DNA of 64,000 nucleotides from positions 1 to 64,000 of the IMG/VR virus record IMGVR_UViG_3300035181_000471; one strand, written 5' to 3'. The notes below the pieces were generated by a model. The model was not told where the DNA came from and searched no databases. It saw only the letters and a list, made by a program, of their open reading frames with translations. The position numbers were made by a program, and so were the translations under genes. This document shows, in pieces, positions 1 through 64,000 of the stretch. Each line of letters opens with the position of its first letter. Position 1 is the stretch's first letter.

Positions 1-33
1 CTGGAAAAACGGGGTTCATTTAACATTTTCATG

Positions 34-438
34 TTACCCCCCTCCCCCCCCCCCATTGTCAGTAGAGGGATTTACTTTAACATTTTCTTTCATCCACTCC
101 GATAAAAGTGTATCGCACACGGCTAGATGGTTCACGAGCGCCAATCTAAGGGCTTCAATGGCTTCCTCTGAGTCCATCCCACGCTCTAAAAGCTTGGTGA
201 TAGATAGAGTAAAGCTATTATGAGAACGAATATGTTCATCTCTAGCCTTAGCAGGGTAGCTGATCTCATACATCAAGGTCTCTTCATGTTTGAAGTGATC
301 CAAGGCGTATTCCATCAGTGTAGATGCAATTCTCCCCAAGTTGGCCTTATCATTGGAGATCTGGAGCAAGAACATCATAATGTCTCTATGCTCATAGTCC
401 AGAGGGACCGTCAAATGAGGCAACTTGGGGAAATTCAT
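34..438 (-). CDS. bacteriohemerythrin-like protein
   Basis: EH...HFKHEETLM..ISYP...EHIRSH...HL..CD motif; start trimmed to ATG 438 after GGAG. Confidence 0.85.
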   Translation of the reverse strand: MNFPKLPHLTVPLDYEHRDIMMFLLQISNDKANLGRIASTLMEYALDHFKHEETLMYEISYPAKARDEHIRSHNSFTLSITKLLERGMDSEEAIEALRLALVNHLAVCDTLLSEWMKENVKVNPSTDNGGGGGG

Positions 439-581
439 TACACTAGTCTCCAACCGTAAAGAACAGCCATCTGAATGAGGTGAGCGGCCGTACCAGCGGC
501 AACGGAGTAAACTCCCACCCAGAAACAAAACTTAGCGGTCTTCCAGGCCATGTGGCCCACTTCGTAGAAAAAATACTTCAT
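438..581 (-). CDS. small hydrophobic protein, 47 aa (MKYFFYEVGHMAWKTAKFCFWVGVYSVAAGTAAHLIQMAVLYGWRLV)
   Basis: Below the ORF-track size cut-off; fills the gap exactly with TAATG overlaps at both ends. Confidence 0.65.
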   Translation of the reverse strand: MKYFFYEVGHMAWKTAKFCFWVGVYSVAAGTAAHLIQMAVLYGWRLV

Positions 582-1537
582 TATAGCTCCTTTTCGATTG
601 CAAGAGTTTGAGCGCCGACATACCAGGATTCCAAAAACTCTGTGTCGGACTTCTCAGGGAGTTTGGAGGTTAGGAAGAGGGCGTCACCCTCTTCCATGAG
701 CTTATCAATGATACAGGAAATCTCCCCGTTGGTCAGTTTCCCCGTTCTGATATCCATCAGAAGTTCAGCTTCAGGACGAGGGTAGGTGATCGTCCCATCC
801 TTTAGAATCTCATTCATTTCGGAGCAAATACGAACGGCATGGTAGAGAGCCTTGAGGTCCATACCATTAGACTCCTTGGCCTCTAGAGCGCGAGATCCGT
901 AAGTCTTGCGGAGGTTGATGAGAGGCTCCAGCCAGTTTTTGATTGCGGTAGTTTCTCCGAAGGATCGACCACAGACTTCCATTAGGCGAGTGTCAACTCC
1001 ACCCTTGGTGTCAACCCAGAAACGAACTCCAGGCTTGCCGTCATAGTGCTGTACCATGTGGTCCCAGTAAGGAGACATGATATGGTTTGGAACCCTGTGA
1101 AGAGAGTGCTGTTCGAGGTACTGAAGATCCTGAATGATCATGTCTAGGGTGCTGAGCTTCTCACCCTTGATGGAGTACTTCTGAGCCTGGGAACGAGCGT
1201 AGCCAACAAAAGGCTTGAGCATCTTGGAGACTACTCGGTGCTTGTTAAGACGCAAAAATTCCCATGCGGCGGAAGTTTCCAGAATCATATTGTCAGGTGC
1301 AAATAGCATGGAGTAGGCCACCGTCTGACCACCAGACAGGAGGTCGATGTAACGCTTGGCGTAATACATCTCATGCTCTTCGTTCTTCTCTTCGTCCTTC
1401 CACTGAACATTGTCGGCCTTACGGCGAATCAGTTCATCCAGGGAGAACAGGAAAATACCCTTGTAGTCCTTGTCGGACTTAGGCGTGGCACAACCATAGA
1501 GATGGCTACCGTATAGGCATTTGAATAGTGTCTGCAT
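581..1537 (-). CDS. Pol-beta-superfamily nucleotidyltransferase (T4 NrdC.11/RlaP-like)
   Basis: GSHLYG..TPKSDKD (GS..DxD) and C-terminal KALYHAVR. Confidence 0.85.
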   Translation of the reverse strand: MQTLFKCLYGSHLYGCATPKSDKDYKGIFLFSLDELIRRKADNVQWKDEEKNEEHEMYYAKRYIDLLSGGQTVAYSMLFAPDNMILETSAAWEFLRLNKHRVVSKMLKPFVGYARSQAQKYSIKGEKLSTLDMIIQDLQYLEQHSLHRVPNHIMSPYWDHMVQHYDGKPGVRFWVDTKGGVDTRLMEVCGRSFGETTAIKNWLEPLINLRKTYGSRALEAKESNGMDLKALYHAVRICSEMNEILKDGTITYPRPEAELLMDIRTGKLTNGEISCIIDKLMEEGDALFLTSKLPEKSDTEFLESWYVGAQTLAIEKEL

Positions 1538-1554
1538 TATTAACCCTCCACTAC

Positions 1555-1585
1555 ATTATACTGGAGGTTGGCTGATTTTCTTACT
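1555..1585 (-). promoter_or_regulatory. putative phage promoter AGTAAGAAAA-N13-AGTATAAT
   Basis: Motif recurs upstream of at least 7 minus-strand genes; here followed by GGAGG and ATG. Confidence 0.65.
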
Positions 1586-1934
1586 ACATCACCCAAGCTA
1601 GGGTCTGCTTGTCTTCAAGGCGGATCTCATATCCGAATAATTCAGCATCATTAGGCACATAGCCGTTATCTTTTAAGAATTCTAGAGTATCCCAGTAGGC
1701 TTCAGCCATGTCATATACTTTATCGGCTTTTAACAGTACTGATATAGACTCAACAAAATCACCCTCAAACCCAAAAGTACTAGCTAACAATAGCGAACTC
1801 AGATGTTTCGGTTTGTCCGTTTCATACCATAGTTCAACTTTAATTCGATCCCTCATATACACAGACTGTTGTAAAGTCTCGGCTACATTAAGGGTTACGG
1901 TTAGCTTTGGAGAGGTGAGTGTCGCAGTAGGCAT
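1584..1934 (-). CDS. hypothetical protein
   Basis: ORF in gene-dense operon. Confidence 0.6.
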   Translation of the reverse strand: MPTATLTSPKLTVTLNVAETLQQSVYMRDRIKVELWYETDKPKHLSSLLLASTFGFEGDFVESISVLLKADKVYDMAEAYWDTLEFLKDNGYVPNDAELFGYEIRLEDKQTLAWVM

Positions 1935-1935
1935 C

Positions 1936-2778
1936 TTAAGACCCCAATAGTCCTTCGATAGTTGTAGCGAGTTCGCGGCCCGTTAGACCCACACCCTCAC
2001 TGGCAACCTCTTGGGCATCAATGTTTAGTTTACTAGAAATAAGTCTAGCGGCGGCTCCTGTCCCACCGGATACTTGAATTAGGTAGCCACTTAGGTCAGA
2101 GGCAGACCATAGGAAGAATTCGGATTCTGGAGTGTCAGCGTGATCTTCGGCCAATCGGTGAAGAAGTTGCATTAGCTCTTCAACTGACCAGCTTTCAATA
2201 TTTGAATCGGCCCAGATCTTAATGATCTTGCCTGGAGGTAGCGATGAGGACTTAACCACTTCGGGTTCCTCGGATACTAAGCCGCCGTGTTCACTATCTT
2301 CTAAATTGTGTGCGTGTTCAACTGCATCTTCAGTTCTATCAACTTCCCCGCCCTTGTTCTCGTTGATGGCTTCAGGATTCTCTAGCTTGAAATAACGATC
2401 CATCCAAGAATCAGAGCTTGATAGGGCTAACTTGGTGAAGGAGCTTAGGGTTACCACTGGCTCTTGATCAGCTTCCCCAAATACTGAGGTTCTTAGCTCT
2501 CCACCAGAGGCATATAGGAAAGCTTCACGCTTCAAGGCATAACCGGACCCGGTTAAGTAGTAAAGTGCATCGGTGCTTATTGGGATGGCAACCACACCAG
2601 CGGTGACACTCTGCCCGGTTTCGGACTTCATTGCTGCAATTACAGGTGAATTCTGATCCACCATTCCGTATAGGAACAAGGCGTTCTGATCAATATCTTC
2701 GCCCCAGATTTGGAACAAAAGTTCGATAACAGGACGCATATCTTCTACTTGCTGGCGTGACACATTGACATAATACAC
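1936..2778 (-). CDS. hypothetical protein
   Basis: 280-aa ORF, GTG start after AAGGAG. Confidence 0.65.
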   Translation of the reverse strand: MYYVNVSRQQVEDMRPVIELLFQIWGEDIDQNALFLYGMVDQNSPVIAAMKSETGQSVTAGVVAIPISTDALYYLTGSGYALKREAFLYASGGELRTSVFGEADQEPVVTLSSFTKLALSSSDSWMDRYFKLENPEAINENKGGEVDRTEDAVEHAHNLEDSEHGGLVSEEPEVVKSSSLPPGKIIKIWADSNIESWSVEELMQLLHRLAEDHADTPESEFFLWSASDLSGYLIQVSGGTGAAARLISSKLNIDAQEVASEGVGLTGRELATTIEGLLGS

Positions 2779-2842
2779 TGGGAACTCCTTACATATAAGA
2801 GAGGCTTATTCTGTTTTCTCTACCAGTAGATAATACTGAGTG

Positions 2843-3400
2843 TCAAGAGAGATTAGAGGAGTCCTGTGCCATCTCCTTGACTCTTTCATACTCACTTTTG
2901 ATGCCATCAACATGGTTATCAAGAACGATAACCTTTCTTAGCAGAGGAGCAAAGTGTGATGGAATCCTCATATCCGAGCCATTTTTTGACTTGGTGGTGA
3001 AGGCACACATAGAAATGGAGAACTTGTTCTTATACTTCAATAGGATGTCTTCGAAGCGGGTATTATGGAACCCAATCAAGACGATCTCTGATCCGGCTGG
3101 GAGTTCAGCAAAAATCTCATGCAGGTAAGTCGAGGGCTTATAGAAGACCCCTCCAATGTTCAATCTTGACTCAATGGGGGTCATTCTGATAACTTTGGTT
3201 CCAGTCTTTTCTACTGCGGCTGTATATTTTTCAGCCTGGAGGTCTTTTGTTGATCCGAATAAGACCCAACTTCCGCCTTTTTCTGCTCTAAATACTTCTC
3301 TATTCAAGTAGTTAATAACATCCACGACATACAGTTGAGCCGAAAAAATCTCCCCAGCACGAAACAGGTGTGAGGCTTCCACGATATAGTAGGTGATCAT
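2843..3400 (-). CDS. hypothetical protein, possible degenerate NYN/PIN fold
   Basis: N-terminal YIVEASHL and strand/helix pattern recall NYN domains, but catalytic Asp residues are absent. Confidence 0.4.
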   Translation of the reverse strand: MITYYIVEASHLFRAGEIFSAQLYVVDVINYLNREVFRAEKGGSWVLFGSTKDLQAEKYTAAVEKTGTKVIRMTPIESRLNIGGVFYKPSTYLHEIFAELPAGSEIVLIGFHNTRFEDILLKYKNKFSISMCAFTTKSKNGSDMRIPSHFAPLLRKVIVLDNHVDGIKSEYERVKEMAQDSSNLS

Positions 3401-3463
3401 TCCCTAGCTCCTTAATACTTCAAAGAAAGAATCAAGAAGCTAGTTTAATGACTAGTTACGCTA

Positions 3464-4195
3464 CTAGTTACCGATAAAGACTCCTGGGTCCACTTTATCC
3501 TGAATATCCTGAAACAAAACTGGCACTAAGGTCATCATCAATCTGAGGATCTCTCTGGCGACCACTTGCATGTCTGGGTGAGCCGAAGAAGCCGTCCTCA
3601 AAAGTAAGAAATTTCTCAAAGTTCTGAGATTCATGGTCATGACGATCTCGGTCTTCAAGTCATTGGTCAGAAGACCCCTGGCGTCCTGAGGCTTCCACTT
3701 GTACTCGTCTAGAGCGGTAGCATAGTCAACGATGCTGCGCTCTTGAGAGTCAAACCAGAAGTTGATCTCATTGTCAGAGCGGTTGATTAGATGCCAAGGG
3801 AGGATGATCTTAGCTGGTTTCTTGCCGTAATTGACATAACGGGTGGATTCCTGGGTGTAGGAAGCGATACGATGCCTCACAAGCTCGTGGGTCACACCTC
3901 TGGAGGTGATGATTCTGAAGGAAATAGCCACATGCTCCAAAGTGCTTTCATGCTTCAAGCTTAGGATATGCTTCAGGATCTTAACATGACTTCCCTCCTT
4001 AATTGCGTCCTCGCTCTTGTAGGCTGTGCGGATTGCCTCCTCTAGATGACGCATGATGGTTTCACCATCTGGAATCATGCCGATCATCTCAACAGAAGGA
4101 GCTACAAGCTTGACTTTATGCCCTTGCCAGATGGGGTCTTTCATGCGGTTAGTCATGAATTCTAGGGGATTTTTATACTCGTATGGTTCAGCCAT
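3464..4195 (-). CDS. thyX: FAD-dependent thymidylate synthase
   Basis: HESTLEH and RGVTHELVRHRIASYTQESTRY ThyX signature. Confidence 0.97.
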   Translation of the reverse strand: MAEPYEYKNPLEFMTNRMKDPIWQGHKVKLVAPSVEMIGMIPDGETIMRHLEEAIRTAYKSEDAIKEGSHVKILKHILSLKHESTLEHVAISFRIITSRGVTHELVRHRIASYTQESTRYVNYGKKPAKIILPWHLINRSDNEINFWFDSQERSIVDYATALDEYKWKPQDARGLLTNDLKTEIVMTMNLRTLRNFLLLRTASSAHPDMQVVAREILRLMMTLVPVLFQDIQDKVDPGVFIGN

Positions 4196-4422
4196 TATTT
4201 TAACCTCATGAGAACATCTACATCTACTACATTGACGCCTTCGAACAGGAGGGAATCAACAACGCTTCTGGCCTTCTTAGGGTCTTTGCCACTTGACACA
4301 GAATCACATACCAGTGAAATAAAATCGGACTTAACTGAGTAATTCTCAGCACAAAGCTCTCTCCACCCACTTTCCTTGCGAGTGGAGAGTTTAGCTTGAA
4401 TTATTTCTTTAAGACTTGACAT
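4195..4422 (-). CDS. hypothetical protein
   Basis: Short ORF coupled to neighbours. Confidence 0.5.
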   Translation of the reverse strand: MSSLKEIIQAKLSTRKESGWRELCAENYSVKSDFISLVCDSVSSGKDPKKARSVVDSLLFEGVNVVDVDVLMRLK

Positions 4423-5305
4423 AGGGGGTTAGCAGTTTCTTCTGGAGTAGAAGATCTAGAGCTTCACTATCTCCGTTCTTCATAATGAGGAGTGACTCGT
4501 AACGAGGAACGATGTGCTTGATCGCAGGCTCATCAATTAATACTGTAACCAGGTACCTAGCGGCTAGAGATTTGTTTAGTATATCTCCACCTGACTCAGA
4601 GTGAACAGGGTAGGACAACCCATCAGCAACAAACCCGCAGCCTCCCTCCAGGCTATCGGCCATTCTCAAACCAGTGTAGGCTCCGACAGTAGCATGATCA
4701 AACATGAATAGCTCCCCACCAGTCAGATATGGAGTCAAAGCAATGGGAGACATAGATGATAGGTTGTTCAGGTCTGCCAAAGCAGGTGTCTTACCAATGT
4801 GGGTCACACGGTAGGAATTCATCCCAGGTTGCATTTCAGATGCAAACTTTAAGTTCTTAACGAGGGCCAGTGCCGCGTTAAAAGCGGAGTCCTCATCGTT
4901 GCTGACCTGACGATACTTGGCTTTCTTAGCCAACGGCGAGTCACCCTCAGGGGGATACTTAGACTGGAGATCCTTGAAATCTTCCGCCATTTTACCCACA
5001 TTGAAAGATGGACAGCCTTCCTGTAGATTGAGGCGAATTTGACTGTAGATATTGAAATCACAGATTCCCTGTCTTGCGGCCTTAGCGGTCTCGATGCGGT
5101 CTTTCTGGATGATGGACCCTGAGTTGAATCCAGCGTGAACAAGTGCCTCATCCACCACTTTAGTCACCAGTCTTTTAGCCCTAGTAGTGCGATCAAGGTC
5201 AGTGTGTGCCTTCTCCTTGAACCAGGAGGCCATGTCTTCTTCACTGTTCCAAACTTCACGGACTAGGGTTGCTAGATGTTGCCCCGCTTTGGTGTAAACT
5301 TCCAT
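4409..5305 (-). CDS. hypothetical protein
   Basis: 298-aa ORF with TAATG coupling. Confidence 0.65.
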   Translation of the reverse strand: MEVYTKAGQHLATLVREVWNSEEDMASWFKEKAHTDLDRTTRAKRLVTKVVDEALVHAGFNSGSIIQKDRIETAKAARQGICDFNIYSQIRLNLQEGCPSFNVGKMAEDFKDLQSKYPPEGDSPLAKKAKYRQVSNDEDSAFNAALALVKNLKFASEMQPGMNSYRVTHIGKTPALADLNNLSSMSPIALTPYLTGGELFMFDHATVGAYTGLRMADSLEGGCGFVADGLSYPVHSESGGDILNKSLAARYLVTVLIDEPAIKHIVPRYESLLIMKNGDSEALDLLLQKKLLTPYVKS

Positions 5306-5985
5306 TACTTTCTCCCTAATGCGGCTTGTAGCCGAGCGCCCAGTTCGTTATGACAGACCTCAACCTCGTGAGGTAGAACATGCCAACGAAATCTCTGAGA
5401 CAATTTTGATAGAGTGTCTGTAGCTAAGTAGGCGTGAACCTCGTCCTCTACAACGCTTGGTCCGTAGCAACCCCAACTCAACAGGCGATCATGCACGGAT
5501 TGACGATACTTCTCTGGTAGTTTAGCGATGATCTCTCGCTGACCAGCCTTGTAATCTTCATCGAGATACCATAAGGCGTGAGCTAGCTCGTGGTCTCCGG
5601 CCTTCCAAGACGCCTTCTTAGCAGCCTTGTCAGCCGATCCAATAAGGTAGTAGCGGGAGGGTAGATCTAGACTCTTTAGGTGCTTCTGTACGGTTAGTTC
5701 TGCGGAGGTAATTGCGGGAAACTTTTCATAGAACCCATCGACATAATGACCAGGGATATTGAAGCCTGTGTAGGTCCAATAGGGGTTTGCTCTACCGTTC
5801 CTAGAGGTGGTGGATCTGAAGCACCTCATATACTTCTTGAGTCGGGAAGTAGTGAACACCTGATCCTGGAACTTTGGGGATTCAGCGTACTCCTGTGGGC
5901 GAATCAAAGCCTTACCTAAATTGGTGAAGGTGTCGAAGTCTATATGCACCAATCCGGGGACTGGTTGGGTAGAGGTGAAAGCCAT
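5305..5985 (-). CDS. zincin-like (HExxH) hypothetical protein
   Basis: DHELAHAL and downstream DEVHAY. Confidence 0.55.
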   Translation of the reverse strand: MAFTSTQPVPGLVHIDFDTFTNLGKALIRPQEYAESPKFQDQVFTTSRLKKYMRCFRSTTSRNGRANPYWTYTGFNIPGHYVDGFYEKFPAITSAELTVQKHLKSLDLPSRYYLIGSADKAAKKASWKAGDHELAHALWYLDEDYKAGQREIIAKLPEKYRQSVHDRLLSWGCYGPSVVEDEVHAYLATDTLSKLSQRFRWHVLPHEVEVCHNELGARLQAALGRK

Positions 5986-6176
5986 GTCTGTTCCTTTAAA
6001 GGTGCAGTGTTGGTGAGAACCACTGTATTTACTATTACTGGTTTATCACAGTTGCAGGATGGGGCTATGAACCAACCTAATTCGTTCCTCTTCAGGGTCT
6101 CAGGCATACCACACTTACCACAACGGCGATAAGCGTAGCTAGAGTAGGACGCACAGCCCAGGCTAGTCAGCGTCAT
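5940..6176 (-). CDS. small Cys-rich (Zn-ribbon) protein
   Basis: CGKC...CNC; overlaps neighbours. Confidence 0.4.
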   Translation of the reverse strand: MTLTSLGCASYSSYAYRRCGKCGMPETLKRNELGWFIAPSCNCDKPVIVNTVVLTNTAPLKEQTWLSPLPNQSPDWCI

Positions 6177-6642
6177 ACAAACCCTCTTGCCAGAGAAGGA
6201 GCTTTAGGTCATTGATGAAATCGTCTAGATTGTCCCACACCGTAACACCGTTGCGCTCACAACAGATATCAACATTACCCTTACGGTAGAAGCCTTCAGG
6301 ACAACACACTAGAACATCGTCCTTCATATGCATCCCTAGCTCAAGGAAGGTAATTGGAGCCTTGGAGTCCTTGGTGAACACTACTAGAATTAGATCCGCG
6401 ATCTCAAGAGCATCCTGCTCCCAATTTACCTGTTCAGAAAACTGTGGATCGTCCTTCGTCTGCTTCCAGGAGGAGTCCCAGTCATCTCTGCGAGGATTGA
6501 GAATGAGAATATCAAACTCACTCAAAGCCTCGGAGATTTTAGTCTGCCAGTCCTCGGCTTCCCCCATATCAATAGCTCCAGCTAGGAAGATGGCGAACTT
6601 ATCCTTTGTGTATTTCGCGGGTGCCTTTACAATAGTTGCCAT
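6163..6642 (-). CDS. nucleoside 2-deoxyribosyltransferase-like protein
   Basis: IFLAGAID, NPRRDDWDSSW, QVNWE, PITFLELG. Confidence 0.85.
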   Translation of the reverse strand: MATIVKAPAKYTKDKFAIFLAGAIDMGEAEDWQTKISEALSEFDILILNPRRDDWDSSWKQTKDDPQFSEQVNWEQDALEIADLILVVFTKDSKAPITFLELGMHMKDDVLVCCPEGFYRKGNVDICCERNGVTVWDNLDDFINDLKLLLWQEGLYDAD

Positions 6643-7650
6643 TTAATACTCACATAGTTCCTTGACCAATTCAGCCAGCTTGGGTTCTTCTAAGCACAAT
6701 GCTTCAATCACAGTAATGGGGTCACCACTGGAAATACCATCAACGGAATCCTGCATGTCATTGAAGAACTTCTTAACTTCAGCATTGTCCTTGACGGTTT
6801 CCACCTTTTTATCCTCGATTCTGAACACCTGTTCAATGGGGAGGACAGGGATCTCTACTTCTTTAATACGGGCTTTTTCGGCTCCCAGTGTAATTACTGT
6901 AGCCGCTACTTTTCTCTCCACTTCATCCATAGATAAGGCGGCTCTAGCAATTGACCCCAAGTTAATGTGGGTGACATTTCCAACCGTTTCAGTTTCAGTT
7001 CTTGAGTGGTCATGACCCCAAAGCAAGATGTCGAAGTCTATATTTTTCAACTGATTGTAGCCGATTAACCAATCATTAAAGAACTCCTTGGAGTTCCCTG
7101 ATACCCCAGATGCGTGGACTATGCCTATTCTGTAGTCAACCCCATCTTGGCGTTCGCCGGAGCCTAAGAGGGCGGCTTGAGTTTCCACCCCTGAGGCGAA
7201 ATCGAAAGTCTCTACAGACACATTTACGGAGCCATCTTCGTTAGTGAAGATGAGTGGCTCTCGATTAAGACAGTGGCACACACCAGCCTCCATCAGAACC
7301 CCAATGGGCTGAGAGGGGATTGTGTCCATACGGTCGAACTGGATATCGTGATTTCCTACTGCTGTATAGATCTTTCCAGTGGGGAACGACCCAAAGGTTC
7401 GAATGGCTTCATTGATCATATTCAAGGAATTGGCCTTGGAGTGGCTACCCTTGATATGAAAAATGTCCCCGCCACATAAACATACGCCATTGACTGTGTG
7501 AGTTAGCGCGTTGACAAACTGGAGCTTCTTAAAAATTTGGGAACGGTAGGCGTCAGATCTACGGCCTGGAGCAATGGCTGATAAATGGATGTCAGTCATC
7601 CATGTAAACACTACATCCTTGTTGGGGATCACTACTTTCCTGTAAGCCAT
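6643..7650 (-). CDS. Mre11/SbcD/gp47-like metallophosphoesterase nuclease
   Basis: DIH, GDIFH, GNHD, GHDH, NLGS motifs; near Rad50 N-half. Confidence 0.85.
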   Translation of the reverse strand: MAYRKVVIPNKDVVFTWMTDIHLSAIAPGRRSDAYRSQIFKKLQFVNALTHTVNGVCLCGGDIFHIKGSHSKANSLNMINEAIRTFGSFPTGKIYTAVGNHDIQFDRMDTIPSQPIGVLMEAGVCHCLNREPLIFTNEDGSVNVSVETFDFASGVETQAALLGSGERQDGVDYRIGIVHASGVSGNSKEFFNDWLIGYNQLKNIDFDILLWGHDHSRTETETVGNVTHINLGSIARAALSMDEVERKVAATVITLGAEKARIKEVEIPVLPIEQVFRIEDKKVETVKDNAEVKKFFNDMQDSVDGISSGDPITVIEALCLEEPKLAELVKELCEY

Positions 7651-7655
7651 CAATT

Positions 7656-8018
7656 TCAGTCCTTATCTTTTAAATACTCCATAAACTTCTCGTCCTCAAG
7701 AAGAATGTGGTCTAAAATGCGGTGTTTGAGTTCTTCAAGGGCTTCAAGTTGGTCCTCTATAGGGGTCATGGCAGTTAGCATACCAACTAGCTGGTCCTGG
7801 ATCTTTTCATGCATAACTTCATGGTTTTCAGTATTAGGATAGCCGTAAACTCTCATGCAAGATTCTTCATCTCTGAAGTGGGTGGTCAAATGTTCAATAA
7901 TGCCTGAAACTAGAGTCTCGTTACCAGCTTTTGTAGGGTGGGTTAGGAGTTCAAGATCCTTAACCATAGCCTTGTGGTCAAAATGGATCTTGCTGACCAT
8001 CTCCATTTTGCTCTTCAT
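7656..8018 (-). CDS. second hemerythrin-like protein
   Basis: DH...HFRDEESCM..YGYP..ENHEVMH...HILLED. Confidence 0.85.
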   Translation of the reverse strand: MKSKMEMVSKIHFDHKAMVKDLELLTHPTKAGNETLVSGIIEHLTTHFRDEESCMRVYGYPNTENHEVMHEKIQDQLVGMLTAMTPIEDQLEALEELKHRILDHILLEDEKFMEYLKDKD

Positions 8019-8280
8019 GTTGCTTCTCCAACTCTTTGGTCGAACATCGAGATTTTCTCTCGACCTCCTTATAAGAAGAGTCCAAAATTGAGGTTCCCAT
8101 TTTGTTTAGAAGAAAGCGTAATTGAGCTACAATTTTGAGGAAATCGGCTTCGGATATAGGGTTTTTCCTGTCGAATCTGATCTCAAGGCCAGCGGTGTCG
8201 CTACTGACCTCTTCCTTTGAAGATACTAAGGTAATTTTTCTTTTTCCTCTACGGAAATCAAGAGCTAGTTTGGTTGTCAT
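7978..8280 (-). CDS. hypothetical protein
   Basis: ORF in operon. Confidence 0.5.
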   Translation of the reverse strand: MTTKLALDFRRGKRKITLVSSKEEVSSDTAGLEIRFDRKNPISEADFLKIVAQLRFLLNKMGTSILDSSYKEVERKSRCSTKELEKQHEEQNGDGQQDPF

Positions 8281-8737
8281 TTCGGGCCTCGCAGGAGTAG
8301 TATGCCTCCACTCTCAGTTGTCTATTACGCATATTTAAATCCTTTGCGAGAAACACCAGCCAGGGGACTGATGAAACAAAGTTCTCTGTAAAGACAAATC
8401 GGTCAATGCCGACATGGTGAATTTCTTCATCAGTGGCAGAAGTTACATCTGTGAAGGCATGTGGAGCCACGGTGAAGAAAGCGTGAAGATCGAAATCATC
8501 CCCCATAGAGTCCCTACCGTGCTGGAGAGCTAGAAACTGCCAGTCCTTTGCCTCAGTGGTGACTCCTGTTTCCTCCCAATACTCTCGCACTAGGGCCTGA
8601 ATGGGGGTTTCCTTCCCTTCAGCCTTTCCACCTACACCATTGTATAGACCAGCTTGCCACTTAGGACGGTTCTTCTGAATCAGAACTACCGACTTCATGT
8701 CCTCGCTGAAGGCGAACCCTACTACATATCGAATCAT
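8258..8737 (-). CDS. NUDIX hydrolase
   Basis: GGKAEGKETPIQALVREYWEETG Nudix box. Confidence 0.92.
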   Translation of the reverse strand: MIRYVVGFAFSEDMKSVVLIQKNRPKWQAGLYNGVGGKAEGKETPIQALVREYWEETGVTTEAKDWQFLALQHGRDSMGDDFDLHAFFTVAPHAFTDVTSATDEEIHHVGIDRFVFTENFVSSVPWLVFLAKDLNMRNRQLRVEAYYSCEARNDNQTSS

Positions 8738-8821
8738 TTTATCTCCAAAGATTTCAGTGTAAACAAGTAGCTGTCGGTGGTATGCCCCGACCTTCTTCAG
8801 CCCACCCCATAAAACTCTGGT

Positions 8822-9103
8822 TCACTTGATACCGTCAAACTTAGAGTACAGGGCCTCAGCTTTTTGGAGGTTTCCGGCAAGCTTGTCCTTGGCTGTCGCT
8901 AGGGTCTGTGTCAGAGTTTCAAGAAGATCAGTTAACTGATCTTCGTCCATTTTATCAACATCGTAACCATCGGCCTTTAGAGATGCGGTGAGTTCCCCAA
9001 CCTTATGCTCCTCTACAGCCAGAAGGCGCTTTAGGTCATCCTGCTTTTTGGTCAGCAGGGCGGCTTTTCTATTCAATTCATTTAGCTCTTCAGTGAGTCC
9101 CAT
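8822..9103 (-). CDS. coiled-coil protein (possible middle segment of split Rad50)
   Basis: Heptad-rich 93 aa starting right after the Rad50 zinc hook. Confidence 0.55.
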   Translation of the reverse strand: MGLTEELNELNRKAALLTKKQDDLKRLLAVEEHKVGELTASLKADGYDVDKMDEDQLTDLLETLTQTLATAKDKLAGNLQKAEALYSKFDGIK

Positions 9104-10376
9104 GTTCTTCTCCTAGTTGAAAAAAGTGACCGCATTCAGGGCATTCAACCCCATCGGTCTTAAGTTCGCTAATACCTTCCGACACTGTTTTATACTCGTT
9201 TTTAATGGTTTTCAATTCGGACTTGATACGGGCTACTTCTTTTACTGCTTTATTATAACGATTTATGAGCTTTATCTTACTTGAGGCATCTTCGATAGCA
9301 ACTTCCAGGGTATTCCATGAGCCGATACTAAGATCTGGAATCGTTAATGATGTTACCTTGAGTTTTAGAGCAATATAAGCCCGGATATCAGCAATTGTTT
9401 TAGCTTGCTTAATGAGAGGTTCTACCTTGTCCACTACAACGGTGGTGAGACCTGACATAGCCGACACTTTAGACTTGGCCGCTATGAGGCTAGAGATGCT
9501 GTTAACAGCCTTTGACTGAGCAATCAGGGTATCCGCCTTACCAATCGGCAATCGTGTCGCCTGGGCTAAGGTAGACACGAATTCCTTGCGCTTACGGTAA
9601 GCTGACAACTGCTTACCTATGGCTAGCACCTTTTCTGCCTTAGCGGTAGACGGAATTGGTATAGAAATGACTGTGGTCAGTACACCAACGAATTCCCTGG
9701 AGGAAGCCAGAGCCTTTAGCTCCTGAATTTTTGAATCGTAACGAGCGATATTTTCACTGATAGCATCGACATCTTCTTCTAGCTCAGAGAACTCATCAGC
9801 GATGATGCGAATCTCCTCTACTTTGCTCTCAGCTTCTTGAATCTCAATGGCTAGGAACTTAGCATTGGAGTTGAATTCTACATTCTTTGCTGCTGCGGCT
9901 TTCTTGCCAGCGTTCAGCTTTTCAGTTGAAGAGAACAAACCGAAGATAGAATTGAGTTCAGAAGGACTCATCTTCAGCATGAATTGGTCATCAAACTGAT
10001 CAGCGAAAACGGGGTCCAGCTTAACCCCGTTGATGTCTACTTCATTGCATCGCATGTCAGCAATAACTGGAGGTAGACCACCATTGAGTTTAGAAAACTC
10101 CTCATCACCGATCTTGTAGTTGACGGTTTTGGCGTTCCTAGTTAACTCAATAGTTTCCTGTCCTTCTGGTTCCAGTGTTACAGAAGTTTCCTTGGACCAC
10201 CAGCTAATGTGGTTAGCTCCTACTTCGTTACGAAGGATACCACATAGAGCGCGAATAATGGCCGACTTACCTCGGTCAGAGGGTCCAACGATTACCGTGA
10301 ATCCTTTGACCGATAAATCTAGAGCCTTCCAAGACTGGAAGTTTCTAGCTGTTACCTTGAATACCTTACCCAGCAT
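9090..10376 (-). CDS. Rad50/SbcC/gp46-like ATPase, N-terminal half
   Basis: RNFQS, Walker A GPSDRGKS, Q-loop DQFD, coiled coil ending in CPEC hook; no Walker B. Confidence 0.88.
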   Translation of the reverse strand: MLGKVFKVTARNFQSWKALDLSVKGFTVIVGPSDRGKSAIIRALCGILRNEVGANHISWWSKETSVTLEPEGQETIELTRNAKTVNYKIGDEEFSKLNGGLPPVIADMRCNEVDINGVKLDPVFADQFDDQFMLKMSPSELNSIFGLFSSTEKLNAGKKAAAAKNVEFNSNAKFLAIEIQEAESKVEEIRIIADEFSELEEDVDAISENIARYDSKIQELKALASSREFVGVLTTVISIPIPSTAKAEKVLAIGKQLSAYRKRKEFVSTLAQATRLPIGKADTLIAQSKAVNSISSLIAAKSKVSAMSGLTTVVVDKVEPLIKQAKTIADIRAYIALKLKVTSLTIPDLSIGSWNTLEVAIEDASSKIKLINRYNKAVKEVARIKSELKTIKNEYKTVSEGISELKTDGVECPECGHFFQLGEEHGTH

Positions 10377-11205
10377 CAGACACCTTTATCTTTTTAATTT
10401 TACTGGGATCTGCTTCAAGTTCTTTCGCTAGATCAAGTTTGTCCAACTGTAGAGCCAACTTTAGAACTGCTACCTTGGTCCAATAGTTAGGTCTCGCCAA
10501 GTTTAGGGCCATGAGTAAGTGAGTGAAGTCCTCAGCAGGATCTTCACTAAACTCAAATTGGATTGGACTATCGTAAAGAGTAGTTGGGAACACCGTGTCA
10601 ATTCCGTATGAACAACCGAATGGATCATTTAAAAATCCCTGACGGCCACTTGACCAAGTGTGAGATCGAATGCATTGACCACCTGGGAGAGCAAAGTAGA
10701 AATCGGTCTCTTTTTTATTGGAGTAGAATCTGAATGGTAGCTTGTTTTTGATTGGCTTCTTACCAGCCATTCTTTCAGCCATCCCAATCCACGCTGAGTC
10801 TTCTGGAACTAGAAGTTGCTGGCTACCGTCCATTACGAAGCGGAAGGTTCCGGGGATGCCACCACCGGGAGTGATGCCGATACGCTTAATGATGTCTAGC
10901 ATGACACGCTCTCGCAGATCATACATACATCCGTATTGATCAACAACCTTGTAGGCTCTACCACCCTCTTCTCTGGACTCCAGATCAATGATGGAGATTT
11001 TCAATCCGCCATTAGGTCTGGTGGTGGGTCTTGGGTTATTGTTGTTTCTAGTAGTGGCCCAGTCCCTAGCTCTTTCGTTCTGCTTAGCATTCCCCGACCC
11101 CACAGCAAAGCAGGATCGGAGAGTTAGCTTACCGCACACAGGAGAGTTATAAACTCGCTCTGGCTGTGCATAGACATTCAGTAGATCAGGGTTCTTGTCG
11201 CTCAT
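10366..11205 (-). CDS. hypothetical phage protein
   Basis: 279-aa ORF. Confidence 0.65.
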   Translation of the reverse strand: MSDKNPDLLNVYAQPERVYNSPVCGKLTLRSCFAVGSGNAKQNERARDWATTRNNNNPRPTTRPNGGLKISIIDLESREEGGRAYKVVDQYGCMYDLRERVMLDIIKRIGITPGGGIPGTFRFVMDGSQQLLVPEDSAWIGMAERMAGKKPIKNKLPFRFYSNKKETDFYFALPGGQCIRSHTWSSGRQGFLNDPFGCSYGIDTVFPTTLYDSPIQFEFSEDPAEDFTHLLMALNLARPNYWTKVAVLKLALQLDKLDLAKELEADPSKIKKIKVSDAG

Positions 11206-11213
11206 AGCGATCC

Positions 11214-12452
11214 TTATAGGTCATCGTCATCGAAGTCGGTAATGCGAATGGCATCCCCACTCTCAAGGCTCTCAGAGTCGCCAGCGAGGAACTTCTCAGC
11301 CGGACTGATCTCAGCGGTGTAAGCGCCATGATCTTCGTTGACGGCATCAATCACTAGCAGACGAAGGCGACCTAGAATCTCATAATCTGGCTCAGTTACG
11401 AGGTTACGAATAGCCTCATCCTTGGAGTCAAACACGATAATAGGCTTCTCTTCATCACCGACGATATAACGCTTGCCCTTGTTAGTGATAAGGCCATACT
11501 TACGAGCTAGTTCACGAACAGAGATCCAGTCGTCAATTCCGAGACCGGGACGAAGCCAGAGGTGGAATTCACGATAACCACCAGTGGTGATCTTGTTCTT
11601 CAGAATACGAACCTTGACCTTCGTGGCAACATAGTCGCCCTTGTTATCCCCAGGCTCAAGAATGAAGGGATCATCAGCATATCCTCCAGCGCGGAAAGCC
11701 TTGGCAACATTGACTTCGATCATCTCAGAAGGGACGAAGCGAACACTGTTACCACCTGGGAGGGTGTAGTTAAGATTGGTGATAGAGGGGTACTTGGAAG
11801 CCATCATAGCTTCGTTGGTCATCTCGATTCTAGCACGAATCTGGTTAACCATCAGGAACAAGCAGTCGTACTTGATGGCGTAAGGAAGCGTGAGGTCAAA
11901 GAACTTCTGCATACCTCTGGCGTGTTCACCAACGGAAGCCTTGAAAGCAGCACCATTGAGAATTTCCTTTTCATCAACCATAGACTTCATGCGAGGGATG
12001 GAGTCGAATACGAACAGCTTGACGCCAGCCTTCATCAGAGTAATGGTCTGCTTGATTGCCTCTTCCACGGAGGAAGGACGGAAGACCACGAGAGAGCCAC
12101 GACTAGTGTCTACACCAATCTTACGGAGGTAGTCACCAGTTGCCGTGCCTTCAAAGTCGAAGATAGCCACAGGCTCGTCCTCAACTCTCTGATAGGACTT
12201 CACAGACGAATAGCAGATGGTGGATTTACCACCGTGTTCCTTGCCGTGAATGTGAATTACACGACCACCGCGAGGCATACCACGAAGACGGAGAACATCG
12301 TCAAGGACGATGGACCCGAATGGGGTAAACTTCTCTTCCGCATCACACTGTAACATTGTGGATTCGTCTAATACGCTGAGAGCTTCAAGGAAAGCGGCCT
12401 TCCTGTCTGAAGTGTTGAATTCGACATTCTTCATTGTTCTAGTTTTTGCCAT
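11214..12452 (-). CDS. recA: RecA/UvsX recombinase
   Basis: G...LD, GKEHGGKST Walker A, FVFDS, VNQIR, PGG, KNK motifs. Confidence 0.93.
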   Translation of the reverse strand: MAKTRTMKNVEFNTSDRKAAFLEALSVLDESTMLQCDAEEKFTPFGSIVLDDVLRLRGMPRGGRVIHIHGKEHGGKSTICYSSVKSYQRVEDEPVAIFDFEGTATGDYLRKIGVDTSRGSLVVFRPSSVEEAIKQTITLMKAGVKLFVFDSIPRMKSMVDEKEILNGAAFKASVGEHARGMQKFFDLTLPYAIKYDCLFLMVNQIRARIEMTNEAMMASKYPSITNLNYTLPGGNSVRFVPSEMIEVNVAKAFRAGGYADDPFILEPGDNKGDYVATKVKVRILKNKITTGGYREFHLWLRPGLGIDDWISVRELARKYGLITNKGKRYIVGDEEKPIIVFDSKDEAIRNLVTEPDYEILGRLRLLVIDAVNEDHGAYTAEISPAEKFLAGDSESLESGDAIRITDFDDDDL

Positions 12453-12461
12453 GAGTGGCTC

Positions 12462-13259
12462 CTATATGTTAACTTCAAGTTTTTCAAGACGCTTCTTAGG
12501 GGGAATCCTGGCGTCCTTAATACTAATACTGTAGGTTTTGGTCTCGTACTTGAACCAGTAGTTAGGATTGTAAAGAATCCCCTTTTTGATGATCTTCTGG
12601 TTGCGTCCTTTACCCTTTACAACATCAGAGAAGTCACACAAAGCAAGCATAACTTTCTCCGGCATGGTCTTGATATCTTGGCCTAAGAATAGATCACTAG
12701 CATGACGGCCAAACTGACCCAATAAGACTGCATCGCAGGCGTCTGAATCAATCCCTGGATACTCAATTGCATTGGCGTATTCGTGCGCCTTACGGATGTT
12801 CTCGTGTTTATTATTACCCTTCTCCACTAGGCCAAGGCAAGAGCGCAGGGTCATAGCATTGATATGCATGACACACACTTCCTTGAAGGCGTGAGTGACT
12901 GAAGGTAGGACTTTGGATTGGATGATTTTGTTTACAATGTTGAGCCAGTCGTTGCCTGGAGTTGGAGCTTCAAGTGAAATAATCAGGCCCTTCTCAGAGT
13001 CAGCGTGAGCCAGGATAGAGGTGGTGATAAAATCAGCCATCATCACAGAACGAACCCACACGGGATAACTAGAATCGGCTGGCTTCAAGGATTTAATTAG
13101 TTCCCACTTAGGGCCATCAACGGTGTTTGTCATGACCGCTAGTCCTGTTCTGCTTAGCGAGGGGTCAATGCCGACAATCACCCATTCATTCATGTCTCTT
13201 GGAGTAGGGATTTTTACTTTGTCATCGAAGGTTAGTTTTGGTTTTGCTACTCTTGCCAT
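12462..13259 (-). CDS. RuvC-like Holliday junction resolvase
   Basis: IVGIDPSLSRTG, ISLE, DACDA acidic residues. Confidence 0.8.
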   Translation of the reverse strand: MARVAKPKLTFDDKVKIPTPRDMNEWVIVGIDPSLSRTGLAVMTNTVDGPKWELIKSLKPADSSYPVWVRSVMMADFITTSILAHADSEKGLIISLEAPTPGNDWLNIVNKIIQSKVLPSVTHAFKEVCVMHINAMTLRSCLGLVEKGNNKHENIRKAHEYANAIEYPGIDSDACDAVLLGQFGRHASDLFLGQDIKTMPEKVMLALCDFSDVVKGKGRNQKIIKKGILYNPNYWFKYETKTYSISIKDARIPPKKRLEKLEVNI

Positions 13260-13277
13260 GTCTACTCCAAAAAATTA

Positions 13278-13308
13278 GGAGCTACACGACAACTCATCGT
13301 GTAGCTCC
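13278..13308 (-). terminator. intrinsic terminator after the SSB gene
   Basis: 12-bp inverted repeat GGAGCTACACGA followed by a T-tract on the minus strand. Confidence 0.7.
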
Positions 13309-13324
13309 CGGTCTTACTGAGGGA

Positions 13325-14098
13325 TCATAGATCCCCGTTATCCTCATCATCCTCAGTGGAACCCATAGAGGCGATGAGTGCCTTCCACTCGATAGGCGTT
13401 AGACGCTTACCAAGCTTCTTTGTGAGGAGAGCGCCGTCTTCAAACTTGGCACAAGCCTCTTTCACAGCAGACTCTAGGCCCTTCTTCTGCCAGCGAGTCT
13501 CGCTTGACACACGGTTGAACTTATAACCGATGCCATTCTCACGATGGGTCATCACGATGTCGAAATCGGTGACCTTCTCATCTTCCTGGACTAGCGAAGA
13601 GATATCGCTGAAGTTTGCGCGGGAGAGGTTGACGAACTTGATTTCGAAGTCCGTATCAGTCACTTCCTTGGCATACTTACCAGTCTTGGGGTTGGCGTTG
13701 GTGTAGTGAACCACCACAGCCACGAAATGAATTGCGGCCTTGGCACCCTCAATTCCGTTGAGTGCCTTACAGCAGATGCCTTCACCCTCTTCGGTGGTTA
13801 GGCAACGGAAAGTGCCCTTCTTGTCAACATAGTGGTTGACGGCCTTCTTGGGTTTGAGGTAAGGCACGATGGCGAAGCGGGAAGCCTGACCCTTCTCAGG
13901 TCGCAGACGATCCAGACCGTCACCGCGATACATCAACTTCTGATCACCGAACTCGCAATCATCTTCATCACTGACTACGACAGCTTCAGTGGCCTTCTTA
14001 CCCTTAGGGTTGAAGTCATCTTCATCGTCTTCAGGCTTGGCACCCTTCTTGGGCTTCTTAACTTCTAGTTCATCATCATCTTCAAATTGCTTAGCCAT
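13325..14098 (-). CDS. gp32-like single-stranded DNA-binding protein
   Basis: Acidic termini, H..C..CC zinc ligands, OB-like core, position beside recA/ruvC. Confidence 0.6.
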   Translation of the reverse strand: MAKQFEDDDELEVKKPKKGAKPEDDEDDFNPKGKKATEAVVVSDEDDCEFGDQKLMYRGDGLDRLRPEKGQASRFAIVPYLKPKKAVNHYVDKKGTFRCLTTEEGEGICCKALNGIEGAKAAIHFVAVVVHYTNANPKTGKYAKEVTDTDFEIKFVNLSRANFSDISSLVQEDEKVTDFDIVMTHRENGIGYKFNRVSSETRWQKKGLESAVKEACAKFEDGALLTKKLGKRLTPIEWKALIASMGSTEDDEDNGDL

Positions 14099-14125
14099 TG
14101 TCGGCCTCCTTGTGATTGTTATTAC

Positions 14126-15514
14126 TTAGAAAGCATCGTCTTCATCGAAGGAAATTACTTTCTTTTTCTTCTTGGTTTCAGGTTCTTTTGCAGGTTCTAT
14201 TGTTTCATCTTCGTCATCGTAATCGGTTTTCTTGGTAGGTTTGACAACGATTTCTGTATCGTCATCTTCGTCAAAGTCAATCTTCTTTTGCGGCTTTTTG
14301 GAAAGCGGGACTAGGGTTGCCTTCCCCTCCTTTACTAATACTGTCCCAGCAAAAGAATCTTCAAAGACTCCATCTTTTACTACTACGGTGGCTGTGGTGC
14401 CAGGGTCAAATCCGACATCCGTACCTACTACTGAGGGAGGCTCGACATTAACTGTCTCATCCTCATCTTCGAAGTGAGCTACCTCATCAACATGAGTGAA
14501 CTCTCTAGTGTGACCACGGAAATCTTCAATCTTAGCGGAGGGTTTAAAATACTCTTCTTCGGCTTCAGACTGAGGTAGCTCGGGTGGAACCTCTTGAACG
14601 AGGCTATTGCGGAATTTTGTGATACTCGCCGTTAGGTCTTCGGCGGAAACCTCTTCTTCTAAGACTGCTTCTTCTACACCACCACTGATAATCTTGTGAA
14701 TACCTTGAGGAACATCAATGTCAGTGGTCTGTCTACGCTGAATATAAGCTGGCTCTTCGAATTCTTCTCGTAGAGAAGCAATTTCCGGCAGATCTGGTGT
14801 CTCTTCTCCGAGGTCATCAAACTCTGTTGGGTCAACCTTTGGTTTTTCTTCGGTGACATTCCAGCGTTGCTTAAGCAGGGGGAAGGCATTGAGACTCTCA
14901 CCACCGTCCTTGTGACCATTGAAGGGTAGGTTGGTAAGTGAAGCATTGGCCTGATCAGTCCCTAGCTTGTATTTCTCTTGAGCTATCTTTCGCATGTCCT
15001 TGAGGTGAGTCACCATAACCTCGACAGCGGAAAGAAGCCCTTCAATGTTGATGTCCATATCCTCTAGCAGTCTGGAGAATTCGGACTCAGCTAGAGCTTT
15101 TTGGGTGGAAGCTGGGATCTTCAATTCAGCCTCTTTCAGCTTCTCAGCAATGGCTATTAGATACCAAGCGGAGAAGGTGGCTAGAAGATTGTCTTTGACA
15201 TGGAGAGCAGACTTCAGCTTACCCTGGAAATAGATGGCTCGGGTCTGTGCCATCTCAATTTTGTCTGTCACCATCTGGAGGGCCATTGATAGCTCTACTA
15301 GATAGGACTGTGCGCCTCCAGGTGGCACGGATGTTAGTAGCTCAATGCGCTCAATAGCCTTAATCTCGCTGTTAAGCACATGGAAATACTTTTCGAAATC
15401 GTGTGTGACACCATCAGTTTCGTATACAAGTAAGCCCTTGAGCTTCTGCACTTGGCTGAGAATATTAGTGTCTTTTAATATGACTTCAGCTTTCAGTTCG
15501 TCAAGAATTTTCAT
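14126..15514 (-). CDS. hypothetical protein with N-terminal coiled coil and acidic tail
   Basis: 462 aa; helical N-half, D/E-rich C-half. Confidence 0.6.
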   Translation of the reverse strand: MKILDELKAEVILKDTNILSQVQKLKGLLVYETDGVTHDFEKYFHVLNSEIKAIERIELLTSVPPGGAQSYLVELSMALQMVTDKIEMAQTRAIYFQGKLKSALHVKDNLLATFSAWYLIAIAEKLKEAELKIPASTQKALAESEFSRLLEDMDINIEGLLSAVEVMVTHLKDMRKIAQEKYKLGTDQANASLTNLPFNGHKDGGESLNAFPLLKQRWNVTEEKPKVDPTEFDDLGEETPDLPEIASLREEFEEPAYIQRRQTTDIDVPQGIHKIISGGVEEAVLEEEVSAEDLTASITKFRNSLVQEVPPELPQSEAEEEYFKPSAKIEDFRGHTREFTHVDEVAHFEDEDETVNVEPPSVVGTDVGFDPGTTATVVVKDGVFEDSFAGTVLVKEGKATLVPLSKKPQKKIDFDEDDDTEIVVKPTKKTDYDDEDETIEPAKEPETKKKKKVISFDEDDAF

Positions 15515-15855
15515 TCAATCTCCTTGTTATCATTACTCAATTTAGCCAAAGCCTCTCTCATCTTTTTTACACGAGTTCTGGCACGAGTAATTAGTTGCAT
15601 GGCATCTGGGCCTGACAGTTCCCCAGCGGCATACTTGGCTGTGGTCACTGATTCCCACATGGCTAAATGCATATCTAGGCTCTGGTCTACTAGTTTATCG
15701 AGGCAATTAAGTGGGATGCCTGAGGAACCCTCGGGTGTTTCTGCTTTGATGTTGAAAAATCGGCTCTGTCCAGCACCATAGGACAAATCCTTAACATCAA
15801 GACTCAGCGTCATCCCCGTTATCGCTAACCGCTGTGGCGCTTGCTCTTCGCTCAT
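15511..15855 (-). CDS. hypothetical protein
   Basis: Start trimmed to MSEEQ with RBS. Confidence 0.6.
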   Translation of the reverse strand: MSEEQAPQRLAITGMTLSLDVKDLSYGAGQSRFFNIKAETPEGSSGIPLNCLDKLVDQSLDMHLAMWESVTTAKYAAGELSGPDAMQLITRARTRVKKMREALAKLSNDNKEIE

Positions 15856-16573
15856 GTAATCTTCCTTGTATGATTTTGATTCTGCTCTCAATTTCAGGCT
15901 GGATCACTAGGGCGGTCTCACTTAGACCACTCACTCCAACCCCCTGATTGAGACAAATGGAGGGTTTCTTTGATCGTTTAGTCAAACTCTGAGTCTCCAG
16001 GTATGACAGCTTGATAATCGGAAAGTTCTTCAACTGTTGCACGAAGGAGGGGGTCAGATTGTAGTTCTTATTCTCCAATACTGACTTCAGGGATCTAACG
16101 ATGATCCAGGTTGGTGTATTCCTGCCGTTTCGGGTGCTTATGACATACTCATGCTGGATGGCAGCTTTCTCATAGAAGGGAAAGGCCGGAGCGTTAATGA
16201 TGAGAAGGTCAGGCTCATAGAGTTTATTAGCCATAGCTGAGAAGTGAAGCTCCATCAACTCGTTTGGATACACCATCTTCCACGATTTAGTGATGTCTTT
16301 ACGCAGTATCAACGCAGATTTAATGTGGGCTCCGGCCACTCTAGGGTCTTCACATTCAATAATTATGCTCTGTCTGGACTTCAGAGGTCCAAGTAGCTTG
16401 GTCCCGGTCAGCATGTCGAATCTCTGAAACTCTCCTGCGTAAGCCTTAAGCTTGGCTACAATTAGGCAGGTACACTCCTCCATTACATTGTCTTTACCTT
16501 TTACTGGAACCAGCCCTTGATCGTTACACAGGGGGCACTTATCAACACTCAGGTTAAATACGGAAGGAATCAT
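15797..16573 (-). CDS. DnaC/DnaI-like helicase-loader homologue with degenerate ATPase
   Basis: CPLC...CTC zinc site, PDLLII, R...PTWI; no Walker A; TGATG coupling. Confidence 0.5.
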   Translation of the reverse strand: MIPSVFNLSVDKCPLCNDQGLVPVKGKDNVMEECTCLIVAKLKAYAGEFQRFDMLTGTKLLGPLKSRQSIIIECEDPRVAGAHIKSALILRKDITKSWKMVYPNELMELHFSAMANKLYEPDLLIINAPAFPFYEKAAIQHEYVISTRNGRNTPTWIIVRSLKSVLENKNYNLTPSFVQQLKNFPIIKLSYLETQSLTKRSKKPSICLNQGVGVSGLSETALVIQPEIESRIKIIQGRLHERRASATAVSDNGDDAES

Positions 16574-18543
16574 CAAAAGTCCCACTTGCCGAGATCGGCA
16601 TCACTTACTGATACTTTCTTTTTCTCTTTTTTCTCGGCCCCAACTTCGAATGCCATCTTGTAGTCCTTGTCGTTGGCGGCTTCTTTGACCTGAGAGCCGT
16701 CAATAAAGGCTCCCATTTTCATCACTTTAACATGAGCCTTTAGAAGTTTTCTGAACTCGGCATCATCATTGATTTTGTCCATGCCAGCGGCTAGATCCAA
16801 ATCGTTGGAGTCGTTGAGTAGACCAGAGGAGTAGGACTCACCCAGGATAATCTCAAATAGCTCTCCCTTACCCTTTAGCGTGTCAATGGCGTACTCGTCA
16901 ATGGTTCCCTTGGCTGGGAGGATATGAAGCGTACAGGCACTATGGGGGCTTGCCATTCGCACCATGCGTCCAACTAGCTGAATAAGGACTCCCCAGGACC
17001 AGGGGACATCTAGAAGAACCATGTGCGCGGCTTGCTGGAGGTTAACACCTTCAGCGGCGGCAGTATTAATGAACAGAAGGTTGTAGTCAGGGTCATTCTG
17101 GAACTTCTGCTTGTTCTCTTCTCTTTGCTTTTCACTCTCAGCACCAGTAATGCGGAGGAACTTACGATCTCCGTAGTGTCCAGCCTTGGACAAGCCTTCA
17201 AAGCGGTCAATCCAAGTGCGGAACTTGGTGAATACGATTACCTTCTCTCCGGCTAACTCACCGTCAAGAAGTTCCAGTAGGTCGTCTTCTTTAGGGGATA
17301 GGGTTTTGGAGAAGAACTTGGTTGGTTCATCCTTGAAGAGAAGATTGGGGTTGTTGGCGATCATCTGAGTGACGGCTAGCATGGTCATCATGTTGTCAGG
17401 ATCGCGCTCCTTCTCGTAGATCTCGCCTTCTGCGTTCTTCTTCATAATTGGAGGTAGAACGAACTTTTTAGCCTTGATATCTTCCAGCATCTTAGTCTGA
17501 ATTTTATCCAGATCAACGGGGTGATACTGTGTGGAAAGCTTAGGTAGGGGCTCCTTTACCTGGGCCTGCGATCTACCGTAATAGAAGGGTCTCATCTCAG
17601 TTTTGAACAGCTTGACATTCTTGTAGCCGATCAACTGTGGCATGTGCTTTCCCTTACCAACATGAACCATTTTATACTTACAGAAATTTTCTCTGAACTG
17701 TTTCATGGGGCCAAATGGACGCACACCAATAGCCACAGAAATGGAGTAAAATTCATCTAGGCTATTTTGAATAATCGTTGCAGTCATGGCCCAAATCACG
17801 GCGATATGAGGCTGAATTTTTAAAAGCATTCTGCGATTTTGAGAGGTCGTGGACTTGAACTTCTGGCATTCATCAAGAATCAGAATTACATTGTGTCCAT
17901 GTTTCTTCATGATAGCTTCAAGGAGAAGCACTTCAGGCGAATATTCCTCTTTTTGGCCCTCGCTGATGGGGTTACCATCTGCATCGAACTCTCCCTCAAG
18001 CGTCCTTCTTCGGCCTACAAGGGAGGTATACTTGGCGATAAGGACATCTCGGTCCTTGGACACCATAAAGTCTTCAATTTGCTTTAAACGAGCCTCAGAG
18101 CCTTTTAGCCCCTCATACTTATCTTGAAGAACTTGAGCGTTCAGTGTGGAGAAGTTTTCATACTCGGTTTTCCACTGATAGGTGGTGGATTTTGTGCCTA
18201 AGACGATCACCTTCATTCCCGGCTTTTTATTCATCAAGTAGGCTGAAGCTGTGATGGCGCAAATGGTCTTACCCAGACCCACCGCATGACCATCCATATA
18301 GCGATGCATCTTGATCATGTGGGCTATGGATTGAGTCTGGTAGTTTCTGGGGGCAAATGGCTTACCCGCCTTTGTGATCGTTCTGATCTGAGGCGGGATA
18401 GTCACTGGAATGGGGCCTTCTTCTGGATCATGCTCTCTGACTCGATAGAGTAGTTCCATAGTCTTGTCAGCAAGACCCAGTTTTCTCGTATAGTCTGTAA
18501 TTAGAGGACAAGGCTCTTCCTCTTCTTCTAGATAAGTTGTCAT
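16573..18543 (-). CDS. SNF2-family helicase
   Basis: GLGKT, ILDECQ, MTAT, EGVNLQ, QLVGRMVR. Confidence 0.93.
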   Translation of the reverse strand: MTTYLEEEEEPCPLITDYTRKLGLADKTMELLYRVREHDPEEGPIPVTIPPQIRTITKAGKPFAPRNYQTQSIAHMIKMHRYMDGHAVGLGKTICAITASAYLMNKKPGMKVIVLGTKSTTYQWKTEYENFSTLNAQVLQDKYEGLKGSEARLKQIEDFMVSKDRDVLIAKYTSLVGRRRTLEGEFDADGNPISEGQKEEYSPEVLLLEAIMKKHGHNVILILDECQKFKSTTSQNRRMLLKIQPHIAVIWAMTATIIQNSLDEFYSISVAIGVRPFGPMKQFRENFCKYKMVHVGKGKHMPQLIGYKNVKLFKTEMRPFYYGRSQAQVKEPLPKLSTQYHPVDLDKIQTKMLEDIKAKKFVLPPIMKKNAEGEIYEKERDPDNMMTMLAVTQMIANNPNLLFKDEPTKFFSKTLSPKEDDLLELLDGELAGEKVIVFTKFRTWIDRFEGLSKAGHYGDRKFLRITGAESEKQREENKQKFQNDPDYNLLFINTAAAEGVNLQQAAHMVLLDVPWSWGVLIQLVGRMVRMASPHSACTLHILPAKGTIDEYAIDTLKGKGELFEIILGESYSSGLLNDSNDLDLAAGMDKINDDAEFRKLLKAHVKVMKMGAFIDGSQVKEAANDKDYKMAFEVGAEKKEKKKVSVSDADLGKWDF

Positions 18544-18548
18544 TGTTC

Positions 18549-19034
18549 CTACTTGGAGGGGGCAGTGTAGAGTTCCTGGTAAGACTTAGTTTCGAACTCG
18601 GTGTGGTACTCGTGGTAACGATCCCAGTCCTTGCTGTTATTCACTCGCATGATGCGAAGGTCGCCCTTGATGGTAAGGACATTACCCTGCTCATCCTGGA
18701 ACACTCCGCCCTCAACATAGACATTGCGAAGTTTCCAGACATCCATGATCTTGCCACCCGAATCGTTACGAATGATGTAATCACCCTTGTAGGTGCCGAT
18801 AATGCCGCCATCATGAGCTATCTGATTAGACCAGCCAGCGCAGCCGACACTCAAAAGAGCGACAGAGAGGGCAGTAACGCTAAGAATCTTCATCAGCCAA
18901 GTTCGTTCGGCTGTGGTGAAGGGGTGGCGCTTACAGCCTGCGGTAACAATCTCCACCCCTTCAGGCGGGATGGACGGTGGCTGTGTGGGTTTAAGCTCCC
19001 CGGCGATGGATTGGAAGCCTCCAGTGTGGTTCAT
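18549..19034 (-). CDS. hypothetical protein, possible lipoprotein
   Basis: Hydrophobic stretch with LSVGC lipobox; start uncertain. Confidence 0.5.
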   Translation of the reverse strand: MNHTGGFQSIAGELKPTQPPSIPPEGVEIVTAGCKRHPFTTAERTWLMKILSVTALSVALLSVGCAGWSNQIAHDGGIIGTYKGDYIIRNDSGGKIMDVWKLRNVYVEGGVFQDEQGNVLTIKGDLRIMRVNNSKDWDRYHEYHTEFETKSYQELYTAPSK

Positions 19035-19184
19035 GCGGTTCTCCTTCAAAGCCAAATACCACCAATGTAGGTCGCTAGGGTCGGTGGTCGGTCCCCTATG
19101 TTAAATACTGATTAGTTGATGATCTTCGTGTCAACCATCACAATGACGATCTTCCATGTGCGCTGACCGAAACTCCGTTACAGC

Positions 19185-19213
19185 ATTATACTGGAGAGAG
19201 TCCTGTTTTTACT
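19185..19213 (-). promoter_or_regulatory. putative phage promoter (AGTAAAAA-N13-AGTATAAT)
   Basis: Copy of the recurring motif. Confidence 0.55.
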
Positions 19214-19445
19214 CGTAAACTTCCCTAGCTACAAGAAGTTGATTTATGAATGATCCCAATGAGATGCGCTTCCATCTACCCTGGTCCCTCATCTCCACAA
19301 GCATCTCACTAGTGACAGTGAAGGGTCCATAGACTCTATCGACCACCTCTAGATCGTACTTGTAGGCGTGAGCAAGCGGCACCTTCTTGACCTCAACCTT
19401 ATTAAACTCAATTCCGCAAACTCGGAGTTGGACAGGGGTAGCCAT
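19209..19445 (-). CDS. hypothetical protein
   Basis: Start trimmed to MATPVQ. Confidence 0.5.
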   Translation of the reverse strand: MATPVQLRVCGIEFNKVEVKKVPLAHAYKYDLEVVDRVYGPFTVTSEMLVEMRDQGRWKRISLGSFINQLLVAREVYE

Positions 19446-19446
19446 C

Positions 19447-19680
19447 TTAGTTCCAGGTACCTTTCTCAGCTTCCTCAGTCCCCTCTTTAGTGATTTCAAA
19501 GAGACATTCTCCAGTTTCTTCGACAACCCCAGTAACCTTAAGGAACCCACGCTGAGTTAGTCTGTGCATAACAAGCTGATCGTTATAAGGCAACTTCCCT
19601 TCTCGGATGCCTTGTGGGTGGAAGTCCCTAACACGCTCAAGGACTCGGATTGCTTTTGCCTCTATGGTCGTGTGGGCCAT
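19447..19680 (-). CDS. small winged-helix-like protein
   Basis: L..RGFL...FEITKEG pattern. Confidence 0.45.
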   Translation of the reverse strand: MAHTTIEAKAIRVLERVRDFHPQGIREGKLPYNDQLVMHRLTQRGFLKVTGVVEETGECLFEITKEGTEEAEKGTWN

Positions 19681-19755
19681 CTGTGCTACCTCTACTCAAG
19701 GCATCGGAACATAAGTCTCGTTAGAGACTTTAATGGATTAAAACCTTAGTAAATA

Positions 19756-19998
19756 CTAACTACGAGGGTCTAGCAACTTTTTGGCGGCACTAATGGAGCC
19801 GAAGTTAAAGTCCAGCATGTCTTTGATTGCCTGCTTTAATCTAAAGTTTTCCAACTCCAAATTAGTTATTTTAATTTGAGTCTCATTGGCCTCTTCATGG
19901 GCCTTGTCTCTATAGTCCTGGAAGGACTTTTCCATGCGCCTCAATTCATCACTCATGATGAGGCATTCGTTAAAAAGCTGCTGAGGGTCTTCGGTCAT
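19756..19998 (-). CDS. hypothetical coiled-coil protein
   Basis: ORF in small-gene cluster. Confidence 0.5.
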   Translation of the reverse strand: MTEDPQQLFNECLIMSDELRRMEKSFQDYRDKAHEEANETQIKITNLELENFRLKQAIKDMLDFNFGSISAAKKLLDPRS

Positions 19999-20000
19999 GC

Positions 20001-20210
20001 CTACCTTGATTTCATAACGATAAAAGGCTTACGGATAGTGCCTAGTTTGTCTACTTCAGAGATCGCCACAGTAAACTTAGGCTTGGATAGCTCTGGGGTC
20101 ACATACATACTGATCCGGTAGGTGGGAGCATACTTATTGCCATGAATATAGGTCATTCTATCAGCGGTATAGATAAAAGCCACCTTCACCACAAGGGATG
20201 TCAAAATCAT
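20001..20210 (-). CDS. hypothetical protein
   Basis: ATGA coupling. Confidence 0.45.
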   Translation of the reverse strand: MILTSLVVKVAFIYTADRMTYIHGNKYAPTYRISMYVTPELSKPKFTVAISEVDKLGTIRKPFIVMKSR

Positions 20211-20554
20211 CGTAGCCCCACATAGTTGAGGTGAGGCTCAATTTCTCCAGTCTTAACTTTCTGAGCCTGATCTAGCCATAGTTTAGCGTTGTCCAGCCTT
20301 GCTTGGATGATACCAATTTGCTTGTTCTTTCTAATGATGTAGGAGTCGATGGCTAGCTCTTTAGTGGGATAGGCAAAACGCTTTTTCCCGCTATCGAGAA
20401 CAAACTTAGGTCTCATCCAGGGACATGCATTGTAAGGTTGAATCCAAGACCCGCACGGTGTCTGCTTAACCACTACAAATTCCTCCAGTAGCGGAGGGTA
20501 GAACCGGGGATTTGAGTTGTCCCTATACCTATACATGCTAGTCCCTATGATCAT
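20207..20554 (-). CDS. hypothetical phage protein
   Basis: ATGA coupling. Confidence 0.6.
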   Translation of the reverse strand: MIIGTSMYRYRDNSNPRFYPPLLEEFVVVKQTPCGSWIQPYNACPWMRPKFVLDSGKKRFAYPTKELAIDSYIIRKNKQIGIIQARLDNAKLWLDQAQKVKTGEIEPHLNYVGLR

Positions 20555-20952
20555 ACTTTCCCCTTCTCCTGAAGATACTCATAAAGCTCCTTTAAATCCA
20601 CATACTTGACAGCGTAGCTGTAGTAGTTTCCGTAGTACTCGTTGTCACAGTAATCGGTGGACTTGATGAGGGTCTGAACCATGCGCTTGTAGGCCATGAA
20701 AGAGATCTCAGGGTAGAACTTCTCCAGGATGGTGTCTAGGGCCTCAAACTCAGGTTCAGGTGAAGAATCTATGGCATAGTGGCGGCCTTCCTTACCGTCA
20801 TTCCAACAGCTACCGCCAGTCTGACCTCCGGTACACCAAGAGATCTGAATGAAATCACCCTGAATGGTGTTACGGCGATACGAAGGTGCAAGGGCCTTGT
20901 CGATGTAAACATCACAATCCTCAACAGCCTTTAGAAATTCCGTGTAGTCCAT
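20551..20952 (-). CDS. hypothetical phage protein
   Basis: WCTGGQTGGSCW motif; downstream of a promoter copy. Confidence 0.6.
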   Translation of the reverse strand: MDYTEFLKAVEDCDVYIDKALAPSYRRNTIQGDFIQISWCTGGQTGGSCWNDGKEGRHYAIDSSPEPEFEALDTILEKFYPEISFMAYKRMVQTLIKSTDYCDNEYYGNYYSYAVKYVDLKELYEYLQEKGKV

Positions 20953-20993
20953 GACAACCCCAAATGCAAAGAGCGAGGTTGCCCCCGCTCTCC

Positions 20994-21023
20994 ATTATAC
21001 TGAGTTGTATGAAGTTTTCTACT
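20994..21023 (-). promoter_or_regulatory. putative phage promoter (AGTAGAAAA-N13-AGTATAAT)
   Basis: Copy of the recurring motif. Confidence 0.6.
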
Positions 21024-21259
21024 TAAGCAATTAGTTCAGAGAGGCCATGTAAGCATTGATTTGTGCGTAATCGTAGTAAGCTCTTGAAGTTAGATACCGG
21101 GACGGTTGACCAATTAAAAGTTCTCATGTCTTTCATCAGGACATCCCCATCTTTTTGATCAAATGGTTGAAGGTTGAACTGAGCATCTCTTAGTTCCACA
21201 TCTCCCTTGGGGGTTATAAAGGCTAGAAATTCTTTCTCATCCATTTTTACCATAAGCAT
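21023..21259 (-). CDS. hypothetical protein
   Basis: 78-aa ORF with RBS. Confidence 0.5.
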   Translation of the reverse strand: MLMVKMDEKEFLAFITPKGDVELRDAQFNLQPFDQKDGDVLMKDMRTFNWSTVPVSNFKSLLRLRTNQCLHGLSELIA

Positions 21260-21351
21260 ATTGAGTTCCTTTAGATTTACATAAAACCGAACTTCGTAAA
21301 TTGTACCAGATAGTTGATAAACATCACAGGTTTACTGTGGGTGATGATGAC

Positions 21352-24300
21352 CTACTCATCCTCTTTTTCTGACTGATCGTCAGCGTCATAGCAAGAATCA
21401 CTACAGAATACTTCCATATCTCCACTTCTGACTAGCACTTCAGAAGGATTTAGAATGGGTTTGTTACAATAATGGCAAGTTGGGTATTCATCCCTAGCCC
21501 ATTCCAAGGTGGGTTCAGATAGATCCTGCAAGGACCAAGTGTCTACGAGATCTTCGAATAGAGTTAGAGGATCGACATGGTTGGTGCGAGTAACATAATC
21601 CCAGCTAATCTGCTTTGGATCAGTGAAAATAATTCCTCTGGTTAGGACTTTTTCTAGTTTCGGGTCCACATTGGCTGTTTCCATCGCGTTAGTAAATTCT
21701 TTGTAGTTTTCTGGGGTCAGGTAAATGAGGCTGTCATATTGACGAGGTTCCAGCTTGAAAAGACGGAGGCTATGAGTTAGAAATTCAGAAGATGCGTAAC
21801 TATCATAGGCCCAAAGGCTATCTAGCCATGTTGGGCAGAGCTTAAAGGCATCAACTAGAGTGAACGAAGGCTTAGCTCTCTTTACATCTTCGATGAGGGT
21901 AGCTCCGAAAGAGGTCTTCCATACAGCTCTAGACATATCGTCAATTAGGTCTTTCACCTTATGGTAGATGAACCCGCCTTTAATAAGGCGATTAACCTCA
22001 GGGTCATGTTCTCCTACAAACTGCATGTATTCCCAGTAAGTATCGTTAGCAACCCAGTAGGCTTGAACATCTTCACCGTATTCCCCGACATAAATTCTAT
22101 CTCCGAGATCTCCGCTCTTGGTATTTTGGCACTCAATATAGTCAAGATCAGGGCAATAGATTTGAGCTAGTTTATCAGAAGTATCGTCTGCGGGTGCAGT
22201 AGGGTCAGCATCTTGGGTGATTACATAAAGAGGGCCGGATTCTAAGTAATTCCTGGAGGTTCTTTCACCTTGAGTACACCAATTGGTGCCTTGTGACATG
22301 ATAACAGAAGCCTCGGGAGTAGTGATTCTGTAGAGAATGAGATCCCCTCTGCGTCCGACTACTTCGCATCCTTCTCTAAAGTATTTATCCCTCTGTCTGT
22401 CGATCTCTTTTCTCTGCTCGTTCTTAGATAGATCAGATCTTGTAGCGGAGGCTACTGCGTTGACTAGAGACTCGTAGTGATACTGATTGATGTCCCCGGA
22501 ATTGAGTTCTCTAAATGGAGTGCCTGGACGCTTGAGCATCGAGAATCTCTCAAGGAGGGCCGTAACCTCCCCAGCATTAGGAGCGTTGGGGTTCACGATG
22601 GAGCGAAGGGCCAATCTCTTGTTTTTATACTCTCTGCATAGCCAATCAACATACTCTCCATTAGGAGATGAGTCGATGCTATCCATTGCACCAACAACGG
22701 ATTCAGGAATGCCATACTTCTTCACTAGGGCATCATGCTTAGCCTTAGAGATAGCGGCCATTTTCTTACGAGAGGTCTTTGCAGAAGTTACCTTGAATGT
22801 GAAATCGGGATTGAGGTACCCGCCACGAACTAGTGAAGCTTTGATGTCACGGATACCCCAGCTAGACTCAAATTCTCCCTGAACATAGTCAAAGGCCCCA
22901 TCACGGAAATCCGACTCACCATCCTGATTGATAGCTTCGACTAGTGGAGCCACAAGATCTCTGGCCTTTTCAAACAAGTCCAGTGGGACACCGGGGTATA
23001 GTGACTCTCTTCTTGCATCTCCAGCACGAATAGCGCCGTTGATTGAGCTAAGATGCCATCTGATGTCTACGGTATCGAGGTCGATAGGAGCTTCGGTGTG
23101 GCTTTCATTATAAATGTCCACAGCCCTTTTTGTCACTTCAAAATACTTCTTCAGCGGTGACCCAGGTGAAGTCTTCAACTTCTCCCACTCTTTTTGTGCT
23201 TTTTCAGCTTTATCCTTGAATTCCTTGCTTTCTTTAGCTTCTTCTTGTTCAATTACATCGGAGAACGGAGCGAAGATCTCATCAATAGACTCCTTAATGA
23301 ATTCATCTCTAACCTCATCCCAACAGCTATCGCAATAGGATTCTCCAGCAGCTTGTAAAAAGTGCATATCATCGGAATCATAGCTCTCGCCACAACGAGG
23401 GCAATACTCTCTCTGAGCATCATTATAGCAATCGTCACACAGCATCTCGCCATTGTACTCGTTTAGGTCACGAGCCTCAAATTCACCCCCACAGTTATCG
23501 CAAGTAGCCTCATCCCTAGGGATTTCATCTCTGTTCTGAGAGATGGTGTGATCACTAATGTAGTCATTGATTATCTCGTCATGATGCGATAAGAATTCAA
23601 AGAACTTCCAGTATTCTGGCTTGTTGACCCAGTATCCACCACCTACATTACGACCTACATCTCGGCCATCTACATCCTGAGCTTCAATGCGACTTGGCTC
23701 ATCAGGAACGAAAATCTGAAGGAACTTGTCATCGTTATAGCTATTTTTGGCTTCACTCCCAGGCAGAGTAAAGATGTAAAGCGGGGCCATAGCTAGGTAG
23801 CCTGGACCATAGGCGGTTCCTCGGGTACACCAGTGAGTGTTCTTGCCTAGAATTTCAGAGGCTTGCATGGTGGTAACCCTGAAACAAAGATACCCACCCT
23901 CTACTTCACCTAAATATTCGCTGCCTTCTGTCAGATATTTTTGCTTGTTCTTTTCTATGTCTTCTTTGCGCTTGCGCTCCTGTTCCTTCTTGGACATATC
24001 TTCATTCGTAGTGGCCTCCATAGCAGCCACAAGAGTTGAAACGGTGTAGGAGTTGATATCACCTGAATTGGTCTGTCTAAAGGGGGTTCCTGGCCTCTTT
24101 ACGATACTGAATCTCTGAAGAACGGAAGTGATGTAGTCCTCTCTCGCACCAGAGGATGCAATTTCACCCCTACTTTGGGCCTTGCAGAGCCAGTCGGTAT
24201 ACTCCCCATTGGGTGTTGGATCAATATTAGACAAGGTTTCAACCAGAACGGGGTCTAGCTTGTATTTTTTAGCCAGGGCGTCTTTCTTAGCCTGGGATGC

Positions 24301-26040
24301 GGCTGCGTCTTTGATCAGAAGTCCGTTGTTCCAGGAGGATTCCTTGAGATGAAAGGTTCCATCCTCATTTAGATAGTCATACAACACCAAGATAGATCTG
24401 ATGTCTCTGTTTTTAGAATCAAAATCTCTTTTCACATCATCAATGGCTTCATCAACTAGATGCTCAAAGTTTTCCTCAATTCGTGTATACAGGGGATTCA
24501 GGGTATCATAGACTTTGACAAATTCTTCTTCGGAGATTCCAGGGTAGATTCTAGCTCTGTTCTCATTTGATGTCCAGGACGCAGAACGAGCGGTGGCTAA
24601 TTGCCAACTAATTCGTGCCATAATTTCAGGTGAGATTTTATCATAGATAGCTCTACGACCATTTAGATCTTTAACTATATCTCTGATTTTCTGGAAGTAG
24701 CTAGCTAAGGGGGAGTCTGGGCTATTGTATAGATTATCCCACTCTTCTTCGGCCTCCTCGCTATCTGCGTTCACTTGTGGTTCAAAGGGGGATAGGAGAC
24801 TGACCACAGTCTCCTTAATATAATCGTAATTGGCGTCTTTGAAGCACTCTTCTGAGCAAAAAGTCTTATGAGTTCTACTGTCTGGGACTCCATCTTCCAG
24901 TCTAAAGGTACTATCACAATAGTCACATACTTTTCTCCCATCCCAGTAGTCTTCCTCTGTTTTACAGATGGTGTTGTCTTCGATGTAATTTTTGATGACT
25001 GGATCAAACTTAGCGATGAATTCAAAAAGTTCCCAGAATTCACTTCTGGACACTATATACCCATCGTCTAGGTGTTCACCCAAGTCATCGCCATTGATGT
25101 CCTGGCATTCAATTCTGTCAGGGTGATGGCTTGGTGCAAAGATCTGGCAGAACTTATCACTAGCATAGTCTTCGTTGTCTTCACCAGGAGTTGTGACTAC
25201 ATAAAGAGGACCGTACTTTAGATAGCTAGCGGCGTAGCCCTCCCCCTTTGTACACCAGTGGGTGTCCTTGGATAGCACCTGAGATGCTTCCACGGTGGTA
25301 ACCTTGTAAACTCGGAATGGTCCGGTATCACCTAGAAGCTGACTCCCTTCAAGTGCATATTTATCCTGGTTTTGGTTCAAGTCCCTTTCTTTTTCTTTCT
25401 TGGAAAGATCGGCTCTGGAGGCAAGATCCATCTGGCGAAGGAACTCAGCAATGCTGTAGCGGTTAATGTCGGTCTGGTTCCCTAGTCTCCACTGAGGACT
25501 GTTCTTTAGCTTTTCAAATAACTCTAGCTTGCCCCTCAAGTCAGCCTTGAGAGTATCTGGTGTCTCGTTGTGACTGATGTAGTATTTGTACGCCTTACAA
25601 ATCCATTCCGTATAAGCACCATTAGCTGTTGGATCAATGTCAGCGATGAAATCAAGCTCGTCTTTAGATAGCCTGTATTTTGTCATCAGGGCGTTCTTCT
25701 TGGCGTCTGAAGCGGCGGCTAGAATAATGTGAGAAGCGGTCTTCTCTACGAGCTTCCCAGCATTGGAGCCGACTCGGGTCATCTCAAAGTCGTATTCGGC
25801 TAGATTGGCTCCGATTTCAGCCACATCTCCAAGGGTCCTGTTGTAGAAAGGTAGAGTCTTAAGCTCTCTAATTGCGACACCTACAATAACTGAACTCCTG
25901 AAGATTCTAGGAATAGAGCCGTTATTATACAAGTGCTGAACCCAGTAATAAAGGAATTGGGGCAGCACACTGGGATCGGTAACTTTGAACTTAATCGTGT
26001 TTCCGATAGCCGTAGCTAGTTTTGATTCAAATTCTAACAT
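21352..26040 (-). CDS. large triple-repeat protein with Zn ribbons
   Basis: Three copies of IDP/S..NG.Y..W.C...DIN.Y...TT..AS......T.WCT.G...YL..[GA]PLY...QI...IE.Q, separated by CxxC clusters. Confidence 0.75.
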   Translation of the reverse strand: MLEFESKLATAIGNTIKFKVTDPSVLPQFLYYWVQHLYNNGSIPRIFRSSVIVGVAIRELKTLPFYNRTLGDVAEIGANLAEYDFEMTRVGSNAGKLVEKTASHIILAAASDAKKNALMTKYRLSKDELDFIADIDPTANGAYTEWICKAYKYYISHNETPDTLKADLRGKLELFEKLKNSPQWRLGNQTDINRYSIAEFLRQMDLASRADLSKKEKERDLNQNQDKYALEGSQLLGDTGPFRVYKVTTVEASQVLSKDTHWCTKGEGYAASYLKYGPLYVVTTPGEDNEDYASDKFCQIFAPSHHPDRIECQDINGDDLGEHLDDGYIVSRSEFWELFEFIAKFDPVIKNYIEDNTICKTEEDYWDGRKVCDYCDSTFRLEDGVPDSRTHKTFCSEECFKDANYDYIKETVVSLLSPFEPQVNADSEEAEEEWDNLYNSPDSPLASYFQKIRDIVKDLNGRRAIYDKISPEIMARISWQLATARSASWTSNENRARIYPGISEEEFVKVYDTLNPLYTRIEENFEHLVDEAIDDVKRDFDSKNRDIRSILVLYDYLNEDGTFHLKESSWNNGLLIKDAAASQAKKDALAKKYKLDPVLVETLSNIDPTPNGEYTDWLCKAQSRGEIASSGAREDYITSVLQRFSIVKRPGTPFRQTNSGDINSYTVSTLVAAMEATTNEDMSKKEQERKRKEDIEKNKQKYLTEGSEYLGEVEGGYLCFRVTTMQASEILGKNTHWCTRGTAYGPGYLAMAPLYIFTLPGSEAKNSYNDDKFLQIFVPDEPSRIEAQDVDGRDVGRNVGGGYWVNKPEYWKFFEFLSHHDEIINDYISDHTISQNRDEIPRDEATCDNCGGEFEARDLNEYNGEMLCDDCYNDAQREYCPRCGESYDSDDMHFLQAAGESYCDSCWDEVRDEFIKESIDEIFAPFSDVIEQEEAKESKEFKDKAEKAQKEWEKLKTSPGSPLKKYFEVTKRAVDIYNESHTEAPIDLDTVDIRWHLSSINGAIRAGDARRESLYPGVPLDLFEKARDLVAPLVEAINQDGESDFRDGAFDYVQGEFESSWGIRDIKASLVRGGYLNPDFTFKVTSAKTSRKKMAAISKAKHDALVKKYGIPESVVGAMDSIDSSPNGEYVDWLCREYKNKRLALRSIVNPNAPNAGEVTALLERFSMLKRPGTPFRELNSGDINQYHYESLVNAVASATRSDLSKNEQRKEIDRQRDKYFREGCEVVGRRGDLILYRITTPEASVIMSQGTNWCTQGERTSRNYLESGPLYVITQDADPTAPADDTSDKLAQIYCPDLDYIECQNTKSGDLGDRIYVGEYGEDVQAYWVANDTYWEYMQFVGEHDPEVNRLIKGGFIYHKVKDLIDDMSRAVWKTSFGATLIEDVKRAKPSFTLVDAFKLCPTWLDSLWAYDSYASSEFLTHSLRLFKLEPRQYDSLIYLTPENYKEFTNAMETANVDPKLEKVLTRGIIFTDPKQISWDYVTRTNHVDPLTLFEDLVDTWSLQDLSEPTLEWARDEYPTCHYCNKPILNPSEVLVRSGDMEVFCSDSCYDADDQSEKEDE

Positions 26041-26054
26041 TCATCCACCTAAAA

Positions 26055-26080
26055 ATTGGCCCCTCGTAAAAGGGGCCAAT
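26055..26080 (-). terminator. intrinsic terminator
   Basis: ATTGGCCCCT/AGGGGCCAAT 10-bp stem plus T-tract. Confidence 0.7.
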
Positions 26081-26101
26081 AGTCAATTTCCTGCAAGGGC
26101 G

Positions 26102-26863
26102 TTACTTGGCTACACCTTTGCCTACGAAGAACCCGAGGACCACAGCGGCTACAGCTTTAACATTTCCATTGAACTTCTCGCGCTTAACCTGTTTATCTGT
26201 CTCTTTTACGATGACTTCAAGGTTAGCCTCACGCTCTACATGCCTGGTGATTACAGTGCCTTGTTGAAGGATAATCTCGTTACCCTTGTCGCGCTCCAGC
26301 ACCAAACCCTTAACTTGCGTTGTTAGGCTAGTAGATAGGCCAAGCTGTGTGCTATAAGCGGTCTCAAGACCTGGGACTCTCTGACTTTCCTTATACCATG
26401 TCCAAATAGTAGGGGCATTCCCAGCAGGGGAAGCGATGGTTCCCAGCTTGTAGGGGTCATCCCCCAACTTAGGAACAGTGAGGGTGAATTTAACCCCGGA
26501 TTCTCCGATCTGATTGATGGCGTCGCCGATGTCTTTGGGAGGGTCCCCCACTGGCTTAGGGGGGGGATTTCTTAGGGCCTTCTCTTTCCAAACTTCAACT
26601 TCAGAGGCAAGGGTGTCGTTCTTAACGGCTAGCTCTGCCTTCTGCTTCTTAACCTCGTCTAACTGATCAGTGAGGATTCTTAGTTCGGTTTTGCGCTTGA
26701 TATCTTCTTCTTGTCTGGCATTGTTCTGATTGGTCTGGTACCTGTCATAAGCCTTCCAGCCCTGCCAACACACACCTAGAACAACTACAGCGATGATGAT
26801 ATTTAGGTATTTTTGGATGACATCCCCCACGCCACCTAAACTCTTAGTGAAGTTATCTAACAT
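26102..26863 (-). CDS. membrane coiled-coil protein (spanin-like)
   Basis: N-terminal TM, coiled coil, Pro-rich linker, C-terminal hydrophobic segment. Confidence 0.45.
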   Translation of the reverse strand: MLDNFTKSLGGVGDVIQKYLNIIIAVVVLGVCWQGWKAYDRYQTNQNNARQEEDIKRKTELRILTDQLDEVKKQKAELAVKNDTLASEVEVWKEKALRNPPPKPVGDPPKDIGDAINQIGESGVKFTLTVPKLGDDPYKLGTIASPAGNAPTIWTWYKESQRVPGLETAYSTQLGLSTSLTTQVKGLVLERDKGNEIILQQGTVITRHVEREANLEVIVKETDKQVKREKFNGNVKAVAAVVLGFFVGKGVAK

Positions 26864-26868
26864 AGATC

Positions 26869-27954
26869 CTACTTTCTCTGTCCTAGAATTCGGACGAAGT
26901 TGAGACAGCCAGTGGCAGTAGAGTCAAGAGGAGTGGCTGACTGACGAGCCTCAGGATTGACTTTGAAGCGAACATCGAGATTAGACATGAAGACCTCATT
27001 GAAGAGTTTCATGAAGCCGGGAGCCTTAGTGGTGCCACCAGAGATAACAACTGGAATAGTTTCAGGAATCTCGGTGCGGTTACCATTCATGGCGAAGAAA
27101 GTATTGACTGCGGCAGTCAGCTTAGCTAGAAGCTCCTGATACATCATTCCAATGGCTTCGGCCTGACGATCAGTCTTGGTGTCATCGGAATCAGCCTTGG
27201 TAGTCACCTTACCAGTATAGGCATCAACACCACGCTCCTTCAGGAGAGTAATGTGAGACACCACGGAATCAGTGGCTTGTGCGGCAGAATTGTCGATAAA
27301 GTCACCACCAAAAGGTAGCGAGAACGAACGAACTGGTAGACCCTTGTAGAGTAAGCAGACATTCGTCATGCCAGCACCGAAAGAGATGAAAAGTCCGGTC
27401 AGCGGAATCTCACCCTTCTTAGGCGTGACGGTTTCAGCGTAGCCAATTGCGGCGGCTTCATTCAATGGCTTAGCGGTGAACCCTAGTTCAGTAATAAGGC
27501 TTTTGAAGAAGCTGGTGTGGAATGCTAGGCCAGTGTCGTTGCTTGGTTTCCAGCCCTCAGGCTTCTCGTAGTCAAAAATGGGGCCAGGAACGGAAAAGGC
27601 CACTAGTTCTTTATCCACTTCAGGCTTACCTAGAATCTGGGATAGGATAAGCTGTAGGATCTCCTTGCCGTCCTCTTCCTTGGGGCTAATGAAGCCCTTG
27701 GATAGTGGTCTACGGAGTTCACCACCCAGCACACCAACTAGGTTGATGGCATCGTTACCCACAACAAATAGCTCATTGGAGCCTTCGATGTATTCCACAC
27801 CGGAGATATCCAGGGTGGAGGAATGCTCTAGGGGGAGAGCAAGGAAGCAGTCTCTCACGGAAGACAGATTAACAGTCTTCTTCTGGTCAGACTTAGCGGA
27901 TACGATATAGGCAGTTCCGATATCGACACCACGACCATTAATTACTTCAGCCAT
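26869..27954 (-). CDS. actin-like ATPase (MreB/FtsA/ParM superfamily)
   Basis: GVDIGT, PLNEAAA, SFGAGMTN, GGD, ISGGT motifs. Confidence 0.88.
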   Translation of the reverse strand: MAEVINGRGVDIGTAYIVSAKSDQKKTVNLSSVRDCFLALPLEHSSTLDISGVEYIEGSNELFVVGNDAINLVGVLGGELRRPLSKGFISPKEEDGKEILQLILSQILGKPEVDKELVAFSVPGPIFDYEKPEGWKPSNDTGLAFHTSFFKSLITELGFTAKPLNEAAAIGYAETVTPKKGEIPLTGLFISFGAGMTNVCLLYKGLPVRSFSLPFGGDFIDNSAAQATDSVVSHITLLKERGVDAYTGKVTTKADSDDTKTDRQAEAIGMMYQELLAKLTAAVNTFFAMNGNRTEIPETIPVVISGGTTKAPGFMKLFNEVFMSNLDVRFKVNPEARQSATPLDSTATGCLNFVRILGQRK

Positions 27955-27956
27955 TT

Positions 27957-29057
27957 TTATTTCTCCTTAGAAGGGCTCACTACACCATCTTTTACATCTA
28001 GTTTAATTACGGAATTGCGCTTGGATGCCTTAGGGTCACTCTCGGATTTGAGGGGGATCATATCATCCGTGTCTAGTTCTTTAATACTCTTTGGGGAGAT
28101 CCTCCATTGCTCACCATACAAAGAAATTACATCTTTATACGACTTGACCTTTGGGTCATCCTTAAATAAAGTCTCCATAATGATCTGTTTGAGAACGAAG
28201 TAGAGTATGAAAATACTTTTTGGCTTTTTGATGTTTTGGTTCTTAATCTCATCGAGTATGGCGAGGATCATGACCTTGGGGTCTTTCACACCATCATACA
28301 TCAGTCTCTTAGCAATGGCTGTGATGGTCTTTTGGCGACCATACTTGATCTTCTTTTCTTCAACATTGTCCTCTGTATCTTCTTCAAAGACAGGAACTTC
28401 CAACTTAAATTTAAGGTCTTGCTGAAGCATCAATAGGGCTTCTTCCTCGTATTCCTGAACATACTCTTTCACCACATCCGAGTAGTAGAACACTTGCTGT
28501 TCAGGTGGGACACTTGACAAATCCTTGAGATTGTGAATGGGGGTCTCAATGAGAAGCCTGCGGGTCTTTAGCTCCACCATAACAAGGGCGTAATCCCTTT
28601 CAAGACTAACGACCTTACCACAGAAGCCACGGTCTAAGCCGTCAAGGATACGGACGAATGATCCGACTGAGATGCCTGTTGGGGCCATTCTAAAGGAGTC
28701 TTCACACTCTTTGATGAGTCCCTGTACATACTCGTCATCCACGGTTAGGGCCTTATCAATCCTCTGTTGTTCCCCATCACACAGGATTCCAAGCACACCA
28801 GTAATGGTACGGAACTTGGTAAGCTCCTTCTTGGAGGTAGAACGAATGAAGATATAGCTGGAAGTCTTTAGGGTATACACACCTAAATCACGCTCACCAA
28901 CAGGAATGAACACCTCACAGGCACCATCTTTAATGATGTCCTGGAGGGAGTTACCTATTCGTCTAAGGATGTTTTCGGCGGTCTTTTCGGAGCGAATCTC
29001 CATTAAGTGCCATTTTTGGCCCTGTAACTTGCTAACATCGCCATAAGTTAAAATCAT
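27957..29057 (-). CDS. NusG/RfaH-family factor with C-terminal extension
   Basis: NGN (WHL..EVFIP..SYIFI..ITGV) plus KOW (VGSFVRILDG..GF.GKV). Confidence 0.8.
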   Translation of the reverse strand: MILTYGDVSKLQGQKWHLMEIRSEKTAENILRRIGNSLQDIIKDGACEVFIPVGERDLGVYTLKTSSYIFIRSTSKKELTKFRTITGVLGILCDGEQQRIDKALTVDDEYVQGLIKECEDSFRMAPTGISVGSFVRILDGLDRGFCGKVVSLERDYALVMVELKTRRLLIETPIHNLKDLSSVPPEQQVFYYSDVVKEYVQEYEEEALLMLQQDLKFKLEVPVFEEDTEDNVEEKKIKYGRQKTITAIAKRLMYDGVKDPKVMILAILDEIKNQNIKKPKSIFILYFVLKQIIMETLFKDDPKVKSYKDVISLYGEQWRISPKSIKELDTDDMIPLKSESDPKASKRNSVIKLDVKDGVVSPSKEK

Positions 29058-29059
29058 TA

Positions 29060-30085
29060 TTACTCCACTACTTCAGCATTACATAGTCTAGCAAACTCCG
29101 ATGCTCCAACTTCCCATACGGGCTGTTGTTTTTTGGTTGCAACCTGAGTAGTTACACCAGTTTGACTGGACGCTACTACTTCATCAGATTCAGCTAGCTC
29201 CTTCAAAAGAAGGGGGAGACAGTTAGAAGGGAGGGAGACTCCGCTCTTCCATTTGAGGAATATGTCTGTCATCTTTCTATAATTACTCAGATTTGAACAA
29301 ATTCCTTCGAATATAGGGGAATCATTTCTATTGAAAACAGCATTTGAGTAAGCCGAAAGCAGACCATCAATGATGTCCGTAGTAGAGTAGGATAACTCTA
29401 GTTTGTCTAAGGCGTTGATGGCACCAGAGAAATTGGGGACCAATCTGGAAAGAATGGCGTTACACCCCGCCTCAAGTTCTACGGGAGCTACGGCGGAAAC
29501 TGACTCAGCGGTAATCGGACCCTGTAGGCTTACTGCCTGAAGAAATTTTATTCCCTCTTTAGGTACCCCTTTTGTCAACTTGGCAATGGCCCCTAACGCA
29601 CTCAACTCGTAAGAGATGTCGTGTTCAGCACAAATCCTAGACAAGAACCCCATCATCTCGTCCTGAGTCAGTTTGGATAACTGGACTCTATAAGCACGGG
29701 TTTTGATTTGAGGTGGAAGCTTGAAATAGTCTGAAGTGATGAAAACAAAAACAGGGTGAGGTTTAGTCCCATCGTGAATATTACAGATGGTGTCCCAGGA
29801 TTCTTTTGGAATACGAACCGCTTCTTCGAAAATGATTGGTGAAGATCCAAGATCTCCCCACTCTGGAATTTCACTATAAGCATTAGGATTGAATTTCTTT
29901 GGAGCCGTCCCAGTCAGTTCTTTCAGGAAGAACTTAGCCAGCGCAGTTTTACCCACGCCACTGGCACCTTCAAAAATATAAAGCTGGGGAGCCATGTCCT
30001 TCTTGTCAAGAATAGCCCTAAGTGTATTGAGGGCTACCTTGTTGCCGACCATATCACTTAGGGTTTTTGGTTCGAAAAAGCTCAT
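29060..30085 (-). CDS. DnaX/RFC-like clamp-loader subunit
   Basis: PKTLSDMVG, GASGVGKT, FIT, IKTR sensor; start trimmed to MSFF (TAATG). Confidence 0.82.
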   Translation of the reverse strand: MSFFEPKTLSDMVGNKVALNTLRAILDKKDMAPQLYIFEGASGVGKTALAKFFLKELTGTAPKKFNPNAYSEIPEWGDLGSSPIIFEEAVRIPKESWDTICNIHDGTKPHPVFVFITSDYFKLPPQIKTRAYRVQLSKLTQDEMMGFLSRICAEHDISYELSALGAIAKLTKGVPKEGIKFLQAVSLQGPITAESVSAVAPVELEAGCNAILSRLVPNFSGAINALDKLELSYSTTDIIDGLLSAYSNAVFNRNDSPIFEGICSNLSNYRKMTDIFLKWKSGVSLPSNCLPLLLKELAESDEVVASSQTGVTTQVATKKQQPVWEVGASEFARLCNAEVVE

Positions 30086-31386
30086 TAGCTCTCCATTACT
30101 TCCTTGACCAAGTTCAGATAGCGGAACAAGGAGGTGTTCATTCCGTAATACCACATTTGCCAGTAAGTCTTGATGTCAAGAGCTTCATCATTTTCCTTCA
30201 GGTATTGCTTGAGGGTGTGCTTGAAGTTTTCCAGATTAATACCCTTAACGATGAAGCCAGGACACTCAGAGATGTAGGTATTACTAGTAACTTCGATGGA
30301 GAAGTCCTTGACCAGCACTTGCTTGGTCCCAGTGGCCGTAGTCTTGTCAAACAAGCGGCAGAAGGTCATAGGCGCACTGGAAAGCAGTAGCTCCTGGTTG
30401 TCGTCGTTGAGAAGCTCAGTGGCCTCGTAGGGGGTTCTGAGGGTCACTGTGGAGGCTACGGTAGGGGCCAGACGAACTGCGAGAGGGCCACCAAAGGCTA
30501 GGAACTCCTCTGAGTTACCTTCATCCATAGGAGTGAAGGCAAAGAAGTTCTTGAGGATCTTCTCAAGAGCGGGGGACTCATTAGGCTCAACACCCTGGAC
30601 TCCGTGCATCTTGATCTCAGCGGCTCTGGCGTTAAATTCGTCCTGATAGATGGTCTTGTCTACCTGCTTGCGTAGGAAAGTCTCAGTCCACTGTGGCTGT
30701 TCAATGCCGTAGTCTTCTTCAGGACGATAGTCGAGGAGGGGGACATCCAGTGAAGCCAGGACCGCAATGAGGTCCACTACAGCGTTCTTAGAAGCGGAAT
30801 TGAACCACACACGCTTGAGGTTGAAGTCGATGATAACCTGATACTGCTTTCTGACGATAGTGTCAGGGTCTTCCACGGATTCTGAAATCTGTTTCTTGAC
30901 CTCGGCTGGCTGGAACTTAAATGGAGAACCATAGGAGTAAGCCTGGGCCTCACGCTTGGAATTCATGTCATGAACATCTTCCCAATCAAAGTTTACGAAC
31001 CAGAGAGCGTACACACCCTCAGCAATCTTCCAGTTGTCGGTGTTGCCATCCCACAATGCATTCTCAGTGAGATCCAGGCTACCATGAGTATCAGAGATGG
31101 TGTTGGTAGCTTCATCATAGAGCCACTCGCGGCTATGGAACGAAGTGAGTAGAGCCTCAATGGGAGTGGGGTCGGTGGACTTCTTGAAGAGGACTTCTTC
31201 GACATCACCAAGACGAGGAGAGTAGAAAGGTGCGATGCCGAGAGCATGGCCCTTAGTAATGCGGGATTCAGACTTAGCCATAGTAGGCATGAGTGCGAAG
31301 CCATCAGAAGCCAGCTTCTGCTTGAAGGCATCTTCCTCAGATTCGATATTGAACACCGTCCAGGTGCCTTTTGAAAACATAGTCAT
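30085..31386 (-). CDS. RdgC-like recombination-associated protein
   Basis: N-terminal F..W.VF...KLA...F and IIDF...VWFNSAS..A.DL...L resemble RdgC as recalled. Confidence 0.5.
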   Translation of the reverse strand: MTMFSKGTWTVFNIESEEDAFKQKLASDGFALMPTMAKSESRITKGHALGIAPFYSPRLGDVEEVLFKKSTDPTPIEALLTSFHSREWLYDEATNTISDTHGSLDLTENALWDGNTDNWKIAEGVYALWFVNFDWEDVHDMNSKREAQAYSYGSPFKFQPAEVKKQISESVEDPDTIVRKQYQVIIDFNLKRVWFNSASKNAVVDLIAVLASLDVPLLDYRPEEDYGIEQPQWTETFLRKQVDKTIYQDEFNARAAEIKMHGVQGVEPNESPALEKILKNFFAFTPMDEGNSEEFLAFGGPLAVRLAPTVASTVTLRTPYEATELLNDDNQELLLSSAPMTFCRLFDKTTATGTKQVLVKDFSIEVTSNTYISECPGFIVKGINLENFKHTLKQYLKENDEALDIKTYWQMWYYGMNTSLFRYLNLVKEVMES

Positions 31387-31421
31387 TTACTTCTCCTTAG
31401 ATGGTAGTGCGGGGGAGTGAC

Positions 31422-32135
31422 CTACTCCAGTCCTTCTAATACTCGTTGAAGGGCGTCTTTTTTCACTCTGGTTTGAAGACAGTCGGATGGATCAGAGGCA
31501 GGACACTCCAATGGGACTACCTGCATGGTCTTAATGATGTTAGACAATACACCCATAGATTTCTTGCCAGCTTCATCATTATCGTAAAGGAGATAAGTGG
31601 TCCTAACTCCAAGAATACGAAGGTATTCCTCATGCTTGCGGCCAATAGACTTAGTGAGAGAAGACATGATGGGAATGCCGGGTGCCACGGCTCTTGCGGC
31701 TAGGATATCAAACGGCCCTTCGACCAGAACGACATACCCCTTTTCAAGAATCAATTTCAAGGTTTCTTCATCGTTACCAAGCCAAATGGGTCCAGCGAAA
31801 TCTTCTCGCTTAGCTCCGATTGAATAGTATTTACCTGGACCAAACATTGTGTGAAGTGGCTTGGTCTGCGCTCTCAGAAGTCCGTCTACATCAACCTCTG
31901 GAAATAGGAACATAGGGCCGGGGAACATCTTTTTAGGAACATAAAGGACCCCTAAATCTTTGATCACCGGCATAAGCTGTTCGGGTTTGATCACCCAAGA
32001 CCTCTCTTCGATGATTCTGGTGGCGGTAATCAAAATGGGGTCTTTTTCCAGCTTGGTATAGATCGCCACTGTCTTCTCGATCAGCTTAGCGATATCCTGC
32101 CACCAACCTTCTTCAGCTTTAAGTTTTAGGGGCAT
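31422..32135 (-). CDS. DNA primase TOPRIM/catalytic part
   Basis: KY, LVEGPFD, YDNDEAG, DPSD; no zinc-binding domain. Confidence 0.85.
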   Translation of the reverse strand: MPLKLKAEEGWWQDIAKLIEKTVAIYTKLEKDPILITATRIIEERSWVIKPEQLMPVIKDLGVLYVPKKMFPGPMFLFPEVDVDGLLRAQTKPLHTMFGPGKYYSIGAKREDFAGPIWLGNDEETLKLILEKGYVVLVEGPFDILAARAVAPGIPIMSSLTKSIGRKHEEYLRILGVRTTYLLYDNDEAGKKSMGVLSNIIKTMQVVPLECPASDPSDCLQTRVKKDALQRVLEGLE

Positions 32136-32184
32136 CAAATCCTCTCATTTTAATGAGACATTCCTTTAAACCCGATCTCTGTCA

Positions 32185-32619
32185 TTAAACACCTTCCAGT
32201 TGATCAGGAATATTTCGTTGCTCTACATTGGCGATTAGATTCTCTTTGGTGCTTTCGTATTCTGCTGGGTCGTCAAACTGACTTAACACCCATAGGAGCG
32301 TAGCGACATCACGGTATTCCCGGAGCATTCTCTGTGTGTTTCGGATGTCATCTGCGAAGTCCTGGGAAAGCTCTTCTTTCGTCCTGGAGGGGTGGAACAA
32401 GCTAGCATTGAGACAGTTGTCAGGGTCAGTAGTGCCACATTTAGTGCATTTGTAGCAATCAAGTTCTTCATTGTAGACCACATAGGCACAGTTCTCCCCT
32501 TTAGGTTTTAGCTTGTTTTTATAGAATCTCTTACGGTGGCGCGAGATTAGATCCTTCAATCTGGTTAGGATTTCCTTCGCGGTCTTAACCTTGATTCTTA
32601 TGGGTGGATTTGAGTTCAT
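32185..32619 (-). CDS. hypothetical Cys-rich protein
   Basis: C..C.C..C..C cluster. Confidence 0.6.
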   Translation of the reverse strand: MNSNPPIRIKVKTAKEILTRLKDLISRHRKRFYKNKLKPKGENCAYVVYNEELDCYKCTKCGTTDPDNCLNASLFHPSRTKEELSQDFADDIRNTQRMLREYRDVATLLWVLSQFDDPAEYESTKENLIANVEQRNIPDQLEGV

Positions 32620-33238
32620 CTAGTTCTTCCTGGCGAAGCTCTCTGAGGAGCGGCCCGTTTTCGACTACATAGACGCGATCTGCTGAGACAGCGAGTCCAT
32701 GCGCTTGTGTGATGGACATTACACAATACCCATAATCATCACAAAGCGTTTTGATCATTTCTGAAACTTTTGGTAGGAATTCCGGGCTTACATTGTTGAA
32801 TGATTCATCTAAGACGATGAGTTTAGCCAACTTAAATCGCTGGATCATGATCACACGGAGCAGAAAAGAAATTACATTAACGATTCCGCCACCCACGGTT
32901 CCGATTGGGGGAGCTACGAAGCCGTCCTTCTCCAACATGATTCTATAGGAATCTCCCTTAGCACCCTCTTTTCGTTCAATGATTAACTTGTAATCTGAGT
33001 CGAAAATGAGCTTAAGTCCGTCTGACACAACTGTTTCGATCTTTCCGATGCCGTTGGCAGAGATGATCTGAATGGCTTTATCCATTACTCCGATGGCCTT
33101 GACATGCGCCGCCTTACTAGCTTCTATACCTTTTATTTTGAGCCTGTTACGAGCAATGAGGGCTTCTTGGCTAGTCAGCATCGACAGCACTTCGGCCTTC
33201 CTAGCCTTAAATTCAGCTACTTCTTCCTTGCAATACAT
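32585..33238 (-). CDS. Rad50/SbcC/gp46-like ATPase, C-terminal half
   Basis: Short coil, signature VGGG, Walker B LIVLDESF, H-switch ITQ, ADRVY. Confidence 0.85.
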   Translation of the reverse strand: MYCKEEVAEFKARKAEVLSMLTSQEALIARNRLKIKGIEASKAAHVKAIGVMDKAIQIISANGIGKIETVVSDGLKLIFDSDYKLIIERKEGAKGDSYRIMLEKDGFVAPPIGTVGGGIVNVISFLLRVIMIQRFKLAKLIVLDESFNNVSPEFLPKVSEMIKTLCDDYGYCVMSITQAHGLAVSADRVYVVENGPLLRELRQEELDELKSTHKNQG

Positions 33239-33260
33239 AGCTACCTCTAGTCTATAATAC

Positions 33261-36113
33261 TCAGACTAGGGTGGTTTCCGCAGAATAAGGTGAGTAACCG
33301 TCTGGATTTAGGGAGCGCATACGAAGTCCGTAGGGCTTGGAGCTTGGAGATATTTGAGATAGCTCTGTGGATAGAATAACACCTGAATTGATGCGCTGAA
33401 TGACGGTCCAATCGGTGGCTCCGTTTGGCTTAGCCTCAATGTCATAGGAGGAGATAAGGTCAGGTCTTGTAACCGACCAAGACATAATGTATACTCCGTC
33501 AACTTCAGTTACGGTCACAACTGGGGTAGAGGGTAGGCCAGTGTACCCGACTGGCTTAGCGGTCAGGATTTCTCCAGTGGATACTACGGTGTTGATTCTG
33601 ACGGTCTTGTCCCAAACTCCGGTTACAGAGCGAACACTCAGATCAAACAGGGTTTCGTAGTATTCGTCACCTTGCAGGGTTCCGACTAGGACTTCGCCCT
33701 TGTGGAGACTCTCAACTCCAACAAATCTGACAAATTGAACATCATTTGCACCATACATGGTGAAGTCTTCAACCGATAGCTTGATGGTGGATTCAACCTG
33801 GAACGCAGACTCCTTGAACTGGAGAAGTAGCAGCCCCTCTGTAGTGTGAATTCCGATGACTCGTCTGTCCTTCACAACCCCATTGACTGTAATTCTCTTG
33901 ATGGAGTCCCCAGACACATAGTTATGCAGATTTATACTTCTCTGGGGAGCATCAGAGCAATTATCTGGGCCTGGAATCTCGTAGCGATACAGCATTCCAG
34001 TGTTGGTTAGAACTACGGTGAAATCGTTATCAGTATGCCAAGCATCCACGATACCAGGAGTGGCGTTAGGGAGAAGGCGTTTTCTGTAGAAGGTTGAATT
34101 CTCCCCGGTCACTAGGACTGAAGAGCTTGAAATCATAGTTTGTCTATCCCCGCCTAGACTGGAAGTGGAAGTTCTCATTCTGAAAAAGTCAGAGGACAAG
34201 GATCTATGGGGGTCAGTCCAGGCATTAGGCTGGTTCCTAAATACCAAAGTTTTGGGGGTAGAGACAGCCTGTGGATCACTAGTCCAGAACACTCTGGATA
34301 GACGATTGACATCCAAAAACTCCTGCTGAACGCTAGGAACCGATACATTGATGGAAGCTACAGTGGGGACATTGATGGAGTCGGAAACTGTAAGTTCGAA
34401 GGTTAGGACTTCGCCTAAAACCTTTGCTCCTACTAGGTTAACTTCAAGTGTAGCAGATTCAGTCCCTCCAATAACAGGCATATCAGTGCCAGAGGTTTGA
34501 CGCCAAGAGTAGGTCAACTCATTATTTTCGATGTCGGTAATTACTGGAGCAATCACTACTGAAGAATTTCTTGTCCCAACGATTAGGGGGATGGGCCAAG
34601 TTACCACTGGAGCAGCATTACTTGGAAGGGTGGCTACCGAAGTTACTACGCTCGGTGGGTTCAAGGGTGCTGATGTTGTGCTAAGATCCTGTACAGAAAC
34701 CTGAACAGTGATAGTCCTAGGTAGGGGTCCAATGGACTTGGATACCACTAATTCCGCAGTTTTACGCTCTGTGCCAAGTGGGGTGATAGTGTAGGGAGTT
34801 GGACCGAAAAATGGTGGAGAAATAGTGACTGACCAATTATAGGTCATGTCATCTAAGTCAGGATCAGAACTTGCGCTAGCGTCAAAAATGAATGGGACAC
34901 CACGCTGGATTACTGGAGCTTGTGGGGTCAGCTTGGCGATTGGAGCGGTGTTTAACTCAGAGATGTACAGTGGTGTAAATTGACCGGATATTGCCGTTGG
35001 AACTGAGCCAACAACTCCCCATTCTGTGTCATCATCAACTACATTTTTGGTGCCTCTGAGCCACTGAAAGCTGAGGGTATTGTAGTGTCCAGGTCTTTCC
35101 GTCAGATTTAAATTGGATTTGTCTATCTGGAAAACTCGGAGCTTTCCGGTTGCATCACTAACAAGGTCTTTGTCTAGGTAAGCTAAGTAGATGTCATCGT
35201 TAACTTTAACGGTTAGTGTCGGTTCTGAGATAGGGGAATCAATTTCTCTAAATGCCCAAATAGCACCATCAAAATAGCCTAAAACTAGAACGCTCTTTAG
35301 AGTTCTTTTGAATTTTTTGTAGTAGAGATGCGTAAATACTCTAGCTGTATTAATCCCAATAACTGTAAATTTATCATCAATAAAATCGCCAATGTAGGAA
35401 TAAACTGTAGTAGAACTGCTGTCCCAGACTCCGCCTACACTTCTAACACGCTTTTTAATAGAGTGTTGAGTGGGGGTGTCGGGTACAGATTTTGTGTGTG
35501 AAGTATAGTAAAGTTCTACAGACCCATCAGGGTTTCCGATTAAGCTGATACCACCATGGGTGTTACCAGAACGAAGGTTTGGACTGGAGGTAATTGGCAC
35601 AATAGCATAAACTTGCGTAAACTCTGCGCTTAGGTGAATACTCATCATTGTGTAGCCAGTGATGGAAGGGCTAGAGGAGTCTAGAACAGAGGATACGAGA
35701 ATATAGGAGCCATCGGGTAGCTCAATGAGATCGTAGGATGAGCGGATCTTAGAACCGGAAATAACGACAAAGGGTGAAGATAGAGTGAGGGTGTTGAGAT
35801 TGAAGGTGAATACTACAATGTCGAATAGAACGGAATTCAAAGGATTTACCTGAGATCCGATGATGTGGATACGACCCATAGTTGCATCGTAGTAAATAGC
35901 AGGGTCAAATCCGTTGTTTGGTGTTGGGAACTGGTAAGATTGCACAGTAACAAAGGACAACCCGTTATCAGCAGACCTGTACACATGGAAGGTGTTGTCA
36001 GTCTGCACATTGGAGACCACATAGATCTCCCCTGCTACCTGAACGAAGCAGGAGTTACCTGTCAAGTCAGATTTAGTCCAGGGCTGATTTGCTGGGGAAA
36101 TCCTTGTTATCAT
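33261..36113 (-). CDS. virion structural protein with PKD/Ig-like and FN3 domains
   Basis: DASASSDPD...YNW, N.AP, TYSWRQTSG...TFELTVSD; C-terminal FN3 (W..Y.I..Y.LR.R..N..G.SPYS). Confidence 0.75.
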   Translation of the reverse strand: MITRISPANQPWTKSDLTGNSCFVQVAGEIYVVSNVQTDNTFHVYRSADNGLSFVTVQSYQFPTPNNGFDPAIYYDATMGRIHIIGSQVNPLNSVLFDIVVFTFNLNTLTLSSPFVVISGSKIRSSYDLIELPDGSYILVSSVLDSSSPSITGYTMMSIHLSAEFTQVYAIVPITSSPNLRSGNTHGGISLIGNPDGSVELYYTSHTKSVPDTPTQHSIKKRVRSVGGVWDSSSTTVYSYIGDFIDDKFTVIGINTARVFTHLYYKKFKRTLKSVLVLGYFDGAIWAFREIDSPISEPTLTVKVNDDIYLAYLDKDLVSDATGKLRVFQIDKSNLNLTERPGHYNTLSFQWLRGTKNVVDDDTEWGVVGSVPTAISGQFTPLYISELNTAPIAKLTPQAPVIQRGVPFIFDASASSDPDLDDMTYNWSVTISPPFFGPTPYTITPLGTERKTAELVVSKSIGPLPRTITVQVSVQDLSTTSAPLNPPSVVTSVATLPSNAAPVVTWPIPLIVGTRNSSVVIAPVITDIENNELTYSWRQTSGTDMPVIGGTESATLEVNLVGAKVLGEVLTFELTVSDSINVPTVASINVSVPSVQQEFLDVNRLSRVFWTSDPQAVSTPKTLVFRNQPNAWTDPHRSLSSDFFRMRTSTSSLGGDRQTMISSSSVLVTGENSTFYRKRLLPNATPGIVDAWHTDNDFTVVLTNTGMLYRYEIPGPDNCSDAPQRSINLHNYVSGDSIKRITVNGVVKDRRVIGIHTTEGLLLLQFKESAFQVESTIKLSVEDFTMYGANDVQFVRFVGVESLHKGEVLVGTLQGDEYYETLFDLSVRSVTGVWDKTVRINTVVSTGEILTAKPVGYTGLPSTPVVTVTEVDGVYIMSWSVTRPDLISSYDIEAKPNGATDWTVIQRINSGVILSTELSQISPSSKPYGLRMRSLNPDGYSPYSAETTLV

Positions 36114-38404
36114 TACATTCCCTCGCCAGATCCCTCAATTTCACCCTCATTGGATTCCTTTTCCTTCAGACCTAGAGTAGTTCTAATACGGTCCATGAGG
36201 TCAGTGGCATTCTTAAGGTTTTCATCAGAGCCGATAGAAGCGTATAGGCTCTCCAAGAACGAATTGAACTTGGAATCATTAACTGAGAATAGGTCGGCTT
36301 CTAGGGCCTTCTTACAAGCCTCGGGATCAACATCCAAGAGTTCAAGGATGATGGACACAGGTAGCGAACCCTTCTGATAAAGATCGAATAACATCTGGTA
36401 AACATCGCCAGAATTTCTTAGGGCCATTCTTCCGAAGGTGACGGTGGGGTAGATCCAACGAGGACGGCCATATTTATCGGTCTCGTAGAAACCCTTCTTC
36501 ATTGCGATAGGCTTGAAAATCAATTCCTGAACAATGTAGGAGATCAAGTCACGATACTGAACATAGGTAGTGCTTAGGATTTCTAGCTGAATCTTGGTTC
36601 CAGAATACAGACCCTCACCATTTAGAATGTCTGGAGAGAATCCTAGGCCGATGGCTAGATCATTGGCGGTGTGTTGCCACTCATTGTCTAGAGATAGAAG
36701 TCTACCCTCAGACCCGATTTCGTCCCAACGAGCTTCGTAGCTGACTACGATAGTGTAATCTGGATCGCTCTTAGCTTCGTCAGCGTGTGCGCGAAGGGTT
36801 AGAACTTCATTAGGAGAAATGCCAGGAGCAACGATGAAAGTTTTAGGAGTCATGTTGCGGCTAGCTAGAGTGGTCTGCACCTGACGGAGTTTCTCACGAT
36901 AAATAATGGTTCTCATGCAACGCTGAAGAATAGAGCGTCCGTGATCTTCGAATGGGGCCTTCTTACGAGCGAAGTGAACACAGTAAGATCCCTTGAATGG
37001 GTCATCGTTTAGAGGAATGATGCCATCAGACTGTAGAGTCTCCTTGACCTCATCTGGAGTGTCAGGATTCTGAATGTAGCCAGCCTTCTGATCTTCAGGG
37101 GGCTTGTAGTAGATTGTGGAGTCCTGACCGAATACCTCAGACTTTCTGATTTCAATATTCTCAGGAGGTAGAAGCTGGATGCGGTCGAACCCAGTGTAAT
37201 TCTTGTTCTCAATGTGTTTGAAGAGTTCGAGGTCATTGGCTCTTGCCTCTCTGACATTTTTTAGCTCTTCAAGTAGTTCTTTCTTTTTCTTGAGCAAGGA
37301 TAGGTAACGCTTTAGGTCACGAGTTTCCTTGTCTTCTAGAAGAGCAGGATCGACTTCACCCATCTCATCCCCACCCATCATAGGTTCGGGAGGAGGTAGG
37401 AGGCCACCACCGCCTAGGCTAGAACCACCGGAGTCCCCTCCGATGCCTCCTAGAGGGTCAGACTCAAGAGATGGTCCAGCATCGTCACCAATAGGCTCTT
37501 CGGTGCCACCATCAGCGGGAGCGGAATCTCCAGCATCGGCACCAGCGTCAGGAGCAGGGGGTTCATCAGCAAACTTACGAGTAACTAGCTTGGCCTTCTT
37601 TAGAAGGGCTGCTACACGGCTAATCTCCCCCTTAATGGCGTCAATATCGTCCCAAGGCTCTTTGGAGAACCCGGAGATGGCATGAGCTAGCTTTGAGAGC
37701 TTGCCTAGAGAGGAACGCTTCTCTGGCACAAGGGAAGACATGATGCTGATTTCATCGCTACCCCAAGACTGGTTATAGGACTCAAATCCGCTCAAACCAG
37801 TTCCGGCGTTACGCTTTTCATCTTTGGTCTTTGCGTTAACAAAGTCTTGAGCCTTCTTGCATGGTCTGATATCTGGATCATCCTCGACATAAAGGAAGGC
37901 TTCCCCGATAGTCCAGTATTCTCTGGAGGCATGGAGAAGGGTCTCAAATAGACGGGAGTTGGTAACTAGAGACTGGAAGAAGTCAAATACATAGTCAGCG
38001 AATGCCTCGGAGGAACACTTAGGTCTCTCTAGGTTGATCTTAGACATGGGGATTTCGGTATGTAGGTCGATTCCTCTGCCTACAATGGGGTCACGATCAT
38101 AGGCTAGACGGTAGTAGCGTAGTTCCTGCGCTCTGGACTGAGGAAGCTCTAGGGAGTCAACAGGGAATTCATAGCTGTAATAGCCAATGTTGTTAGAATC
38201 CGAGATGTTAGCCATATTGTTGGTAGGGCCAGCGAAGAAGTCTGCCTTCTTCTGGATCTTGCCAGCTTGTCTAGCAAGTCTAATCTTTTCTTGGATTCGT
38301 AGATCTTCAGGCTTACCGCCTGCTTCGTTCATAGTGGTGTAACTACCTGCCGAAAACGCCTGATGCGCCTTCGGTCTCTGTCCTGGTCTGGTTCTATTTG
38401 CCAT
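36113..38404 (-). CDS. portal protein with internal low-complexity insertion
   Basis: YD.DP.V..IDL, YW.IGEAF, LPPENIE, HF.R....GRSIL, LG.SP..L.GEG. Confidence 0.8.
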   Translation of the reverse strand: MANRTRPGQRPKAHQAFSAGSYTTMNEAGGKPEDLRIQEKIRLARQAGKIQKKADFFAGPTNNMANISDSNNIGYYSYEFPVDSLELPQSRAQELRYYRLAYDRDPIVGRGIDLHTEIPMSKINLERPKCSSEAFADYVFDFFQSLVTNSRLFETLLHASREYWTIGEAFLYVEDDPDIRPCKKAQDFVNAKTKDEKRNAGTGLSGFESYNQSWGSDEISIMSSLVPEKRSSLGKLSKLAHAISGFSKEPWDDIDAIKGEISRVAALLKKAKLVTRKFADEPPAPDAGADAGDSAPADGGTEEPIGDDAGPSLESDPLGGIGGDSGGSSLGGGGLLPPPEPMMGGDEMGEVDPALLEDKETRDLKRYLSLLKKKKELLEELKNVREARANDLELFKHIENKNYTGFDRIQLLPPENIEIRKSEVFGQDSTIYYKPPEDQKAGYIQNPDTPDEVKETLQSDGIIPLNDDPFKGSYCVHFARKKAPFEDHGRSILQRCMRTIIYREKLRQVQTTLASRNMTPKTFIVAPGISPNEVLTLRAHADEAKSDPDYTIVVSYEARWDEIGSEGRLLSLDNEWQHTANDLAIGLGFSPDILNGEGLYSGTKIQLEILSTTYVQYRDLISYIVQELIFKPIAMKKGFYETDKYGRPRWIYPTVTFGRMALRNSGDVYQMLFDLYQKGSLPVSIILELLDVDPEACKKALEADLFSVNDSKFNSFLESLYASIGSDENLKNATDLMDRIRTTLGLKEKESNEGEIEGSGEGM

Positions 38405-38406
38405 AA

Positions 38407-38910
38407 TCAACCTTCAAAAGAGGGTCTAAAAGTTTCATTTTGTGGGGGCTTAGCCATAATTGCGGCAGTTGCGGCTTCTAGCTTGGCTTTATCTAGTTTT
38501 GGCTTCTTTGGCTTGCCATGCTTCTCTTGTGCTTCTTCCTTCTTTTTATGCTCGGCTTCCAGGCTTTTCTGGTAGTCTTTTTCAGCTTTATCAAGCTCTT
38601 TCTCGTAATTATTAAGGTTTTTACCAGCTACCTCAATCTCCCTGCTCAATGCCTGGAAGATTAGAGCGGAAGATTTAGCCAACATCATCAAGGATTCCTT
38701 TTCTTGAGCCACGCTAGCTAGCACTTGTCTTGAGATACCCTTGCTGTCCTGCTCAAACTGATCATAAAATTCGATCAGATTATTAAGCTGGCTCAGCATA
38801 GCCGACATAGAAGCCCTTGATCTAGATAGCATAGTTAGCTGAGTGGTCGATTTATTGAGTAATCGACCAAGAGACACATGCTTCTTATTCCTTGAAATTA
38901 TAAGGGTCAT
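38407..38910 (-). CDS. hypothetical coiled-coil protein
   Basis: Coupled ORF. Confidence 0.6.
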   Translation of the reverse strand: MTLIISRNKKHVSLGRLLNKSTTQLTMLSRSRASMSAMLSQLNNLIEFYDQFEQDSKGISRQVLASVAQEKESLMMLAKSSALIFQALSREIEVAGKNLNNYEKELDKAEKDYQKSLEAEHKKKEEAQEKHGKPKKPKLDKAKLEAATAAIMAKPPQNETFRPSFEG

Positions 38911-41900
38911 AGTGTGTATTCTCTGGGGAGGGTGCTGATAGCCACTTTAGAGACCTTCATCACCTTACCTTTGTATTGAAAAGTCACGGTCTTATTGCCG
39001 ATCCCGAGGACCGCTATGAAGGCGTCCATTTCCAGGTTGGTGAGAGCCCTTAGATTCTGAATTACTGGATCGTGGACCTGGGTCACTGGAATTACAGATT
39101 TGGCTTCGACAACCGCTTCGGGAGTAGGTTCGGGTGCTGGCTCTTCTTTCTTTTCTTTCTTTTTGGGTGCATAGAAAACATCATCTTCGTCAAAATCTTC
39201 TTCAGCTTGGACTTGGGCAATGACTTCTTTTTCTTCTTCCTCTTCTGGCTCATTCACTTGAACCTCCTCTGTAATGGGTTGAGAAGTGTAGATTGGAGTA
39301 ACGGGAATCTCAAACCCATAGGCTGAGGCATACTCGGCTACTGATTCGTTTAAGGCGTCCTCTTCATCCTCATCAAGACGCCAGAACTCATCTAGCTGAA
39401 GCATGACGGTGATGTAACGCTTCCTACCTTCAGTGTCCGTGGACTCCTTCAAAGACTTGAGAATAGGATGAACTCTAGTGTGGAGATTTTCAGTCAGCCA
39501 CGAGACAACCTTTTCTTCCTTACCAGCCTCTAGAGATCGAATCAATTTGTCCACTAAATCAGCATCAAACCCACGAGGGATGTAGTTCTGCATCCCTGGG
39601 ACATCATACCAACCTGCGGCCTTGTGATCAGAATCTCCGGTAAGGTGATAATCAACATCCCAAGACTGACCGTATTCACAGTCTGTTTCAATAGGCACGG
39701 GCCAGTCTTTTGCCTCGTGAAGTTTTCTCAACTTCATAAACTTGTTCAGACGAGGGACAATGTAAGGGACGAACTCATTCTTAACACTGAAGTCGATTTC
39801 GTCATGAACGGTGCAATGGAGTTTGAACACTTCTTCAACACCTGGGGTGCTAGTGGCCCAAATTCTAATCTTGTTCAAAGCGGAGCGCATAAGATCACCA
39901 GCGGTCCCCTGTAGGGGGATGTTGATGCTGACTCGCTCGGCCTTACCCAAGAACCTATTGTATTCAGTGAAGTTCTTCACACCTGATTCACGATTATTAT
40001 AGATAGCATCAGCCTGTGCCTTTGTTGCAAGGAACTCTTCTTTCTGATTACTCTTTTTGAAGTTATCGGCTTGCTTAGACAGCTTCTTCCAAGTAAAGAA
40101 ATTGTCCTTATGCTTGGGAAGTGGATGATAAATGTTGAAGCCCTTCATAGCAGATTCAAAGCTGATGATTCTACCAGTTGGGGTTTTGCAAATTAGCTTG
40201 GTTCTAGCTAGCTCTCGCTTTGAGTTACAGAATGCGGAGAACACTGGAACGGAATCCCAGTATTTAGCTACGAGATCTTGGGCGTCTTCGAAGGTTACAT
40301 CGTGGCCCTCCTTGACCATGTTCTCGTAAATAGTGTAAGCTGTTCCACCGTAAAGCAAAGCGAAGTTAATGATCTTAGCCAGAGAACGGAGAGCCTTCTT
40401 TCGGCCCTTGTCTACGGTTGGGTCGGTGAATTCAGGAAACAATGCAGACGCAGTTAGCGAGTGGAAATCACCTGAACCAGTCATGAACTCTTCAATGAAA
40501 CGAGGTTCCTTTGAGCAGTTAGCGGCCACTCTCATTTCAATGTTGGAGTAGTCAGTAGTGAAGTAAGTCCACCCTGGTTTGGCGCAGAACAAGCTACGAA
40601 GGTTGATGATTTCGTTGGCGTCTACCTTACTCTTGGACCCGATGCAAGTCTTACAAGCTGGGACAACACAATATTTCTTACCGAAGTAAACGGCAATGTG
40701 ATTGTTGTGGATGTTTGGAGCCAGAGCCTTGTCTTTATTGAAGCAGGAGGGGTCCAGATCGGATGGTTGATATTTTTCAAGGGTTTCGATGTCTACATTT
40801 TGATCTTCTAAACGCTTGCCCTTGACCCACCAGTTACCACCAATCTTTTTGATGGCCTGGACATTCAATCCGCAACCACCATCCTTCTCGTAATCTCCAC
40901 CAGCGGCGGCTAGACGGCCACCAGCAACGACATTCTGCTTGAAGTAGAACCTAGCTGAATTGTCTCTGGGATCATATCTTAGATTGCCTGGGTGAAGCGC
41001 AGAGTATTCACGGAAATCAATCAGCTTGTTGAGGAAGTCATCATCGGGATAGAGCTTCTTCAACTCAGTCAGCACACCGATAGCGGTGGAGGCTTCACCA
41101 CTCTTCTCGGATACAGCAAGAGGAGTCATGCCACGCTTCTTGAATAGAACTTCACTAAGCTGTTTTGGTGATCCAGGATTAAAATCGGGAATGCCTGCTA
41201 GCTCGGCTAGTTCAACGGTGAGTTGTGCCACTCTACTGGCGTGGAATTCGATGGTAGCTCGTAGGAGATCAACATCAATGTTTACACGCTGACGCTCAAT
41301 CCAAGTTAGGGTGTCGATTAGAAGGTGGTCTACACGATGAACAGCAGCCATAGCTCTGGCCTTGTCCTTAACGAGATTCCAACCCAGCCAAGTAGTGATA
41401 GCGTCACCAGCGGCATACCACAACGCTAGTTCAATTGGGACCCAAGTGAAGGGGGCCATGACCGTTTTGATAGTGTCTTTCTGAAGCTCTTCATTCCAAA
41501 CCTTAGCCTTCACCTTAGCGAAGTCCCCCAGTTCAATTTGCTCGATGCCAAGACGAGTCTTAGCGAAATACTTCAAGCCGCCAGTCTGAAGCTGACCACC
41601 ACCCTTAGCACCAGAATCCACGCTAGCCTTTGGGTCTTCCAAATAGCTAAGAACCTGTAAATCCTCATAGTGGGGGTAGTCGCGGAAAGTCATTCCCAGT
41701 GTAATACGAAGGACTTCTCTGTCGAACTTGGCGTTAAAGAACACCAAATGTGACTTATCGAAAAGATCTTGTAGAACCCTAACTAACTCTGCTCTGTCAA
41801 TGTTTGGGCCTTGTTCGTGTCCAACTGGAATATAGATACCTTCGATGCCATCAGCAGATAAACAGATACCTGCCAGTTCAATACCTACTTTTCCATTCAC

Positions 41901-42257
41901 TACACGGGTATCTAGACCATTGGTTTCGGTGTCAACTGCGATTACAGGACAGATTGTGTCATGAAACTTGTGGTGGCGAGAGGTGTCAGCTAAGATCCCC
42001 TCAGCCCATTTGCGAAGCTCTGAGGCATCCGTAATGAGGCGGAAACTCTTCTCGGCCATCCAAGGCTTCTTAAGTGATTCAGGCGTAACTAAAGCGATAT
42101 GCTCAGTGAAGATGGTTTTCAAATCCTTCTTCACCTTAGGCTCTTTGGGAGCCTTTTCTTTTTTGGCCTTCTTAGGCTTCTTCTCTGAGAGATCTGCTAG
42201 TGTGACCTCCCCTCCCTCTAGGCTCTTGAGTTGTTCTAGTGTATCATCGTCTTTCAC
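38907..42257 (-). CDS. polA: family A DNA polymerase with 3'-5' exonuclease
   Basis: DTETNG/FNAKFD/YAAGD exo motifs; DYSNIEMR, R..AK.INF.LLYG, VHDEI. Confidence 0.96.
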   Translation of the reverse strand: MKDDDTLEQLKSLEGGEVTLADLSEKKPKKAKKEKAPKEPKVKKDLKTIFTEHIALVTPESLKKPWMAEKSFRLITDASELRKWAEGILADTSRHHKFHDTICPVIAVDTETNGLDTRVVNGKVGIELAGICLSADGIEGIYIPVGHEQGPNIDRAELVRVLQDLFDKSHLVFFNAKFDREVLRITLGMTFRDYPHYEDLQVLSYLEDPKASVDSGAKGGGQLQTGGLKYFAKTRLGIEQIELGDFAKVKAKVWNEELQKDTIKTVMAPFTWVPIELALWYAAGDAITTWLGWNLVKDKARAMAAVHRVDHLLIDTLTWIERQRVNIDVDLLRATIEFHASRVAQLTVELAELAGIPDFNPGSPKQLSEVLFKKRGMTPLAVSEKSGEASTAIGVLTELKKLYPDDDFLNKLIDFREYSALHPGNLRYDPRDNSARFYFKQNVVAGGRLAAAGGDYEKDGGCGLNVQAIKKIGGNWWVKGKRLEDQNVDIETLEKYQPSDLDPSCFNKDKALAPNIHNNHIAVYFGKKYCVVPACKTCIGSKSKVDANEIINLRSLFCAKPGWTYFTTDYSNIEMRVAANCSKEPRFIEEFMTGSGDFHSLTASALFPEFTDPTVDKGRKKALRSLAKIINFALLYGGTAYTIYENMVKEGHDVTFEDAQDLVAKYWDSVPVFSAFCNSKRELARTKLICKTPTGRIISFESAMKGFNIYHPLPKHKDNFFTWKKLSKQADNFKKSNQKEEFLATKAQADAIYNNRESGVKNFTEYNRFLGKAERVSINIPLQGTAGDLMRSALNKIRIWATSTPGVEEVFKLHCTVHDEIDFSVKNEFVPYIVPRLNKFMKLRKLHEAKDWPVPIETDCEYGQSWDVDYHLTGDSDHKAAGWYDVPGMQNYIPRGFDADLVDKLIRSLEAGKEEKVVSWLTENLHTRVHPILKSLKESTDTEGRKRYITVMLQLDEFWRLDEDEEDALNESVAEYASAYGFEIPVTPIYTSQPITEEVQVNEPEEEEEKEVIAQVQAEEDFDEDDVFYAPKKKEKKEEPAPEPTPEAVVEAKSVIPVTQVHDPVIQNLRALTNLEMDAFIAVLGIGNKTVTFQYKGKVMKVSKVAISTLPREYTL

Positions 42258-42924
42258 TGTTCACCTTCTGCCTCAGAATACGGCTGATTCTATCCTTCCC
42301 AAGGAATTTGGCGAGAGGTAGTGGGTCTTCGGTCTGCTGAGCCTTAAAGAAGGCTTCTAGCATTGCGGTGGCCTTGTCAGCGTCCTTTACTAATACTGAA
42401 GCGTAGACCAGGAACGGCTCCCTGAGATCATCAAAAGTTAGAGAGACCACTTCCCCATCTTCATCATCGTCTTCTGTGTCTTGAGCCTTAACTTCTTCCT
42501 GCAAAACGGGTAGCTTGAACTTCTTTTCTAGCCACTTCAAGGCATCCCTACGAGAGATTCCGTAGAGGGCGGATACAAATCTAACATTGTCGTAGAACTG
42601 ATTGGTAGCTGGGGGTTCACAGCCGAAACAAAAGGCAGAATTAGACCCCTGGTAAAAGTTAAAGCTGGGGGTTGAGTCTGTGCCATGGAATGGACATGAG
42701 ATTTTGCCACCCTGGTTATTTCGGAGGAGCTTGCCCTCTTCTAGAAGCGTGATAGCGAGGTCGTGGAAGTCGATCTCCCACCTTACACGGTCCCATCGTT
42801 CCATAGAGATATCTGTCGAAGACTTGTAAATCTTCTCAATCTCTTCTTTGGCCCACTCAAAATCGTCTTCAGTTGATTGAGTAATCTGGGGGTTGGTTAC
42901 TAGCAATTTCTCTGTCTCTGGCAT
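42244..42924 (-). CDS. primase CHC2 zinc-binding domain protein
   Basis: CPFHG.DSTPSF...CFGC. Confidence 0.88.
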   Translation of the reverse strand: MPETEKLLVTNPQITQSTEDDFEWAKEEIEKIYKSSTDISMERWDRVRWEIDFHDLAITLLEEGKLLRNNQGGKISCPFHGTDSTPSFNFYQGSNSAFCFGCEPPATNQFYDNVRFVSALYGISRRDALKWLEKKFKLPVLQEEVKAQDTEDDDEDGEVVSLTFDDLREPFLVYASVLVKDADKATAMLEAFFKAQQTEDPLPLAKFLGKDRISRILRQKVNSERR

Positions 42925-43249
42925 CAAAGAACTCCTTGAGTTTCTGGTTCAGGCTGGCTAGGGCGGAAACCTTCTCAGGCGGCACCTCGTTCTTTAAATA
43001 CGCAAACATCGTGTCTCTAGAAGAGAACAAAAGTTTGAGGACCGTATTCACGGAGAAAGGCGGCTGAGGGTTCTCAAGAAGTACATTGGAGATGGAGTTA
43101 TGAGCTAGAAGCTCATTCCTGAGGGAATGGTCGTGAGGCCACTTCATCAGGAAGAGGAAATCTTGAATCTGGTGGTAATTCGTCCCCATATCGTAGGGAG
43201 TTAGATGGAAATGCACCTCCGGCTGGGTTCCGTGGACTAGGATTCGCAT
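42869..43249 (-). CDS. hypothetical protein
   Basis: TAATG coupling. Confidence 0.55.
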   Translation of the reverse strand: MRILVHGTQPEVHFHLTPYDMGTNYHQIQDFLFLMKWPHDHSLRNELLAHNSISNVLLENPQPPFSVNTVLKLLFSSRDTMFAYLKNEVPPEKVSALASLNQKLKEFFDARDREIASNQPPDYSIN

Positions 43250-44061
43250 TAGGCCCCCAGGTACTGCTTTCCTAGGGTCACTAGTGCCCTACGATTGCGC
43301 TGGAACTCGGACACAGAGATGCTAAGGTGGTTCACCATGTCATCTACCTTGTCCTGGTACATGATGGCTTCTAGGGTGTCCATAAGCTCAGGGCGCTTGG
43401 CCTTGACAAAATTCAGGAACTTGTCAACGAACAACTGCTTGTATAGGTCTGATTGAACCTTGTCGCGGTTGTCGCGGAGCGGCTTGGAGTTGTCGTGGAT
43501 AAACGACTCCTTGGACTCCTGAGGTAGATTGGCATTTTCGCCAGCCTCTTCCTCAATTCCTAGAGAGAATGCGATATTGGCTAGCGCATCCTTCTTCTGC
43601 TTAGTTACGCCAGTCAGGAACTTGTTGTTGAGGCAGGTATTTACATACCCGAAGAACCTACGAGCCGATGCTCCATAAGCCCCCCAAGGGTTGAAGGCAT
43701 CAATGACATCCACGAACCCACGCTGACGCCACTTGGACTCTTGTGGAAGAGTTCGCATGTGGATGCTTAGCTCGGAGGTCCAATCCTCTACATTGGGGTC
43801 ATAGGGGTTGCTCTTGAGCTTCTTACACACCCAGTTACGAACATAGGTGGGGTAATCGCGCTCCAACTCCAGGAAGGAGTTTGGAACGACGAAACCGTCC
43901 TCCCCAACGAAGTGACCATCCTTGCTTACGAACGGCTCTCCGGTGTAGGAGGCAATTGCGGTGGAATCCCAGTTCTTGTGAAACTTCTGGTAATCCACAG
44001 ATTCCTTTGGGGTTACCACCAGAGATAGCTCTGGCTGTGCGTCTAGCTTTTCCTTTGACAT
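43249..44061 (-). CDS. sigma-factor-like protein
   Basis: Region-2-like VEDW..E..I...F.P...F.GY...C..N and C-terminal HTH-like helix pair. Confidence 0.55.
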   Translation of the reverse strand: MSKEKLDAQPELSLVVTPKESVDYQKFHKNWDSTAIASYTGEPFVSKDGHFVGEDGFVVPNSFLELERDYPTYVRNWVCKKLKSNPYDPNVEDWTSELSIHMRTLPQESKWRQRGFVDVIDAFNPWGAYGASARRFFGYVNTCLNNKFLTGVTKQKKDALANIAFSLGIEEEAGENANLPQESKESFIHDNSKPLRDNRDKVQSDLYKQLFVDKFLNFVKAKRPELMDTLEAIMYQDKVDDMVNHLSISVSEFQRNRRALVTLGKQYLGA

Positions 44062-44086
44062 ACGGCTCCTTTAGTCCCTCATATCT

Positions 44087-44112
44087 ATGATACTAAGGTT
44101 TTGTAGGTTTCA
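44087..44112 (-). promoter_or_regulatory. putative phage promoter (TGAAA-N13-AGTATCAT) upstream of the sigma-like gene
   Basis: Variant of the recurring motif. Confidence 0.5.
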
Positions 44113-44117
44113 TGCCA

Positions 44118-44765
44118 TTATTTCTTTTTGGTCGCCCTTTCCGTGGCTTCCAACTGCTCCTCTTGCTTCTGTAAGACTTCCTTGGTCTTGTCGATCAGTT
44201 CGATGACGGCCCTGCTCTTCTCAGCGGCAAGTTCTTCTCTTCCCTTGACAACTAGGTAGAAGACACCGGATAGAACTAGTGTGGTGATGAAGCTCCAGAA
44301 GGCGCTGTGTATAATTTTTGACCATCTTGAGAACTGCATGATGGCATCTGGTATTTTGTTACCCTTCTCGTCATAGCCGTTATTGGCATAAATGATCTTG
44401 ACAATACGATCAAAGTGTTCCTGTCTGGCGTCTTCCAGTTCCACTCTCTCCTTATTATACTCGCTCATGTCCACGGATGACTGCTTTAGAGTCTCCAAAG
44501 TTTCAAGTTTTTTGAACATGGCGTTGTGTTCTTGCTTGATGACCTCAAGACCCTTCATGATATCCTCAAGGTTCTTAGACACATCGTCATCACTCAGAGA
44601 ACCTTTAATGGTCTCAAGGTGTTTTAGAACGGTGTATACGGCGGCACCAATTTCTCGGTTTAGAGAAAAAATAGACTGCAAATCGTCTTTGACTGTGGCC
44701 TGTCCCGACAAATAGGACGCTCCATAGTCGGATACTCTTCTCCCAACTCTCTCTGAATTACTCAT
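44118..44765 (-). CDS. membrane protein (coiled coil plus one TM)
   Basis: TM segment AFWSFITTLVLSGVFYLVV. Confidence 0.55.
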   Translation of the reverse strand: MSNSERVGRRVSDYGASYLSGQATVKDDLQSIFSLNREIGAAVYTVLKHLETIKGSLSDDDVSKNLEDIMKGLEVIKQEHNAMFKKLETLETLKQSSVDMSEYNKERVELEDARQEHFDRIVKIIYANNGYDEKGNKIPDAIMQFSRWSKIIHSAFWSFITTLVLSGVFYLVVKGREELAAEKSRAVIELIDKTKEVLQKQEEQLEATERATKKK

Positions 44766-44767
44766 AG

Positions 44768-44950
44768 TTACCCTATCTTATTTTTGATTTCATCCAGAGA
44801 GCTTGTTAGCTTTGATAAAGACACTTGCAAATCTGTGAAAACAGCATCTCGGTAGAGACCTGAGGATTTAACCGCACCTTCAATAGCGGTGAGGCGAGTC
44901 AAAATATCTCGCTTCAAATCTTCTAGCATTTTAAGAGCATTCGGGTCCAA
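44768..44950 (-). CDS. small coiled-coil protein
   Basis: TTG start with GAGG. Confidence 0.45.
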   Translation of the reverse strand: MDPNALKMLEDLKRDILTRLTAIEGAVKSSGLYRDAVFTDLQVSLSKLTSSLDEIKNKIG

Positions 44951-44986
44951 AATAGCCTCACATAAGGGATACGCAAATTAACTTAG

Positions 44987-46843
44987 TTATCTTCTTCTAT
45001 AGGGGTTTTGAACCCCGCCATTAGCTCTCTGCATTATACGAGACTGACGATCCATAGCTCTCAATTCGTATAATGAAGCGGTCTGTAAATCTAACCCACC
45101 TTTAGGGAGTCCCATATAGAAATTATCGGGACTCCAACCGTTCATGATGTCAGCAAACTCTCTGGCACCTTCCCCGATTGACCACTGTTGAGCTACCCAG
45201 GAGGATAGAGCGGCGGCGTCACAGAGATCGTCATGAGCATTCTTTTCAGCCGGAGCTTGAACACGGATCTGGTATTTTCCAGTGTAGGAGGCTTCAACCA
45301 ACTTCAATTCTTCAATGAACACCTTTTCGTTAGGGAACTTGGTTTTCTTTTGTTCCATCAGACCTTTTAGCACTAGATACATTTGGGAGTTAATACCAGA
45401 GGTCAAGTGAACTAAGTCTAGGCCATTGATGCCGTAGCTCTGTAGAAGCTGGACTAGCATGGAGCCGCCGTGTTGGTCAGTTGCTCCCTTGTGGCATGGT
45501 AAAACTTGGTTCATCTGGAACAACCATTCAAGGATGTCCTCAAGGGGGAGTTGCTTGTGGTCTACATACTTCCCCTCCCCCACCATTAATCTGCCAATGT
45601 AGTCGTATACCAGCTTTGCTCCAGTAGCTCCCATGGGCTCCCAGTGGGAGATTGCAAGACCCGTTCCATCGTGCTGCATACCGAGATCGAGTCCCCAAAA
45701 GAACTTACGGCCAATGGATTTCTCACTGAAGGTTTCTAGATTGTATCTGTCGTGGTCAATGCAATCATCAATAGTGCTTAGACGAACATACGACTGAGCG
45801 GCCTCTAGGAAATCACCACCGTATTCAGTCATGAACACATCAGGATTTTCTCTGAATTCCTTCTTCAAGAAGCCCACATCAGAACGGGGATTCATCTCTG
45901 CGGTGGAGCAACGGAAGGCAAGGATGTCGGAGTCATTACCCATCTTCATGCCAGACTGGTAGAGGTCATAGTATTTACCGATCTTACCATTTGGTGATGT
46001 AATGATGAGAATCATGGACTCTCTTTTACCGTCACGAGTTCCACCAGCCTTGAACTGCATGGTGGCAGGAGCGGCGGCTTTGTAGATTTCGTCTGAATTG
46101 GACCCAATCTGCGCCCTGTAGAACGCAAACTCGTCTAGAGCTAGCAAGAGGGAGCTAGGACCACGGACAGCGTTAGTGGTACAAGGGAAAGACGCAACTT
46201 TAATAGATGGCGTGATGTCTCTCTTATGACGGTCAGCCTCAGATACGAAAGTCATTTCTTCTGTGTTCATGTTCTTCAAGAACGGAGCAAAGAAAGGGGC
46301 GCGGTTGACATCTTCCTTCATCTTATCGTATAGGCGCGAAGAGCCCTCGGAGTCCTGTGCCATGAAGGTGAAATCAATTGGCGATCCTGACACCAATCCA
46401 TAGTAATCCTGAGGAGATCTAATGTTCAAGAGCTTATAAAGTTTGTAGGTGGCGATAGCGGAAACCAACTGAGATTTCCCACCACGGCGACCTACAATGG
46501 CTACGATTTCGTTGTACCCATCTGGGTTGGCGTCTTGCCAACTAGAGATGTTTATTCTGCCTTTATCATGAACATACTTAATGTACTCAGTTTCTTTGAA
46601 GGTATAGAGGAGTTTTTCGCAGAAGACATCGTACACTGGAACTTCATGCTCATTTTTATCCATTGGAATGCCAAAAATGAGTTTGAGCAGGACACGCTGG
46701 ACTGGGTATAACTTGATGCCTAAACCTTGTGGGGATTCAACGAAGTCTAGTGCATCCAATAAGTTAGTGCTATCTGTAATGTGGTGTTGGATTAGCTCCC
46801 CAAAGATGGACTCTCTGGTTTTTAGATTGAATTTCTTTACCAT
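44987..46843 (-). CDS. terL: terminase large subunit
   Basis: LYPVQ, GRRGGKS, LDEFAF, ITSP, LDLG, HDDLCDA. Confidence 0.93.
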   Translation of the reverse strand: MVKKFNLKTRESIFGELIQHHITDSTNLLDALDFVESPQGLGIKLYPVQRVLLKLIFGIPMDKNEHEVPVYDVFCEKLLYTFKETEYIKYVHDKGRINISSWQDANPDGYNEIVAIVGRRGGKSQLVSAIATYKLYKLLNIRSPQDYYGLVSGSPIDFTFMAQDSEGSSRLYDKMKEDVNRAPFFAPFLKNMNTEEMTFVSEADRHKRDITPSIKVASFPCTTNAVRGPSSLLLALDEFAFYRAQIGSNSDEIYKAAAPATMQFKAGGTRDGKRESMILIITSPNGKIGKYYDLYQSGMKMGNDSDILAFRCSTAEMNPRSDVGFLKKEFRENPDVFMTEYGGDFLEAAQSYVRLSTIDDCIDHDRYNLETFSEKSIGRKFFWGLDLGMQHDGTGLAISHWEPMGATGAKLVYDYIGRLMVGEGKYVDHKQLPLEDILEWLFQMNQVLPCHKGATDQHGGSMLVQLLQSYGINGLDLVHLTSGINSQMYLVLKGLMEQKKTKFPNEKVFIEELKLVEASYTGKYQIRVQAPAEKNAHDDLCDAAALSSWVAQQWSIGEGAREFADIMNGWSPDNFYMGLPKGGLDLQTASLYELRAMDRQSRIMQRANGGVQNPYRRR

Positions 46844-46855
46844 ACTGCTTATCCT

Positions 46856-47629
46856 TTAAGGTAGAACCTTTGTGAAATCAAACATCTTTCCGTGAACCAC
46901 GCCTGTTCTGCAAGCGATAGTCCCTCTTCTAGATAGAGCGTCCCACACATACTCAGGTTTGCTGAGTAAGGCTCTCTGGTATGCGTAATGAAGTAGCAGG
47001 TTGGCTAGGGGGTCATTAGCGATGATCGGACCCCAGGCGGCAGCAGTCTTAGCTGACTTGGTTTTAGCTAGCTCTACGGCCTGTTCTGAGACAATGGTGT
47101 CCCCCTCAGCATAAGGAGCAACACTACCTCTAGAGTTTTTCATCCCACCTGACTGAGTTACGATGTCAAAGAAGAAAGCAACGACACGAGCGTTTTCTGA
47201 ACCATTGCTCACATACTGATCAGCGTAGTTAATTGCCTTCGCTAGAACGCCTGACTCAGCTAACGCAACTTGAGCGTCAACCGATGGTTGGGAGCTTAAA
47301 AATGCCTTCCACTGAGCCGTAGCTTCAGGAGAGAGTTTCATACCATCAGGTAAGAAATTGTCCATTACAAATTGCTTCTGCTCTGCTCCGCTCATTTCAA
47401 TCATGGAGGACACGGGGACAGAGAAATTAGCATCAATATCCTCAACGGAGGATAGTTCAGCGATCTTAGCTAGTAAATGGCCGAGAGAGCCTTGTCCAGC
47501 GCACCACTGAAGCACACCAACACTCATTCCTTGACCATCAAAATTTCCTGTTAGACCATCATACGCAGGGCTTCCATTTTCATAAGAGCCAGTGATACGA
47601 AGGCATGTATCGAGTAATTCCTTAGACAT
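46856..47629 (-). CDS. lysozyme-like endolysin
   Basis: ITGSYE...GNFDGQGMS.G.LQW...QGSL, FFDI.TQ.G. Confidence 0.7.
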   Translation of the reverse strand: MSKELLDTCLRITGSYENGSPAYDGLTGNFDGQGMSVGVLQWCAGQGSLGHLLAKIAELSSVEDIDANFSVPVSSMIEMSGAEQKQFVMDNFLPDGMKLSPEATAQWKAFLSSQPSVDAQVALAESGVLAKAINYADQYVSNGSENARVVAFFFDIVTQSGGMKNSRGSVAPYAEGDTIVSEQAVELAKTKSAKTAAAWGPIIANDPLANLLLHYAYQRALLSKPEYVWDALSRRGTIACRTGVVHGKMFDFTKVLP

Positions 47630-47663
47630 AGCGTCACCTCACTAAAGGTGGCGAAAAGTCTAT

Positions 47664-47924
47664 TTATAGAAGTTTCTGGGCGTCTTCTGGTGAGATAGGA
47701 ATAGCCATATCACCATTTAAGGCGACCGAGACTGGCCCTTCAATGACCTGGACTTCCTTTTCAGGAGCAGGAGGAAGGTCGAATTTCTGTGGGTTGGAGA
47801 TAGCATCCCAAGTGGTGGCGGCGATCTTTAACTCGCTTGGGGGAAACATTCCGTTCTCGGAACACTTTTCAAATAGGTAGACTAGATACTCGTGCTGGGT
47901 TTCGGTGAGGATTACAGCGATCAT
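47664..47924 (-). CDS. hypothetical protein
   Basis: Start trimmed to MIAV after GGAG. Confidence 0.55.
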   Translation of the reverse strand: MIAVILTETQHEYLVYLFEKCSENGMFPPSELKIAATTWDAISNPQKFDLPPAPEKEVQVIEGPVSVALNGDMAIPISPEDAQKLL

Positions 47925-47943
47925 TAAATTCTCCAAAAAAATA

Positions 47944-47971
47944 AGGCTCCCCATATAATACTGGGGAGCCT
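47944..47971 (-). terminator. intrinsic terminator
   Basis: AGGCTCCCCA/TGGGGAGCCT stem then T-tract. Confidence 0.7.
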
Positions 47972-47989
47972 CTTGTGCCGGAATTACTA

Positions 47990-48745
47990 TTACTTCTTTT
48001 TCTTGTCCTTTTCGGCCTCTACTTTGGCTTCTGTGGCGGTCTCTTCAACATCCTGACGCTTTCGTAGCATTTCCTGGAGTGGAGTGTCCAGACGCTTCTT
48101 GTAGCTGACGGTGCGAACCATTACCTCTCTGGCATAGGAGTCACCCTTACCACAGTAGTAATACAAGGCCCACATATAGTCGTTCTTGCTGGTCTTACCC
48201 TGAATCATGGCCGCTTCGTGCTTATCAGCCAAGATCTCGATACCGATGGCGATGTTCAGAACTGGATCAAGTAGTGACTCGGGGGTAAGGGTAATGCCTC
48301 TGGCCTTGTAATACTTGATGGCGGTGTCGTACATCAACTGCATGAAGCCTGTGGCACCAGAAGGGTTTTTAGCAACAGGATTCCAGTTGGACTCCTGCTC
48401 GATCAACCCCATGACCAGTTCTGGACGGATGTCATACTTTCGGCACCCACTGTATAGTTCGAAGGACATTCTAGACTTTACATCCGAAGAAAGCTTGTCC
48501 CCCACCTTCTCTTCGATGATGTCACGGATGACCTGTTGCTCGTTTATGACTCGGAGATTGGCAAGCATCATCTCCTGAGTATTCTTAAATTCGTTCTGGT
48601 TCTTGAGAAGCTGGTAGCCACCGACACTAGCAACTCCTACAACAGCCAACAAAGCCGCGACCACGAGTACGAAAGATGATCCTACCACCTTCGTAAGCCA
48701 AGTCGGGATTTGCCAATGTTTTACTGCGCTTTTTCCTTCTTCCAT
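47990..48745 (-). CDS. membrane-anchored SLT lytic transglycosylase
   Basis: TM, then IEQES..NP.A...GATGFMQLM, DP.LNI.IG. Confidence 0.9.
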   Translation of the reverse strand: MEEGKSAVKHWQIPTWLTKVVGSSFVLVVAALLAVVGVASVGGYQLLKNQNEFKNTQEMMLANLRVINEQQVIRDIIEEKVGDKLSSDVKSRMSFELYSGCRKYDIRPELVMGLIEQESNWNPVAKNPSGATGFMQLMYDTAIKYYKARGITLTPESLLDPVLNIAIGIEILADKHEAAMIQGKTSKNDYMWALYYYCGKGDSYAREVMVRTVSYKKRLDTPLQEMLRKRQDVEETATEAKVEAEKDKKKK

Positions 48746-48795
48746 GATTTCTCCTTTAGAAAATAGGAATATGGCATGGGTTACCCCCACACCAT

Positions 48796-48821
48796 ATTAT
48801 ACTGGGTTGGCCCCAGTTTCA
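48796..48821 (-). promoter_or_regulatory. putative phage promoter (TGAAA-N13-AGTATAAT)
   Basis: Copy of the recurring motif. Confidence 0.55.
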
Positions 48822-48879
48822 TACCATTACAGCACTCCGCTCACTCGGCACTGGAGAGCAAATGCAGTAATAATAAATG

Positions 48880-49203
48880 TTAGATTTCGTCAAAATTAAG
48901 ATGCTCAACTAGCTGGGTAATGACCTCGTTCATGGTTTGAGTTCTGAGCTTGACATCATTCTCCAGAAGATTCTCAGACTTATCCATCTTACCGTCAATT
49001 AGGCCATTAATATGATCCTTGATTCTAGGATCAACCCCATCGTGGAATACATTGTTCATGAAAAAGGTGGATCTGTCCTCGCTAGATAGGTTGTTCCACT
49101 GAATCTTATTCATGTTTTTGAATTGCAAAGCTCCGTCTAGGTTGGTAAGCAGTTGCTTAGCCAAGTCCCTCGTTAGGAGATCTGATTTCTTTCTTGTTCT
49201 CAT
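48880..49203 (-). CDS. hypothetical protein
   Basis: TAATG coupling to the Dps gene. Confidence 0.55.
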   Translation of the reverse strand: MRTRKKSDLLTRDLAKQLLTNLDGALQFKNMNKIQWNNLSSEDRSTFFMNNVFHDGVDPRIKDHINGLIDGKMDKSENLLENDVKLRTQTMNEVITQLVEHLNFDEI

Positions 49204-49697
49204 TACCCCGCCTGGACGATTTTCTGAGTGTGGGCTTCAATCTTCCAAAGCCACTTCTCAGCCTCTCTCGCTAGTTCAATGCAAATATCATTAGTGGAGG
49301 GGTCTTCCTGACTAACCTGGACACCTGCTAAATACTGAGCGGCAACACCCTCACCCATTTCCATAATACTGATTAGAAGGGTCATTTCGTCACCTATCAT
49401 GGGACCGCCAGCGGGATTAGCTATGGCCTGACCATCAAGCTGAACAATTCTCTCGGCTATTAGGTCAGCGGCGTCAATAAGAAAGTCGTAAAAGCCTCCA
49501 AATAGCTCGTGTAGAGAGCCAAAGTTCTCCCCCTTGGCATTCCAGTGGGCTTCCTGAGTGCGATTAGCTAGAGATAGAGTAGAGGTCAAAGCAGCCTGAA
49601 GCGCCTGTAGGACGGCTGGGGTATTTGGAAATAGTTCAGATAAAGACATAGTTACTCCTGTTCCTACTACAGAATCAGATATTTCGTTTTCGTACAT
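49203..49697 (-). CDS. dps: Dps/ferritin-like DNA protection protein
   Basis: HWN.KG.NF..LHELF and D.IAERI. Confidence 0.9.
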   Translation of the reverse strand: MYENEISDSVVGTGVTMSLSELFPNTPAVLQALQAALTSTLSLANRTQEAHWNAKGENFGSLHELFGGFYDFLIDAADLIAERIVQLDGQAIANPAGGPMIGDEMTLLISIMEMGEGVAAQYLAGVQVSQEDPSTNDICIELAREAEKWLWKIEAHTQKIVQAG

Positions 49698-49745
49698 GAC
49701 GCACGACCCCCATGAAGAGGGCCGTGCGTTTAAGGAGGGAGCTAA

Positions 49746-50162
49746 TTAGGCTCCGATGATTCCAGCGGCAGTTAGGTCTGCGATTAGGGCTAGAAGAGCA
49801 TTGTTGGTTGCGCCCTGAGTAGAGGCGGTGGAAGTCAATCCGGCTCTAGCAGAAGCGAACTGACCAGCGGTCCAACCAGTTATGGCGGTCCAACCAGCGG
49901 CAACACCCTTTCCACCGGGGACCCCAGAGAAAGTGGTATTGGCAGTTAGCCAGCCAGCGGTCACTAGGGCGGTAGCCTGTGCGGAGGTGAGGGGGAAAGA
50001 TGGACCAGTCTGGACGCCAGAACGGTATAGGGTTCCTACCTTGGAAACGGAGTCAAGAATGACTACATCATTGATGTCGCCAGCGATATCACCAGTAGAA
50101 TTGTCCTGTGGGGTAGCGGCGAAGTGAACTTTCTGAGCAAGAGTGTAAGCAGTAATAGCCAT
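49746..50162 (-). CDS. virion decoration/head-fibre-like protein
   Basis: A/T/G-rich; C-terminal NALLALIADL.AAGII. Confidence 0.55.
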   Translation of the reverse strand: MAITAYTLAQKVHFAATPQDNSTGDIAGDINDVVILDSVSKVGTLYRSGVQTGPSFPLTSAQATALVTAGWLTANTTFSGVPGGKGVAAGWTAITGWTAGQFASARAGLTSTASTQGATNNALLALIADLTAAGIIGA

Positions 50163-50201
50163 GAATGGTCTCCCTTATACTATGGAGTATAGAAGTTTCT
50201 T

Positions 50202-51101
50202 TTATTTTTTACTTAAGCTGATTTCCTTTTGCTTTTGAGCCACCGGATTACCCTCCGTCTTAAGGATGGCATCGAAACAAACTATGCTGTCTTCTACTCT
50301 ACCAAGATCTCGTAAGGCCATTCCAGCCGCCAAATAAATAACAGCCGGAGCCTCCCCCCCAGAGAGTTGAAGGTAGCTTTTTACGGCTTTCATTACTATT
50401 TGTGGTTCCCCGGCTATCAAAGCCTGCTGAGCCACATTATACCATGATCTAGTGCTTGGATTGAGTTCGCTCTCTTTTAGGGCTAAATCTAGGTAAAAGG
50501 CAGATTTAGCTATCTCTTTTTCAAACAGCATCTTGCCAGCATGATGAATAACTGCGTCTGTCTCCCCTATTCTCAACTTGTGAGCTAGGAAATAGTCATC
50601 CACTGTTTCGTGTATATGGCCGGAGTAAACGCCTTTGATGTTTCTGAATAGCCTGATGGCATTGTGAACACCGTAGAATTCGTAGCATCCTCCAATGATT
50701 TCCTTTCCAAAATTGGGGTTATCATGGATGGTCTTATCCATAAAAAGCATGTCTTTGGTAGGTAAGTAATTCCAAATTGGGATATTTAGAGCATCGTAAT
50801 CGGAGTTTATAGACTTCAAAATCTTAGCATGATCCGAAGAGTCAATAGCTTCATCAGCGTCCAATACCAAAACCCAGTCGGAAGTGCAATGATCTAGACT
50901 TTCATTTCTAGCCTTGGCGAAGTCATTACACCAGGGGAAGTCAAAAACCTTAGCTCCAACGCTCTTAGCAATAAGTTTGGTGTGGTCTATTGATCCTGTA
51001 TCTACTACGACTATTTCATCAACCAAACCTCGGACGGAGGTAAGGCAGTCCCCTATGATATGCTCCTCGTTCTTTGCAATCATAGCTAGGGATAGGGTCA
51101 T
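50202..51101 (-). CDS. GT2 glycosyltransferase with TPR tail
   Basis: MIAKNEE, VDTGS.D, DF..ARN, LDADE, IHE; start trimmed (ATGA overlap). Confidence 0.92.
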   Translation of the reverse strand: MTLSLAMIAKNEEHIIGDCLTSVRGLVDEIVVVDTGSIDHTKLIAKSVGAKVFDFPWCNDFAKARNESLDHCTSDWVLVLDADEAIDSSDHAKILKSINSDYDALNIPIWNYLPTKDMLFMDKTIHDNPNFGKEIIGGCYEFYGVHNAIRLFRNIKGVYSGHIHETVDDYFLAHKLRIGETDAVIHHAGKMLFEKEIAKSAFYLDLALKESELNPSTRSWYNVAQQALIAGEPQIVMKAVKSYLQLSGGEAPAVIYLAAGMALRDLGRVEDSIVCFDAILKTEGNPVAQKQKEISLSKK

Positions 51102-52207
51102 AACTGGCCTACTCCGTGTAGGGTAGAGATCTGACGGTTCACCTTGACAAAGGTGGCGCACTTTGGTAGATCCTTCAGGGATAGAGCGCCGGAGTAGGTG
51201 CAGGCTGATCTGAGACCACCGAGAAGATCCTGAATGGTGGGTTCTACTGGCCCCTTATAGGGGACTCGTAGCACTCGGCCCTCACTGGCTCGATAGTTCT
51301 TTAGTGAACTACCGTGGGCCTCTTGAGCCTTCTTTGAACTCATGCCATAGAACTCTACGAACTGTTGCATATCAATTCTTTCATGATACTTCGGAGTGTC
51401 TAGGCCAGTTAATGAGCCAGTAACGGTGGTATTTCCGATGACATTGCTCTTAACTAATTCGTGAGTCACCTTCCCGCCACCTTCGGTGTGACCCGCAAAC
51501 ATAGTTCCGATCATAACAAAGTCAGCGCCAGCGGCGAATGCTTTAGCGGCATCCCCCGGAGAAGTAATTCCACCATCACCCACAATCCAACCACCGATTC
51601 CGTGAGCGGCGTCAGCGCATTCAATGATAGCCGATAGCTGAGGGTAGCCGACTCCGGTCTTGATGCGAGTTGAACAGGCATTCCCAGGTCCAATGCCCAC
51701 CTTAACAATGTCTGCACCGTCTAGGAGAAGTTGATTGGTCATGTCTGGAGTAGCTACATTTCCCGCCATTAAAATAATGTGGGGATACTTGTCTCTGAAT
51801 CTCTTAATGAAGTCCGAGAATTTGCTAGTGTAGCCGTTAGCTACATCTACACAGACAAAGTTAGCACGAACCTGATCATACTTTTCTACATCCTCAGCGG
51901 TCATCCCCATGCTGTAGATTGCGTAGTCTGAGGACGGAGTTTTATAGAATAGCTTCAGTTCATTTACATCATAGTGCTTGGTTAGGCAGGTAGAAATACA
52001 CTGGTTGCCTAGAGCTTCGGCCATTTCAAATGTTCCTACTCCGTCCATGTTGGCGGCAACAATAGGAATCCCACAGAAGCTCAAATCACTATGTTTGAAT
52101 TGGAAGGTGCGTTGGAGGACTACCTCAGATCTGGATTCTAGCTCGGATCTTTTTGGAACAAGTAAGACATCAGCAAAATCTAGCTTTACATCTTCAATAA
52201 TTCTCAT
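51098..52207 (-). CDS. guaC: GMP reductase
   Basis: DVLL.PKRS.L.SRS, AANMDGVG, DVANGY, KVGIGPG..C.TR, YGMSS, YRASEG. Confidence 0.95.
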   Translation of the reverse strand: MRIIEDVKLDFADVLLVPKRSELESRSEVVLQRTFQFKHSDLSFCGIPIVAANMDGVGTFEMAEALGNQCISTCLTKHYDVNELKLFYKTPSSDYAIYSMGMTAEDVEKYDQVRANFVCVDVANGYTSKFSDFIKRFRDKYPHIILMAGNVATPDMTNQLLLDGADIVKVGIGPGNACSTRIKTGVGYPQLSAIIECADAAHGIGGWIVGDGGITSPGDAAKAFAAGADFVMIGTMFAGHTEGGGKVTHELVKSNVIGNTTVTGSLTGLDTPKYHERIDMQQFVEFYGMSSKKAQEAHGSSLKNYRASEGRVLRVPYKGPVEPTIQDLLGGLRSACTYSGALSLKDLPKCATFVKVNRQISTLHGVGQL

Positions 52208-52698
52208 GAAAATTTCCCTTGATTACAGAGAGCAACAAGCTCGTTGATGGTGGTCATAGCGGATTTATGAAGTATACCATGGCCCCCTTTAGCCTTCCAT
52301 TGAGCAATGTTCTTTTCATTGTCATCAATGAGGATATCACCGGGGGTGCAATGCTTCTGTTTGTCAATAGCGTATGGTCCAATATTGAACTCTACCCACT
52401 CACCAAGATTAACCCTTACCCACTCAGCCTTATCTGCTTCTGCGGTAGGGATTGACACTCTACGAGGAATTCCTGTAAGGATTCGTGGCTCATAGCCATG
52501 AACAACGAGATAGCCCCATAATTCTCCGGCATCAGGCATGGGCTTAAGCTGACGGTAGAACCCGGCACCGTTGCTGTTCTTTATCAAAAGATCCCACATT
52601 TCCTGATCTGATACCTCATTTGGATAGCGTCCTGTTAGGTGTTTAAAGCCATTGTCATAATCTGCTACCACACCATCTAGGTCTACGAATGTTTTCAT
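52204..52698 (-). CDS. HAD 5'(3')-deoxyribonucleotidase
   Basis: DLDGV.AD, K..W, ILIDD...N...W. Confidence 0.88.
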   Translation of the reverse strand: MKTFVDLDGVVADYDNGFKHLTGRYPNEVSDQEMWDLLIKNSNGAGFYRQLKPMPDAGELWGYLVVHGYEPRILTGIPRRVSIPTAEADKAEWVRVNLGEWVEFNIGPYAIDKQKHCTPGDILIDDNEKNIAQWKAKGGHGILHKSAMTTINELVALCNQGKFS

Positions 52699-52792
52699 TT
52701 CACTCTCCAGTTACTATTACTTGTTTTCAGTTACTTTCATTGAAGTAAAAAAATAGATGGACTACGAACATGAATTGTAAGGGAGATTTTCA

Positions 52793-53536
52793 ATGAGAAA
52801 ATATACTTGGAAACCAGACATACCAGATTTTAGAGATCGTGCCTACAGCACAGTAGCTCCGACTGTTCTGCCGCCTTCGATAGACCTGAGGGCGTCATTT
52901 CCACCTTGTTATGATCAGGGTCAGCTAGGTTCATGCACAAGCAATGCTATCGCAGGAGATTGTGAATTTAATATGATTTTGCAGAAAGAGGACTCGTTTA
53001 CCCCTGCAAGACTGGGAATTTACTACTTAGAAAGAAGGCTAGAGGGGACTGTAAATCAGGATTCCGGGGCTCAGATCCGTGATGGAATTAAAGTTGTGGC
53101 TAAATATGGAGTATGGCCAGAAACGATGCAGCCCTACAATATTACCAAATTCAAAAAGGCACCCACAAATGCTATGTTGAAAATTGGGGCCACTCACCAA
53201 GCCCTCACTTACGAAAGATTAGATGGGAGTCTTCTTCAGATGAAGACTCGTTTGGCCTCGGGATTTCCTTTTGTCTTCGGGTTCACTGTATATGAGTCTT
53301 TTGAGTCTGCCACGGTTGCTAAGACAGGCATCGTCCCAATGCCCAAACCCACTGAAAGTGTTCTAGGAGGCCACGCTGTTTTGGCTGTTGGATATGATGA
53401 TTCCAAAAATGCGGTCCTGGTTAGAAATTCCTGGGGTTCTGGGTGGGGACTAAACGGCTATTTCTGGCTACCATATGATTACATCACTAATCCCAATTTA
53501 GCAGATGATATGTGGGCCATTTCCAGGATGAAGTAA
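52793..53536 (+). CDS. papain-like C1A cysteine protease (xylellain-like)
   Basis: DQG.LGSC, GGHAV..VGY, RNSWG..WG..GY. Confidence 0.93.
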   Translation: MRKYTWKPDIPDFRDRAYSTVAPTVLPPSIDLRASFPPCYDQGQLGSCTSNAIAGDCEFNMILQKEDSFTPARLGIYYLERRLEGTVNQDSGAQIRDGIKVVAKYGVWPETMQPYNITKFKKAPTNAMLKIGATHQALTYERLDGSLLQMKTRLASGFPFVFGFTVYESFESATVAKTGIVPMPKPTESVLGGHAVLAVGYDDSKNAVLVRNSWGSGWGLNGYFWLPYDYITNPNLADDMWAISRMK

Positions 53537-53561
53537 TTACTTTATACAGCTTTGAATGGAC

Positions 53562-53610
53562 CAAGTGTCCCTGACTCGGGTGTCGGTTAATCTGGAGTCA
53601 GGGACACTTG
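53562..53610. terminator. 16-bp perfect inverted repeat between convergent units
   Basis: CAAGTGTCCCTGACTC / GAGTCAGGGACACTTG. Confidence 0.7.
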
Positions 53611-53654
53611 ATTTTTAGTTGAGAATTTCATGACGGCCCCACTATTTATAGAAT

Positions 53655-53729
53655 TGGCGGGGGATGAGAGATTCGAACTCCCAGGCGTGGATTTGGAGTC
53701 CACTCGTTTAGCCATTAACGGAATCCCCC
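53655..53729 (-). tRNA. tRNA-Trp(CCA)
   Basis: Cloverleaf, loop CT CCA AA, G73, CCA. Confidence 0.9.
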
Positions 53730-53754
53730 GTAACTAAATAAGAATAACATGAAT

Positions 53755-53829
53755 TGGAGCCTAAGGAGGGAGTTGAACCCTCTTTCCATCCTTACCAAAG
53801 ATGTGTAATAGCCGTTATACTACAGAGGC
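53755..53829 (-). tRNA. tRNA-Thr(GGT), two acceptor mismatches
   Basis: Loop TT GGT AA; acceptor GCCTCTG/CTTAGGC. Confidence 0.8.
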
Positions 53830-53835
53830 ATTGAG

Positions 53836-53856
53836 GTGAGGGGACTGCCCCCTCAC
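53836..53856 (-). terminator. GC-rich hairpin after the Pth-like gene
   Basis: GTGAGGGG/CCCCTCAC. Confidence 0.5.
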
Positions 53857-53862
53857 TAGGGA

Positions 53863-54474
53863 TTACAGAAGTTCGAAGTTTCTGTGGTACCAGAAACCGT
53901 CTTGGAAAGTGTTCATAATGGCAACAGCGGTAATCTTGTTGTCCATGTCTGGCTCTCTCCAAATTGTTTTGTATTCGCCAGGACCAGTCTTCCCAGAGAG
54001 ATCTTTGCTACTGGCGTAAGGACTAGTGTCCTTTTTAGGAGTCATTAGGATGAGAGTCCCATTGGTCCAAGGAGCGAGTGGATGCTCCTTTTGAAACTGT
54101 GCGGCGGCGTGACTAGCCTGGACAACCTTTTGTGAGGTCGAGAGACTTGGATCGACAACGATGTAAAGCTTTTTGGCTCCAGGGTTGTTGAGGTAGGTCT
54201 TGAAGTGTTGAATCCCGGCCTGCATTGGGGCTAGAAGGGCCTTGTATTCTCTTTGCTTGCCTTCGGTATAGGGTAGGGTCTCACAAGGGCCTTTAGCCTT
54301 GTGTCCCGCTAATCCGCGAATCAGAGCGCGATGCTCACTGAGAGCGATATGGAGCATTCTGATTTCGGTTCTAAGGCCACCTTGCTTCTTGTGCTTTTCG
54401 ATAAGCAGTCTGAGCAAGAGTCTAGCGTTGAAGTAAGCTTCTTTTTGTTCCTGAGTGTAAGTGACATAAGCCAT
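53863..54474 (-). CDS. Pth2-like peptidyl-tRNA hydrolase with N-terminal extension
   Basis: KLYIVV...LS..Q...Q.SHA and WREPD....TAVA; start trimmed to MAYV. Confidence 0.72.
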   Translation of the reverse strand: MAYVTYTQEQKEAYFNARLLLRLLIEKHKKQGGLRTEIRMLHIALSEHRALIRGLAGHKAKGPCETLPYTEGKQREYKALLAPMQAGIQHFKTYLNNPGAKKLYIVVDPSLSTSQKVVQASHAAAQFQKEHPLAPWTNGTLILMTPKKDTSPYASSKDLSGKTGPGEYKTIWREPDMDNKITAVAIMNTFQDGFWYHRNFELL

Positions 54475-54551
54475 GTTTTTCTCCTTTAGAATGGTTGGCT
54501 GGTTTGTTAGCGGCAACTTCTAAGGATGGCTTATGGTGAGCGTGATGGCAC

Positions 54552-54575
54552 CTAGAGGTGATTTCTCCCGGTCAT
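54552..54575 (-). promoter_or_regulatory. uORF MTGRNHL-amber upstream of the Pth-like gene
   Basis: AAGGAG-N6-ATG, TAG stop; next in-frame stop TAA at 54531. Confidence 0.5.
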
Positions 54576-54602
54576 ATTATACTCCTTTATGGTTAAGTAA
54601 AA

Positions 54603-54680
54603 TGGTGCCCTCGGAGGAATTCGAATCCCCGATCAAGGTTTTAGAGACCCCAGCTTTAGGCCAGACTAAGCTACGAGGGC
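54603..54680 (-). tRNA. amber suppressor tRNA (anticodon CTA)
   Basis: Perfect acceptor GCCCTCG/CGAGGGC, A73, loop CT CTA AA, TTCGAAT, CCA. Confidence 0.88.
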
Positions 54681-54687
54681 TAGTAAC

Positions 54688-55050
54688 CTAGACTTCTGGG
54701 ATGATTAGAGGCTCAATCTGGCTTAGATCATTGGGAGTCAACTTGACATCACCAAAGGCGGCAAGAGGGAGTGGTTCGAAGGGGACTTCAATCTCAGTGG
54801 TTAGAAGCTCGGTCATTGCGGCGGTAAAACCAGGACCATCTTCAGGTGAAAAGACGAACTGGGTCTTGTCATCATTCAACACACCGTTGAACTTCTCAAT
54901 GAGCTTCTGTCTTTCCGTGTCGAAAGTAGCCATCTCAGCGATCAGCACCTTGGCTAAACGAGAGATCTGGTATGATGTCTTAGTAGGGAACACCTTGTCG
55001 TAAATGGTTGAACCTAGAATGGACTGAATTTCTTGAATCTTTAGCTTCAT
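54688..55050 (-). CDS. hypothetical phage protein (DUF1617-like)
   Basis: P.K.SY.ISRL.K....E...F..ER.KLI.K pattern. Confidence 0.6.
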   Translation of the reverse strand: MKLKIQEIQSILGSTIYDKVFPTKTSYQISRLAKVLIAEMATFDTERQKLIEKFNGVLNDDKTQFVFSPEDGPGFTAAMTELLTTEIEVPFEPLPLAAFGDVKLTPNDLSQIEPLIIPEV

Positions 55051-55075
55051 GTTAACTCCTAAAATATGATACTGC

Positions 55076-55573
55076 TTAAACTGGTCTTTCTGGTCTCATA
55101 CCTTTAAATTTCTCTGGGTATGTTTTCAAAAGGAATTTTCTGGTTTCGGCTTCTTGCTTAAGCGCGCTTTTTTCAAGAGTTCGATCTTTCCAAGGAAGGT
55201 CTTTCTCTTCGTCTACAATGGAGATAAATCTATCAACTCCAAAAACTATATATGCATCGAAGGCGTGGTCTAGTTCGTGAGCGATAATTGGTTCAAGTTT
55301 TTCACGCTTCAAATTGATCTCGTTCCAGTCGAAAGTAATCTCGGCTCTATCATGGAAAATGGCGGTCTGGGCTAGTGTGTTACCCTTTAAATCCCCGATC
55401 TTCCAAGTGATAGGCACGGGAATGGCCTTTAATCTGGCGTTATCAGCGGGTGATAGCTGAAGTAGAGTTTCTAAAGCGGTCTGAATTTGTTGCTGTGGAG
55501 TAGGCTGAGGCTTACAAGTCACTAAAAGAAGGACCGTAAGGGTCGCCAGACATAGCTTGCTGAGTGTGTGCAT
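55076..55573 (-). CDS. putative lipoprotein with HExxH motif
   Basis: LLVTC lipobox; IAHELDH...LE..A. Confidence 0.6.
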   Translation of the reverse strand: MHTLSKLCLATLTVLLLVTCKPQPTPQQQIQTALETLLQLSPADNARLKAIPVPITWKIGDLKGNTLAQTAIFHDRAEITFDWNEINLKREKLEPIIAHELDHAFDAYIVFGVDRFISIVDEEKDLPWKDRTLEKSALKQEAETRKFLLKTYPEKFKGMRPERPV

Positions 55574-55613
55574 ATGAGCCTCAACATAGAAATAGAAATT
55601 AGTTATTTTTTTT

Positions 55614-55699
55614 TGGCGGAAGCGATAGGAATTGAACCTACAACCCTGTTACGGGCGACAGTTTTCGAGACTGCTTGTCATGCCAGTGACCACGCTTCC
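55614..55699 (-). tRNA. tRNA-Ser(CGA)
   Basis: Loop CT CGA AA, long V arm, G73. Confidence 0.9.
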
Positions 55700-55705
55700 G
55701 TGATA

Positions 55706-55888
55706 TTGTGACTCCACCGGACACGGTATTTCGCGCCAACCTAGTCCGAATCGAACGGATTATAGCCCCGAAAAGCTCTTTGGTTCTCCCGTAAGGAGTC
55801 AAGGCGTGAATGGACTTAGGAGGTCTGAATCGCATCTTATAGCCGTCTGCTAAACTGCATCTATTCAGTTCGTTCGTTCAGGTCACAA
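55706..55888 (-). ncRNA. unknown structured RNA, about 183 nt
   Basis: Terminal TTGTGAC/GTCACAA helix, internal hairpins including TCCG-TTCGATT-CGGA; fills the tRNA spacer. Confidence 0.55.
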
Positions 55889-55890
55889 AT

Positions 55891-55964
55891 TGGAGCGGGA
55901 TAGGGGGCTTGAACCCCTGACACTAGCTCGGCAAGCTAAAGTTTTACCACTAAACTAATCCCGC
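55891..55964 (-). tRNA. tRNA-Gly(GCC)
   Basis: Loop TT GCC GA, U73. Confidence 0.9.
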
Positions 55965-55966
55965 AA

Positions 55967-56054
55967 TGGCGGAAGATAAGGGAATCGAACCCTTTAGGCT
56001 GTTATACCTTCACTTTAGCAAAGTGACGCACCTCTCCAACTGTGCCGATCTTCC
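55967..56054 (-). tRNA. tRNA-Ser(GCT)
   Basis: Loop TT GCT AA, long V arm. Confidence 0.9.
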
Positions 56055-56060
56055 ATGATT

Positions 56061-56138
56061 TGGTAATCCCAGCGGGATTTGAACCCGCATTCTCACCTTG
56101 AGAGGGTGGCGTCCTGGCCTGAGTTAGACGATGGGACT
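56061..56138 (-). tRNA. tRNA-Glu(CTC)
   Basis: Loop CT CTC AA. Confidence 0.88.
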
Positions 56139-56142
56139 GTCG

Positions 56143-56964
56143 TTACTGGTGTATCTTGTGTCGCCTATCATTAAAGGAGAACTCAATATACTCTACTTTC
56201 TGGTTACCAGTGAATTTAGTCTTGAATTGTTCAATATATTTATTAGCTTTGCCCTTTTTGACATATGCTATTGTAGTATGAGGCGCATAGTCAGGGAATG
56301 AATTGGCGTTATCTGGGTAGACTTCATTGCAATAATCGAATAAATCCTGGAGTTCTGGACTCTTTTCAACCTTTATAATGAGAACATCGTATGGTGCATC
56401 AGCGGGAGTGAACTGGCTTAAACCTAACCACTCAACCGACTTGACTTCTAGGCTTGGGTTGAACTTGTCTGGTGTTTGGTCCTTAATTCCGTAGAGACAA
56501 GTAATGTGGGGGTAGTCCTCTTTTCCCTTGATCTCTCCATCGGTGTAGACATCCTCTGGATCAACACTTTCAACGAACTCTAGAATTTTCTTAGTGACCT
56601 CTGGAGCGTAAGTCAACTGCACTGTGCTGTAGTCGTAAGCGGCTTGCTTTGTAAGGAGTCTGGCGAAAAAGGTTAGGAACCCCTTTTTACCACCTTGGCC
56701 GTAAGCTCTATCGTGATCGCCTTGAACACTAAGAATGAACAAAACTCCTTCATCAACCTTACACACGGCTCTTATTCCTTGGGATACTCGGATGGAAAGG
56801 AAGCCTGGGTTAGACTTAATTGGTTCTAAGTGGGTTCCTGCCCCATCTCTTAGCTGTTGTTCAGTGGCCTCAGTGACTTTAATCCTCAGAGCATCAAGAA
56901 GACGCTTTATATTCGGATTCTTTTTTGCCTGTTTAGTAGCGTCTTTTCCAAGTTCCATTTGCAT
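56143..56964 (-). CDS. RelE/HigB-like domain fused to a 2H phosphoesterase (Acb1/T4 57B-like)
   Basis: N: HLEP....GFLSIRV..GIRAV.......H..Y; C: PHITCLYG and FPDY.PHTTIAY. Confidence 0.8.
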   Translation of the reverse strand: MQMELGKDATKQAKKNPNIKRLLDALRIKVTEATEQQLRDGAGTHLEPIKSNPGFLSIRVSQGIRAVCKVDEGVLFILSVQGDHDRAYGQGGKKGFLTFFARLLTKQAAYDYSTVQLTYAPEVTKKILEFVESVDPEDVYTDGEIKGKEDYPHITCLYGIKDQTPDKFNPSLEVKSVEWLGLSQFTPADAPYDVLIIKVEKSPELQDLFDYCNEVYPDNANSFPDYAPHTTIAYVKKGKANKYIEQFKTKFTGNQKVEYIEFSFNDRRHKIHQ

Positions 56965-56975
56965 GTAAAGCCCTC

Positions 56976-57131
56976 TTATTCAGCGATGTAGCCAGCCTTG
57001 CGAAGAGCCTGCTTACCGCCAGCCTTGCGAAGAGCCTTGTAATCTTCGATTTCCTTGTTGTAACGAGCAACCTGCTCAGCGGTCAGAACGATCTCAGGCT
57101 CAGCGGTCTTCTTGTTCTTTTCGTTGGTCAT
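56976..57131 (-). CDS. small basic protein, 51 aa, with an ALRKAG duplication
   Basis: Promoter copy plus GGAGG RBS; 20-bp direct repeat. Confidence 0.65.
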   Translation of the reverse strand: MTNEKNKKTAEPEIVLTAEQVARYNKEIEDYKALRKAGGKQALRKAGYIAE

Positions 57132-57147
57132 GTGTCCCTCCACTATT

Positions 57148-57178
57148 ATTATACCAGAGTTAAGTTGATTCTCTTACT
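57148..57178 (-). promoter_or_regulatory. putative phage promoter (AGTAAGAGAA-N13-GGTATAAT)
   Basis: Copy of the recurring motif. Confidence 0.6.
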
Positions 57179-57190
57179 AGAATTGAGAAG

Positions 57191-57358
57191 TTATTTGTTC
57201 CTGTGGGTCTTTTTCTTTCTGACCCCATGCCTAGGTTTGCGGGAAGCATTTTCATTGCGATGCCACTTGCAGTAGGGGCAACTGGCTTCTAGTTCTTTAT
57301 GCCTTTTGGCCCAGACCGTAGAGTTTTCGGTAGTGTCTAGTTCATTTTTGGCTTTCAT
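57191..57358 (-). CDS. small basic Zn-finger-like protein, 55 aa
   Basis: AGGAG RBS; CPYC..H; K/R-rich tail. Confidence 0.6.
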   Translation of the reverse strand: MKAKNELDTTENSTVWAKRHKELEASCPYCKWHRNENASRKPRHGVRKKKTHRNK

Positions 57359-57374
57359 AAAGCTCCTGGAATAA

Positions 57375-57465
57375 TGGGTCCGTCCTAGGGGAGTCGAACC
57401 CCTTGTGCGTAAAATTACGCTGTGGTTTAAAAGACCACGGCCTGAACCGTGCGGCAAAGGACGGA
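57375..57465 (-). tRNA. atypical tRNA, anticodon TTT (Lys), long variable arm, 8-bp acceptor
   Basis: GTGGT-CT TTT AA-ACCAC; V arm GCGTAA/TTACGC; TCCGTCCT/AGGACGGA. Confidence 0.8.
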
Positions 57466-57486
57466 TAATGGTGCTATTTGTGTTTT

Positions 57487-57560
57487 TGGTAGCCACTTGC
57501 AGAATCGAACTGCAAACTCTTCCATGTCGAAGAAGCGGTATCCCACTTACCTAAGCGGCT
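57487..57560 (-). tRNA. tRNA-Val(GAC), C33
   Basis: Loop TC GAC AT. Confidence 0.8.
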
Positions 57561-57645
57561 ATTTTAATTCACTGGGTAGTTGCATTCACCCATCCGGTAG
57601 GGACACCTGTTTTCAAAATCCCGGCTTGTCAAGCTCCTTTAATAG

Positions 57646-57730
57646 TGGTGCGGATAGAGGGAGTCGAACCCCCATGCCGTTAGGCGCTGGCTTCTAAGAC
57701 CAGTTTGTCTACCAATTCCAACATACCCGC
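57646..57730 (-). tRNA. tRNA-Leu(TAG)
   Basis: Loop CT TAG AA, long V arm. Confidence 0.92.
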
Positions 57731-57736
57731 ATCGAA

Positions 57737-57811
57737 TGGAGCCTCTAAGGGGAATCGAACCCCTATCGTCTGATTACGAAACAGACATAATTGCCATTAT
57801 ACTACAGAGGC
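57737..57811 (-). tRNA. tRNA-Thr(CGT)
   Basis: Loop TT CGT AA; T31-T39 mismatch. Confidence 0.88.
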
Positions 57812-57841
57812 AAGAAGTAATTTAGTTGTCCAGTTAAATGT

Positions 57842-57917
57842 TGGTGTGACATGGGGGTTATGATCCCCCTCCGCGACTTTCACAGAGTCGTGTGCATCCG
57901 ATTACACCTATGTCACC
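57842..57917 (-). tRNA. tRNA-His(GTG) with non-canonical T loop
   Basis: Loop CT GTG AA; encoded G-1 opposite A73; T loop ATCATAA. Confidence 0.8.
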
Positions 57918-57959
57918 GTCTGGGGAATGAAGGACCACCTGTCCTAAATTCCGATTCTA

Positions 57960-58038
57960 TGGCGGTTCGTACGGGATTTGAACCCGTGATCTTTTGCGTG
58001 ACAGGCAAATGGGGACGGCCAGACTCCCCTAACGAACC
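57960..58038 (-). tRNA. tRNA-Asp(GTC)
   Basis: Loop CT GTC AC, G73. Confidence 0.9.
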
Positions 58039-58040
58039 AT

Positions 58041-58117
58041 TGGTACCCCCGGTAGGACTCAAACCTACATAATTCACCGTGTAAAGATGATGCCTAATCT
58101 CTCGGCGTCACAGGGGC
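58041..58117 (-). tRNA. tRNA-Val(TAC)
   Basis: Loop TT TAC AC. Confidence 0.85.
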
Positions 58118-58125
58118 ATTGATGT

Positions 58126-58201
58126 TGGAGCCGAATATCAGAATTGAACTGATCTCTCTGCGTTACAAGGGCAGAATAATTATCCACTATACTAATCCGG
58201 C
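58126..58201 (-). tRNA. tRNA-Thr(TGT)
   Basis: Loop CT TGT AA; C31-C39 mismatch. Confidence 0.85.
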
Positions 58202-58208
58202 ATGATAT

Positions 58209-58279
58209 TGGAAGGGCTGTAGGGAATCGAACCCTATCTGTTCGCTTCAAAGGCGAATCTGTCATCCTGTCTCAACCCT
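58209..58279 (-). tRNA. tRNA-Gln(TTG) with degenerate D arm
   Basis: TTCGC-CT TTG AA-GCGAA, good T arm, no clear D stem. Confidence 0.7.
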
Positions 58280-58280
58280 A

Positions 58281-58378
58281 TGGTTTCACACCTGAGCCGT
58301 CAAGCCCCAATCTCCCTAGCCCATCAAGCCGTATGGAAGACAATCGCTAGACTGATGAGATCCGTGCGATAGTGTGAA
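58281..58378 (-). ncRNA. CCA-ended tRNA-like RNA without an anticodon arm
   Basis: TTCACAC/GTGTGAA plus ACCA; nested helices ATCTC/GAGAT, CTAGC/GCTAG, CCAT/ATGG. Confidence 0.6.
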
Positions 58379-58460
58379 TGGCTCTCCATGTAGGAATCGA
58401 ACCTACTTAGCTTGCGCGACTGGTTAACAGCCAGTTACCGACCCGGACAGTATATGGAGA
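58379..58460 (-). tRNA. atypical tRNA-Asn(GTT) with extended variable arm
   Basis: ACTGG-CT GTT AA-CCAGT; V region with GC-GCAA-GC. Confidence 0.78.
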
Positions 58461-58525
58461 ATGAATTTCTTAGATAGTGGCCGTTGATCCACTTACGCTC
58501 TGTCGCTCAGTGCAGAGTATCTGTT

Positions 58526-58601
58526 TGGTGCCTCAGATGGGAGTCGAACCCACAACCAATAGAGTAAGAGTCTACTGCTCGACCAATTGAGCTTCTGAAG
58601 C
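58526..58601 (-). tRNA. tRNA-Lys(CTT)
   Basis: Loop CT CTT AC, conventional fold. Confidence 0.88.
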
Positions 58602-58671
58602 ATAAATACAGCACCCGGCACACTGGCTCTTTTACGCATACGCGACCTGTAGCCTGACGGTGTTGTGATTT

Positions 58672-58733
58672 TGGTGGATACAGTGGGTATTGAACCCACC
58701 TAGGGAGCTACCCTACTCGCCTTGAGTGTACCC
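58672..58733 (-). ncRNA. 62-nt mini-tRNA with Ala identity
   Basis: GGGTACA/TGTATCC (G3.U70), A73, CCA, T arm TTCAATA, 5-nt loop TAGCT. Confidence 0.7.
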
Positions 58734-58738
58734 ATGAT

Positions 58739-58825
58739 CGGTGATCCCAAGGGGAGTCGAACCCCTACAGTCGAGGACGCCTGGGTAAGAGCCAGGGGTG
58801 GTAGCCAGTTGCCACTATTGGGACC
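58739..58825 (-). tRNA. atypical tRNA, anticodon CTT (Lys), long V arm, foldable as 8/4, no encoded CCA
   Basis: CCTGG-CT CTT AC-CCAGG; V arm GTC/GAC; GGTCCCAA/TTGGGATC; ends ACCG. Confidence 0.75.
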
Positions 58826-58902
58826 GTAATTTGCGGCTCTAGGAACCCATCTTCCTAAATTTGATCCTGTCATGCAGGAACCGCCTATTTTTAAAGTTGC
58901 CA

Positions 58903-59259
58903 CTATTTCCAGAGTTTAAAGTTGGTAATTTCATCTTCCGCATTGGAAAGAGCATCCTCAAGGGAGGAGACTTCGGTTTCAAGATGAGAGATACGGCCTT
59001 CAAGAACTGAGAGAACTATTGCAAGACGCTCGGAAACCGTTCCATTCCAAATACCTGGAGTGTCGGGGAACATCCCACAGAGGGGGAGAATCAAGTCACT
59101 GCACTTGGTAAAGTCAGCGTAGACGGCATCTACTTCGTCCAGGGCGACCATTGCTTCCTTGGTGAAGAGTAGCATCTCGTTGGACTCAGGGTCAAAACGA
59201 GTGAGATCCTTGATGTTCTCATCAAGAGCTTCTCGGATCAGTGCAAGCTTTTCGGACAT
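58903..59259 (-). CDS. hypothetical protein
   Basis: Promoter copy plus GGAGG; start trimmed to MSEK. Confidence 0.65.
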   Translation of the reverse strand: MSEKLALIREALDENIKDLTRFDPESNEMLLFTKEAMVALDEVDAVYADFTKCSDLILPLCGMFPDTPGIWNGTVSERLAIVLSVLEGRISHLETEVSSLEDALSNAEDEITNFKLWK

Positions 59260-59275
59260 GAGTGCCTCCATAGTT

Positions 59276-59306
59276 ATTATACTCGGAAGCTTCGTGTTTT
59301 CTTACT
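59276..59306 (-). promoter_or_regulatory. putative phage promoter (AGTAAGAAAA-N13-AGTATAAT)
   Basis: Same boxes and spacing as the copy at 1555. Confidence 0.65.
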
Positions 59307-59313
59307 GTTTATT

Positions 59314-59387
59314 TGGTGGAGCCGGGGAGAATCGAACTCCCGATATCTGGATGCAAACCAGAGGTTATCCCTCTTAACTACGACCCC
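59314..59387 (-). tRNA. tRNA-Ala(TGC)
   Basis: Loop TT TGC AT, G3.U70. Confidence 0.9.
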
Positions 59388-59392
59388 AAAGC

Positions 59393-59473
59393 TAGACACA
59401 TTGTTGGCATTCTTTGAAGAGGAACACGCCAAGACTCTTGTTCAGGGGTTATGGGTTGCTGTTGATGTGTCTA
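59393..59473 (-). ncRNA. ACAGCAAC hairpin element, copy A
   Basis: TAGACACAT/ATGTGTCTA closing stem then CAACAGCAAC. Confidence 0.55.
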
Positions 59474-59499
59474 AGGGCTTAAGCACTACACTTAGGCTT

Positions 59500-59573
59500 T
59501 GGAGCGGGTTACGAGATTCGAACTCGTTTCGACAGCTTGGAAGGCTGAGGCACAACCCATATACCAAACCCGC
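59500..59573 (-). tRNA. tRNA-Gly(TCC)
   Basis: Loop CT TCC AA. Confidence 0.9.
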
Positions 59574-59583
59574 TTAGGCTACT

Positions 59584-60282
59584 TCACTTCTTAATACTCA
59601 ACTTATCAAGCTCTCGATGAAGAGCTTTCAACTTTTTTGCGACTGCTGGAGCTTCCTCTTCCATAGTGTGTTCATGCCACTCTTGGCTAGGACTACTGTG
59701 TGAGTTAGTATTAAGATCCCACCACTTCTCAAGCTCGTCGATTTTAGCTTTAATTTTTTCGATCTTGTCTTTTCGAACCTCAGGGAATTCTTGGAAGGTG
59801 ATGGCGTAATCGTCCTTGTCACCCACATAGGTTCTTCCAAAGTTTACCCAGTTCTCAACATTTCTGAGTTCTTTGTAGTGTTGACCCCAGATGTAGTCTA
59901 CACCCAGCTTCTCAGGGATGGATCTTAGTTGTCTTCCTGCTCCGTAAGCACGGTATTCAGGTAGAACAAAGATTGCAACACCTTTGATACCAGTCTTGTT
60001 TTCCAAGCCGTGGACGCCTAGCTCAACTAAATCAGAGGCGGGTTTCTTCTCTTTCTTCAAGAAGTAGCCACCAATAATCTGTCCATCAGCAAGCGCAACA
60101 TAACAATTACTGAAGTTATTGCCCATTTCTTCTTTGATTTCAGTCTTTACATCCTCTTCTGATAGCCCTAAGGACTCTTTAAAGGACTTAAAACAGACAT
60201 TTAAAGCTTCAGCTACTTCGCTACGCTTCATCTTTCTGATCTGGATATCAAAGGCTGTCTTGGTGAGTAAGGTGGAAATCAT
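59584..60282 (-). CDS. GNAT-family acetyltransferase
   Basis: YVA..DGQIIG, IFVLPEYRAYGAGRQL motif A; start trimmed to MISTLL. Confidence 0.82.
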   Translation of the reverse strand: MISTLLTKTAFDIQIRKMKRSEVAEALNVCFKSFKESLGLSEEDVKTEIKEEMGNNFSNCYVALADGQIIGGYFLKKEKKPASDLVELGVHGLENKTGIKGVAIFVLPEYRAYGAGRQLRSIPEKLGVDYIWGQHYKELRNVENWVNFGRTYVGDKDDYAITFQEFPEVRKDKIEKIKAKIDELEKWWDLNTNSHSSPSQEWHEHTMEEEAPAVAKKLKALHRELDKLSIKK

Positions 60283-60319
60283 TGTGTTCTCTCTATTGAG
60301 AAATAGAAAGTTAAAAGAT

Positions 60320-60396
60320 TGGTAGTCCCAACGGGATTCGAACCCGTGATAGCCACATTGAAAGTGTGGTGCCTTAAGCCGCTTGGCTATGAGACT
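60320..60396 (-). tRNA. tRNA-Glu(TTC)
   Basis: Loop CT TTC AA. Confidence 0.9.
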
Positions 60397-60405
60397 ACGA
60401 ATTTG

Positions 60406-60505
60406 ATCATCTGGATGGAGTCGAACCATCGGCCACCCGGAGTCCCCTGCAATTTGGTCCTTAACCGTGAGAGGTGGTGCGCTCTGACCGCTGAGCTACA
60501 AATGA
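60406..60505 (-). ncRNA. tRNA-like RNA with expanded anticodon domain
   Basis: Canonical acceptor, D and T arms; about 50 nt between D and T arms; no CCA. Confidence 0.65.
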
Positions 60506-60506
60506 T

Positions 60507-60586
60507 TGGTGTCCGTGGTCGGATTCGAACCGACAGTCACGACCTTCTGAGGATCGTTGCGTTGCCAGAGATTAGCATACACGGAC
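60507..60586 (-). tRNA. tRNA-Leu(CAG) with short variable loop
   Basis: Loop CT CAG AA; V loop TGACT. Confidence 0.85.
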
Positions 60587-60591
60587 ATGAT

Positions 60592-60665
60592 TGGCGAGAG
60601 TGCCAGGGGTCAAACCGGGGCCAAAGATTTTGGAGACCTTCATGCTATCGTAACACCTCACTCCC
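60592..60665 (-). tRNA. tRNA-Trp(CCA), second copy, irregular T arm
   Basis: Loop CT CCA AA; T loop TTTGACC. Confidence 0.72.
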
Positions 60666-60754
60666 ATGAGTAAATTTTGCAGAGTTATTGGCATATCTGC
60701 AACCTCCTTATGCAAAACCTACTGCGATCCCTACTGGGATTCTAGGTGGAGTAT

Positions 60755-60831
60755 TGGTCGGCCACAAGTGATTCGAACACTTGACCCCTTGCTCCCGAAG
60801 CAAGTGCGCTACCAGACTGCGCCAGTGGCCG
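60755..60831 (-). tRNA. tRNA-Pro(CGG)
   Basis: Loop TT CGG GA. Confidence 0.92.
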
Positions 60832-60841
60832 TTAATTTTAT

Positions 60842-60928
60842 TGGTCGGTGTGACAGGAATCGAACCTGCGTTTGTCCCTAATGGACCTAGCACCCCAAGC
60901 TAGTGGTCAACCATTGACCCACACACCG
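60842..60928 (-). tRNA. atypical tRNA-Pro(GGG) with long variable arm
   Basis: Loop TT GGG GT; V arm GTCC-ATTAG-GGAC. Confidence 0.85.
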
Positions 60929-60957
60929 AATTTCGTAACTCTGAATGAAATTTGAAT

Positions 60958-61032
60958 TGGTCGGGGTGAGAGGAATTGAACCTCCTACTACTCCCATCCA
61001 AAGAGAGGCGTCTACCGATGACTTACACCCCG
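60958..61032 (-). tRNA. tRNA-Pro(TGG)
   Basis: Loop TT TGG AT. Confidence 0.85.
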
Positions 61033-61144
61033 GTATTTTTAAGATGAATGGGGACTTTTTAGTCTTTGGATTAGTTTTAGACCATCCACATTCACAACAC
61101 ACTGGCCCATGTTTTTTAATGAGCAAAGTTCTTTCATAGTTCAA
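61033..61144 (-). pseudogene. truncated HNH-endonuclease remnant
   Basis: R..LI.KHG..C.ECGW...NP.T.K.P resembles the segment preceding an HNH core; the frame runs into tRNA-Pro. Confidence 0.55.
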
Positions 61145-61154
61145 CCTACTTTAT

Positions 61155-61229
61155 TGGTAGCCCTACCTGGGATCGAACCAGAATCTAACGATTATCGGTC
61201 GTTTGCACTAGCCATTGTGCTATAGGGCC
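61155..61229 (-). tRNA. tRNA-Ile(GAT), C33
   Basis: Loop CC GAT AA. Confidence 0.85.
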
Positions 61230-61278
61230 AATTTGGAGGCGGTCCCTCCAGCAAAGAGGGCGCTTATCCGGCGTTGGC

Positions 61279-61354
61279 TGGTGGAGCCATCGGGAGTTCA
61301 ACCCGATCCACTAGACTGCGAAACTAGTATGCCACGCCTCAACACTTTGGCCCC
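61279..61354 (-). tRNA. tRNA-Ala(CGC)
   Basis: Loop TT CGC AG, G3.U70, T31-T39 mismatch. Confidence 0.8.
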
Positions 61355-61356
61355 AT

Positions 61357-61432
61357 TGGAGCGTCTGACCGGACTTGAACCGGCTCCCTGAGTTTGGAAG
61401 ACTCTAGTGCTACCATTAAACACCACAGACGC
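61357..61432 (-). tRNA. tRNA-Gly(TCC), second copy
   Basis: Loop CT TCC AA. Confidence 0.88.
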
Positions 61433-61440
61433 ATTGAAAT

Positions 61441-61516
61441 TGGTGGATCTGACAGGGATCGAACCTGCCACCTACTGGATGCAAACCAGTCGCTCTCCCA
61501 AATGAGCTACAGACCC
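61441..61516 (-). tRNA. tRNA-Ala(TGC), second copy
   Basis: Loop TT TGC AT, G3.U70. Confidence 0.92.
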
Positions 61517-61531
61517 GTGTTTGTCTCTTAT

Positions 61532-61610
61532 TGGTGCAGGTAACGGGAGTCGAACCCGCAAAAACACAGCCTTCTCAGAACTGCCGCAATACCAAATAGC
61601 GTATACCTGC
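61532..61610 (-). tRNA. tRNA-Leu(GAG) with short variable loop
   Basis: Loop CT GAG AA; V loop TGTTTTT. Confidence 0.83.
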
Positions 61611-61617
61611 ATAGATA

Positions 61618-61696
61618 CAAGACTCTCTTTTTTCAAGGCAGGATTACCTGCGGCATCCCCATTAACAGGAGAATTTTGGTTGCTGTAAGAGTCTTG
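61618..61696 (-). ncRNA. ACAGCAAC hairpin element, copy B
   Basis: CAAGACTCT/AGAGTCTTG stem then TACAGCAAC; two inner hairpins. Confidence 0.6.
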
Positions 61697-61770
61697 GTGC
61701 CTTAGGTTGGAGTTGAACCAACCACACAAGGATTTTCAGTCCTTTGCTCTACCACCTGAGCTACTAAGGC
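61695..61770 (-). tRNA. tRNA-Phe(GAA)
   Basis: Loop CT GAA AA. Confidence 0.93.
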
Positions 61771-61848
61771 ATGATAAAAATTTGCGAGTGTGACTTACAT
61801 TGACTCCCAAGGTCACACAGACTGTAAGCCTACCTTTTTTCACAAAAT

Positions 61849-61927
61849 TGGTGGAGGATACCGGAATCGAACCGATTTCTATTCCTTTTCAGGGAATCGC
61901 TGGAATGACCACACTAGCTCACCCTCC
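61849..61927 (-). tRNA. tRNA-Phe(GAA), second copy
   Basis: Loop CT GAA AA; large D loop. Confidence 0.82.
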
Positions 61928-61944
61928 ATGATATTTAGATGAAT

Positions 61945-62029
61945 TGGTGGAACATGATGGGAATCGAACCCATAACCTCTGCACGGCATTGCGCCCAAAC
62001 AGTGTGCTTACCAAAGCCACTTCAGCCCC
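61945..62029 (-). ncRNA. tRNA-like RNA with Ala-type acceptor and elongated anticodon arm
   Basis: GGGGCTG acceptor with bulge, G3.U70, ACCA, good T arm; no 7-nt anticodon loop. Confidence 0.65.
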
Positions 62030-62035
62030 ATATAT

Positions 62036-62110
62036 TGGTGGAGCTACGGGGAGTCGAACCCCGAACTTTTGGATGCCGTCCAAATGTGTTCCCGCTAGCA
62101 CTATAGCCCC
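62036..62110 (-). tRNA. tRNA-Ala(GGC), C33
   Basis: Loop AC GGC AT, G3.U70. Confidence 0.85.
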
Positions 62111-62117
62111 ATGATGC

Positions 62118-62191
62118 TGGCTCCAAAAAGGGGAATCGAACCCCTGTCTCTGACTTAACAGGTCAGCATCCTACCATTGGATGATTTTGGA
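62118..62191 (-). tRNA. tRNA-Asn(GTT), conventional
   Basis: Loop CT GTT AA, G73. Confidence 0.9.
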
Positions 62192-62270
62192 ATAGTAAGG
62201 TCTCTCCCTTGTCAAGCCTGGATGATTAGCGGCTTTCCCTCCGAGGTTGGGTTGGACAGTGAATCGTTTT

Positions 62271-62981
62271 TTAGATTGCCTTCACTATCTCATTCGCCTG
62301 ATTTTTACAAACCCAGGTGTCCAACTTTTTAAGGACTAATTGTCCATGATCAAATTCCCAATGACAGTTGGGGCAAAGACCAACCAGATTATCGGGGGCA
62401 TTGATTTCTTTCAGTGTAGCGGAATCTGGGAAACTCATTACTGCTTGAATATGGCAGACCTCCACATGCTTACTATACCCACAATTAAAACAAGAATCGG
62501 TCTTGTGGCAAACACTAGCTATTCTTTGAGCGTGTTTTGTTATAACAGACCTAGCTCTCTGCCAATTAGTGCCACCGGATTCAGATTTCCCAAATAACTC
62601 TAACTTTGTTACATGGTCTCTTTTCCCTTTTAGGGGGTCTTTCTCTGCTTTAATCTTAACTACTTTTTCCTTTTTAGGTCTAAGTTTGTTATTGTAAGAG
62701 GCCGCGCAAGAGGTGGAACAGAAAATCCCGCTTTTAGTCTGAGATGGGACTCTGTGAAACTGCTTGGAACAGTTAAAACAAGAGACCTCTAATCGAGTTA
62801 TGTTATGATCGTGAAAGCATCGTTGGGAGCAGAATAATTTGATTTGCCCTCGTCTTTTCGATATAATTAAGTTGGCCTTAGATTGAGTGGTCTCTTTCCC
62901 ACACTGCTCACAAACTACAGGAATGCGATCTTTGTATTTCTTGTCCTTATATTCGATCAGCAGCGTTTCTAGTTGAGTCAT
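62271..62981 (-). CDS. HNH homing endonuclease with N-terminal Zn ribbons
   Basis: CxxC/FCSxxC repeats; C..CGY...EVCHI...N..NL..LCPNCH. Confidence 0.88.
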   Translation of the reverse strand: MTQLETLLIEYKDKKYKDRIPVVCEQCGKETTQSKANLIISKRRGQIKLFCSQRCFHDHNITRLEVSCFNCSKQFHRVPSQTKSGIFCSTSCAASYNNKLRPKKEKVVKIKAEKDPLKGKRDHVTKLELFGKSESGGTNWQRARSVITKHAQRIASVCHKTDSCFNCGYSKHVEVCHIQAVMSFPDSATLKEINAPDNLVGLCPNCHWEFDHGQLVLKKLDTWVCKNQANEIVKAI

Positions 62982-63020
62982 AATTTCTCCCTCTATAATC
63001 AAGAGTTAGAAAGTCGATTT

Positions 63021-63097
63021 TGGTTGCGGGAGGTGGAATCGAACCACGCTTTCACTATGAGCTTATGAGACTCTAGGCCAACCTCTGGCCCCGCTAT
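63021..63097 (-). tRNA. tRNA(CAT), initiator-like 1:72 mismatch, irregular
   Basis: Loop CT CAT AA; A1/A72; lacks the three GC pairs of initiators. Confidence 0.68.
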
Positions 63098-63105
63098 AAT
63101 TTTAT

Positions 63106-63180
63106 TGGTCCTCCAGGCAGGAATTGAACCCGCACTTCATGGTTCGAAGCCATGTGTTCTATCCGTTATACTACTGGAAG
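63106..63180 (-). tRNA. tRNA-Arg(TCG)
   Basis: Loop CT TCG AA. Confidence 0.88.
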
Positions 63181-63189
63181 ATAATTTCT

Positions 63190-63307
63190 CGGCCTTGGGG
63201 TTGTGGCCCCTCGCTTGCGTCTGACTCCCTGCCATCAGTCAGAACCGTGTATAGAGCCGCTAAGTCTTCCTACCTACTCCATACGGAGAGGGGCTCTCTT
63301 GTGCGGC
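63190..63307 (-). ncRNA. candidate structured RNA, about 120 nt
   Basis: On the + strand: GGGG/CCCC, TCTGACT/AGTCAGA, AGAGCC/GGCTCT enclosing CTCC-ATAC-GGAG. Confidence 0.45.
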
Positions 63308-63308
63308 A

Positions 63309-63396
63309 TGGCGGAAGATACAGGAATCGAACCTGCTTGCCTTTGACAGCCCATGCTTTCCAGGCATGTGTGACGCTCCTACTTCACCGATCTTCC
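63309..63396 (-). tRNA. tRNA-Ser(GGA)
   Basis: Loop CT GGA AA, long V arm. Confidence 0.9.
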
Positions 63397-63525
63397 ATTC
63401 TATACTAGATACTGAAAGTTTTTCAATATCGTTTGGTGGTAATTTTAGAATTATTTTTTGTAAACAACTCAGACCTTTGCTCTTATTATCGGGCGGTCCG
63501 GCGAGAACCAATCTTCGTCTTTATG

Positions 63526-63603
63526 TGGCGAGGCATAGGGGATTCGAACCCCTGATCTCTTCGTAGACAGCGAAGCGGGAACTCCGGACTTCCCCAATAC
63601 CCC
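63526..63603 (-). tRNA. tRNA-Asp(GTC), second copy
   Basis: Loop CT GTC TA, G73. Confidence 0.87.
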
Positions 63604-63611
63604 ATGATAAT

Positions 63612-63686
63612 TGGTGCCAACAAAGGGATTCGAACCCTTGACAAGAAGCTTATGAGACTTCCCCCTCACCTTTCGGGCTTGCTGGC
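63612..63686 (-). tRNA. tRNA(CAT), elongator Met or Ile2
   Basis: Loop CT CAT AA. Confidence 0.82.
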
Positions 63687-63745
63687 AAAGTGAGAGTTTT
63701 TAACTACCCAGTGGCTCTCACACTGGTCCTGGCCGTCCAAGTCAT

Positions 63746-63832
63746 TGGTACTCCTGACAGGATTCGAACCTGCGTTGGGCTTTCGCCGCACGGTTTCGTA
63801 GACCGTTACTAATCCATCTCAGTTACAGGAGC
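63746..63832 (-). tRNA. atypical tRNA-Arg(ACG) with long variable arm
   Basis: Loop CT ACG AA; V arm GGC-GAAA-GCC. Confidence 0.85.
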
Positions 63833-63840
63833 ATAGAATC

Positions 63841-63898
63841 AAGACTCGTCTTTTAGTTTCATCTTAAGTGAAAGGTTTTTAGTTGCTGTGAGAGTCTT
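63841..63898 (-). ncRNA. ACAGCAAC hairpin element, copy C
   Basis: AAGACTC/GAGTCTT stem, CACAGCAAC, inner TTTCA-CTTAAGA-TGAAA. Confidence 0.6.
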
Positions 63899-63992
63899 TG
63901 GTGACGCATGTAGGAATCGAACCTACTCAGGGCTTACTTGTGTGCCAACGGTTTTACAGACCGCCTCCGCTCTCCTACTCGGACGATGCGCC
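63899..63992 (-). tRNA. tRNA-Tyr(GTA)
   Basis: Loop CT GTA AA, long V arm, A73. Confidence 0.9.
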
Positions 63993-64000
63993 ATAGACGA

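Follow-up and report, generated by a model that had tools for sequence, protein, structure and literature searches.

A jumbo phage encodes a single polypeptide in which a domain of the YoeB/RelE toxin type is joined to a 2H phosphoesterase. The gene lies in a window of 64,000 nucleotides, which is the whole stretch of DNA that was analysed. The reading favoured here, which has about an even chance of being correct, is that of a phage type II toxin-antitoxin-like cassette in a tRNA operon, with a YoeB/RelE-type nuclease tethered to an RNA-end-processing 2H enzyme. Both toxins of the RelE/YoeB type and 2H phosphoesterases are familiar proteins. A full-text literature search found no published case of the two in one polypeptide, and among 1.84 billion representative proteins the combination occurs in one small phage clade.

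The earlier note on this DNA had described an ATG-initiated, minus-strand ORF of 273 aa, and this ORF is present as described (Table 1). So are the motifs quoted from it: S57-I-R-V, G63-I-R-A, H84...Y88, L103-L-T-K-Q-A, H153-I-T-C-L-Y-G and H229-T-T-I-A-Y.

Table 1. Features of the cassette and its surroundings, in window coordinates.
Feature	Position	Strand	Evidence or remarks
tRNA array, 36 tRNAs	53655-63992	all (-)	Cassette embedded within
tRNA-Glu(CUC)	56061..56138	(-)	ARAGORN; downstream neighbour, same transcription direction
273-aa fusion ORF	56143..56964	(-)	ATG start, stop codon 56143-56145; toxin domain, hinge, 2H module
YoeB/RelE-superfamily domain, aa 1-88	56701..56964	(-)	AF2, Foldseek, VIA, PDB-sequence profile
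Putative catalytic residue E47	56824-56826		
Putative catalytic residue R59			
Putative catalytic residue R65	56770-56772		
Putative catalytic residue H84	56713-56715		
Putative catalytic residue Y88	56701-56703		
Hinge G89-Q-G-G-K-K-G95	56680..56700	(-)	Alignment of 8 fusions; pLDDT
2H phosphoesterase module, aa 96-273	56146..56679	(-)	Pfam, PHROG, Foldseek, PDB-sequence profile
HxT motif 1, H153-I-T155	56500-56508	(-)	
HxT motif 2, H229-T-T231	56272-56280	(-)	
51-aa antitoxin-like ORF	56976..57131	(-)	ATG at 57131, GGAGG upstream, TAA stop
tRNA-Lys(UUU)	57375..57465	(-)	ARAGORN; upstream neighbour of cassette

The toxin-like domain and its small upstream partner

The N-terminal domain is predicted with high confidence to have the RelE/ParE-superfamily toxin fold, closest to YoeB and RelE. 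Its AF2 model (pLDDT 85 overall, 90-95 over aa 1-80) has the order beta1-alpha1-alpha2-alpha3-beta2-beta3-beta4, followed by a catalytic tail that is poorly modelled at aa 84-97. The best Foldseek match in the PDB is YoeB (2a6r_C, E 2.9e-4, probability 1.00). The top 40 or so matches are all RelE, YoeB, YafQ, HigB or ParE proteins with probability 1.00, and the same proteins make up 50 of 50 VIA rows. VIA Z scores range from 9.5 to 8.0 for 30 RelE-superfamily entries, with 74-86 residues aligned. Z is 9.5 for T. thermophilus RelE (rmsd 2.0 A over 78 aa) and 9.0 for YoeB.

The sequence points the same way. A profile of the domain searched against PDB sequences places YoeB on top (E 0.02 and 0.043). 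In the HMM alignment, E47, R59, R65 and H84 align with YoeB E46, R59, R65 and H83, and the GxxxEPxK motif corresponds to YoeB GKPEPLK. Among 25 members of the family, R65 and Y88 are conserved in all 25, H84 in 24, E47 in 22 and R59 in 21; Y88 lies four residues past the catalytic histidine and not adjacent to it. Judged from these alignments, the domain retains the YoeB catalytic set E47, R59, R65, H84 and Y88, the roles of the YoeB residues being described in PMC3814384. By its fold and conserved residues the domain would be a ribosome-dependent nuclease. The earlier note had called it RelE/HigB-like and named a per-domain Foldseek comparison as the check. That comparison recovered the RelE superfamily, with a nuclease-type active site conserved; the HigB part of the label gives way to YoeB, which is nearer in sequence.

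Membership of a curated family was defined as a score above the Pfam or NCBIfam threshold. In a direct search no Pfam family reached threshold for the domain, and PHROGs and NCBIfam gave no match at all. The sub-threshold Pfam matches to ParE, HigB and YoeB families span E 0.002-0.1 overall. The best of them is ParE_like, at E 0.0019 in one homologue; the HigB and YoeB families give E 0.036-0.11, and ParE_toxin scores 14.5 bits against the window's domain, below its cut-off of 23. The domain falls below all curated thresholds and is therefore placed, on sequence grounds, in an uncurated, divergent toxin clade.

These weak matches to ParE_toxin and ParE_like, together with ParE structures among the fold matches (VIA Z 7.2-7.8), could be taken to mean that the domain is no RNase, but a ParE-like gyrase poison or a decayed scaffold toxin, with the 2H module as the sole active enzyme. 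This is very improbable: in fold as well as in sequence, RelE, YoeB, YafQ and HigB outscore ParE, and the domain keeps both the YoeB-type E/R/R/H/Y set and the motif corresponding to GKPEPLK.

A small ORF of 51 aa lies directly upstream of the fusion, where the earlier note had seen it while recognising no antitoxin. The ORF does behave as one. Its position is conserved, and modelling of the complex yields a score of 0.64 where the best control reaches 0.01; its product is thus very likely an antitoxin. An ORF of 49-62 aa occurs directly upstream of the fusion at every related locus with readable context (L001-L005 and the P0006 locus), and the window's copy is 56% identical to that of L004. 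In the window, 11 nt separate the stop codon of the small ORF from the ATG of the fusion, which has a Shine-Dalgarno-like AAGAGGG 6-7 nt before it. The related loci have a 10-nt overlap, a 1-nt gap or a 16-nt gap. Upstream of standalone toxin homologues there is likewise a tightly coupled ORF, which overlaps the toxin gene by 4 nt or is separated from it by 2 nt; it occurs in phage-like contigs and at 16 loci of Acidobacteriota, mostly with the 4-nt overlap. By sequence comparison, these proteins constitute an uncurated YoeB-like toxin family with chromosomal members in Acidobacteriota; in phages its antitoxins are minimal, with about 50 aa.

The complex score is the ipSAE of a model of the 51-aa product with the N-terminal domain. 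Three runs gave 0.62-0.65 and shared at least 80% of contacts, with a partner pLDDT of at least 74; the best of the three controls is the one at 0.01. Of 80 solved complexes 58 attain this mark, as do 2 of 110 mismatched pairs; the two counts apply here only approximately, since own alignments were used. The score may in part be the model's memory of solved toxin-antitoxin pairs. The predicted interface involves toxin residues 49-57 and 65-81, including K50 and R65, and the predicted contacts cover the beta-sheet/active-site face of the toxin domain.

In its arrangement the cassette resembles type II toxin-antitoxin systems: next to the toxin gene, and in the same orientation, lies a small, closely coupled gene whose product is predicted to bind the toxin. 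Searches for the DNA-binding, autoregulating side of a type II antitoxin were blank. The 51-aa ORF has no match in Pfam or NCBIfam and no recognisable DNA-binding domain, and signal counts for a promoter or operator between tRNA-Lys(UUU) and the small ORF are at chance level. Because no promoter-like signal rises above chance there, the tRNAs of the array and the cassette probably share a transcript. In bacterial relatives the partner is a 91-aa protein with an additional N-terminal half. An AbrB-like nature of this N-terminus was considered, but is an impression only, since Pfam, NCBIfam and PDB profile searches were all blank.

The 2H phosphoesterase module and the hinge

The C-terminal module belongs to the 2H phosphoesterases and retains its two HxT motifs, a claim of the earlier note that sequence and Foldseek bear out. 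The motif residues H153, T155, H229 and T231 do not vary among 20 homologues, and the module is accordingly predicted to be catalytically intact. All 20 homologues match PF13563. The module itself matches PHROG 755 ‘RNA ligase’ at 2.4e-6, and stays below the cut-offs of Pfam 2_5_RNA_ligase2 (21.7-23.5 bits, cut-off 27) and TIGR02258 (20 bits, cut-off 65.7). In Foldseek, the best 35 PDB matches are all 2H enzymes with probability 1.00. They include a plant CPDase (5.9e-6), the phage BCSR5 PDE (6.2e-6) and Acb1 (1.6e-5); penguinpox cGAMP PDE, Usb1 and LigT are further matches. For the Acb1 structures 7T26/7T27 the target-normalised TM-scores are 0.54-0.56, with an rmsd of about 7 A. A literature search found no paper on the BCSR5 enzyme.

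Acb1 hydrolyses 3'3'-cGAMP, cUA or cAAA and relieves CBASS defence; a C-terminal lid closes over its cyclic-oligonucleotide pocket (PMC9117128). One rather unlikely explanation of the fusion, which is the inference of the earlier note, is that its halves do two unrelated jobs: an Acb1-type 2H domain would destroy CBASS or other cyclic-oligonucleotide signals, and the RelE-like domain would separately shut off translation. PF23474 (Acb1) leads the Pfam matches but stays under its cut-off of 27 (22.9 bits for the full protein, 24.7 bits for the C-terminal domain). In a profile search against PDB sequences, the best match is 9q2g_A, deposited as ‘Anti-CBASS protein Acb1’ (1.8e-5), and the top fold matches include Acb1 as well as poxvirus cGAMP phosphodiesterases. 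The Acb1 proteins (T4 gp57B; FBB1, 7T26/7T27; BCSR5, 9Q2G) are also phage-encoded, share the 2H fold and employ the same HxT/HxT tetrad (PMC9117128). T4 acb1 likewise lies near a tRNA cluster; gene 57B, which the earlier note had put beside it, is about 1.4 kb away. Finally, the 2H module has standalone homologues.

Several differences count against this explanation. With hhalign, only a local match to T4 57B emerges (30 columns, 49% probability). In BFVD, phage proteins named ‘2'-5' RNA ligase superfamily’ match the module better than those named Acb1. Acb1 is compact, with about 150 aa (PMC9117128), whereas the module has about 178 aa, with an additional N-terminal helix and strand. The explanation by unrelated jobs also leaves the conserved nuclease fusion unexplained. 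Of the earlier label ‘Acb1-like’, then, a sub-threshold resemblance stands, while the module resembles T4 Acb1 less than it does uncharacterised phage proteins named ‘2'-5' RNA ligase superfamily’; unlike Acb1, it is fused to a toxin domain.

The two domains meet at a short flexible segment. The full-length AF2 model has a pLDDT of 90.3 and a pTM of 0.62, and its confidence is low only around aa 85-110. Both domains fold with pLDDT above 90, and both have Foldseek probability 1.00 to their fold classes. The true inter-domain hinge is G89-QGGKKG-95. Residues G89, G91, G92, K93, K94 and G95 are invariant in all eight fusions, pLDDT drops below 50 at aa 93-95, and the ‘GQGG’ segment is missing from standalone toxins. 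The earlier note had placed the joint at LLTKQA, which instead belongs to the N-terminal amphipathic helix of the 2H module (aa 96-106). This helix is common to standalone 2H homologues: P0009 and P0010 begin MKFTSSLLNK, the equivalent helix. The term ‘polyprotein’, also used earlier, does not fit either, as a search of the fusion for a protease or cleavage signal found only the Gly/Lys hinge.

Identity among the fusions is 46-89% in the N-terminal and 51-84% in the C-terminal domain, and this similar conservation argues that both domains are under constraint. In YoeB the catalytic H83 and Y84 are located at a free C-terminus, which moves on the ribosome. In the fusion the catalytic tail is followed without a break by a domain of 20 kDa, and this might make it harder for the protein to enter the A site.

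Distribution and genomic setting

The fusion is rare. Eight proteins were found, with 51-100% identity, each encoded by a single ORF and coming from independent assemblies. All eight belong to one syntenic phage lineage and are always found within a tRNA array. In the window, tRNA-Glu(CUC) starts 4 nt after the fusion stop codon, and a tRNA is located 4-5 nt past the stop in L001, L003, L004 and L005 as well. An alignment-based locus search found no related loci among genome representatives. A near-identity DNA search of GenBank phages with 12 kb around the gene gave tRNA-sized matches only. A BFVD entry of 1030 aa, A0A6J5RHA8, gave an alignment of 283 columns.

Homologues of the separate domains were also collected. 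A word-indexed search with the N-terminal domain alone gave no match, and its standalone relatives were recovered only by exhaustive profile search, which found no other fusion partner for it among the 1.84 billion representatives. Two proteins from that search, P0046 and P0051, are repetitive false positives and were dropped. The standalone 2H homologues P0009 and P0010 have no RelE-like neighbour, which indicates that the 2H module has a function of its own. A split toxin upstream of standalone 2H genes was also considered; the 84-aa ORF in L006 proved unrelated (hhalign probability 0.7%).

The position of the gene within a 36-tRNA array could suggest a role in RNA repair or ribosome rescue. 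Here the RelE-like domain would chiefly dock the protein on ribosomes that host nucleases have jammed, occupying their A site, and the 2H domain would heal 2',3'-cyclic phosphate ends on damaged tRNA or mRNA ahead of ligation; jumbo phages have been proposed to clear cyclic ends with 2H enzymes in RNA repair (PMC7824862). Such a role is decidedly improbable. A docking module would need neither the strictly conserved nuclease residues nor the antitoxin-like partner that has been retained. Furthermore, the standalone relatives of the domain are classical toxin-antitoxin pairs in bacterial chromosomes, and neither an RNA ligase nor a polynucleotide kinase was seen among 29 scanned ORFs of the window, whose 64 kb are part of a contig measuring at least 221 kb.

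Two other features may be mentioned. The phage encodes a tRNA with a CUA anticodon; recoding of amber codons is not evident in the window, as TAG terminates 10 of its 58 ORFs. A 217-aa neighbour (53863-54516) was considered as a PTH2-like peptidyl-tRNA hydrolase, an assignment without PDB or Pfam support, its sole match being PHROG 3668 ‘hydrolase’ (E 0.0013).

A possible mechanism and related systems

The reading as a tethered toxin and RNA-end-processing enzyme suggests a sequence of events. While bound, the 51-aa minimal antitoxin would lie across the beta-sheet/active-site face of the toxin domain, and the flexible GQGGKKG hinge would tether that domain to the 2H phosphoesterase. Once released from the antitoxin, the N-terminal domain would enter the ribosomal A site. 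It would then cut the mRNA through attack by the 2'-OH, with E47 as base, H84 as acid and R59, R65 and Y88 stabilising, leaving a 2',3'-cyclic phosphate or a 3'-phosphate end. Finally, the tethered 2H domain would open the cyclic phosphate or trim the end further. With the end processed in this way, the damage could be neither resealed by RtcB-type ligases nor sensed via cyclic-phosphate-terminated RNA. In its broadest form, the reading lets the fused enzyme process either RNA ends or cyclic nucleotides. The biological role would be host shut-off, anti-repair or anti-signalling, and the phage would benefit through translation shut-off or competition.

Parts of this chemistry have precedents. 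The product of RelE-type cleavage carries a 2',3'-cyclic phosphate, which is an intermediate in YoeB-type cleavage (PMC3814384); 2H enzymes process such ends (PMC5512222), and the RtcR/RtcB repair operon is switched on by RNA ends of this kind (PMC7790460). LigT/ThpR, YjcG and plant CPDase have the fold and motifs in common with the module, PF13563 being found in all its homologues. Their opening of 2',3'-cyclic phosphates is the chemistry that the tethered-nuclease model requires, although sequence identity is very low (9-17%). On the other hand, YoeB can hydrolyse its cyclic intermediate unaided, and the need for a helper 2H domain is thus not obvious.

A more specific version of the model is a ‘cut-and-cap’ toxin, in which the fused 2H domain rewrites the cyclic ends made by its own nuclease, for instance to a 2'-phosphate, and so blocks both RtcB resealing and RtcR/CARF sensing. 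This version is unlikely. If true, it would be the first toxin of a toxin-antitoxin system with a built-in anti-repair or anti-sensing activity, and a jumbo phage would be making host translation shut-off irreversible and silent.

The architecture joins a maker of cyclic-phosphate RNA ends, if the toxin domain acts as proposed, to the class of enzyme that processes them. Three matters would thus become open to direct testing: by what means phages govern the chemistry of RNA damage, whether an infected cell repairs or senses a break according to the chemistry of the RNA end, and what purpose toxin-antitoxin cassettes have in lytic jumbo phages.

Among the closest known systems to the cassette are YefM-YoeB and RelBE. 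They have a toxin of the same fold and size (about 85-90 aa) and a small, translationally coupled upstream gene whose product, in the window, is likewise predicted over the active-site face; the fusion has equivalents of YoeB E46, R59, R65, H83 and Y84. The window's cassette differs in that the similarity of its toxin stays under every family threshold and its antitoxin has just 51 aa, without a detectable DNA-binding domain. Further, the catalytic tail continues into a 178-aa 2H phosphoesterase, and the genes belong to a phage tRNA operon instead of having their own autoregulated promoter.

Another example of a RelE-fold fusion is Cami1 (8PHJ), a CARF-RelE protein of type III CRISPR systems that aligns to the N-terminal domain at VIA Z 7.2. 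It also combines a ribosome-dependent RNase of the RelE fold with a domain that handles cyclic oligonucleotides. Cami1, however, acts as an effector of host defence, and its CARF sensor precedes RelE; the window's protein is encoded by a phage, and in it a 2H hydrolase follows the toxin domain.

Coupling of 2H domains to RNases is also known from phage polyvalent proteins (PMC5512222). Outside the fusion clade, the nearest relatives of the C-terminal module are 2H-DEDD exonuclease fusions (P0012-P0032, about 438 aa), which are 34-38% identical to it. There the partner is an exonuclease (PF00929) and lies C-terminal to the 2H domain. These relatives suggest that this clade of 2H enzymes works with RNA-cutting partners.

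The toxin domain and the 2H module

Direct family searches with the fusion's N-terminal domain (residues 1-88) gave blank or weak matches. AlphaFold2, given an alignment of 25 sequences, models residues 1-80 at pLDDT 90-95, in the order beta1, alpha1, alpha2, a short helix and three antiparallel strands; the tail (residues 84-97) is ill-defined. In a Foldseek search of the PDB, the best 40 or so matches are all RelE, YoeB, YafQ, HigB or ParE toxins, headed by E. coli YoeB (2a6r_C, E 2.9e-4, probability 1.00). Structural alignment with VIA-align pairs the domain with Thermus RelE (Z 9.5, rmsd 2.0 Å over 78 residues), M. tuberculosis RelE3 (Z 9.4) and YoeB (Z 9.0), and all 50 entries listed are RelE-superfamily toxins. 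The RelE-type fold proposed in the earlier note is thus borne out by both methods. Cami1, a CARF-RelE fusion, has this superfamily fold in common with the domain (Z 7.2).

A profile search of PDB sequences also puts YoeB on top (E 0.02 and 0.043), and the alignment pairs E47, R59, R65 and H84 with YoeB E46, R59, R65 and H83. In YoeB on the ribosome, E46 acts as general base and H83 as general acid, the transition state is stabilised by R59 and R65, and the mRNA is oriented by Y84 (PMC3814384). Within the 25-member family of the domain, R65 and Y88 are invariant, H84 occurs in 24 members, E47 in 22, with His in the remaining three, and R59 in 21, with Lys in a further two. These conserved, YoeB-aligned residues suggest a divergent, uncurated toxin of the YoeB/RelE type with a complete putative RNase active site. 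Judged by its sequence, the domain is not a decayed remnant.

In the full-length model (pLDDT 90.3, pTM 0.62), confidence is low only around residues 85-110, a pattern that indicates, as far as prediction goes, a pair of rigid domains joined by a flexible tether. The best 35 Foldseek matches of the C-terminal module (residues 96-273) in the PDB are all 2H phosphoesterases, including Arabidopsis CPDase (5.9e-6), the Burkholderia phage BCSR5 phosphodiesterase (6.2e-6) and phage FBB1 Acb1 (1.6e-5). Further fold matches are penguinpox cGAMP phosphodiesterase, Usb1, YjcG, AKAP18 and LigT. H153, T155, H229 and T231 are invariant across 20 homologues, and all 20 match PF13563 (best 4.5e-13) and PF23474, the Acb1 family (best 5.4e-8). 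Fold, invariant HxT residues and profile matches make membership in the 2H superfamily certain.

Membership in the Acb1 family is not established. By sequence, the closest solved relative is 9q2g_A (E 1.8e-5), which carries the deposition title 'Anti-CBASS protein Acb1'; YjcG and FBB1 Acb1 come next at about 0.05. The window's own domain falls below the 27-bit cut-offs of PF13563 and PF23474, and its profile aligns with T4 gp57B in the region of the second HxT motif only (49% probability). Among the viral structures of BFVD, Acb1-named entries rank below '2'-5' RNA ligase superfamily' proteins of phages, one of which, from Maribacter phage Colly_1, has TM 0.73. Of the name 'Acb1-like 2H phosphoesterase' first given to the module, the second half stands on the fold and both HxT motifs, and the first is undercut by the PF23474 score and the gp57B alignment. 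The model proposed with that name, in which the module breaks down immune signals independently as an Acb1-type enzyme, would suit the title of 9q2g_A and is rather unlikely.

Among viral structures, the full-length model matches BFVD A0A6J5RHA8_3 best (E 3.8e-11), a fragment of a protein of 1030 aa from an 'uncultured Caudovirales phage'. Since it aligns over 283 columns, it may hold more than the 2H domain.

The hinge between the domains is the invariant G89-QGGKKG-95. It is followed by an amphipathic helix (residues 96-106), which standalone 2H proteins carry at their N-termini. The sequence LLTKQA, formerly taken for the joint, sits in this helix. Several phage toxins that stand alone end in a recognisable form of the helix, KKG-x-F-x-F-x-A-x-LL. 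A helix common to both kinds of standalone protein points, in sequence terms, to a history of fusion or fission of the gene types.

Distribution of the fusion

A homologue search found eight full-length fusions (P0001-P0008; 272-275 aa, 51-100% identity) in independent metagenome assemblies. A syntenic block of 5'-nucleotidase, IMPDH and glycosyltransferase genes surrounds the fusion gene in all readable loci (L001-L005 and the P0006 locus), and the gene lies inside a tRNA array in 4 of 4 loci with DNA (L001, L003-L005). An exhaustive profile search with the N-terminal domain through 1.84 billion representative proteins returned 17 genuine standalone relatives (89-121 aa) and one fusion, P0004; two repetitive proteins were dropped as non-genuine. 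At the level of sequence, this search shows the fusion to be confined to one small clade. The fusion is real and rare.

No paper describing a RelE-superfamily/2H fusion turned up in a full-text literature search. Reviews on jumbo-phage conflict systems and on 2H domains in phages, PMC5512222 and PMC7824862 among them, place 2H alone, in polyvalent proteins or near ligases, and a 2H domain fused to a RelE-type toxin is absent from their retrieved passages. Toxin-antitoxin systems and phage 2H enzymes are known already; their combination in one cassette is, by these searches, new.

Three proteins of 185-198 aa (P0009-P0011) consist of the C-terminal module alone, starting at about residue 97. 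Genes for flagellin, FlaG, FliD and FliS precede the P0010 gene by a few kb, and the contig also carries phage-like genes (SLT, Peptidase_M15 and a 1244-aa protein). The next relatives of the 2H part, at 34-38% identity, are proteins of about 438 aa in which the 2H domain precedes a DEDD exonuclease (PF00929). They belong to a populous family (P0012-P0032) that has a 2H domain of the same clade in the N-terminal part and a DEDD/RNase T-type exonuclease after it, some members being on contigs of 181-215 kb. This other RNase-2H combination may merit study.

A candidate antitoxin and the possible action of the cassette

All motifs quoted in the earlier note are found in the 273-aa ORF, and the small ORF it placed upstream is real. 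The automatic ORF listing extends the latter to 55 aa from an earlier GTG. The ATG of the fusion gene has a Shine-Dalgarno-like AAGAGGG ahead of it. Wherever the surroundings of the fusion gene could be read, an ORF of 49-62 aa lies directly 5' of it, across gaps of 11 nt (window), 1 nt (L004/L005) and 16 nt (P0006 locus) or with a 10-nt overlap (L001-L003). Between the window ORF and its L004 and L001 copies identity is 56% and 27%; the toxin domains of the same pairs are 64% and 46% identical, so the small ORF evolves faster.

Standalone toxins have upstream ORFs as well. P0034, on a 305-kb phage-like contig, follows a 59-aa ORF with a 4-nt overlap, and P0036 follows a 51-aa ORF after a 2-nt gap. 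Upstream of P0039 and of 15 relatives, in genome bins of Holophagaceae, Geothrix and Thermoanaerobaculia, lies a conserved ORF of about 89-91 aa, which in most of these Acidobacteriota loci shares 4 nt with the toxin gene (the L019 copy is truncated at the contig end). The C-terminal part of this bacterial partner (KDYKAGRTVGVKALDAKL) resembles the phage 51-aa ORF (EDYKALRKAGGKQALRKAG). In this chromosomal pair (L012, L016-L030) the ORF is followed by a 92-aa YoeB-like toxin; Pfam and NCBIfam models match neither protein.

Complex prediction for the 51-aa product and the N-terminal domain gave ipSAE 0.64 (runs 0.62, 0.65 and 0.64); the best of three controls reached 0.01. The partner has pLDDT of at least 74, and the runs agree in at least 80% of contacts. 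Of 80 solved complexes 58 pass the mark applied, as do 2 of 110 mismatched pairs; these counts are approximate here, custom alignments having been used. The confident predicted interface on the toxin comprises residues 2-7, 49-57 and 65-81, the sheet face bearing K50 and R65. The model supports binding of the 51-aa product to the domain, and the pass may in part echo toxin-antitoxin complexes of known structure that the model has learnt. This makes the ORF a candidate antitoxin. Pfam and NCBIfam detected no DNA-binding domain in it, and no promoter signal above chance was found upstream; the transcript of the tRNA operon probably serves for its expression.

Cleavage of the RelE/YoeB type is metal-independent and proceeds via 2'-OH attack; RelE ends at a 2',3'-cyclic phosphate, and YoeB continues to a 3'-phosphate (PMC3814384). 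Enzymes of the 2H type act on just these ends, or cut cyclic and 2'-5' oligonucleotides (PMC5512222, PMC9117128). The best-supported reading, to which we give an even chance, is a neutralisable nuclease with a tethered 2H enzyme; what the analysis shows is the anatomy, from which we infer the activities and the benefit to the phage. The cassette would produce a ribosome-dependent mRNA nuclease open to neutralisation, and the tethered 2H domain would work on the RNA ends so made, which would leave the damage unrepairable or invisible. The conserved active site and the antitoxin candidate disfavour two rivals: that the protein is a repair or rescue device, which is improbable, and that the N-terminal domain is not a nuclease, which is more improbable still.

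The tRNA array and the wider genome

The cassette lies within a tRNA array, 36 genes packed in about 10 kb (53655-63992), every one of them on the minus strand. tRNA-Glu(CUC) follows the stop codon of the fusion gene by 4 nt, and tRNA-Lys(UUU) lies upstream of the cassette. Unusually long tRNAs are tRNA-Lys(UUU) (91 nt), tRNA-Lys(CUU) (86 nt) and tRNA-Tyr (94 nt); the L003 array has one predicted tRNA with a four-base anticodon (ttaa). An amber-suppressor-type (CUA) tRNA is conserved across the arrays of this phage lineage. TAG terminates 10 of 58 window ORFs, so stop-codon recoding is not evident in the window.

Features of the window and of related tRNA arrays
Feature	Position	Strand	Remarks
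Fusion ORF	56143-56964	-	273 aa, ATG start
Small upstream ORF	56976-57131	-	51 aa, ATG preceded by GGAGG; ends 11 nt before fusion ORF
CUA-anticodon tRNA	54603-54680 (window); L001 8595-8670; L003 3781-3856; L004 4705-4780	- (window)	ARAGORN: tRNA-Pyl
101-aa listed ORF	57191-57496	-	overlaps tRNA-Lys(UUU)
281-aa ORF	59584-60429	-	weak GNAT match, E 0.0012; 5' end overlaps tRNA-Glu(UUC)
217-aa ORF in tRNA array	53863-54516	-	C-terminal half resembles PHROG 3668 'hydrolase', weak, E 0.0013
165-aa ORF between tRNA genes	55076-55573	-	lipoprotein-like signal (…LLVTC), HExxH-type motif (AHELDHAF)
HNH endonuclease with zf-FCS/TRASH zinc finger, in tRNA array	62271-63002	-	
1562-aa protein	21352-26040	-	ends in zf-FCS/TRASH-type zinc finger; otherwise without match
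Papain-family cysteine protease	52793-53536	+	PF00112, 5e-14

The 101-aa ORF is probably spurious, and the 281-aa ORF, given its overlap, probably starts further downstream. The 217-aa ORF was considered as a PTH2 peptidyl-tRNA hydrolase for its 'VVQASHAAAQF' resemblance, and this was rejected for want of a Pfam or PDB sequence match. The 165-aa ORF matches Peptidase_M76 weakly (E 0.21). Related loci have up to three HNH genes among their tRNAs.

At 221,217 bp, the source record makes the element a jumbo phage. A near-identity DNA search with 12 kb around the fusion gene found no close relative among GenBank phages. Other genes of the window specify a family-A DNA polymerase, an SNF2 helicase and a RecA-like protein, an IMPDH/GMP-reductase-family protein, a 5'-nucleotidase and glycosyltransferases, as well as an SLT lysozyme and an HNH endonuclease. 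The papain-family protease is the sole clear plus-strand gene of the window and is kept in the P0006 locus.

What the first reader, a model, noticed from the sequence alone, without database searches (positions are those of the whole stretch)
57375..63832. Systematic swap of variable-arm class across the tRNA set
Seen: five tRNAs with class-I anticodons carry base-paired extended V arms (Lys-UUU 57375, Asn-GUU 58379, Lys-CUU 58739, Pro-GGG 60842, Arg-ACG 63746), while two Leu tRNAs lack one (CAG 60507, GAG 61532). Normal Asn-GUU and Lys-CUU copies coexist. Known: in bacteria long V arms are confined to Ser, Leu, Tyr and Sec and are SerRS identity elements; PrrC and PARIS AriB cut tRNA-Lys(UUU). 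Inference: either shape-altered tRNAs that evade host tRNA nucleases or toxins, or mis-acylated tRNAs that cause programmed mistranslation.
Basis: partly seen in the sequence, partly recalled or inferred. Interest (0 to 1): 0.82.

Follow-up and report, generated by a model that had tools for sequence, protein, structure and literature searches.

The report
Phage tRNAs with swapped variable arms
A giant phage carries lysine, asparagine, proline and arginine tRNAs with an extra small hairpin arm, and leucine tRNAs that lack theirs; they still look like correctly charged tRNAs, the trait recurs in related and unrelated phages, and it may help the tRNAs escape bacterial tRNA-cutting defences.

Summary
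The window starts a 221-kb jumbo-phage record with about 47 tRNA(-like) genes on the minus strand. Five tRNAs with class-I anticodons fold into five-armed cloverleaves with a hairpin in the variable (V) region. Leu-CAG and Leu-GAG have only 5-7 V nucleotides.

The trait is not private to this phage. In 16 related genomes, including the cultured Tunturiibacter phage Tunturi_5, 41 of 397 class-I-anticodon tRNAs have V of 9 nt or more, and 9 of 44 Ser/Leu/Tyr-anticodon tRNAs have short V regions. Unrelated Pseudomonas phages (Milchi, phiPsa374) show the same thing. T5 does not.

The odd tRNAs keep the 1:72 pair and discriminator of their cognate isoacceptors. Their V hairpins are mostly 3 bp with a GNRA tetraloop and 3-4 unpaired 3' nucleotides, unlike the Ser arms of these phages. 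They are usually the phage's only decoder for that anticodon. AAA encodes essential Walker-A lysines.

Programmed mistranslation is therefore unlikely. The best reading is cognate, working tRNAs with a remodelled V region. Escape from tRNA-targeting host defences is the leading driver but is untested. I found no published description.

The parts
53655..64000 (-). Dense tRNA array of a jumbo phage. It runs on to 64191 in the full record and holds about 47 tRNA or tRNA-like genes, nearly all with an encoded CCA.
   Evidence: ARAGORN finds 36 genes in the window and 37 in the record. Rfam adds seven more. My own parser confirms them. Portal and terminase lie upstream.
57375..57465 (-). tRNA-Lys(UUU) with a 5-bp V hairpin (GCGUA-AUUU-UACGC) and a 3-bp D stem. 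It is the only UUU-anticodon tRNA in the record.
   Evidence: Relatives with a different but still paired V stem occur in G003, G001 and Tunturi_5.
58379..58460 (-). tRNA-Asn(GUU) with a 12-nt V region (GC-GCAA-GC), U1:A72 and G73. It is a second copy beside a normal Asn-GUU.
   Evidence: Long-V Asn-GUU also occurs in G006, G012, G013, G020, Milchi and phiPsa374.
58739..58825 (-). tRNA-Lys(CUU) with a 13-nt V region (GUC-CUC-GAC). The 3' end is CCG, there are three nucleotides between the acceptor and D stems, and the Rfam score is borderline. It may be decaying in this genome.
   Evidence: (28.9 bits against a gathering score of 29). Better-formed counterparts occur in G003, G004 and G006.
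60842..60928 (-). tRNA-Pro(GGG) with a 4-bp V hairpin (GUCC-AUUAG-GGAC), C1:G72, A73 and a 3-bp D stem. It is the only GGG-anticodon tRNA in the record.
   Evidence: (54.9 bits). A strain-variant contig concentrates its changes in the V arm, including a compensatory G:C to A:U pair.
63746..63832 (-). tRNA-Arg(ACG) with a GGC-GAAA-GCC V hairpin, G1.U72 and A73. It is the only ACG-anticodon tRNA in the record.
   Evidence: (49.6 bits). 87-nt counterparts occur in G003, G004 and G013.
60507..60586 (-). tRNA-Leu(CAG) with a 5-nt V loop, A73 and a long D loop.
   Evidence: Rfam 47.7 bits, own parser, fold. Short-V Leu-CAG also occurs in G003, G004, G006 and Tunturi_5.
61532..61610 (-). tRNA-Leu(GAG) with a 6-7-nt V loop and A73.
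   Evidence: The Leu-GAG of G003 and G004 keeps a long arm.
57646..57730 (-). tRNA-Leu(UAG), an ordinary class II tRNA (V: GCC-UAAC-GGC plus 2 nt). Used for comparison.
62118..62191 (-). Normal 74-nt tRNA-Asn(GUU), coexisting with the long-V copy.
   Evidence: (67.2 bits).
58526..58601 (-). Normal 76-nt tRNA-Lys(CUU), coexisting with the long-V copy.
   Evidence: (61.8 bits).

Best explanation
These are genuine phage tRNA genes that still carry the amino acid their anticodon specifies. Their variable region has been remodelled.

In some class-I tRNAs (here Lys-UUU, Lys-CUU, Asn-GUU, Pro-GGG and Arg-ACG) a short, stable hairpin has been added. It is typically 0-2 nt, then 3 bp, a GNRA or UUCG tetraloop, and 3-4 unpaired nt. 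It is often accompanied by a class-II-like 3-bp D stem. In some Leu tRNAs the arm has been removed.

Host synthetases would still charge these tRNAs through the anticodon, the 1:72 pair and the discriminator. LeuRS would use A73 and the tRNA core. The arm is too short and sits at the wrong angle to look like a Ser arm.

The most likely benefit is a changed outline of the tRNA core. Host tRNA-targeting defence nucleases or toxins that deplete host tRNAs during infection would then fail to bind or cut the phage's replacement copies.

Shown here: the anatomy, conservation across a phage clade, retained cognate identity marks, and no codon reassignment.
Inferred: charging by cognate synthetases (about 0.8) and the defence-evasion benefit (about 0.4).
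For: Structure:
- The five-armed fold is the minimum-energy fold for all five tRNAs.
- Across 41 such tRNAs the mean V stem is 3.22 bp, against 2.70 +/- 0.12 bp in shuffles; none of 2000 shuffles reached the observed value.
- All four Watson-Crick pair types occur at each stem position.
- The V stems of the four Lys-UUU-long tRNAs (window, G003, G001, Tunturi_5) differ in sequence but all pair: GCGUA/UACGC, CGA/UCG, UUCC/GGAA, GGAC/GUCU.
- A natural strain variant of Pro-GGG-long changes G:C to A:U in the V stem.
- D stems of 3 bp or fewer occur in 26/41 odd tRNAs against 85/356 normal class-I tRNAs, p = 6e-7.

Conservation:
- 41/397 class-I-anticodon tRNAs in 16 genomes with terminase identity of 42-100% carry the arm.
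- Tunturi_5's only Lys-UUU has a GGAC-UUCG-GUCU arm, and its Leu-CAG and Leu-UAA are short.
- Milchi and phiPsa374 have long-V Asn-GUU. phiPsa374 also has two short-V Leu tRNAs.

Cognate identity:
- Pro keeps C1:G72/A73, Asn U1:A72/G73, Gln U1:A72, Thr G1:C72/U73, Cys U73 and Trp A1:U72/G73, each matching its normal isoacceptors.
- Anticodon loops, the G18G19 dinucleotide and T loops are canonical, and CCA is encoded in 4 of 5.
- 29 of 41 are the only phage-encoded tRNA with that anticodon in the regions examined.

Genetic code:
- The terminase Walker-A lysine (K123) is AAA. Walker-A-motif lysines use AAA 7 times and AAG 7 times.
- Conserved K, R, P, N and L columns use the codons these tRNAs read.
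- Those codons make up roughly 19% of all codons.

Not Ser-like:
- Ser arms are 4-7 bp with one unpaired 3' nt (two in 2 of 16). Odd arms have 3 or more unpaired 3' nt in 31/40 against 0/16 for Ser, p = 5e-8.
- In yeast tRNA-Leu, lengthening a UUCG-capped V stem by one pair confers Ser acceptance (PMC9976931).

Defence context:
- Retron-Eco7 and Septu cut the V loop of tRNA-Tyr, and T5 tRNA-Tyr resists through its V loop (PMC13096335).
- PARIS, PrrC and a bacterial Schlafen act on tRNA-Lys(UUU).
- E. coli LeuRS does not need the V arm.
- Streptomyces coelicolor LeuRS charges a natural type I tRNA-Leu.
- Tunturi_5 has RtcB and a CCA-adding enzyme inside its tRNA region.
Against: - No expression, maturation, charging or cleavage data exist. 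No RNA run holding the phage was found.
- The host of this phage and its defence systems are unknown.
- The 221-kb record is about 77% complete and has no RtcB or CCA-adding enzyme.
- Known anticodon nucleases read mainly the anticodon loop, so it is unclear how a V arm would protect Lys, Asn, Arg or Pro tRNAs.
- Class II synthetases such as LysRS and AsnRS approach from the V-loop side (my own knowledge), so an arm could hinder charging.
- Which isoacceptor carries the arm varies between close relatives. This fits drift as well as an arms race.
- The hairpins are short. Two of the five in this window are marginal, and Lys-CUU-long may be a decaying gene.
- The counts across genomes are not phylogenetically independent. 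G003 and G004 share many tRNAs.
Confidence: 0.4

Rival explanations
1. Neutral or purely structural remodelling. The V loop is the most permissive part of a tRNA. Small, very stable tetraloop hairpins arise by slippage or recombination within arrays and persist because host synthetases and ribosomes tolerate them. They might add folding stability to fast-made, under-modified phage tRNAs. Loss of the Leu arm is tolerated because LeuRS ignores it. No interaction with host defence is involved.
For: - Arms come and go between close relatives. Pro-GGG is long here but 77 nt in G003 and G004. Pro-UGG is long only in G004. Ile-GAU and Gln-CUG are long in G003 and G004 but not here.
- The hairpins are minimal, GNRA- or UUCG-capped and thermodynamically optimal.
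- The arms of G003 Arg-ACG and Ile-GAU share the same ACGUAACAGU sequence and similar T arms, which suggests copying within the array.
- E. coli LeuRS does not need the arm.
Against: - The arm on Lys-UUU persists across phages whose terminases are only 45% identical, with compensatory changes.
- The D stem is co-adapted.
- The distribution over amino acids is strongly non-random: 32/159 for Asn, Lys, Ile, Thr, Gln and Pro against 0/113 for Gly, Val, His, Asp, Phe and Met. This grouping was chosen after seeing the data.
- Same-anticodon pairs of long and normal copies are retained in 12 cases.
- The trait arose independently in Pseudomonas phages.
Confidence: 0.3
2. The hairpin is a handle for a protein other than a defence nuclease. 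It could mark phage tRNAs as 'self' for phage-encoded repair, CCA-adding or modification enzymes. It could also keep them away from a host modification or quality-control enzyme that reads positions 44-48.
For: - GNRA tetraloops are common protein- and RNA-docking motifs (my own knowledge).
- Tunturi_5 encodes a CCA-adding enzyme and RtcB among its tRNAs.
- The array here holds a GNAT and a 2H-phosphoesterase-like ORF.
- The arm has a uniform geometry: 1 nt, 3 bp, tetraloop, 3 nt.
Against: - V-stem sequences and loops are not conserved.
- This record lacks RtcB and a CCA-adding enzyme.
- No candidate binding protein co-occurs consistently in the loci examined.
Confidence: 0.1
3. They do not work in translation. 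They are decoys or sponges for host tRNA-binding toxins, regulators, or decaying pseudogenes.
For: - Lys-CUU-long ends in CCG, has an irregular acceptor/D junction and scores just under the Rfam threshold.
- Asn-long and Lys-CUU-long duplicate normal copies.
- The annotators' note on phiPsa374's long Asn reads 'tRNA-Pseudo-GTT'.
- Many allo-tRNAs appear inactive in translation (PMC5389517).
Against: - 29 of 41 are the sole phage copy for their anticodon. In the complete G003 genome both Lys tRNAs, the only Ile-GAU and the only Cys are long-V.
- Anticodon loops, D loops, T loops and CCA are canonical.
- Structure-preserving substitutions occur.
Confidence: 0.1
4. They are mis-acylated tRNAs, charged with Ser, Leu or Tyr through the arm while carrying other anticodons. 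The result would be programmed mistranslation or recoding.
For: - The long arm is the main Ser identity element and the anticodon is ignored by SerRS.
- nev-tRNAs and some allo-tRNAs do exactly this (PMC3333845, PMC5389517).
- Asn-long has G73.
- The Pseudomonas-phage Asn-long has a Leu-like D arm.
Against: - Cognate acceptor and discriminator marks are retained.
- No odd tRNA has G1:C72, G2:C71 and G73 together.
- Arm geometry is unlike the Ser arms.
- Nearest neighbours are never Ser, Leu or Tyr tRNAs.
- AAA sits at catalytic lysines, and the affected codons are about 19% of all codons.
- No class II synthetase (PF00587, PF00152) was found in the record.
Confidence: 0.05

Closest known systems
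allo-tRNAs and irregular tRNA polycistrons of Acidobacteria and other bacteria (Mukai et al. 2017, PMC5389517)
   Same: They are bacterial or phage tRNAs with a long V arm and anticodons for many non-Ser/Leu/Tyr codons. They are reported from Acidobacteria, the host phylum of the nearest cultured relative, Tunturi_5.
   Different: allo-tRNAs are defined by an 8/4 or 9/3 acceptor/T branch and serine identity on one scaffold. The tRNAs here are 7/5 (Lys-UUU possibly 8/5), lack the Ser marks, and follow the acceptor features of their own anticodon family.
nev-tRNAs of nematodes (PMC3333845, PMC4300185)
   Same: They have a class II architecture with class-I anticodons (Gly-CCC, Ile-UAU).
   Different: nev-tRNAs have Leu-type arms and are charged with leucine. 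They are weakly expressed and read rare codons. The phage tRNAs have their own arm geometry, keep cognate marks, and read common codons, often as the sole phage copy.
Type I (short-V) tRNA-Leu of Streptomyces coelicolor (PMC6614811) and arm-less E. coli tRNA-Leu variants (PMC9976931)
   Same: They are Leu tRNAs without the long arm that are nevertheless charged by a bacterial LeuRS. This is a direct precedent for Leu-CAG and Leu-GAG here.
   Different: That case is a single bacterial isoacceptor with a co-adapted LeuRS domain. Here the short-V Leu tRNAs are phage-encoded, recur in several phage groups, and coexist with a normal Leu-UAG.
Phage tRNAs that escape tRNA-targeting defences: T5 tRNA-Tyr against Retron-Eco7/Septu, T5 tRNA-Lys against PARIS, and mycobacteriophage anticodon-loop variants (PMC11555353, PMC13096335, PMC10264068)
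   Same: A phage-encoded isoacceptor differs from the host tRNA at a site a nuclease reads. For tRNA-Tyr that site is the variable loop itself. tRNA-Lys(UUU) is a recurrent target.
   Different: The known cases are base changes within the same tRNA class. Here whole arms are gained or lost, and resistance has not been tested.
tRNA-Sec (Rfam RF01852)
   Same: Lys-UUU-long can be drawn with an 8-bp acceptor stem plus a long V arm, and Rfam's Sec model is its best match.
   Different: The score is 43 bits, below the gathering score of 47. The anticodon is UUU, not UCA. The D stem is 3 bp, not 6. The discriminator is not G73. Its relatives have plain 7-bp acceptors with A73.

Membership tests
allo-tRNA (Mukai 2017) | 12-bp acceptor branch arranged 8/4 or 9/3 | tested here: not met
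   ARAGORN and my own parser give 7/5 for Asn, Lys-CUU, Pro and Arg. Lys-UUU is 8/5 or 7/5, and an 8/4 drawing leaves a mismatch.
allo-tRNA (Mukai 2017) | Serine identity marks (G73, Ser-type acceptor pairs) on a long-V scaffold, whatever the anticodon | tested here: not met
   Discriminators are A, A, A, C/A and G. No odd tRNA in 16 genomes has G1:C72, G2:C71 and G73 together.
allo-tRNA (Mukai 2017) | Base-paired long variable arm | tested here: met
tRNA-Sec | Match to the family model at its gathering score, UCA anticodon, 13-bp acceptor branch with a 6-bp D stem | tested here: not met
   43 bits against 47. Anticodon UUU. 3-bp D stem.
nev-tRNA-like mis-acylated class II tRNA | V arm and body like a Leu or Ser tRNA of the same genome | tested here: not met
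   Arm geometry differs from Ser (p = 5e-8). Nearest body neighbours are never Ser, Leu or Tyr.
nev-tRNA-like mis-acylated class II tRNA | Charged with an amino acid other than the one the anticodon specifies | not testable with these tools
   Indirect evidence only: there is no sign of codon reassignment.
Type I tRNA-Leu | Leu anticodon, short V loop (4-7 nt), otherwise Leu-like body with A73 | tested here: met
   Leu-CAG has V 5 nt and Leu-GAG V 6-7 nt, both with A73. G003's Leu-CAG groups with other Leu tRNAs.
Type I tRNA-Leu | Leucylated by the host LeuRS | not testable with these tools
   Precedents exist only in E. coli and S. coelicolor.
Phage anti-defence tRNA (T5 tRNA-Tyr / tRNA-Lys type) | Phage-encoded isoacceptor of a tRNA that defence nucleases target | tested here: inconclusive
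   Lys-UUU is a known target elsewhere. The host and its defences are unknown here.
Phage anti-defence tRNA (T5 tRNA-Tyr / tRNA-Lys type) | Resists cleavage that destroys the host counterpart and rescues infection | not testable with these tools
   Needs cleavage and plating assays.

The most novel reading that the evidence does not exclude
Switching tRNA architectural class is a general and overlooked phage counter-defence strategy. A small tetraloop hairpin is added to the V region of class-I tRNAs, or the arm of Leu tRNAs is deleted, while cognate charging is kept. This makes phage-encoded tRNAs invisible to host nucleases and toxins that read tRNA shape. The strategy has evolved repeatedly in unrelated phages of Acidobacteriota, Pseudomonas and other hosts.
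Probability: 0.3. Interest if true: 0.85.

Novelty: new variant of a known kind. Interest (0 to 1): 0.66.

Why it matters
Textbooks and reviews state that the long variable arm belongs to Ser, Leu, bacterial Tyr and Sec tRNAs. The known exceptions, allo-tRNAs and nev-tRNAs, are mis-charging or inactive oddities.

Here a whole clade of giant phages, and at least two groups of cultured Pseudomonas phages, carry apparently cognate Lys, Asn, Thr, Gln, Pro, Arg, Ile and Cys tRNAs with a compact extra arm, alongside Leu tRNAs without one. The annotators' note on one of these genes reads 'pseudo'.

If they work, three things follow:
- Many bacterial synthetases, EF-Tu and the ribosome accept an arm on class-I tRNAs.
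- A new kind of structural variation becomes available for the phage-host conflict over tRNAs.
- The hairpins offer natural designs for orthogonal or tagged tRNAs.

Because cultured phage-host pairs have the trait (Tunturi_5, Milchi, phiPsa374), the question can be tested directly.

Tried and rejected
- Close relatives by DNA in GenBank phages: none found.
- Single-protein searches of IMG/VR with two ORFs from the array: nothing.
- An exact DNA pattern for Lys-UUU-long in IMG/VR: nothing.
- 'Relatives' are not defined for a virus record.
- The single scan of bacterial genomes with the terminase profile gave only a mis-binned fragment and two distant prophage-like hits. I therefore obtained no host genome and could not ask whether host tRNAs share the trait.
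- Sequencing-run search: only DNA runs hold the phage, so expression could not be examined.
- tRNA-Sec and allo-tRNA readings of Lys-UUU-long: considered and rejected.
- A class II tRNA with a mutated anticodon: rejected from neighbour analysis and acceptor marks.
- Codon reassignment: rejected.
- Phage-encoded synthetases matched to the odd tRNAs: PF00587 and PF00152 are absent. The class I synthetase families were not searched.
- Assembly artefact: rejected.
- tRNAscan-SE isotype models were not available.

Full report
**What the window is.** The window is the first 64 kb of a single 221,217-bp virus record, 47% G+C and about 77% complete by CheckV. It encodes a portal and a large terminase.

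From 53.6 to 64.2 kb the minus strand is a dense tRNA array. ARAGORN finds 37 genes. Rfam adds seven more, including Leu-CAG, Met-CAU, Val-UAC, Gln-UUG, Ala-CGC and a second Trp. Almost all encode CCA.

The terminase has hundreds of metagenomic relatives on contigs of 100-460 kb. The nearest cultured relative is the 309-kb Tunturiibacter phage Tunturi_5, at 45.5% identity, which infects an acidobacterium (PMC11924767). The window's own phage is found in sediment and microbial-mat metagenomes.

**Checking the observation.** All five tRNAs exist at the stated coordinates. Each folds, both by ARAGORN's rules and as the unconstrained minimum-energy structure, into a cloverleaf with a fifth arm.

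| tRNA | V hairpin |
|---|---|
| Lys-UUU | GCGUA-AUUU-UACGC |
| Pro-GGG | GUCC-AUUAG-GGAC |
| Arg-ACG | GGC-GAAA-GCC |
| Lys-CUU | GUC-CUC-GAC |
| Asn-GUU | GC-GCAA-GC |

Pro-GGG and Arg-ACG are solid Rfam tRNAs at 54.9 and 49.6 bits. The other three fall at or below threshold. Lys-UUU scores best against the Sec model, at 43 bits against a gathering score of 47.

Leu-CAG (60507-60586) and Leu-GAG (61532-61610) have V regions of 5 and 6-7 nt and fold as four-armed cloverleaves. Leu-UAG, three Ser tRNAs and Tyr keep normal arms. Normal Asn-GUU and Lys-CUU copies coexist with the long ones.

Contigs from four independent runs reproduce the genes exactly. 'Systematic' is too strong a word, and Lys-CUU-long may be decaying: it has a CCG end, an irregular junction and a score of 28.9 bits.

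**The trait is lineage-wide.** I fetched tRNA regions from 15 related genomes: ten IMG/VR records with terminase identity of 42-63%, two further IMG/VR records and one ENA contig at 71-81%, one record at 36% CheckV completeness, and Tunturi_5. I parsed 460 ARAGORN tRNAs in all.
- 41 of 397 tRNAs with class-I anticodons have a V region of 9 nt or more.
- 9 of 44 with Ser, Leu or Tyr anticodons have fewer than 9 nt. These are mostly Leu-CAG, Leu-CAA and Leu-UAA.
- Arg-ACG is 87 nt in the window, G003, G004 and G013.
- Lys-UUU is long in the window, G003, G001/G002 and Tunturi_5.
- Lys-CUU is long in the window, G003, G004 and G006.
- Short Leu-CAG occurs in the window, G003, G004, G006 and Tunturi_5.
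- Other carriers vary between relatives: Thr-UGU, Gln-CUG, Ile-GAU, Pro-UGG, Cys-GCA and Trp-CCA.

Two unrelated groups of Pseudomonas phages show the same thing. Milchi has an 87-nt Asn-GUU with a UCC-GAAA-GGA arm beside a normal copy. Sixteen records of phiPsa374-like phages hold a homologue.

Phage T5 serves as a control. All of its class-I tRNAs are 71-78 nt.

**Anatomy of the added arm.**
- The arms share one plan: 0-2 unpaired nt, a stem of mostly 3 bp, a tetraloop, then 3-4 unpaired nt. Of 40 loops, 16 are GNRA (12 of them GAAA) and one is UUCG.
- Mean stem length is 3.22 bp, against 2.70 +/- 0.12 bp in shuffles. None of 2000 shuffles reached the observed value.
- Stem sequences differ freely while pairing is kept.
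- A natural strain variant of Pro-GGG-long has its differences concentrated in the arm, with a compensatory G:C to A:U change.
- The Ser arms of the same phages are 4-7 bp followed by one unpaired nt (two in 2 of 16). Leu arms mostly leave two unpaired and Tyr arms two or three. The difference from Ser is strong: p = 5e-8 for unpaired 3' nt and p = 2e-6 for stem length.
- Long-V class-I tRNAs are enriched for class-II-like D stems of 3 bp or fewer: 26/41 against 85/356, p = 6e-7.
- These p-values ignore relatedness among the genomes.

**Whose identity do they carry?**
- The first pair and discriminator of the odd tRNAs follow their anticodon family. Pro has C1:G72/A73, Asn U1:A72/G73, Gln U1:A72, Thr G1:C72/U73, Cys U73, Trp A1:U72/G73 and Arg G.U/A.
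- None combines the Ser marks G1:C72, G2:C71 and G73.
- With the anticodon and V region removed, their nearest neighbours are cognate isoacceptors or noise. They are never Ser, Leu or Tyr tRNAs.
- 29 of 41 are the only phage tRNA for that anticodon in the regions examined. In the complete G003 genome both Lys tRNAs, the only Ile-GAU and the only Cys are long-V.

**No recoding.**
- The terminase Walker-A lysine is AAA, and Walker-A-motif lysines genome-wide use AAA and AAG equally.
- Conserved K, R, P, N and L columns use the codons these tRNAs read.
- Those codons make up about a fifth of all codons.
- No class II synthetase of families PF00587 or PF00152 is encoded in the record.

The mistranslation reading is therefore unlikely.

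**How it most likely works.** Cognate synthetases that rely on the anticodon and acceptor end should still charge these tRNAs.

For Leu there is direct precedent. E. coli LeuRS needs A73 and the tRNA core, not the arm, and Streptomyces coelicolor naturally uses a short-V tRNA-Leu.

A 3-bp tetraloop-capped arm followed by 3-4 unpaired nt is not what SerRS sees in these phages' Ser tRNAs. In yeast tRNA-Leu, lengthening a UUCG-capped V stem by one pair is what creates Ser acceptance.

Why remodel at all? The best lead comes from the tRNA conflict literature.
[quoted passage not shown] T5's tRNA-Tyr resists because of its distinctive variable loop.
- PARIS, PrrC and a bacterial Schlafen act on tRNA-Lys(UUU), and phages answer with variant tRNAs.
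- A Leu tRNA with no arm offers nothing to an enzyme that cuts arms. An added arm could block enzymes that dock on the core.
- Tunturi_5 has RtcB and a CCA-adding enzyme among its tRNAs, which suggests that tRNA damage matters in this clade.

This part is inference. A neutral or stabilising role remains a serious rival. So does a role as a handle for another factor. The strongly uneven distribution over amino acids has no explanation yet: Asn, Lys, Ile, Thr, Gln and Pro carry arms, while Gly, Val, His, Asp, Phe and Met never do.

**Comparison and novelty.** The tRNAs fail the defining tests for allo-tRNAs (8/4 or 9/3 branch, Ser identity), for tRNA-Sec, and for nev-tRNA-like mis-charging scaffolds. 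The short Leu tRNAs meet the sequence definition of type I tRNA-Leu.

Seven full-text searches found no description of cognate-looking long-V class-I tRNAs in phages or bacteria. A review lists V-arm tRNAs with class-I anticodons only in nematodes. The Tunturi_5 paper counts its 43 tRNAs without comment.

I rate this a new variant of a known kind: structurally altered phage tRNAs. It is testable in cultured systems.

Noticed in passing
window 54603-54680 (-); also window 12462-12464 and G000 137247-137249: An amber-suppressor-type tRNA (anticodon CUA, Rfam 55.4 bits) lies in the array, and CUA tRNAs recur in relatives. TAG ends 14 of 117 long ORFs. In two places a TAG is followed by a long in-frame ORF: a 265-aa ORF then a 412-aa ORF at 11214-13259, and a 455-aa ORF then a 483-aa open frame near 137 kb. 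These could be read-through or just adjacent genes.
   Followed up: partly
window 60406-60505 (-): A tRNA-like element of about 100 nt (Rfam tRNA 40.7 bits) has normal D and T arms, about 35 nt between the strands of the anticodon stem, and a TCAAA 3' end. ARAGORN's intron mode calls it Val-CAC. Elements of similar size occur in G001, G003, G011 and G016. T5 has 100-144-nt 'tRNA-like stable RNAs' in its tRNA region.
   Followed up: partly
window 63021-63095, 61945-62029, 58674-58733 (-): Further tRNA-like sequences with good T arms and CCA ends were called by neither ARAGORN nor Rfam at threshold. One has a CAU anticodon loop. Two give weak tmRNA-family hits.
   Followed up: no
window 56143-56964, 59584-60282, 62271-62981 (-): Three protein genes lie inside the array: a 2H-phosphoesterase / Acb1-like ORF (sub-threshold Pfam hits), a GNAT acetyltransferase, and an HNH endonuclease with zinc fingers. 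Tunturi_5 has RtcB, a CCA-adding enzyme and HNH genes in the same setting.
   Followed up: partly
L080:7147-7220 (G003): A 74-nt tRNA has the Ser anticodon UGA but only 3 V nucleotides, with A1:U72 and G73. A bacterial SerRS should not recognise a Ser anticodon on a class-I body, so this is a candidate for a real mismatch between anticodon and identity.
   Followed up: no
L113 (phiPsa374, KJ409772.2) 2994-3080, 782-858, 3749-3825; L109 (Milchi) 24511-24597: Cultured Pseudomonas phages carry an 87-nt Asn-GUU with a hairpin V arm and a Leu-like D arm. phiPsa374 also has two Leu tRNAs with 4-5-nt V loops.
   Followed up: partly
terminase homologues P0004, P0013-P0017 and others: Many terminase homologues in the clade are about 1000 aa with LAGLIDADG or Hint Pfam hits. 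They probably carry inteins, which the window's 618-aa terminase lacks.
   Followed up: no
G000, whole record: AGA is the commonest Arg codon (41% of Arg), yet no tRNA-Arg(UCU) was found in the 221-kb record. No Cys tRNA was found either. The record is about 77% complete.
   Followed up: no
L080 1095-1181 and 4401-4487 (G003): Arg-ACG-long and Ile-GAU-long of one genome share the same V-arm sequence (ACGUAACAGU) and near-identical T arms. This suggests that arms are copied between tRNA genes within an array.
   Followed up: no

What the first reader, a model, noticed from the sequence alone, without database searches (positions are those of the whole stretch)
58281..58378. 98-nt CCA-ended RNA with an acceptor stem but a non-tRNA core
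Seen: exactly fills the gap between two tRNAs; 7-bp terminal stem plus ACCA; a long nested helix and a small GGGC-TTGACG-GCTC hairpin in the T-arm position. Known: the T4 tRNA cluster encodes stable non-tRNA species of unclear function. Inference: a processed tRNA mimic or decoy.
Basis: partly seen in the sequence, partly recalled or inferred. Interest (0 to 1): 0.6.

Follow-up and report, generated by a model that had tools for sequence, protein, structure and literature searches.

The report
Conserved tRNA-derived RNA in phage tRNA array
A 98-base gene inside a huge phage's tRNA cluster encodes a conserved, cloverleaf-shaped RNA that descends from a tRNA but can no longer decode, a likely tRNA look-alike whose function is unknown and which no RNA family library lists.

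Summary
On the minus strand, 58378→58281 is a 98-nt unit. It starts directly after the CCA of an odd tRNA-Asn(GUU) and ends in ACCA, 1 nt before a tRNA-Gln(UUG). It has a perfect 7-bp terminal stem and three hairpins. ARAGORN and Rfam do not recognise it, even at E≤10.

It is a real RNA gene. I found the same 98-nt unit in two other metagenomic phage lineages (L014, 97% identical; L026 group, 88%). Contig variants in other samples also carry it. All 35 proposed pairs stay paired, and six pairs changed on both sides (0 of 500 shuffles reach this). The acceptor stem and an 18-nt D-loop block never vary. The element is more conserved than the true tRNAs beside it, and similarity stops exactly at its ends.

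The core is not fully "non-tRNA". The D arm keeps U8, A14, GG and A21, so this is a remodelled tRNA with an expanded D loop, a 7-bp "anticodon" stem with no anticodon loop, and no T loop.

The likely mechanism is inferred: excision by RNase P, then action as a non-decoding tRNA mimic. No RNA data exist. One lineage has AACA instead of ACCA. It resembles T4 species 1/2 RNAs only by analogy.

The parts
58281..58378 (-). Whole 98-nt tRNA-derived RNA gene (RNA position p = 58379 - coordinate)
   Evidence: Unit conserved end to end in L014:1282-1379 (124.9 bits) and L026:3924-4021 (94 to 113 bits). Contig variants in X5, X6, X3 and X4 align exactly over 58281-58378.
58372..58378 (-). Acceptor stem, 5' strand UUCACAC (p1-7)
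   Evidence: Pairs with p88-94 as 7 Watson-Crick pairs, invariant in all three lineages. 0 of 14 stem positions vary, against 14 of 34 in the other stems; Fisher p = 0.004.
58366..58371 (-). U8, A9 and D-stem 5' strand UCGC (p8-13)
   Evidence: These are tRNA hallmark positions. Pairs 10-35 (U-A to C-G) and 12-33 (G-C to U.G) change on both sides in L026.
58348..58365 (-). Expanded 18-nt D loop ACGGAUCUCAUCAGUCUA (p14-31), with inner hairpin 16-19/27-30 and 7-nt loop CUCAUCA (p20-26)
   Evidence: 18 of 18 positions are invariant across the three lineages. The loop is fully complementary to p53-59.
58343..58347 (-). D-stem 3' strand GCGA plus U36 (p32-36)
   Evidence: Covaries with p10-13.
58310..58341 (-). 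Hairpin 2 in the anticodon-arm position (p38-69): 7-bp stem 38-44/63-69 and an 18-nt apical region holding UGAUGGG (p53-59)
   Evidence: Pairs 40-67, 42-65 and 43-64 change on both sides, and 41-66 on one side. All cells stay paired. There is no 7-nt anticodon loop.
58294..58307 (-). Hairpin 3 in the T-arm position (p72-85): 5 bp with loop UGAC and no T-loop motif
   Evidence: Pair 74-83 changes G-C to A-U and 73-84 changes G.U to G-C in L026. The loop is invariant in the three lineages, with G78A in the X6 contig.
58281..58291 (-). Acceptor stem 3' strand GUGUGAA (p88-94) plus tail ACCA (p95-98)
   Evidence: The stem is invariant. The tail is ACCA in the window and L014, and AACA in the L026 group.
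58379..58460 (-). Upstream partner: tRNA-Asn(GUU) with a long variable arm, whose CCA abuts the element
   Evidence: ARAGORN call; Rfam tRNA-Sec model 30.9 bits. An Asn(GUU) long-arm tRNA(-like) also precedes the element directly in L014 and L026, although its sequence is only 57 to 58% identical to the window's.
58461..58525 (-). Spacer with a 53-nt block that accompanies the unit
   Evidence: 95% identical in pairwise comparisons between the window, L014 and L026, and the 53-nt block is also present in L010. Weak structure, z = -0.27. Role unknown; it may be a DNA-level signal.
58209..58279 (-). Downstream tRNA-Gln(UUG), 1 nt after the element
   Evidence: Rfam RF00005 34.9 bits; sequence.

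Best explanation
The element is a gene for a conserved, structured, non-decoding RNA that evolved from a tRNA inside the tRNA array of a huge phage (the held record is 221 kb).

Shown:
- It folds as a cloverleaf with a 7-bp acceptor stem.
- The D arm has an 18-nt loop that carries its own small hairpin.
- A 7-bp helix with a large apical loop sits where the anticodon arm would be.
- A 5-bp hairpin with a 4-nt loop sits where the T arm would be.
- The three inner stems are maintained by compensatory substitutions. The acceptor helix, the D-loop block, the junction bases and the segment UGAUGGG are fixed in sequence.

Inferred:
- It is transcribed with the tRNAs.
- RNase P cuts at its 5' end. 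Because there is no spacer, the same cut would create the CCA end of the upstream tRNA-Asn.
- The 3' end is trimmed to the tail, or repaired to CCA.
- The 12-bp stack of acceptor stem plus hairpin 3 mimics the tRNA minihelix.
- The D-loop hairpin may kiss the loop of hairpin 2 (7 complementary bases), in place of the lost D-loop/T-loop elbow.

Most likely role (inference, about 0.3 on its own): a tRNA-shaped ligand. A tRNA-binding protein of the host or the phage, such as a tRNA-directed defence nuclease, a modification enzyme or a synthetase, would recognise its invariant acceptor helix and D-loop extension. The RNA would then act as a mimic, decoy or sponge, not as an adaptor in translation.

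The confidence of 0.55 is for the whole chain. On their own I put 'selected structured RNA gene' at about 0.9, 'derived from a tRNA' at about 0.8 and 'excised by RNase P' at about 0.6.
For: - Exact ends, 7-bp stem and ACCA. Chance of such a stem is 2.5e-5.
- Homologues: L014:1282-1379 and L026:3924-4021 plus four more samples of the same phage. That phage's neighbouring 2H-phosphoesterase is only 51% identical to the window's.
- Covariation: 105 of 105 cells paired, 6 pairs changed on both sides, 0 of 500 shuffles reach this, slid controls give 0-1. RNAalifold recovers the same cloverleaf, as do the three separate MFE folds.
- G.U pairs fit only the minus-strand transcript.
- Window versus L026 identity is 88% for the element, against 75% (tRNA-Lys), 79% (tRNA-Gln) and 58% (tRNA-Asn) for the flanking tRNAs.
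- In the X6 contigs the intergenic spacers are riddled with changes and indels, while the element has 2 changes.
- Variation is absent from the acceptor stem (0 of 14) and the D-loop block (0 of 18), against 14 of 34 in the other stems (p = 0.004; 2.4e-5 combined).
- CCA|UUCACAC with no spacer occurs in all four contexts: behind two different Asn tRNAs and behind tRNA-Lys. No other junction in the window's array has zero spacing.
- tRNA descent: U8, A14, GG and the A21 equivalent read directly from the sequence; the model's only weak global hits are tRNAs.
- Not a decoder: no RF00005 or ARAGORN hit.
- Loop-loop complementarity of 7 of 7 bases, kept in all sequences, with U.G becoming U-A in L014.
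- Phage tRNAs acting as supplements or decoys against tRNA-cleaving defences are documented (PMC13096335; bioRxiv 10.1101/2023.03.15.532788).
Against: - No RNA-level evidence exists. No RNA run holds the sequence, and only contigs could be laid.
- Only three distinct full sequences are known, two of them close to each other, all from metagenomes with an unknown host.
- The folding-energy z-score is weak (-1.31).
- In the L026 lineage the tail is AACA, not ACCA. An aminoacylatable or CCA-dependent end is therefore not strictly conserved.
- No CCA-adding enzyme gene was found in the held 221 kb.
- The loop-loop pairing has no covariation, because both sides are invariant. By chance it would be seen for 3 to 10% of random loops. 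It also competes with a local 4-bp apical helix that shows one-sided changes.
- A related phage (L010) has an ordinary tRNA-Asn at the same place and no element, so the element is dispensable.
- No binding partner is identified.
- No bacterial tRNA with the same acceptor stem was found for it to imitate.
Confidence: 0.55

Rival explanations
1. It is a cis-acting processing or 'punctuation' module only. It would exist so that RNase P, cutting at its tRNA-like 5' end, releases the upstream irregular tRNA-Asn with a finished CCA end. It might also shield the transcript from exonucleases. The excised RNA itself would have no function.
For: - Zero-nt spacing to an upstream CCA in all four contexts, unique within the array.
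- It almost always follows an Asn(GUU) long-arm tRNA.
- The acceptor stem plus hairpin 3 gives the 12-bp minihelix that RNase P accepts (established knowledge about RNase P minihelix substrates).
Against: - RNase P recognition does not need an invariant 7-bp sequence, an invariant 18-nt D-loop block or a conserved UGAUGGG. Yet these parts show 0 changes in 32 positions while the other stems covary.
- In L010 the same Asn long-arm tRNA is followed by a 6-nt spacer and an ordinary tRNA.
- In X3 and X4 the element follows tRNA-Lys instead.
Confidence: 0.2
2. It is a decaying tRNA pseudogene, or neutral filler that hitch-hikes in the array.
For: - tRNA detectors reject it.
- The T loop and anticodon loop are destroyed.
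- Folding energy is unremarkable.
- The arrays contain several other irregular tRNA-like leftovers.
- CCA is mutated to ACA in L026.
Against: - It is better conserved than the neighbouring functional tRNAs.
- Six pairs are compensated and every pair is kept.
- Its length is exactly 98 nt in all lineages.
- Substitutions avoid 32 specific positions.
- Spacers next to it diverge quickly.
Confidence: 0.05
3. It is an unusual but working adaptor tRNA. One version: a D-arm-less tRNA whose long first hairpin presents CUCAUCA as an anticodon loop (CAU), with hairpin 2 as a long variable arm. Another version: a tRNA whose insertions are removed by splicing.
For: - Hairpin 1 (5 bp, an internal loop, 4 bp, then a 7-nt loop with U in second place) is about as long as a stacked D stem plus anticodon stem.
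- The loop differs from the Met/Ile2 loop CUCAUAA at one base (sequence reading).
- The arrays hold many irregular tRNAs (PMC5389517).
Against: - Position 37 would be C, whereas functional tRNAs carry a purine there (established knowledge).
- That loop is fully complementary to p53-59, so it is probably occupied.
- There is no T loop for the elbow or the ribosome.
- No small-intron splicing system is known for bacterial or phage tRNAs, and the 'inserted' parts are the most conserved parts, not the least.
- The base in the other candidate anticodon position changes between lineages (C48U in L014).
Confidence: 0.07
4. It is a base-pairing regulatory RNA. Its 3' 14 nt (CAGGUGUGAAACCA) are exactly complementary to the mRNA of an HD-domain ORF 1.3 kb beyond the array (G000 65482-65495).
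For: - A 14-nt exact match on the opposite sense of that ORF.
- The acceptor-stem sequence is invariant, as would be expected if the sequence itself matters.
Against: - About 0.14 such 14-mers are expected by chance in this genome (and arithmetic).
- The 3' strand is locked in the acceptor helix.
- The site could not be examined in relatives, and L026 changes one base of the 14.
- No further match was found in the 20 kb of L026.
Confidence: 0.05
5. It is a self-cleaving ribozyme that cuts at its own 5' end and so frees the upstream tRNA.
For: - The element begins exactly at a junction that must be cut.
- A 2H-phosphoesterase-like ORF, which could remove a cyclic phosphate, lies in the array.
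Against: - No match to any Rfam ribozyme family, even at E up to 10.
- The topology, with 5' and 3' ends paired in a cloverleaf, is not that of HDV-like, hatchet, twister, pistol or hammerhead motifs.
- RNase P explains the cut more simply.
Confidence: 0.03

Closest known systems
Phage T4 small stable RNAs: species 1 (rnaC) and species 2 (rnaD)
   Same: Both are encoded inside a phage tRNA cluster, on the tRNA strand, packed against tRNA genes. Both are about 100-140 nt with a tRNA-like end, and their function is still unknown (T4 annotation; PMC3014915).
   Different: - There is no sequence or model similarity. R1 finds only tRNA-Arg in the T4 locus.
- rnaC keeps a canonical T arm (CCGGGUUCGAAUCCCGG) and is 139 nt. 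rnaD shows no cloverleaf.
- Neither has an encoded CCA in the annotated span.
- The element here has no T loop but has a tRNA-type D arm.
Canonical tRNA (Rfam RF00005)
   Same: 7-bp acceptor stem, discriminator A, encoded CCA, U8, a 4-bp D stem with A14, GG and A21, a four-way cloverleaf, and a 12-bp stack of acceptor stem plus third arm.
   Different: - The D loop is 18 nt and carries its own hairpin.
- The 'anticodon' stem is 7 bp with an 18-nt apical region and no anticodon loop.
- The variable region is 2 nt.
- The third arm has a 4-nt loop without the T-loop motif.
- Two unpaired bases lie before the 3' acceptor strand.
- RF00005 and ARAGORN do not detect it.
Irregular tRNAs and allo-tRNAs in bacterial and phage tRNA polycistrons (Mukai et al. 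2017, PMC5389517)
   Same: [quoted passage not shown] The same arrays here also hold long-variable-arm tRNAs with class-I anticodons.
   Different: allo-tRNAs keep a working anticodon arm, a T loop and a long variable arm, with an 8/4 or 9/3 acceptor branch. The element has none of these.
tRNA-like small RNAs released by tRNA-processing enzymes (Bacillus cereus tRNA-Other; mascRNA; viral tRNA-like structures)
   Same: The concept is the same: a tRNA-shaped RNA that uses the tRNA-processing or tRNA-binding machinery without decoding. This comparison rests on my own knowledge; tRNA-Other is mentioned in PMC5389517.
   Different: There is no homology. Rfam mascRNA and Tymovirus TLS models do not hit the element. 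Those RNAs keep T-loop-like elbows, and none lies in a phage tRNA array.

Membership tests
tRNA (RF00005) | Detected by the covariance model at or above 29 bits, or by ARAGORN | tested here: not met
   No RF00005 hit on 58281-58378, even at E up to 10. ARAGORN finds none, with or without the intron option.
tRNA (RF00005) | 7-bp acceptor stem, discriminator base and 3' CCA | tested here: met
   UUCACAC/GUGUGAA plus A plus CCA in the window and L014. The L026 lineage has AACA.
tRNA (RF00005) | D arm with U8, a 4-bp stem, A14, G18G19, A21 and a loop of 7-11 nt | tested here: inconclusive
   U8, A9, stem UCGC/GCGA, A14, GG and an A21 equivalent are present. The loop is 18 nt, and GG is predicted inside an inner helix.
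tRNA (RF00005) | 5-bp anticodon stem with a 7-nt loop (U33, purine 37) | tested here: not met
   The stem is 7 bp and covaries, with an 18-nt apical region. The only 7-nt loop (CUCAUCA) sits in the D loop and has C at the position of base 37.
tRNA (RF00005) | T arm of 5 bp with a 7-nt GTTCRANNC-type loop | tested here: not met
   Hairpin 3 is 5 bp with loop UGAC. All true tRNAs of the array carry GGUUCRAnUCC.
T4 species 1/2 RNAs (rnaC, rnaD) | Encoded within a phage tRNA cluster, on the same strand, abutting tRNA genes | tested here: met
T4 species 1/2 RNAs (rnaC, rnaD) | Sequence or structure similarity to rnaC or rnaD | tested here: not met
   Model R1 run over the T4 locus L021 with filters off hits only tRNA-Arg, at 8.5 bits. 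The folds differ.
T4 species 1/2 RNAs (rnaC, rnaD) | Accumulates as a stable processed RNA during infection | not testable with these tools
   No RNA run holds the sequence.
allo-tRNA (8/4 or 9/3) | 12-bp acceptor branch split 8/4 or 9/3, a long variable arm and a functional anticodon arm | tested here: not met
   The branch is 7+5 (or 8+5 with a bulged A86). The variable region is 2 nt and there is no anticodon loop. Features are as defined in PMC5389517.
tmRNA | tRNA-Ala-like ends with G3.U70 and a tag reading frame | tested here: not met
   ARAGORN's tmRNA mode and the Rfam tmRNA models give nothing on the element. Pair 3-70 is C-G.
Known self-cleaving ribozymes (Rfam: hammerhead, HDV-like, twister, pistol, hatchet, hairpin) | Match to a family model | tested here: not met
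   No such hit at E up to 10 in 57300-59000.

The most novel reading that the evidence does not exclude
The element is a purpose-built tRNA mimic. Its invariant acceptor helix and kissing-loop core would be read by one specific tRNA-binding protein. One possibility is that it traps or blocks a host tRNA-directed defence enzyme, such as an acceptor-end or anticodon-loop nuclease or a nucleotidyltransferase. Another is that it is charged and used outside the ribosome. It would form a functional unit with the odd long-arm tRNA-Asn that it always touches. That would make it the first phage tRNA-array 'non-tRNA' with a defined job, half a century after the T4 species 1/2 RNAs were found.
Probability: 0.25. 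Interest if true: 0.8.

Novelty: new variant of a known kind. Interest (0 to 1): 0.6.

Why it matters
Phage tRNA clusters have been known since T4 to encode stable non-tRNA RNAs, and their roles are still unknown. Recent work shows that phage tRNAs can counter tRNA-cleaving defences.

This case is unusually clean:
- It is a 98-nt unit with exact ends.
- Its cloverleaf is supported by covariation.
- Its tRNA ancestry is clear.
- The pattern of constraint points to sequence-specific recognition of the acceptor helix and a D-loop extension, not just to folding. These parts are invariant while the other stems covary.

The element is small enough to synthesise and test directly for RNase P cleavage, charging, pull-downs and rescue from tRNA-targeting defence systems. 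It also flags this phage group's arrays as a rich source of irregular tRNA-like RNAs. It could be added to RNA family libraries, which currently miss it.

Tried and rejected
**Searches that found no relative**
- The phage collection by megablast and blastn found nothing.
- Exact or degenerate DNA patterns from the element and from the conserved spacer found nothing in viral contigs.
- Protein-anchored scans of viral contigs and metagenome contigs found nothing.
- The one metagenome DNA pattern returned only chance hits in unrelated coding DNA (L015-L020). In hindsight it included stem positions that vary in L026, so it could not have found L026-type copies.
- The invariant 20-mer found nothing in genome contigs.

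**Relatives without the element**
- Terminase relatives G001-G003 carry only 6 tRNAs and no copy.
- L007, L010 and L022-L025 have none. L032-L034 have none; L035-L038 were not searched with the model.

**Ideas tested and dropped**
- Host-tRNA mimicry of the acceptor stem. A pattern for tRNAs with UUCACAC/GUGUGAA in 185,579 species genomes gave 4 chance hits and no tRNA.
- A paralogue elsewhere in the 221-kb genome: none.
- Genome-wide TAG recoding as an explanation for the CUA tRNA. The standard code already gives dense coding.
- A phage CCA-adding enzyme: none found.
- Homology between the element and the 153-nt tRNA-like RNA that occupies the same place in L007. They share a short ACGGAUC...GUCUAG similarity, but the model finds nothing and the L007 fold does not use that hairpin.

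**Steps that could not be completed**
- Several contigs of further relatives could not be fetched (P0004, P0007, P0011, P0015).
- The diverged copy seen in X3 and X4 (6 changes and 2 gaps) could not be retrieved as sequence.

Full report
**Setting**

The window is the first 64 kb of a 221-kb IMG/VR virus record, estimated 77% complete. It encodes a terminase, a portal protein, a UvsX-like recombinase and a helicase. From 53.6 kb to the window's end, the minus strand carries a dense tRNA array. ARAGORN genes and Rfam adds six more. A few ORFs are interspersed: a 2H-phosphoesterase/Acb1-like protein, a GNAT, an HNH endonuclease and a 122-aa protein with no family match.

**The observation**

Read on the minus strand, the element runs 58378→58281.
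- It starts immediately after the ...GCCA of a tRNA-Asn(GUU) that has a long variable arm (58379-58460).
- It ends ...GUGUGAA-ACCA. One U then precedes a tRNA-Gln(UUG) at 58209-58279.
- Positions 1-7 and 88-94 form seven Watson-Crick pairs.
- The MFE structure is a cloverleaf with three hairpins: 9-36, 38-69 and 72-85.
- A stem like this at exactly these ends appears in 2.5e-5 of shuffles.
- The folding energy is ordinary (z = -1.31).
- Neither ARAGORN, including its intron and tmRNA modes, nor any of 4227 Rfam models at E≤10 touches it.

**Relatives**

Direct DNA searches failed. No RNA-seq run holds the region. Laying contigs from other metagenomes gave the first comparative evidence.
- The element appears as a block aligned exactly over 58281-58378 in a wastewater run (X5, 3 changes) and an aquatic run (X6, 2 changes).
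- A more diverged copy (6 changes, 2 gaps) in X3 and X4 follows tRNA-Lys(CUU) directly.
- In all of these the DNA on both sides is inserted, deleted or replaced.
- In X6 the intergenic spacers of the array are full of substitutions and indels, while the element is almost untouched.

I then went through flanking proteins.
- Homologues of the 122-aa ORF led to L014, which is the X5 contig and holds the element at 1282-1379.
- The same route led to L010 and L007, which lack the element.
- Homologues of the 2H-phosphoesterase led to L026 and four further samples of the same phage. That protein is only 51% identical to the window's.
- A covariance model built from the window and L014 finds a 98-nt homologue in each of the five loci where it hits (L026, L027, L029, L030, L031) at 94 bits, E = 5.5e-25.

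**Structure**

The three sequences align without gaps.
- On the cloverleaf plus a loop-loop helix, all 105 pair cells are standard pairs.
- Six pairs change on both sides: 10-35 U-A→C-G; 12-33 G-C→U·G; 40-67 C-G→U-A; 42-65; 43-64 C-G→U-A; 74-83 G-C→A-U.
- No shuffle of 500 reaches this. Sliding the partners by 1-3 columns gives 0-1 such pairs.
- RNAalifold returns the same cloverleaf, as does each separate MFE fold.
- The G·U pairs fix the transcript to the minus strand.
- Between the window and L026 the element is 88% identical. The flanking tRNA-Lys, tRNA-Gln and tRNA-Asn are 75%, 79% and 58% identical.

The element is therefore a selected RNA gene, not filler.

**What kind of RNA**

The 23 variable columns lie in the D stem, the stem and apex of hairpin 2, the stem of hairpin 3 and one tail base.
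- None lies in the acceptor stem (0 of 14), the 18-nt D-loop block (0 of 18), the junction bases or the UGAC loop.
- Comparing the acceptor stem with the other stems gives p = 0.004. Adding the D-loop block gives 2.4e-5.

The D arm reads U8-A9-[UCGC]-A14-C-GG...A-[GCGA]. That is a tRNA D arm with about 11 extra bases in the loop. The model's only weak global hits elsewhere are tRNAs, aligned arm for arm. I conclude that this is a remodelled tRNA.

By contrast, several tRNA features are missing.
- The second arm has a 7-bp stem and no anticodon loop.
- The variable region is 2 nt.
- The third arm has a 4-nt loop instead of the GGUUCRAnUCC seen in every true tRNA of the array.

It cannot decode.

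The stack of acceptor stem plus hairpin 3 is 12 bp, the length of the tRNA minihelix.

The 7-nt loop CUCAUCA (p20-26) is fully complementary to UGAUGGG (p53-59) in all sequences, and U·G becomes U-A in L014 and X6. This suggests a kissing interaction that could replace the lost D-loop/T-loop elbow. The case is weak: both sides are invariant, random loops reach this in 3-10% of trials, and a local 4-bp helix competes.

**Context**

In the window, L014 and L026 the order is tRNA-Lys, then a spacer, then an Asn(GUU) long-arm tRNA(-like), then the element.
- The spacer holds a 53-nt block. The whole spacer is 95% identical in each pairwise comparison.
- CCA|UUCACAC has no spacer. The copy in X3 and X4 abuts the CCA of tRNA-Lys in the same way.
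- No other junction of the window's array has zero spacing.
- L010 has the same spacer and Asn tRNA, but an ordinary tRNA-Asn in place of the element.
- L007 has a different 153-nt tRNA-like RNA there, with a canonical T arm.
- The tail is ACCA in the window and L014 but AACA in the L026 group. One true (irregular) tRNA in the window also has an imperfect CCA, so this is not decisive.
- I found no CCA-adding enzyme gene in the held genome.

**Mechanism**

Shown: the element is a conserved cloverleaf RNA gene of tRNA origin with exact ends. Its acceptor helix and D-loop extension are constrained in sequence.

Inferred from established knowledge of tRNA processing:
- It is co-transcribed with the array.
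- RNase P cleaves at its 5' end and thereby finishes the upstream tRNA's CCA end.
- The 3' end is trimmed.

Inferred more weakly: the mature RNA acts as a tRNA-shaped ligand (mimic or decoy) for a protein that reads the invariant parts. Phage tRNAs that supplement or decoy against tRNA-cleaving defences give precedent (PMC13096335; bioRxiv 10.1101/2023.03.15.532788).

Rivals are a pure processing module, a pseudogene, an odd decoding tRNA, a base-pairing RNA and a ribozyme. The base-pairing idea rests on a 14-nt complement in an HD-domain ORF, for which about 0.14 matches are expected by chance. All five are weighed in the Rival explanations section. None explains the pattern of constraint as well.

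**Comparison with known systems**

T4's rnaC and rnaD occupy the same kind of place, and their roles are unknown. They share no sequence or fold with the element. Irregular tRNAs and allo-tRNAs in phage clusters are known (PMC5389517), but they keep anticodon and T arms. The element fails the defining tests for tRNA, allo-tRNA, tmRNA and the known ribozymes. I file it as a new variant of the known kind "tRNA-like stable RNA encoded in a phage tRNA cluster".

**Limits**

- There are three distinct full sequences, two of them close to each other, all metagenomic.
- The host is unknown.
- No expression data exist.
- My one metagenome DNA pattern was badly chosen, so the family is probably larger than seen here.

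Noticed in passing
window 58461-58525 (-); L014:1131-1193; L010:4823-4885; L026:3773-3835: The spacer between tRNA-Lys and the Asn long-arm tRNA holds a 53-nt block (CAGAUACUCUGCACUGAGCGACAGAGCGUAAGUGGAUCAACGGCCACUAUCUAAGA). The spacer is 95% identical in pairwise comparisons between the window, L014 and L026, and the block is also present in L010. It is better conserved than any flanking tRNA. Its predicted structure is weak (z = -0.27), so it may be a DNA-level signal such as a phage promoter.
   Followed up: partly
window 58379-58460, 58740-58825, 57375-57465, 60842-60928, 63746-63832 (all -); L010:5065-5155: tRNAs with class-I anticodons (Asn GUU, Lys CUU, Lys UUU, Pro GGG, Arg ACG, Gln UUG) carry long variable arms. 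The Lys(UUU) one has an 8-bp acceptor stem and scores 43 bits on the tRNA-Sec model. Normal copies of some of these tRNAs are also present. This is reminiscent of allo-tRNAs, or of variable-arm changes that evade tRNA-cleaving defences.
   Followed up: no
window 58668-58733 (-): A 62-nt tRNA-like RNA plus ACCA, with a 7-bp acceptor stem and a good T arm but only two tiny hairpins in place of the D and anticodon arms (fold z = -3.3). No tool calls it.
   Followed up: partly
window 61940-62029 (-) and L007:2078-2160: A conserved irregular tRNA-like RNA with tmRNA-style ends (GGGGCUGA...UCCACCA, G3.U70) and a canonical T arm. ARAGORN and Rfam do not call it in the window.
   Followed up: no
window 61278-61354 (-) and 60403-60505 (-): Two more irregular tRNA-likes. 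The first has a T arm and CACCA but an odd core. The second is a tRNA with an insert of about 30 nt in the anticodon region and no encoded CCA (Rfam 40.7 bits).
   Followed up: no
L007:2281-2433: In a related phage, the place right after the Asn long-arm tRNA is taken by a different 153-nt CCA-ended RNA. It has a 7-bp acceptor stem, a canonical T arm and large inserts (z = -2.9). It has no Rfam hit and resembles T4 rnaC in style.
   Followed up: partly
L014:770-1050, L010:4440-4740 (absent from the window between 58602 and 58739): A conserved non-coding block of about 280 nt, closed by a long stem, lies between two Lys tRNAs in relatives. The only hint is a weak manA RNA match (17.7 bits, far below threshold).
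   Followed up: no
window 54603-54680 (-): A CUA (amber suppressor type) tRNA is present. TAG nevertheless ends 32 of 166 long ORFs, and the standard code already gives dense coding, so there is no sign of genome-wide TAG recoding.
   Followed up: partly
G000 65482-65495 (outside the window), inside ORF 64974-65624 (-): The mRNA of an HD-domain ORF contains an exact 14-nt complement of the element's 3' end (p85-98). About 0.14 such matches are expected by chance. Its conservation in relatives could not be checked.
   Followed up: partly
window 56143-56964 (-), 53863-54516 (-), 59584-60282 (-): Protein genes embedded in the array include a 2H-phosphoesterase/Acb1-like protein (sub-threshold Pfam hits; homologues in many related phages) and a GNAT-like protein. 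A 217-aa ORF has a C-terminal part that looks PTH2-like by eye, although Pfam gave no hit.
   Followed up: partly
L014:1380-1501: The 122 nt inserted after the element in L014 fold by eye into yet another tRNA-like unit. It has an 8-bp closing stem (GCACGAGG/CCUCGUGC), a degenerate T-like arm and no CCA.
   Followed up: no
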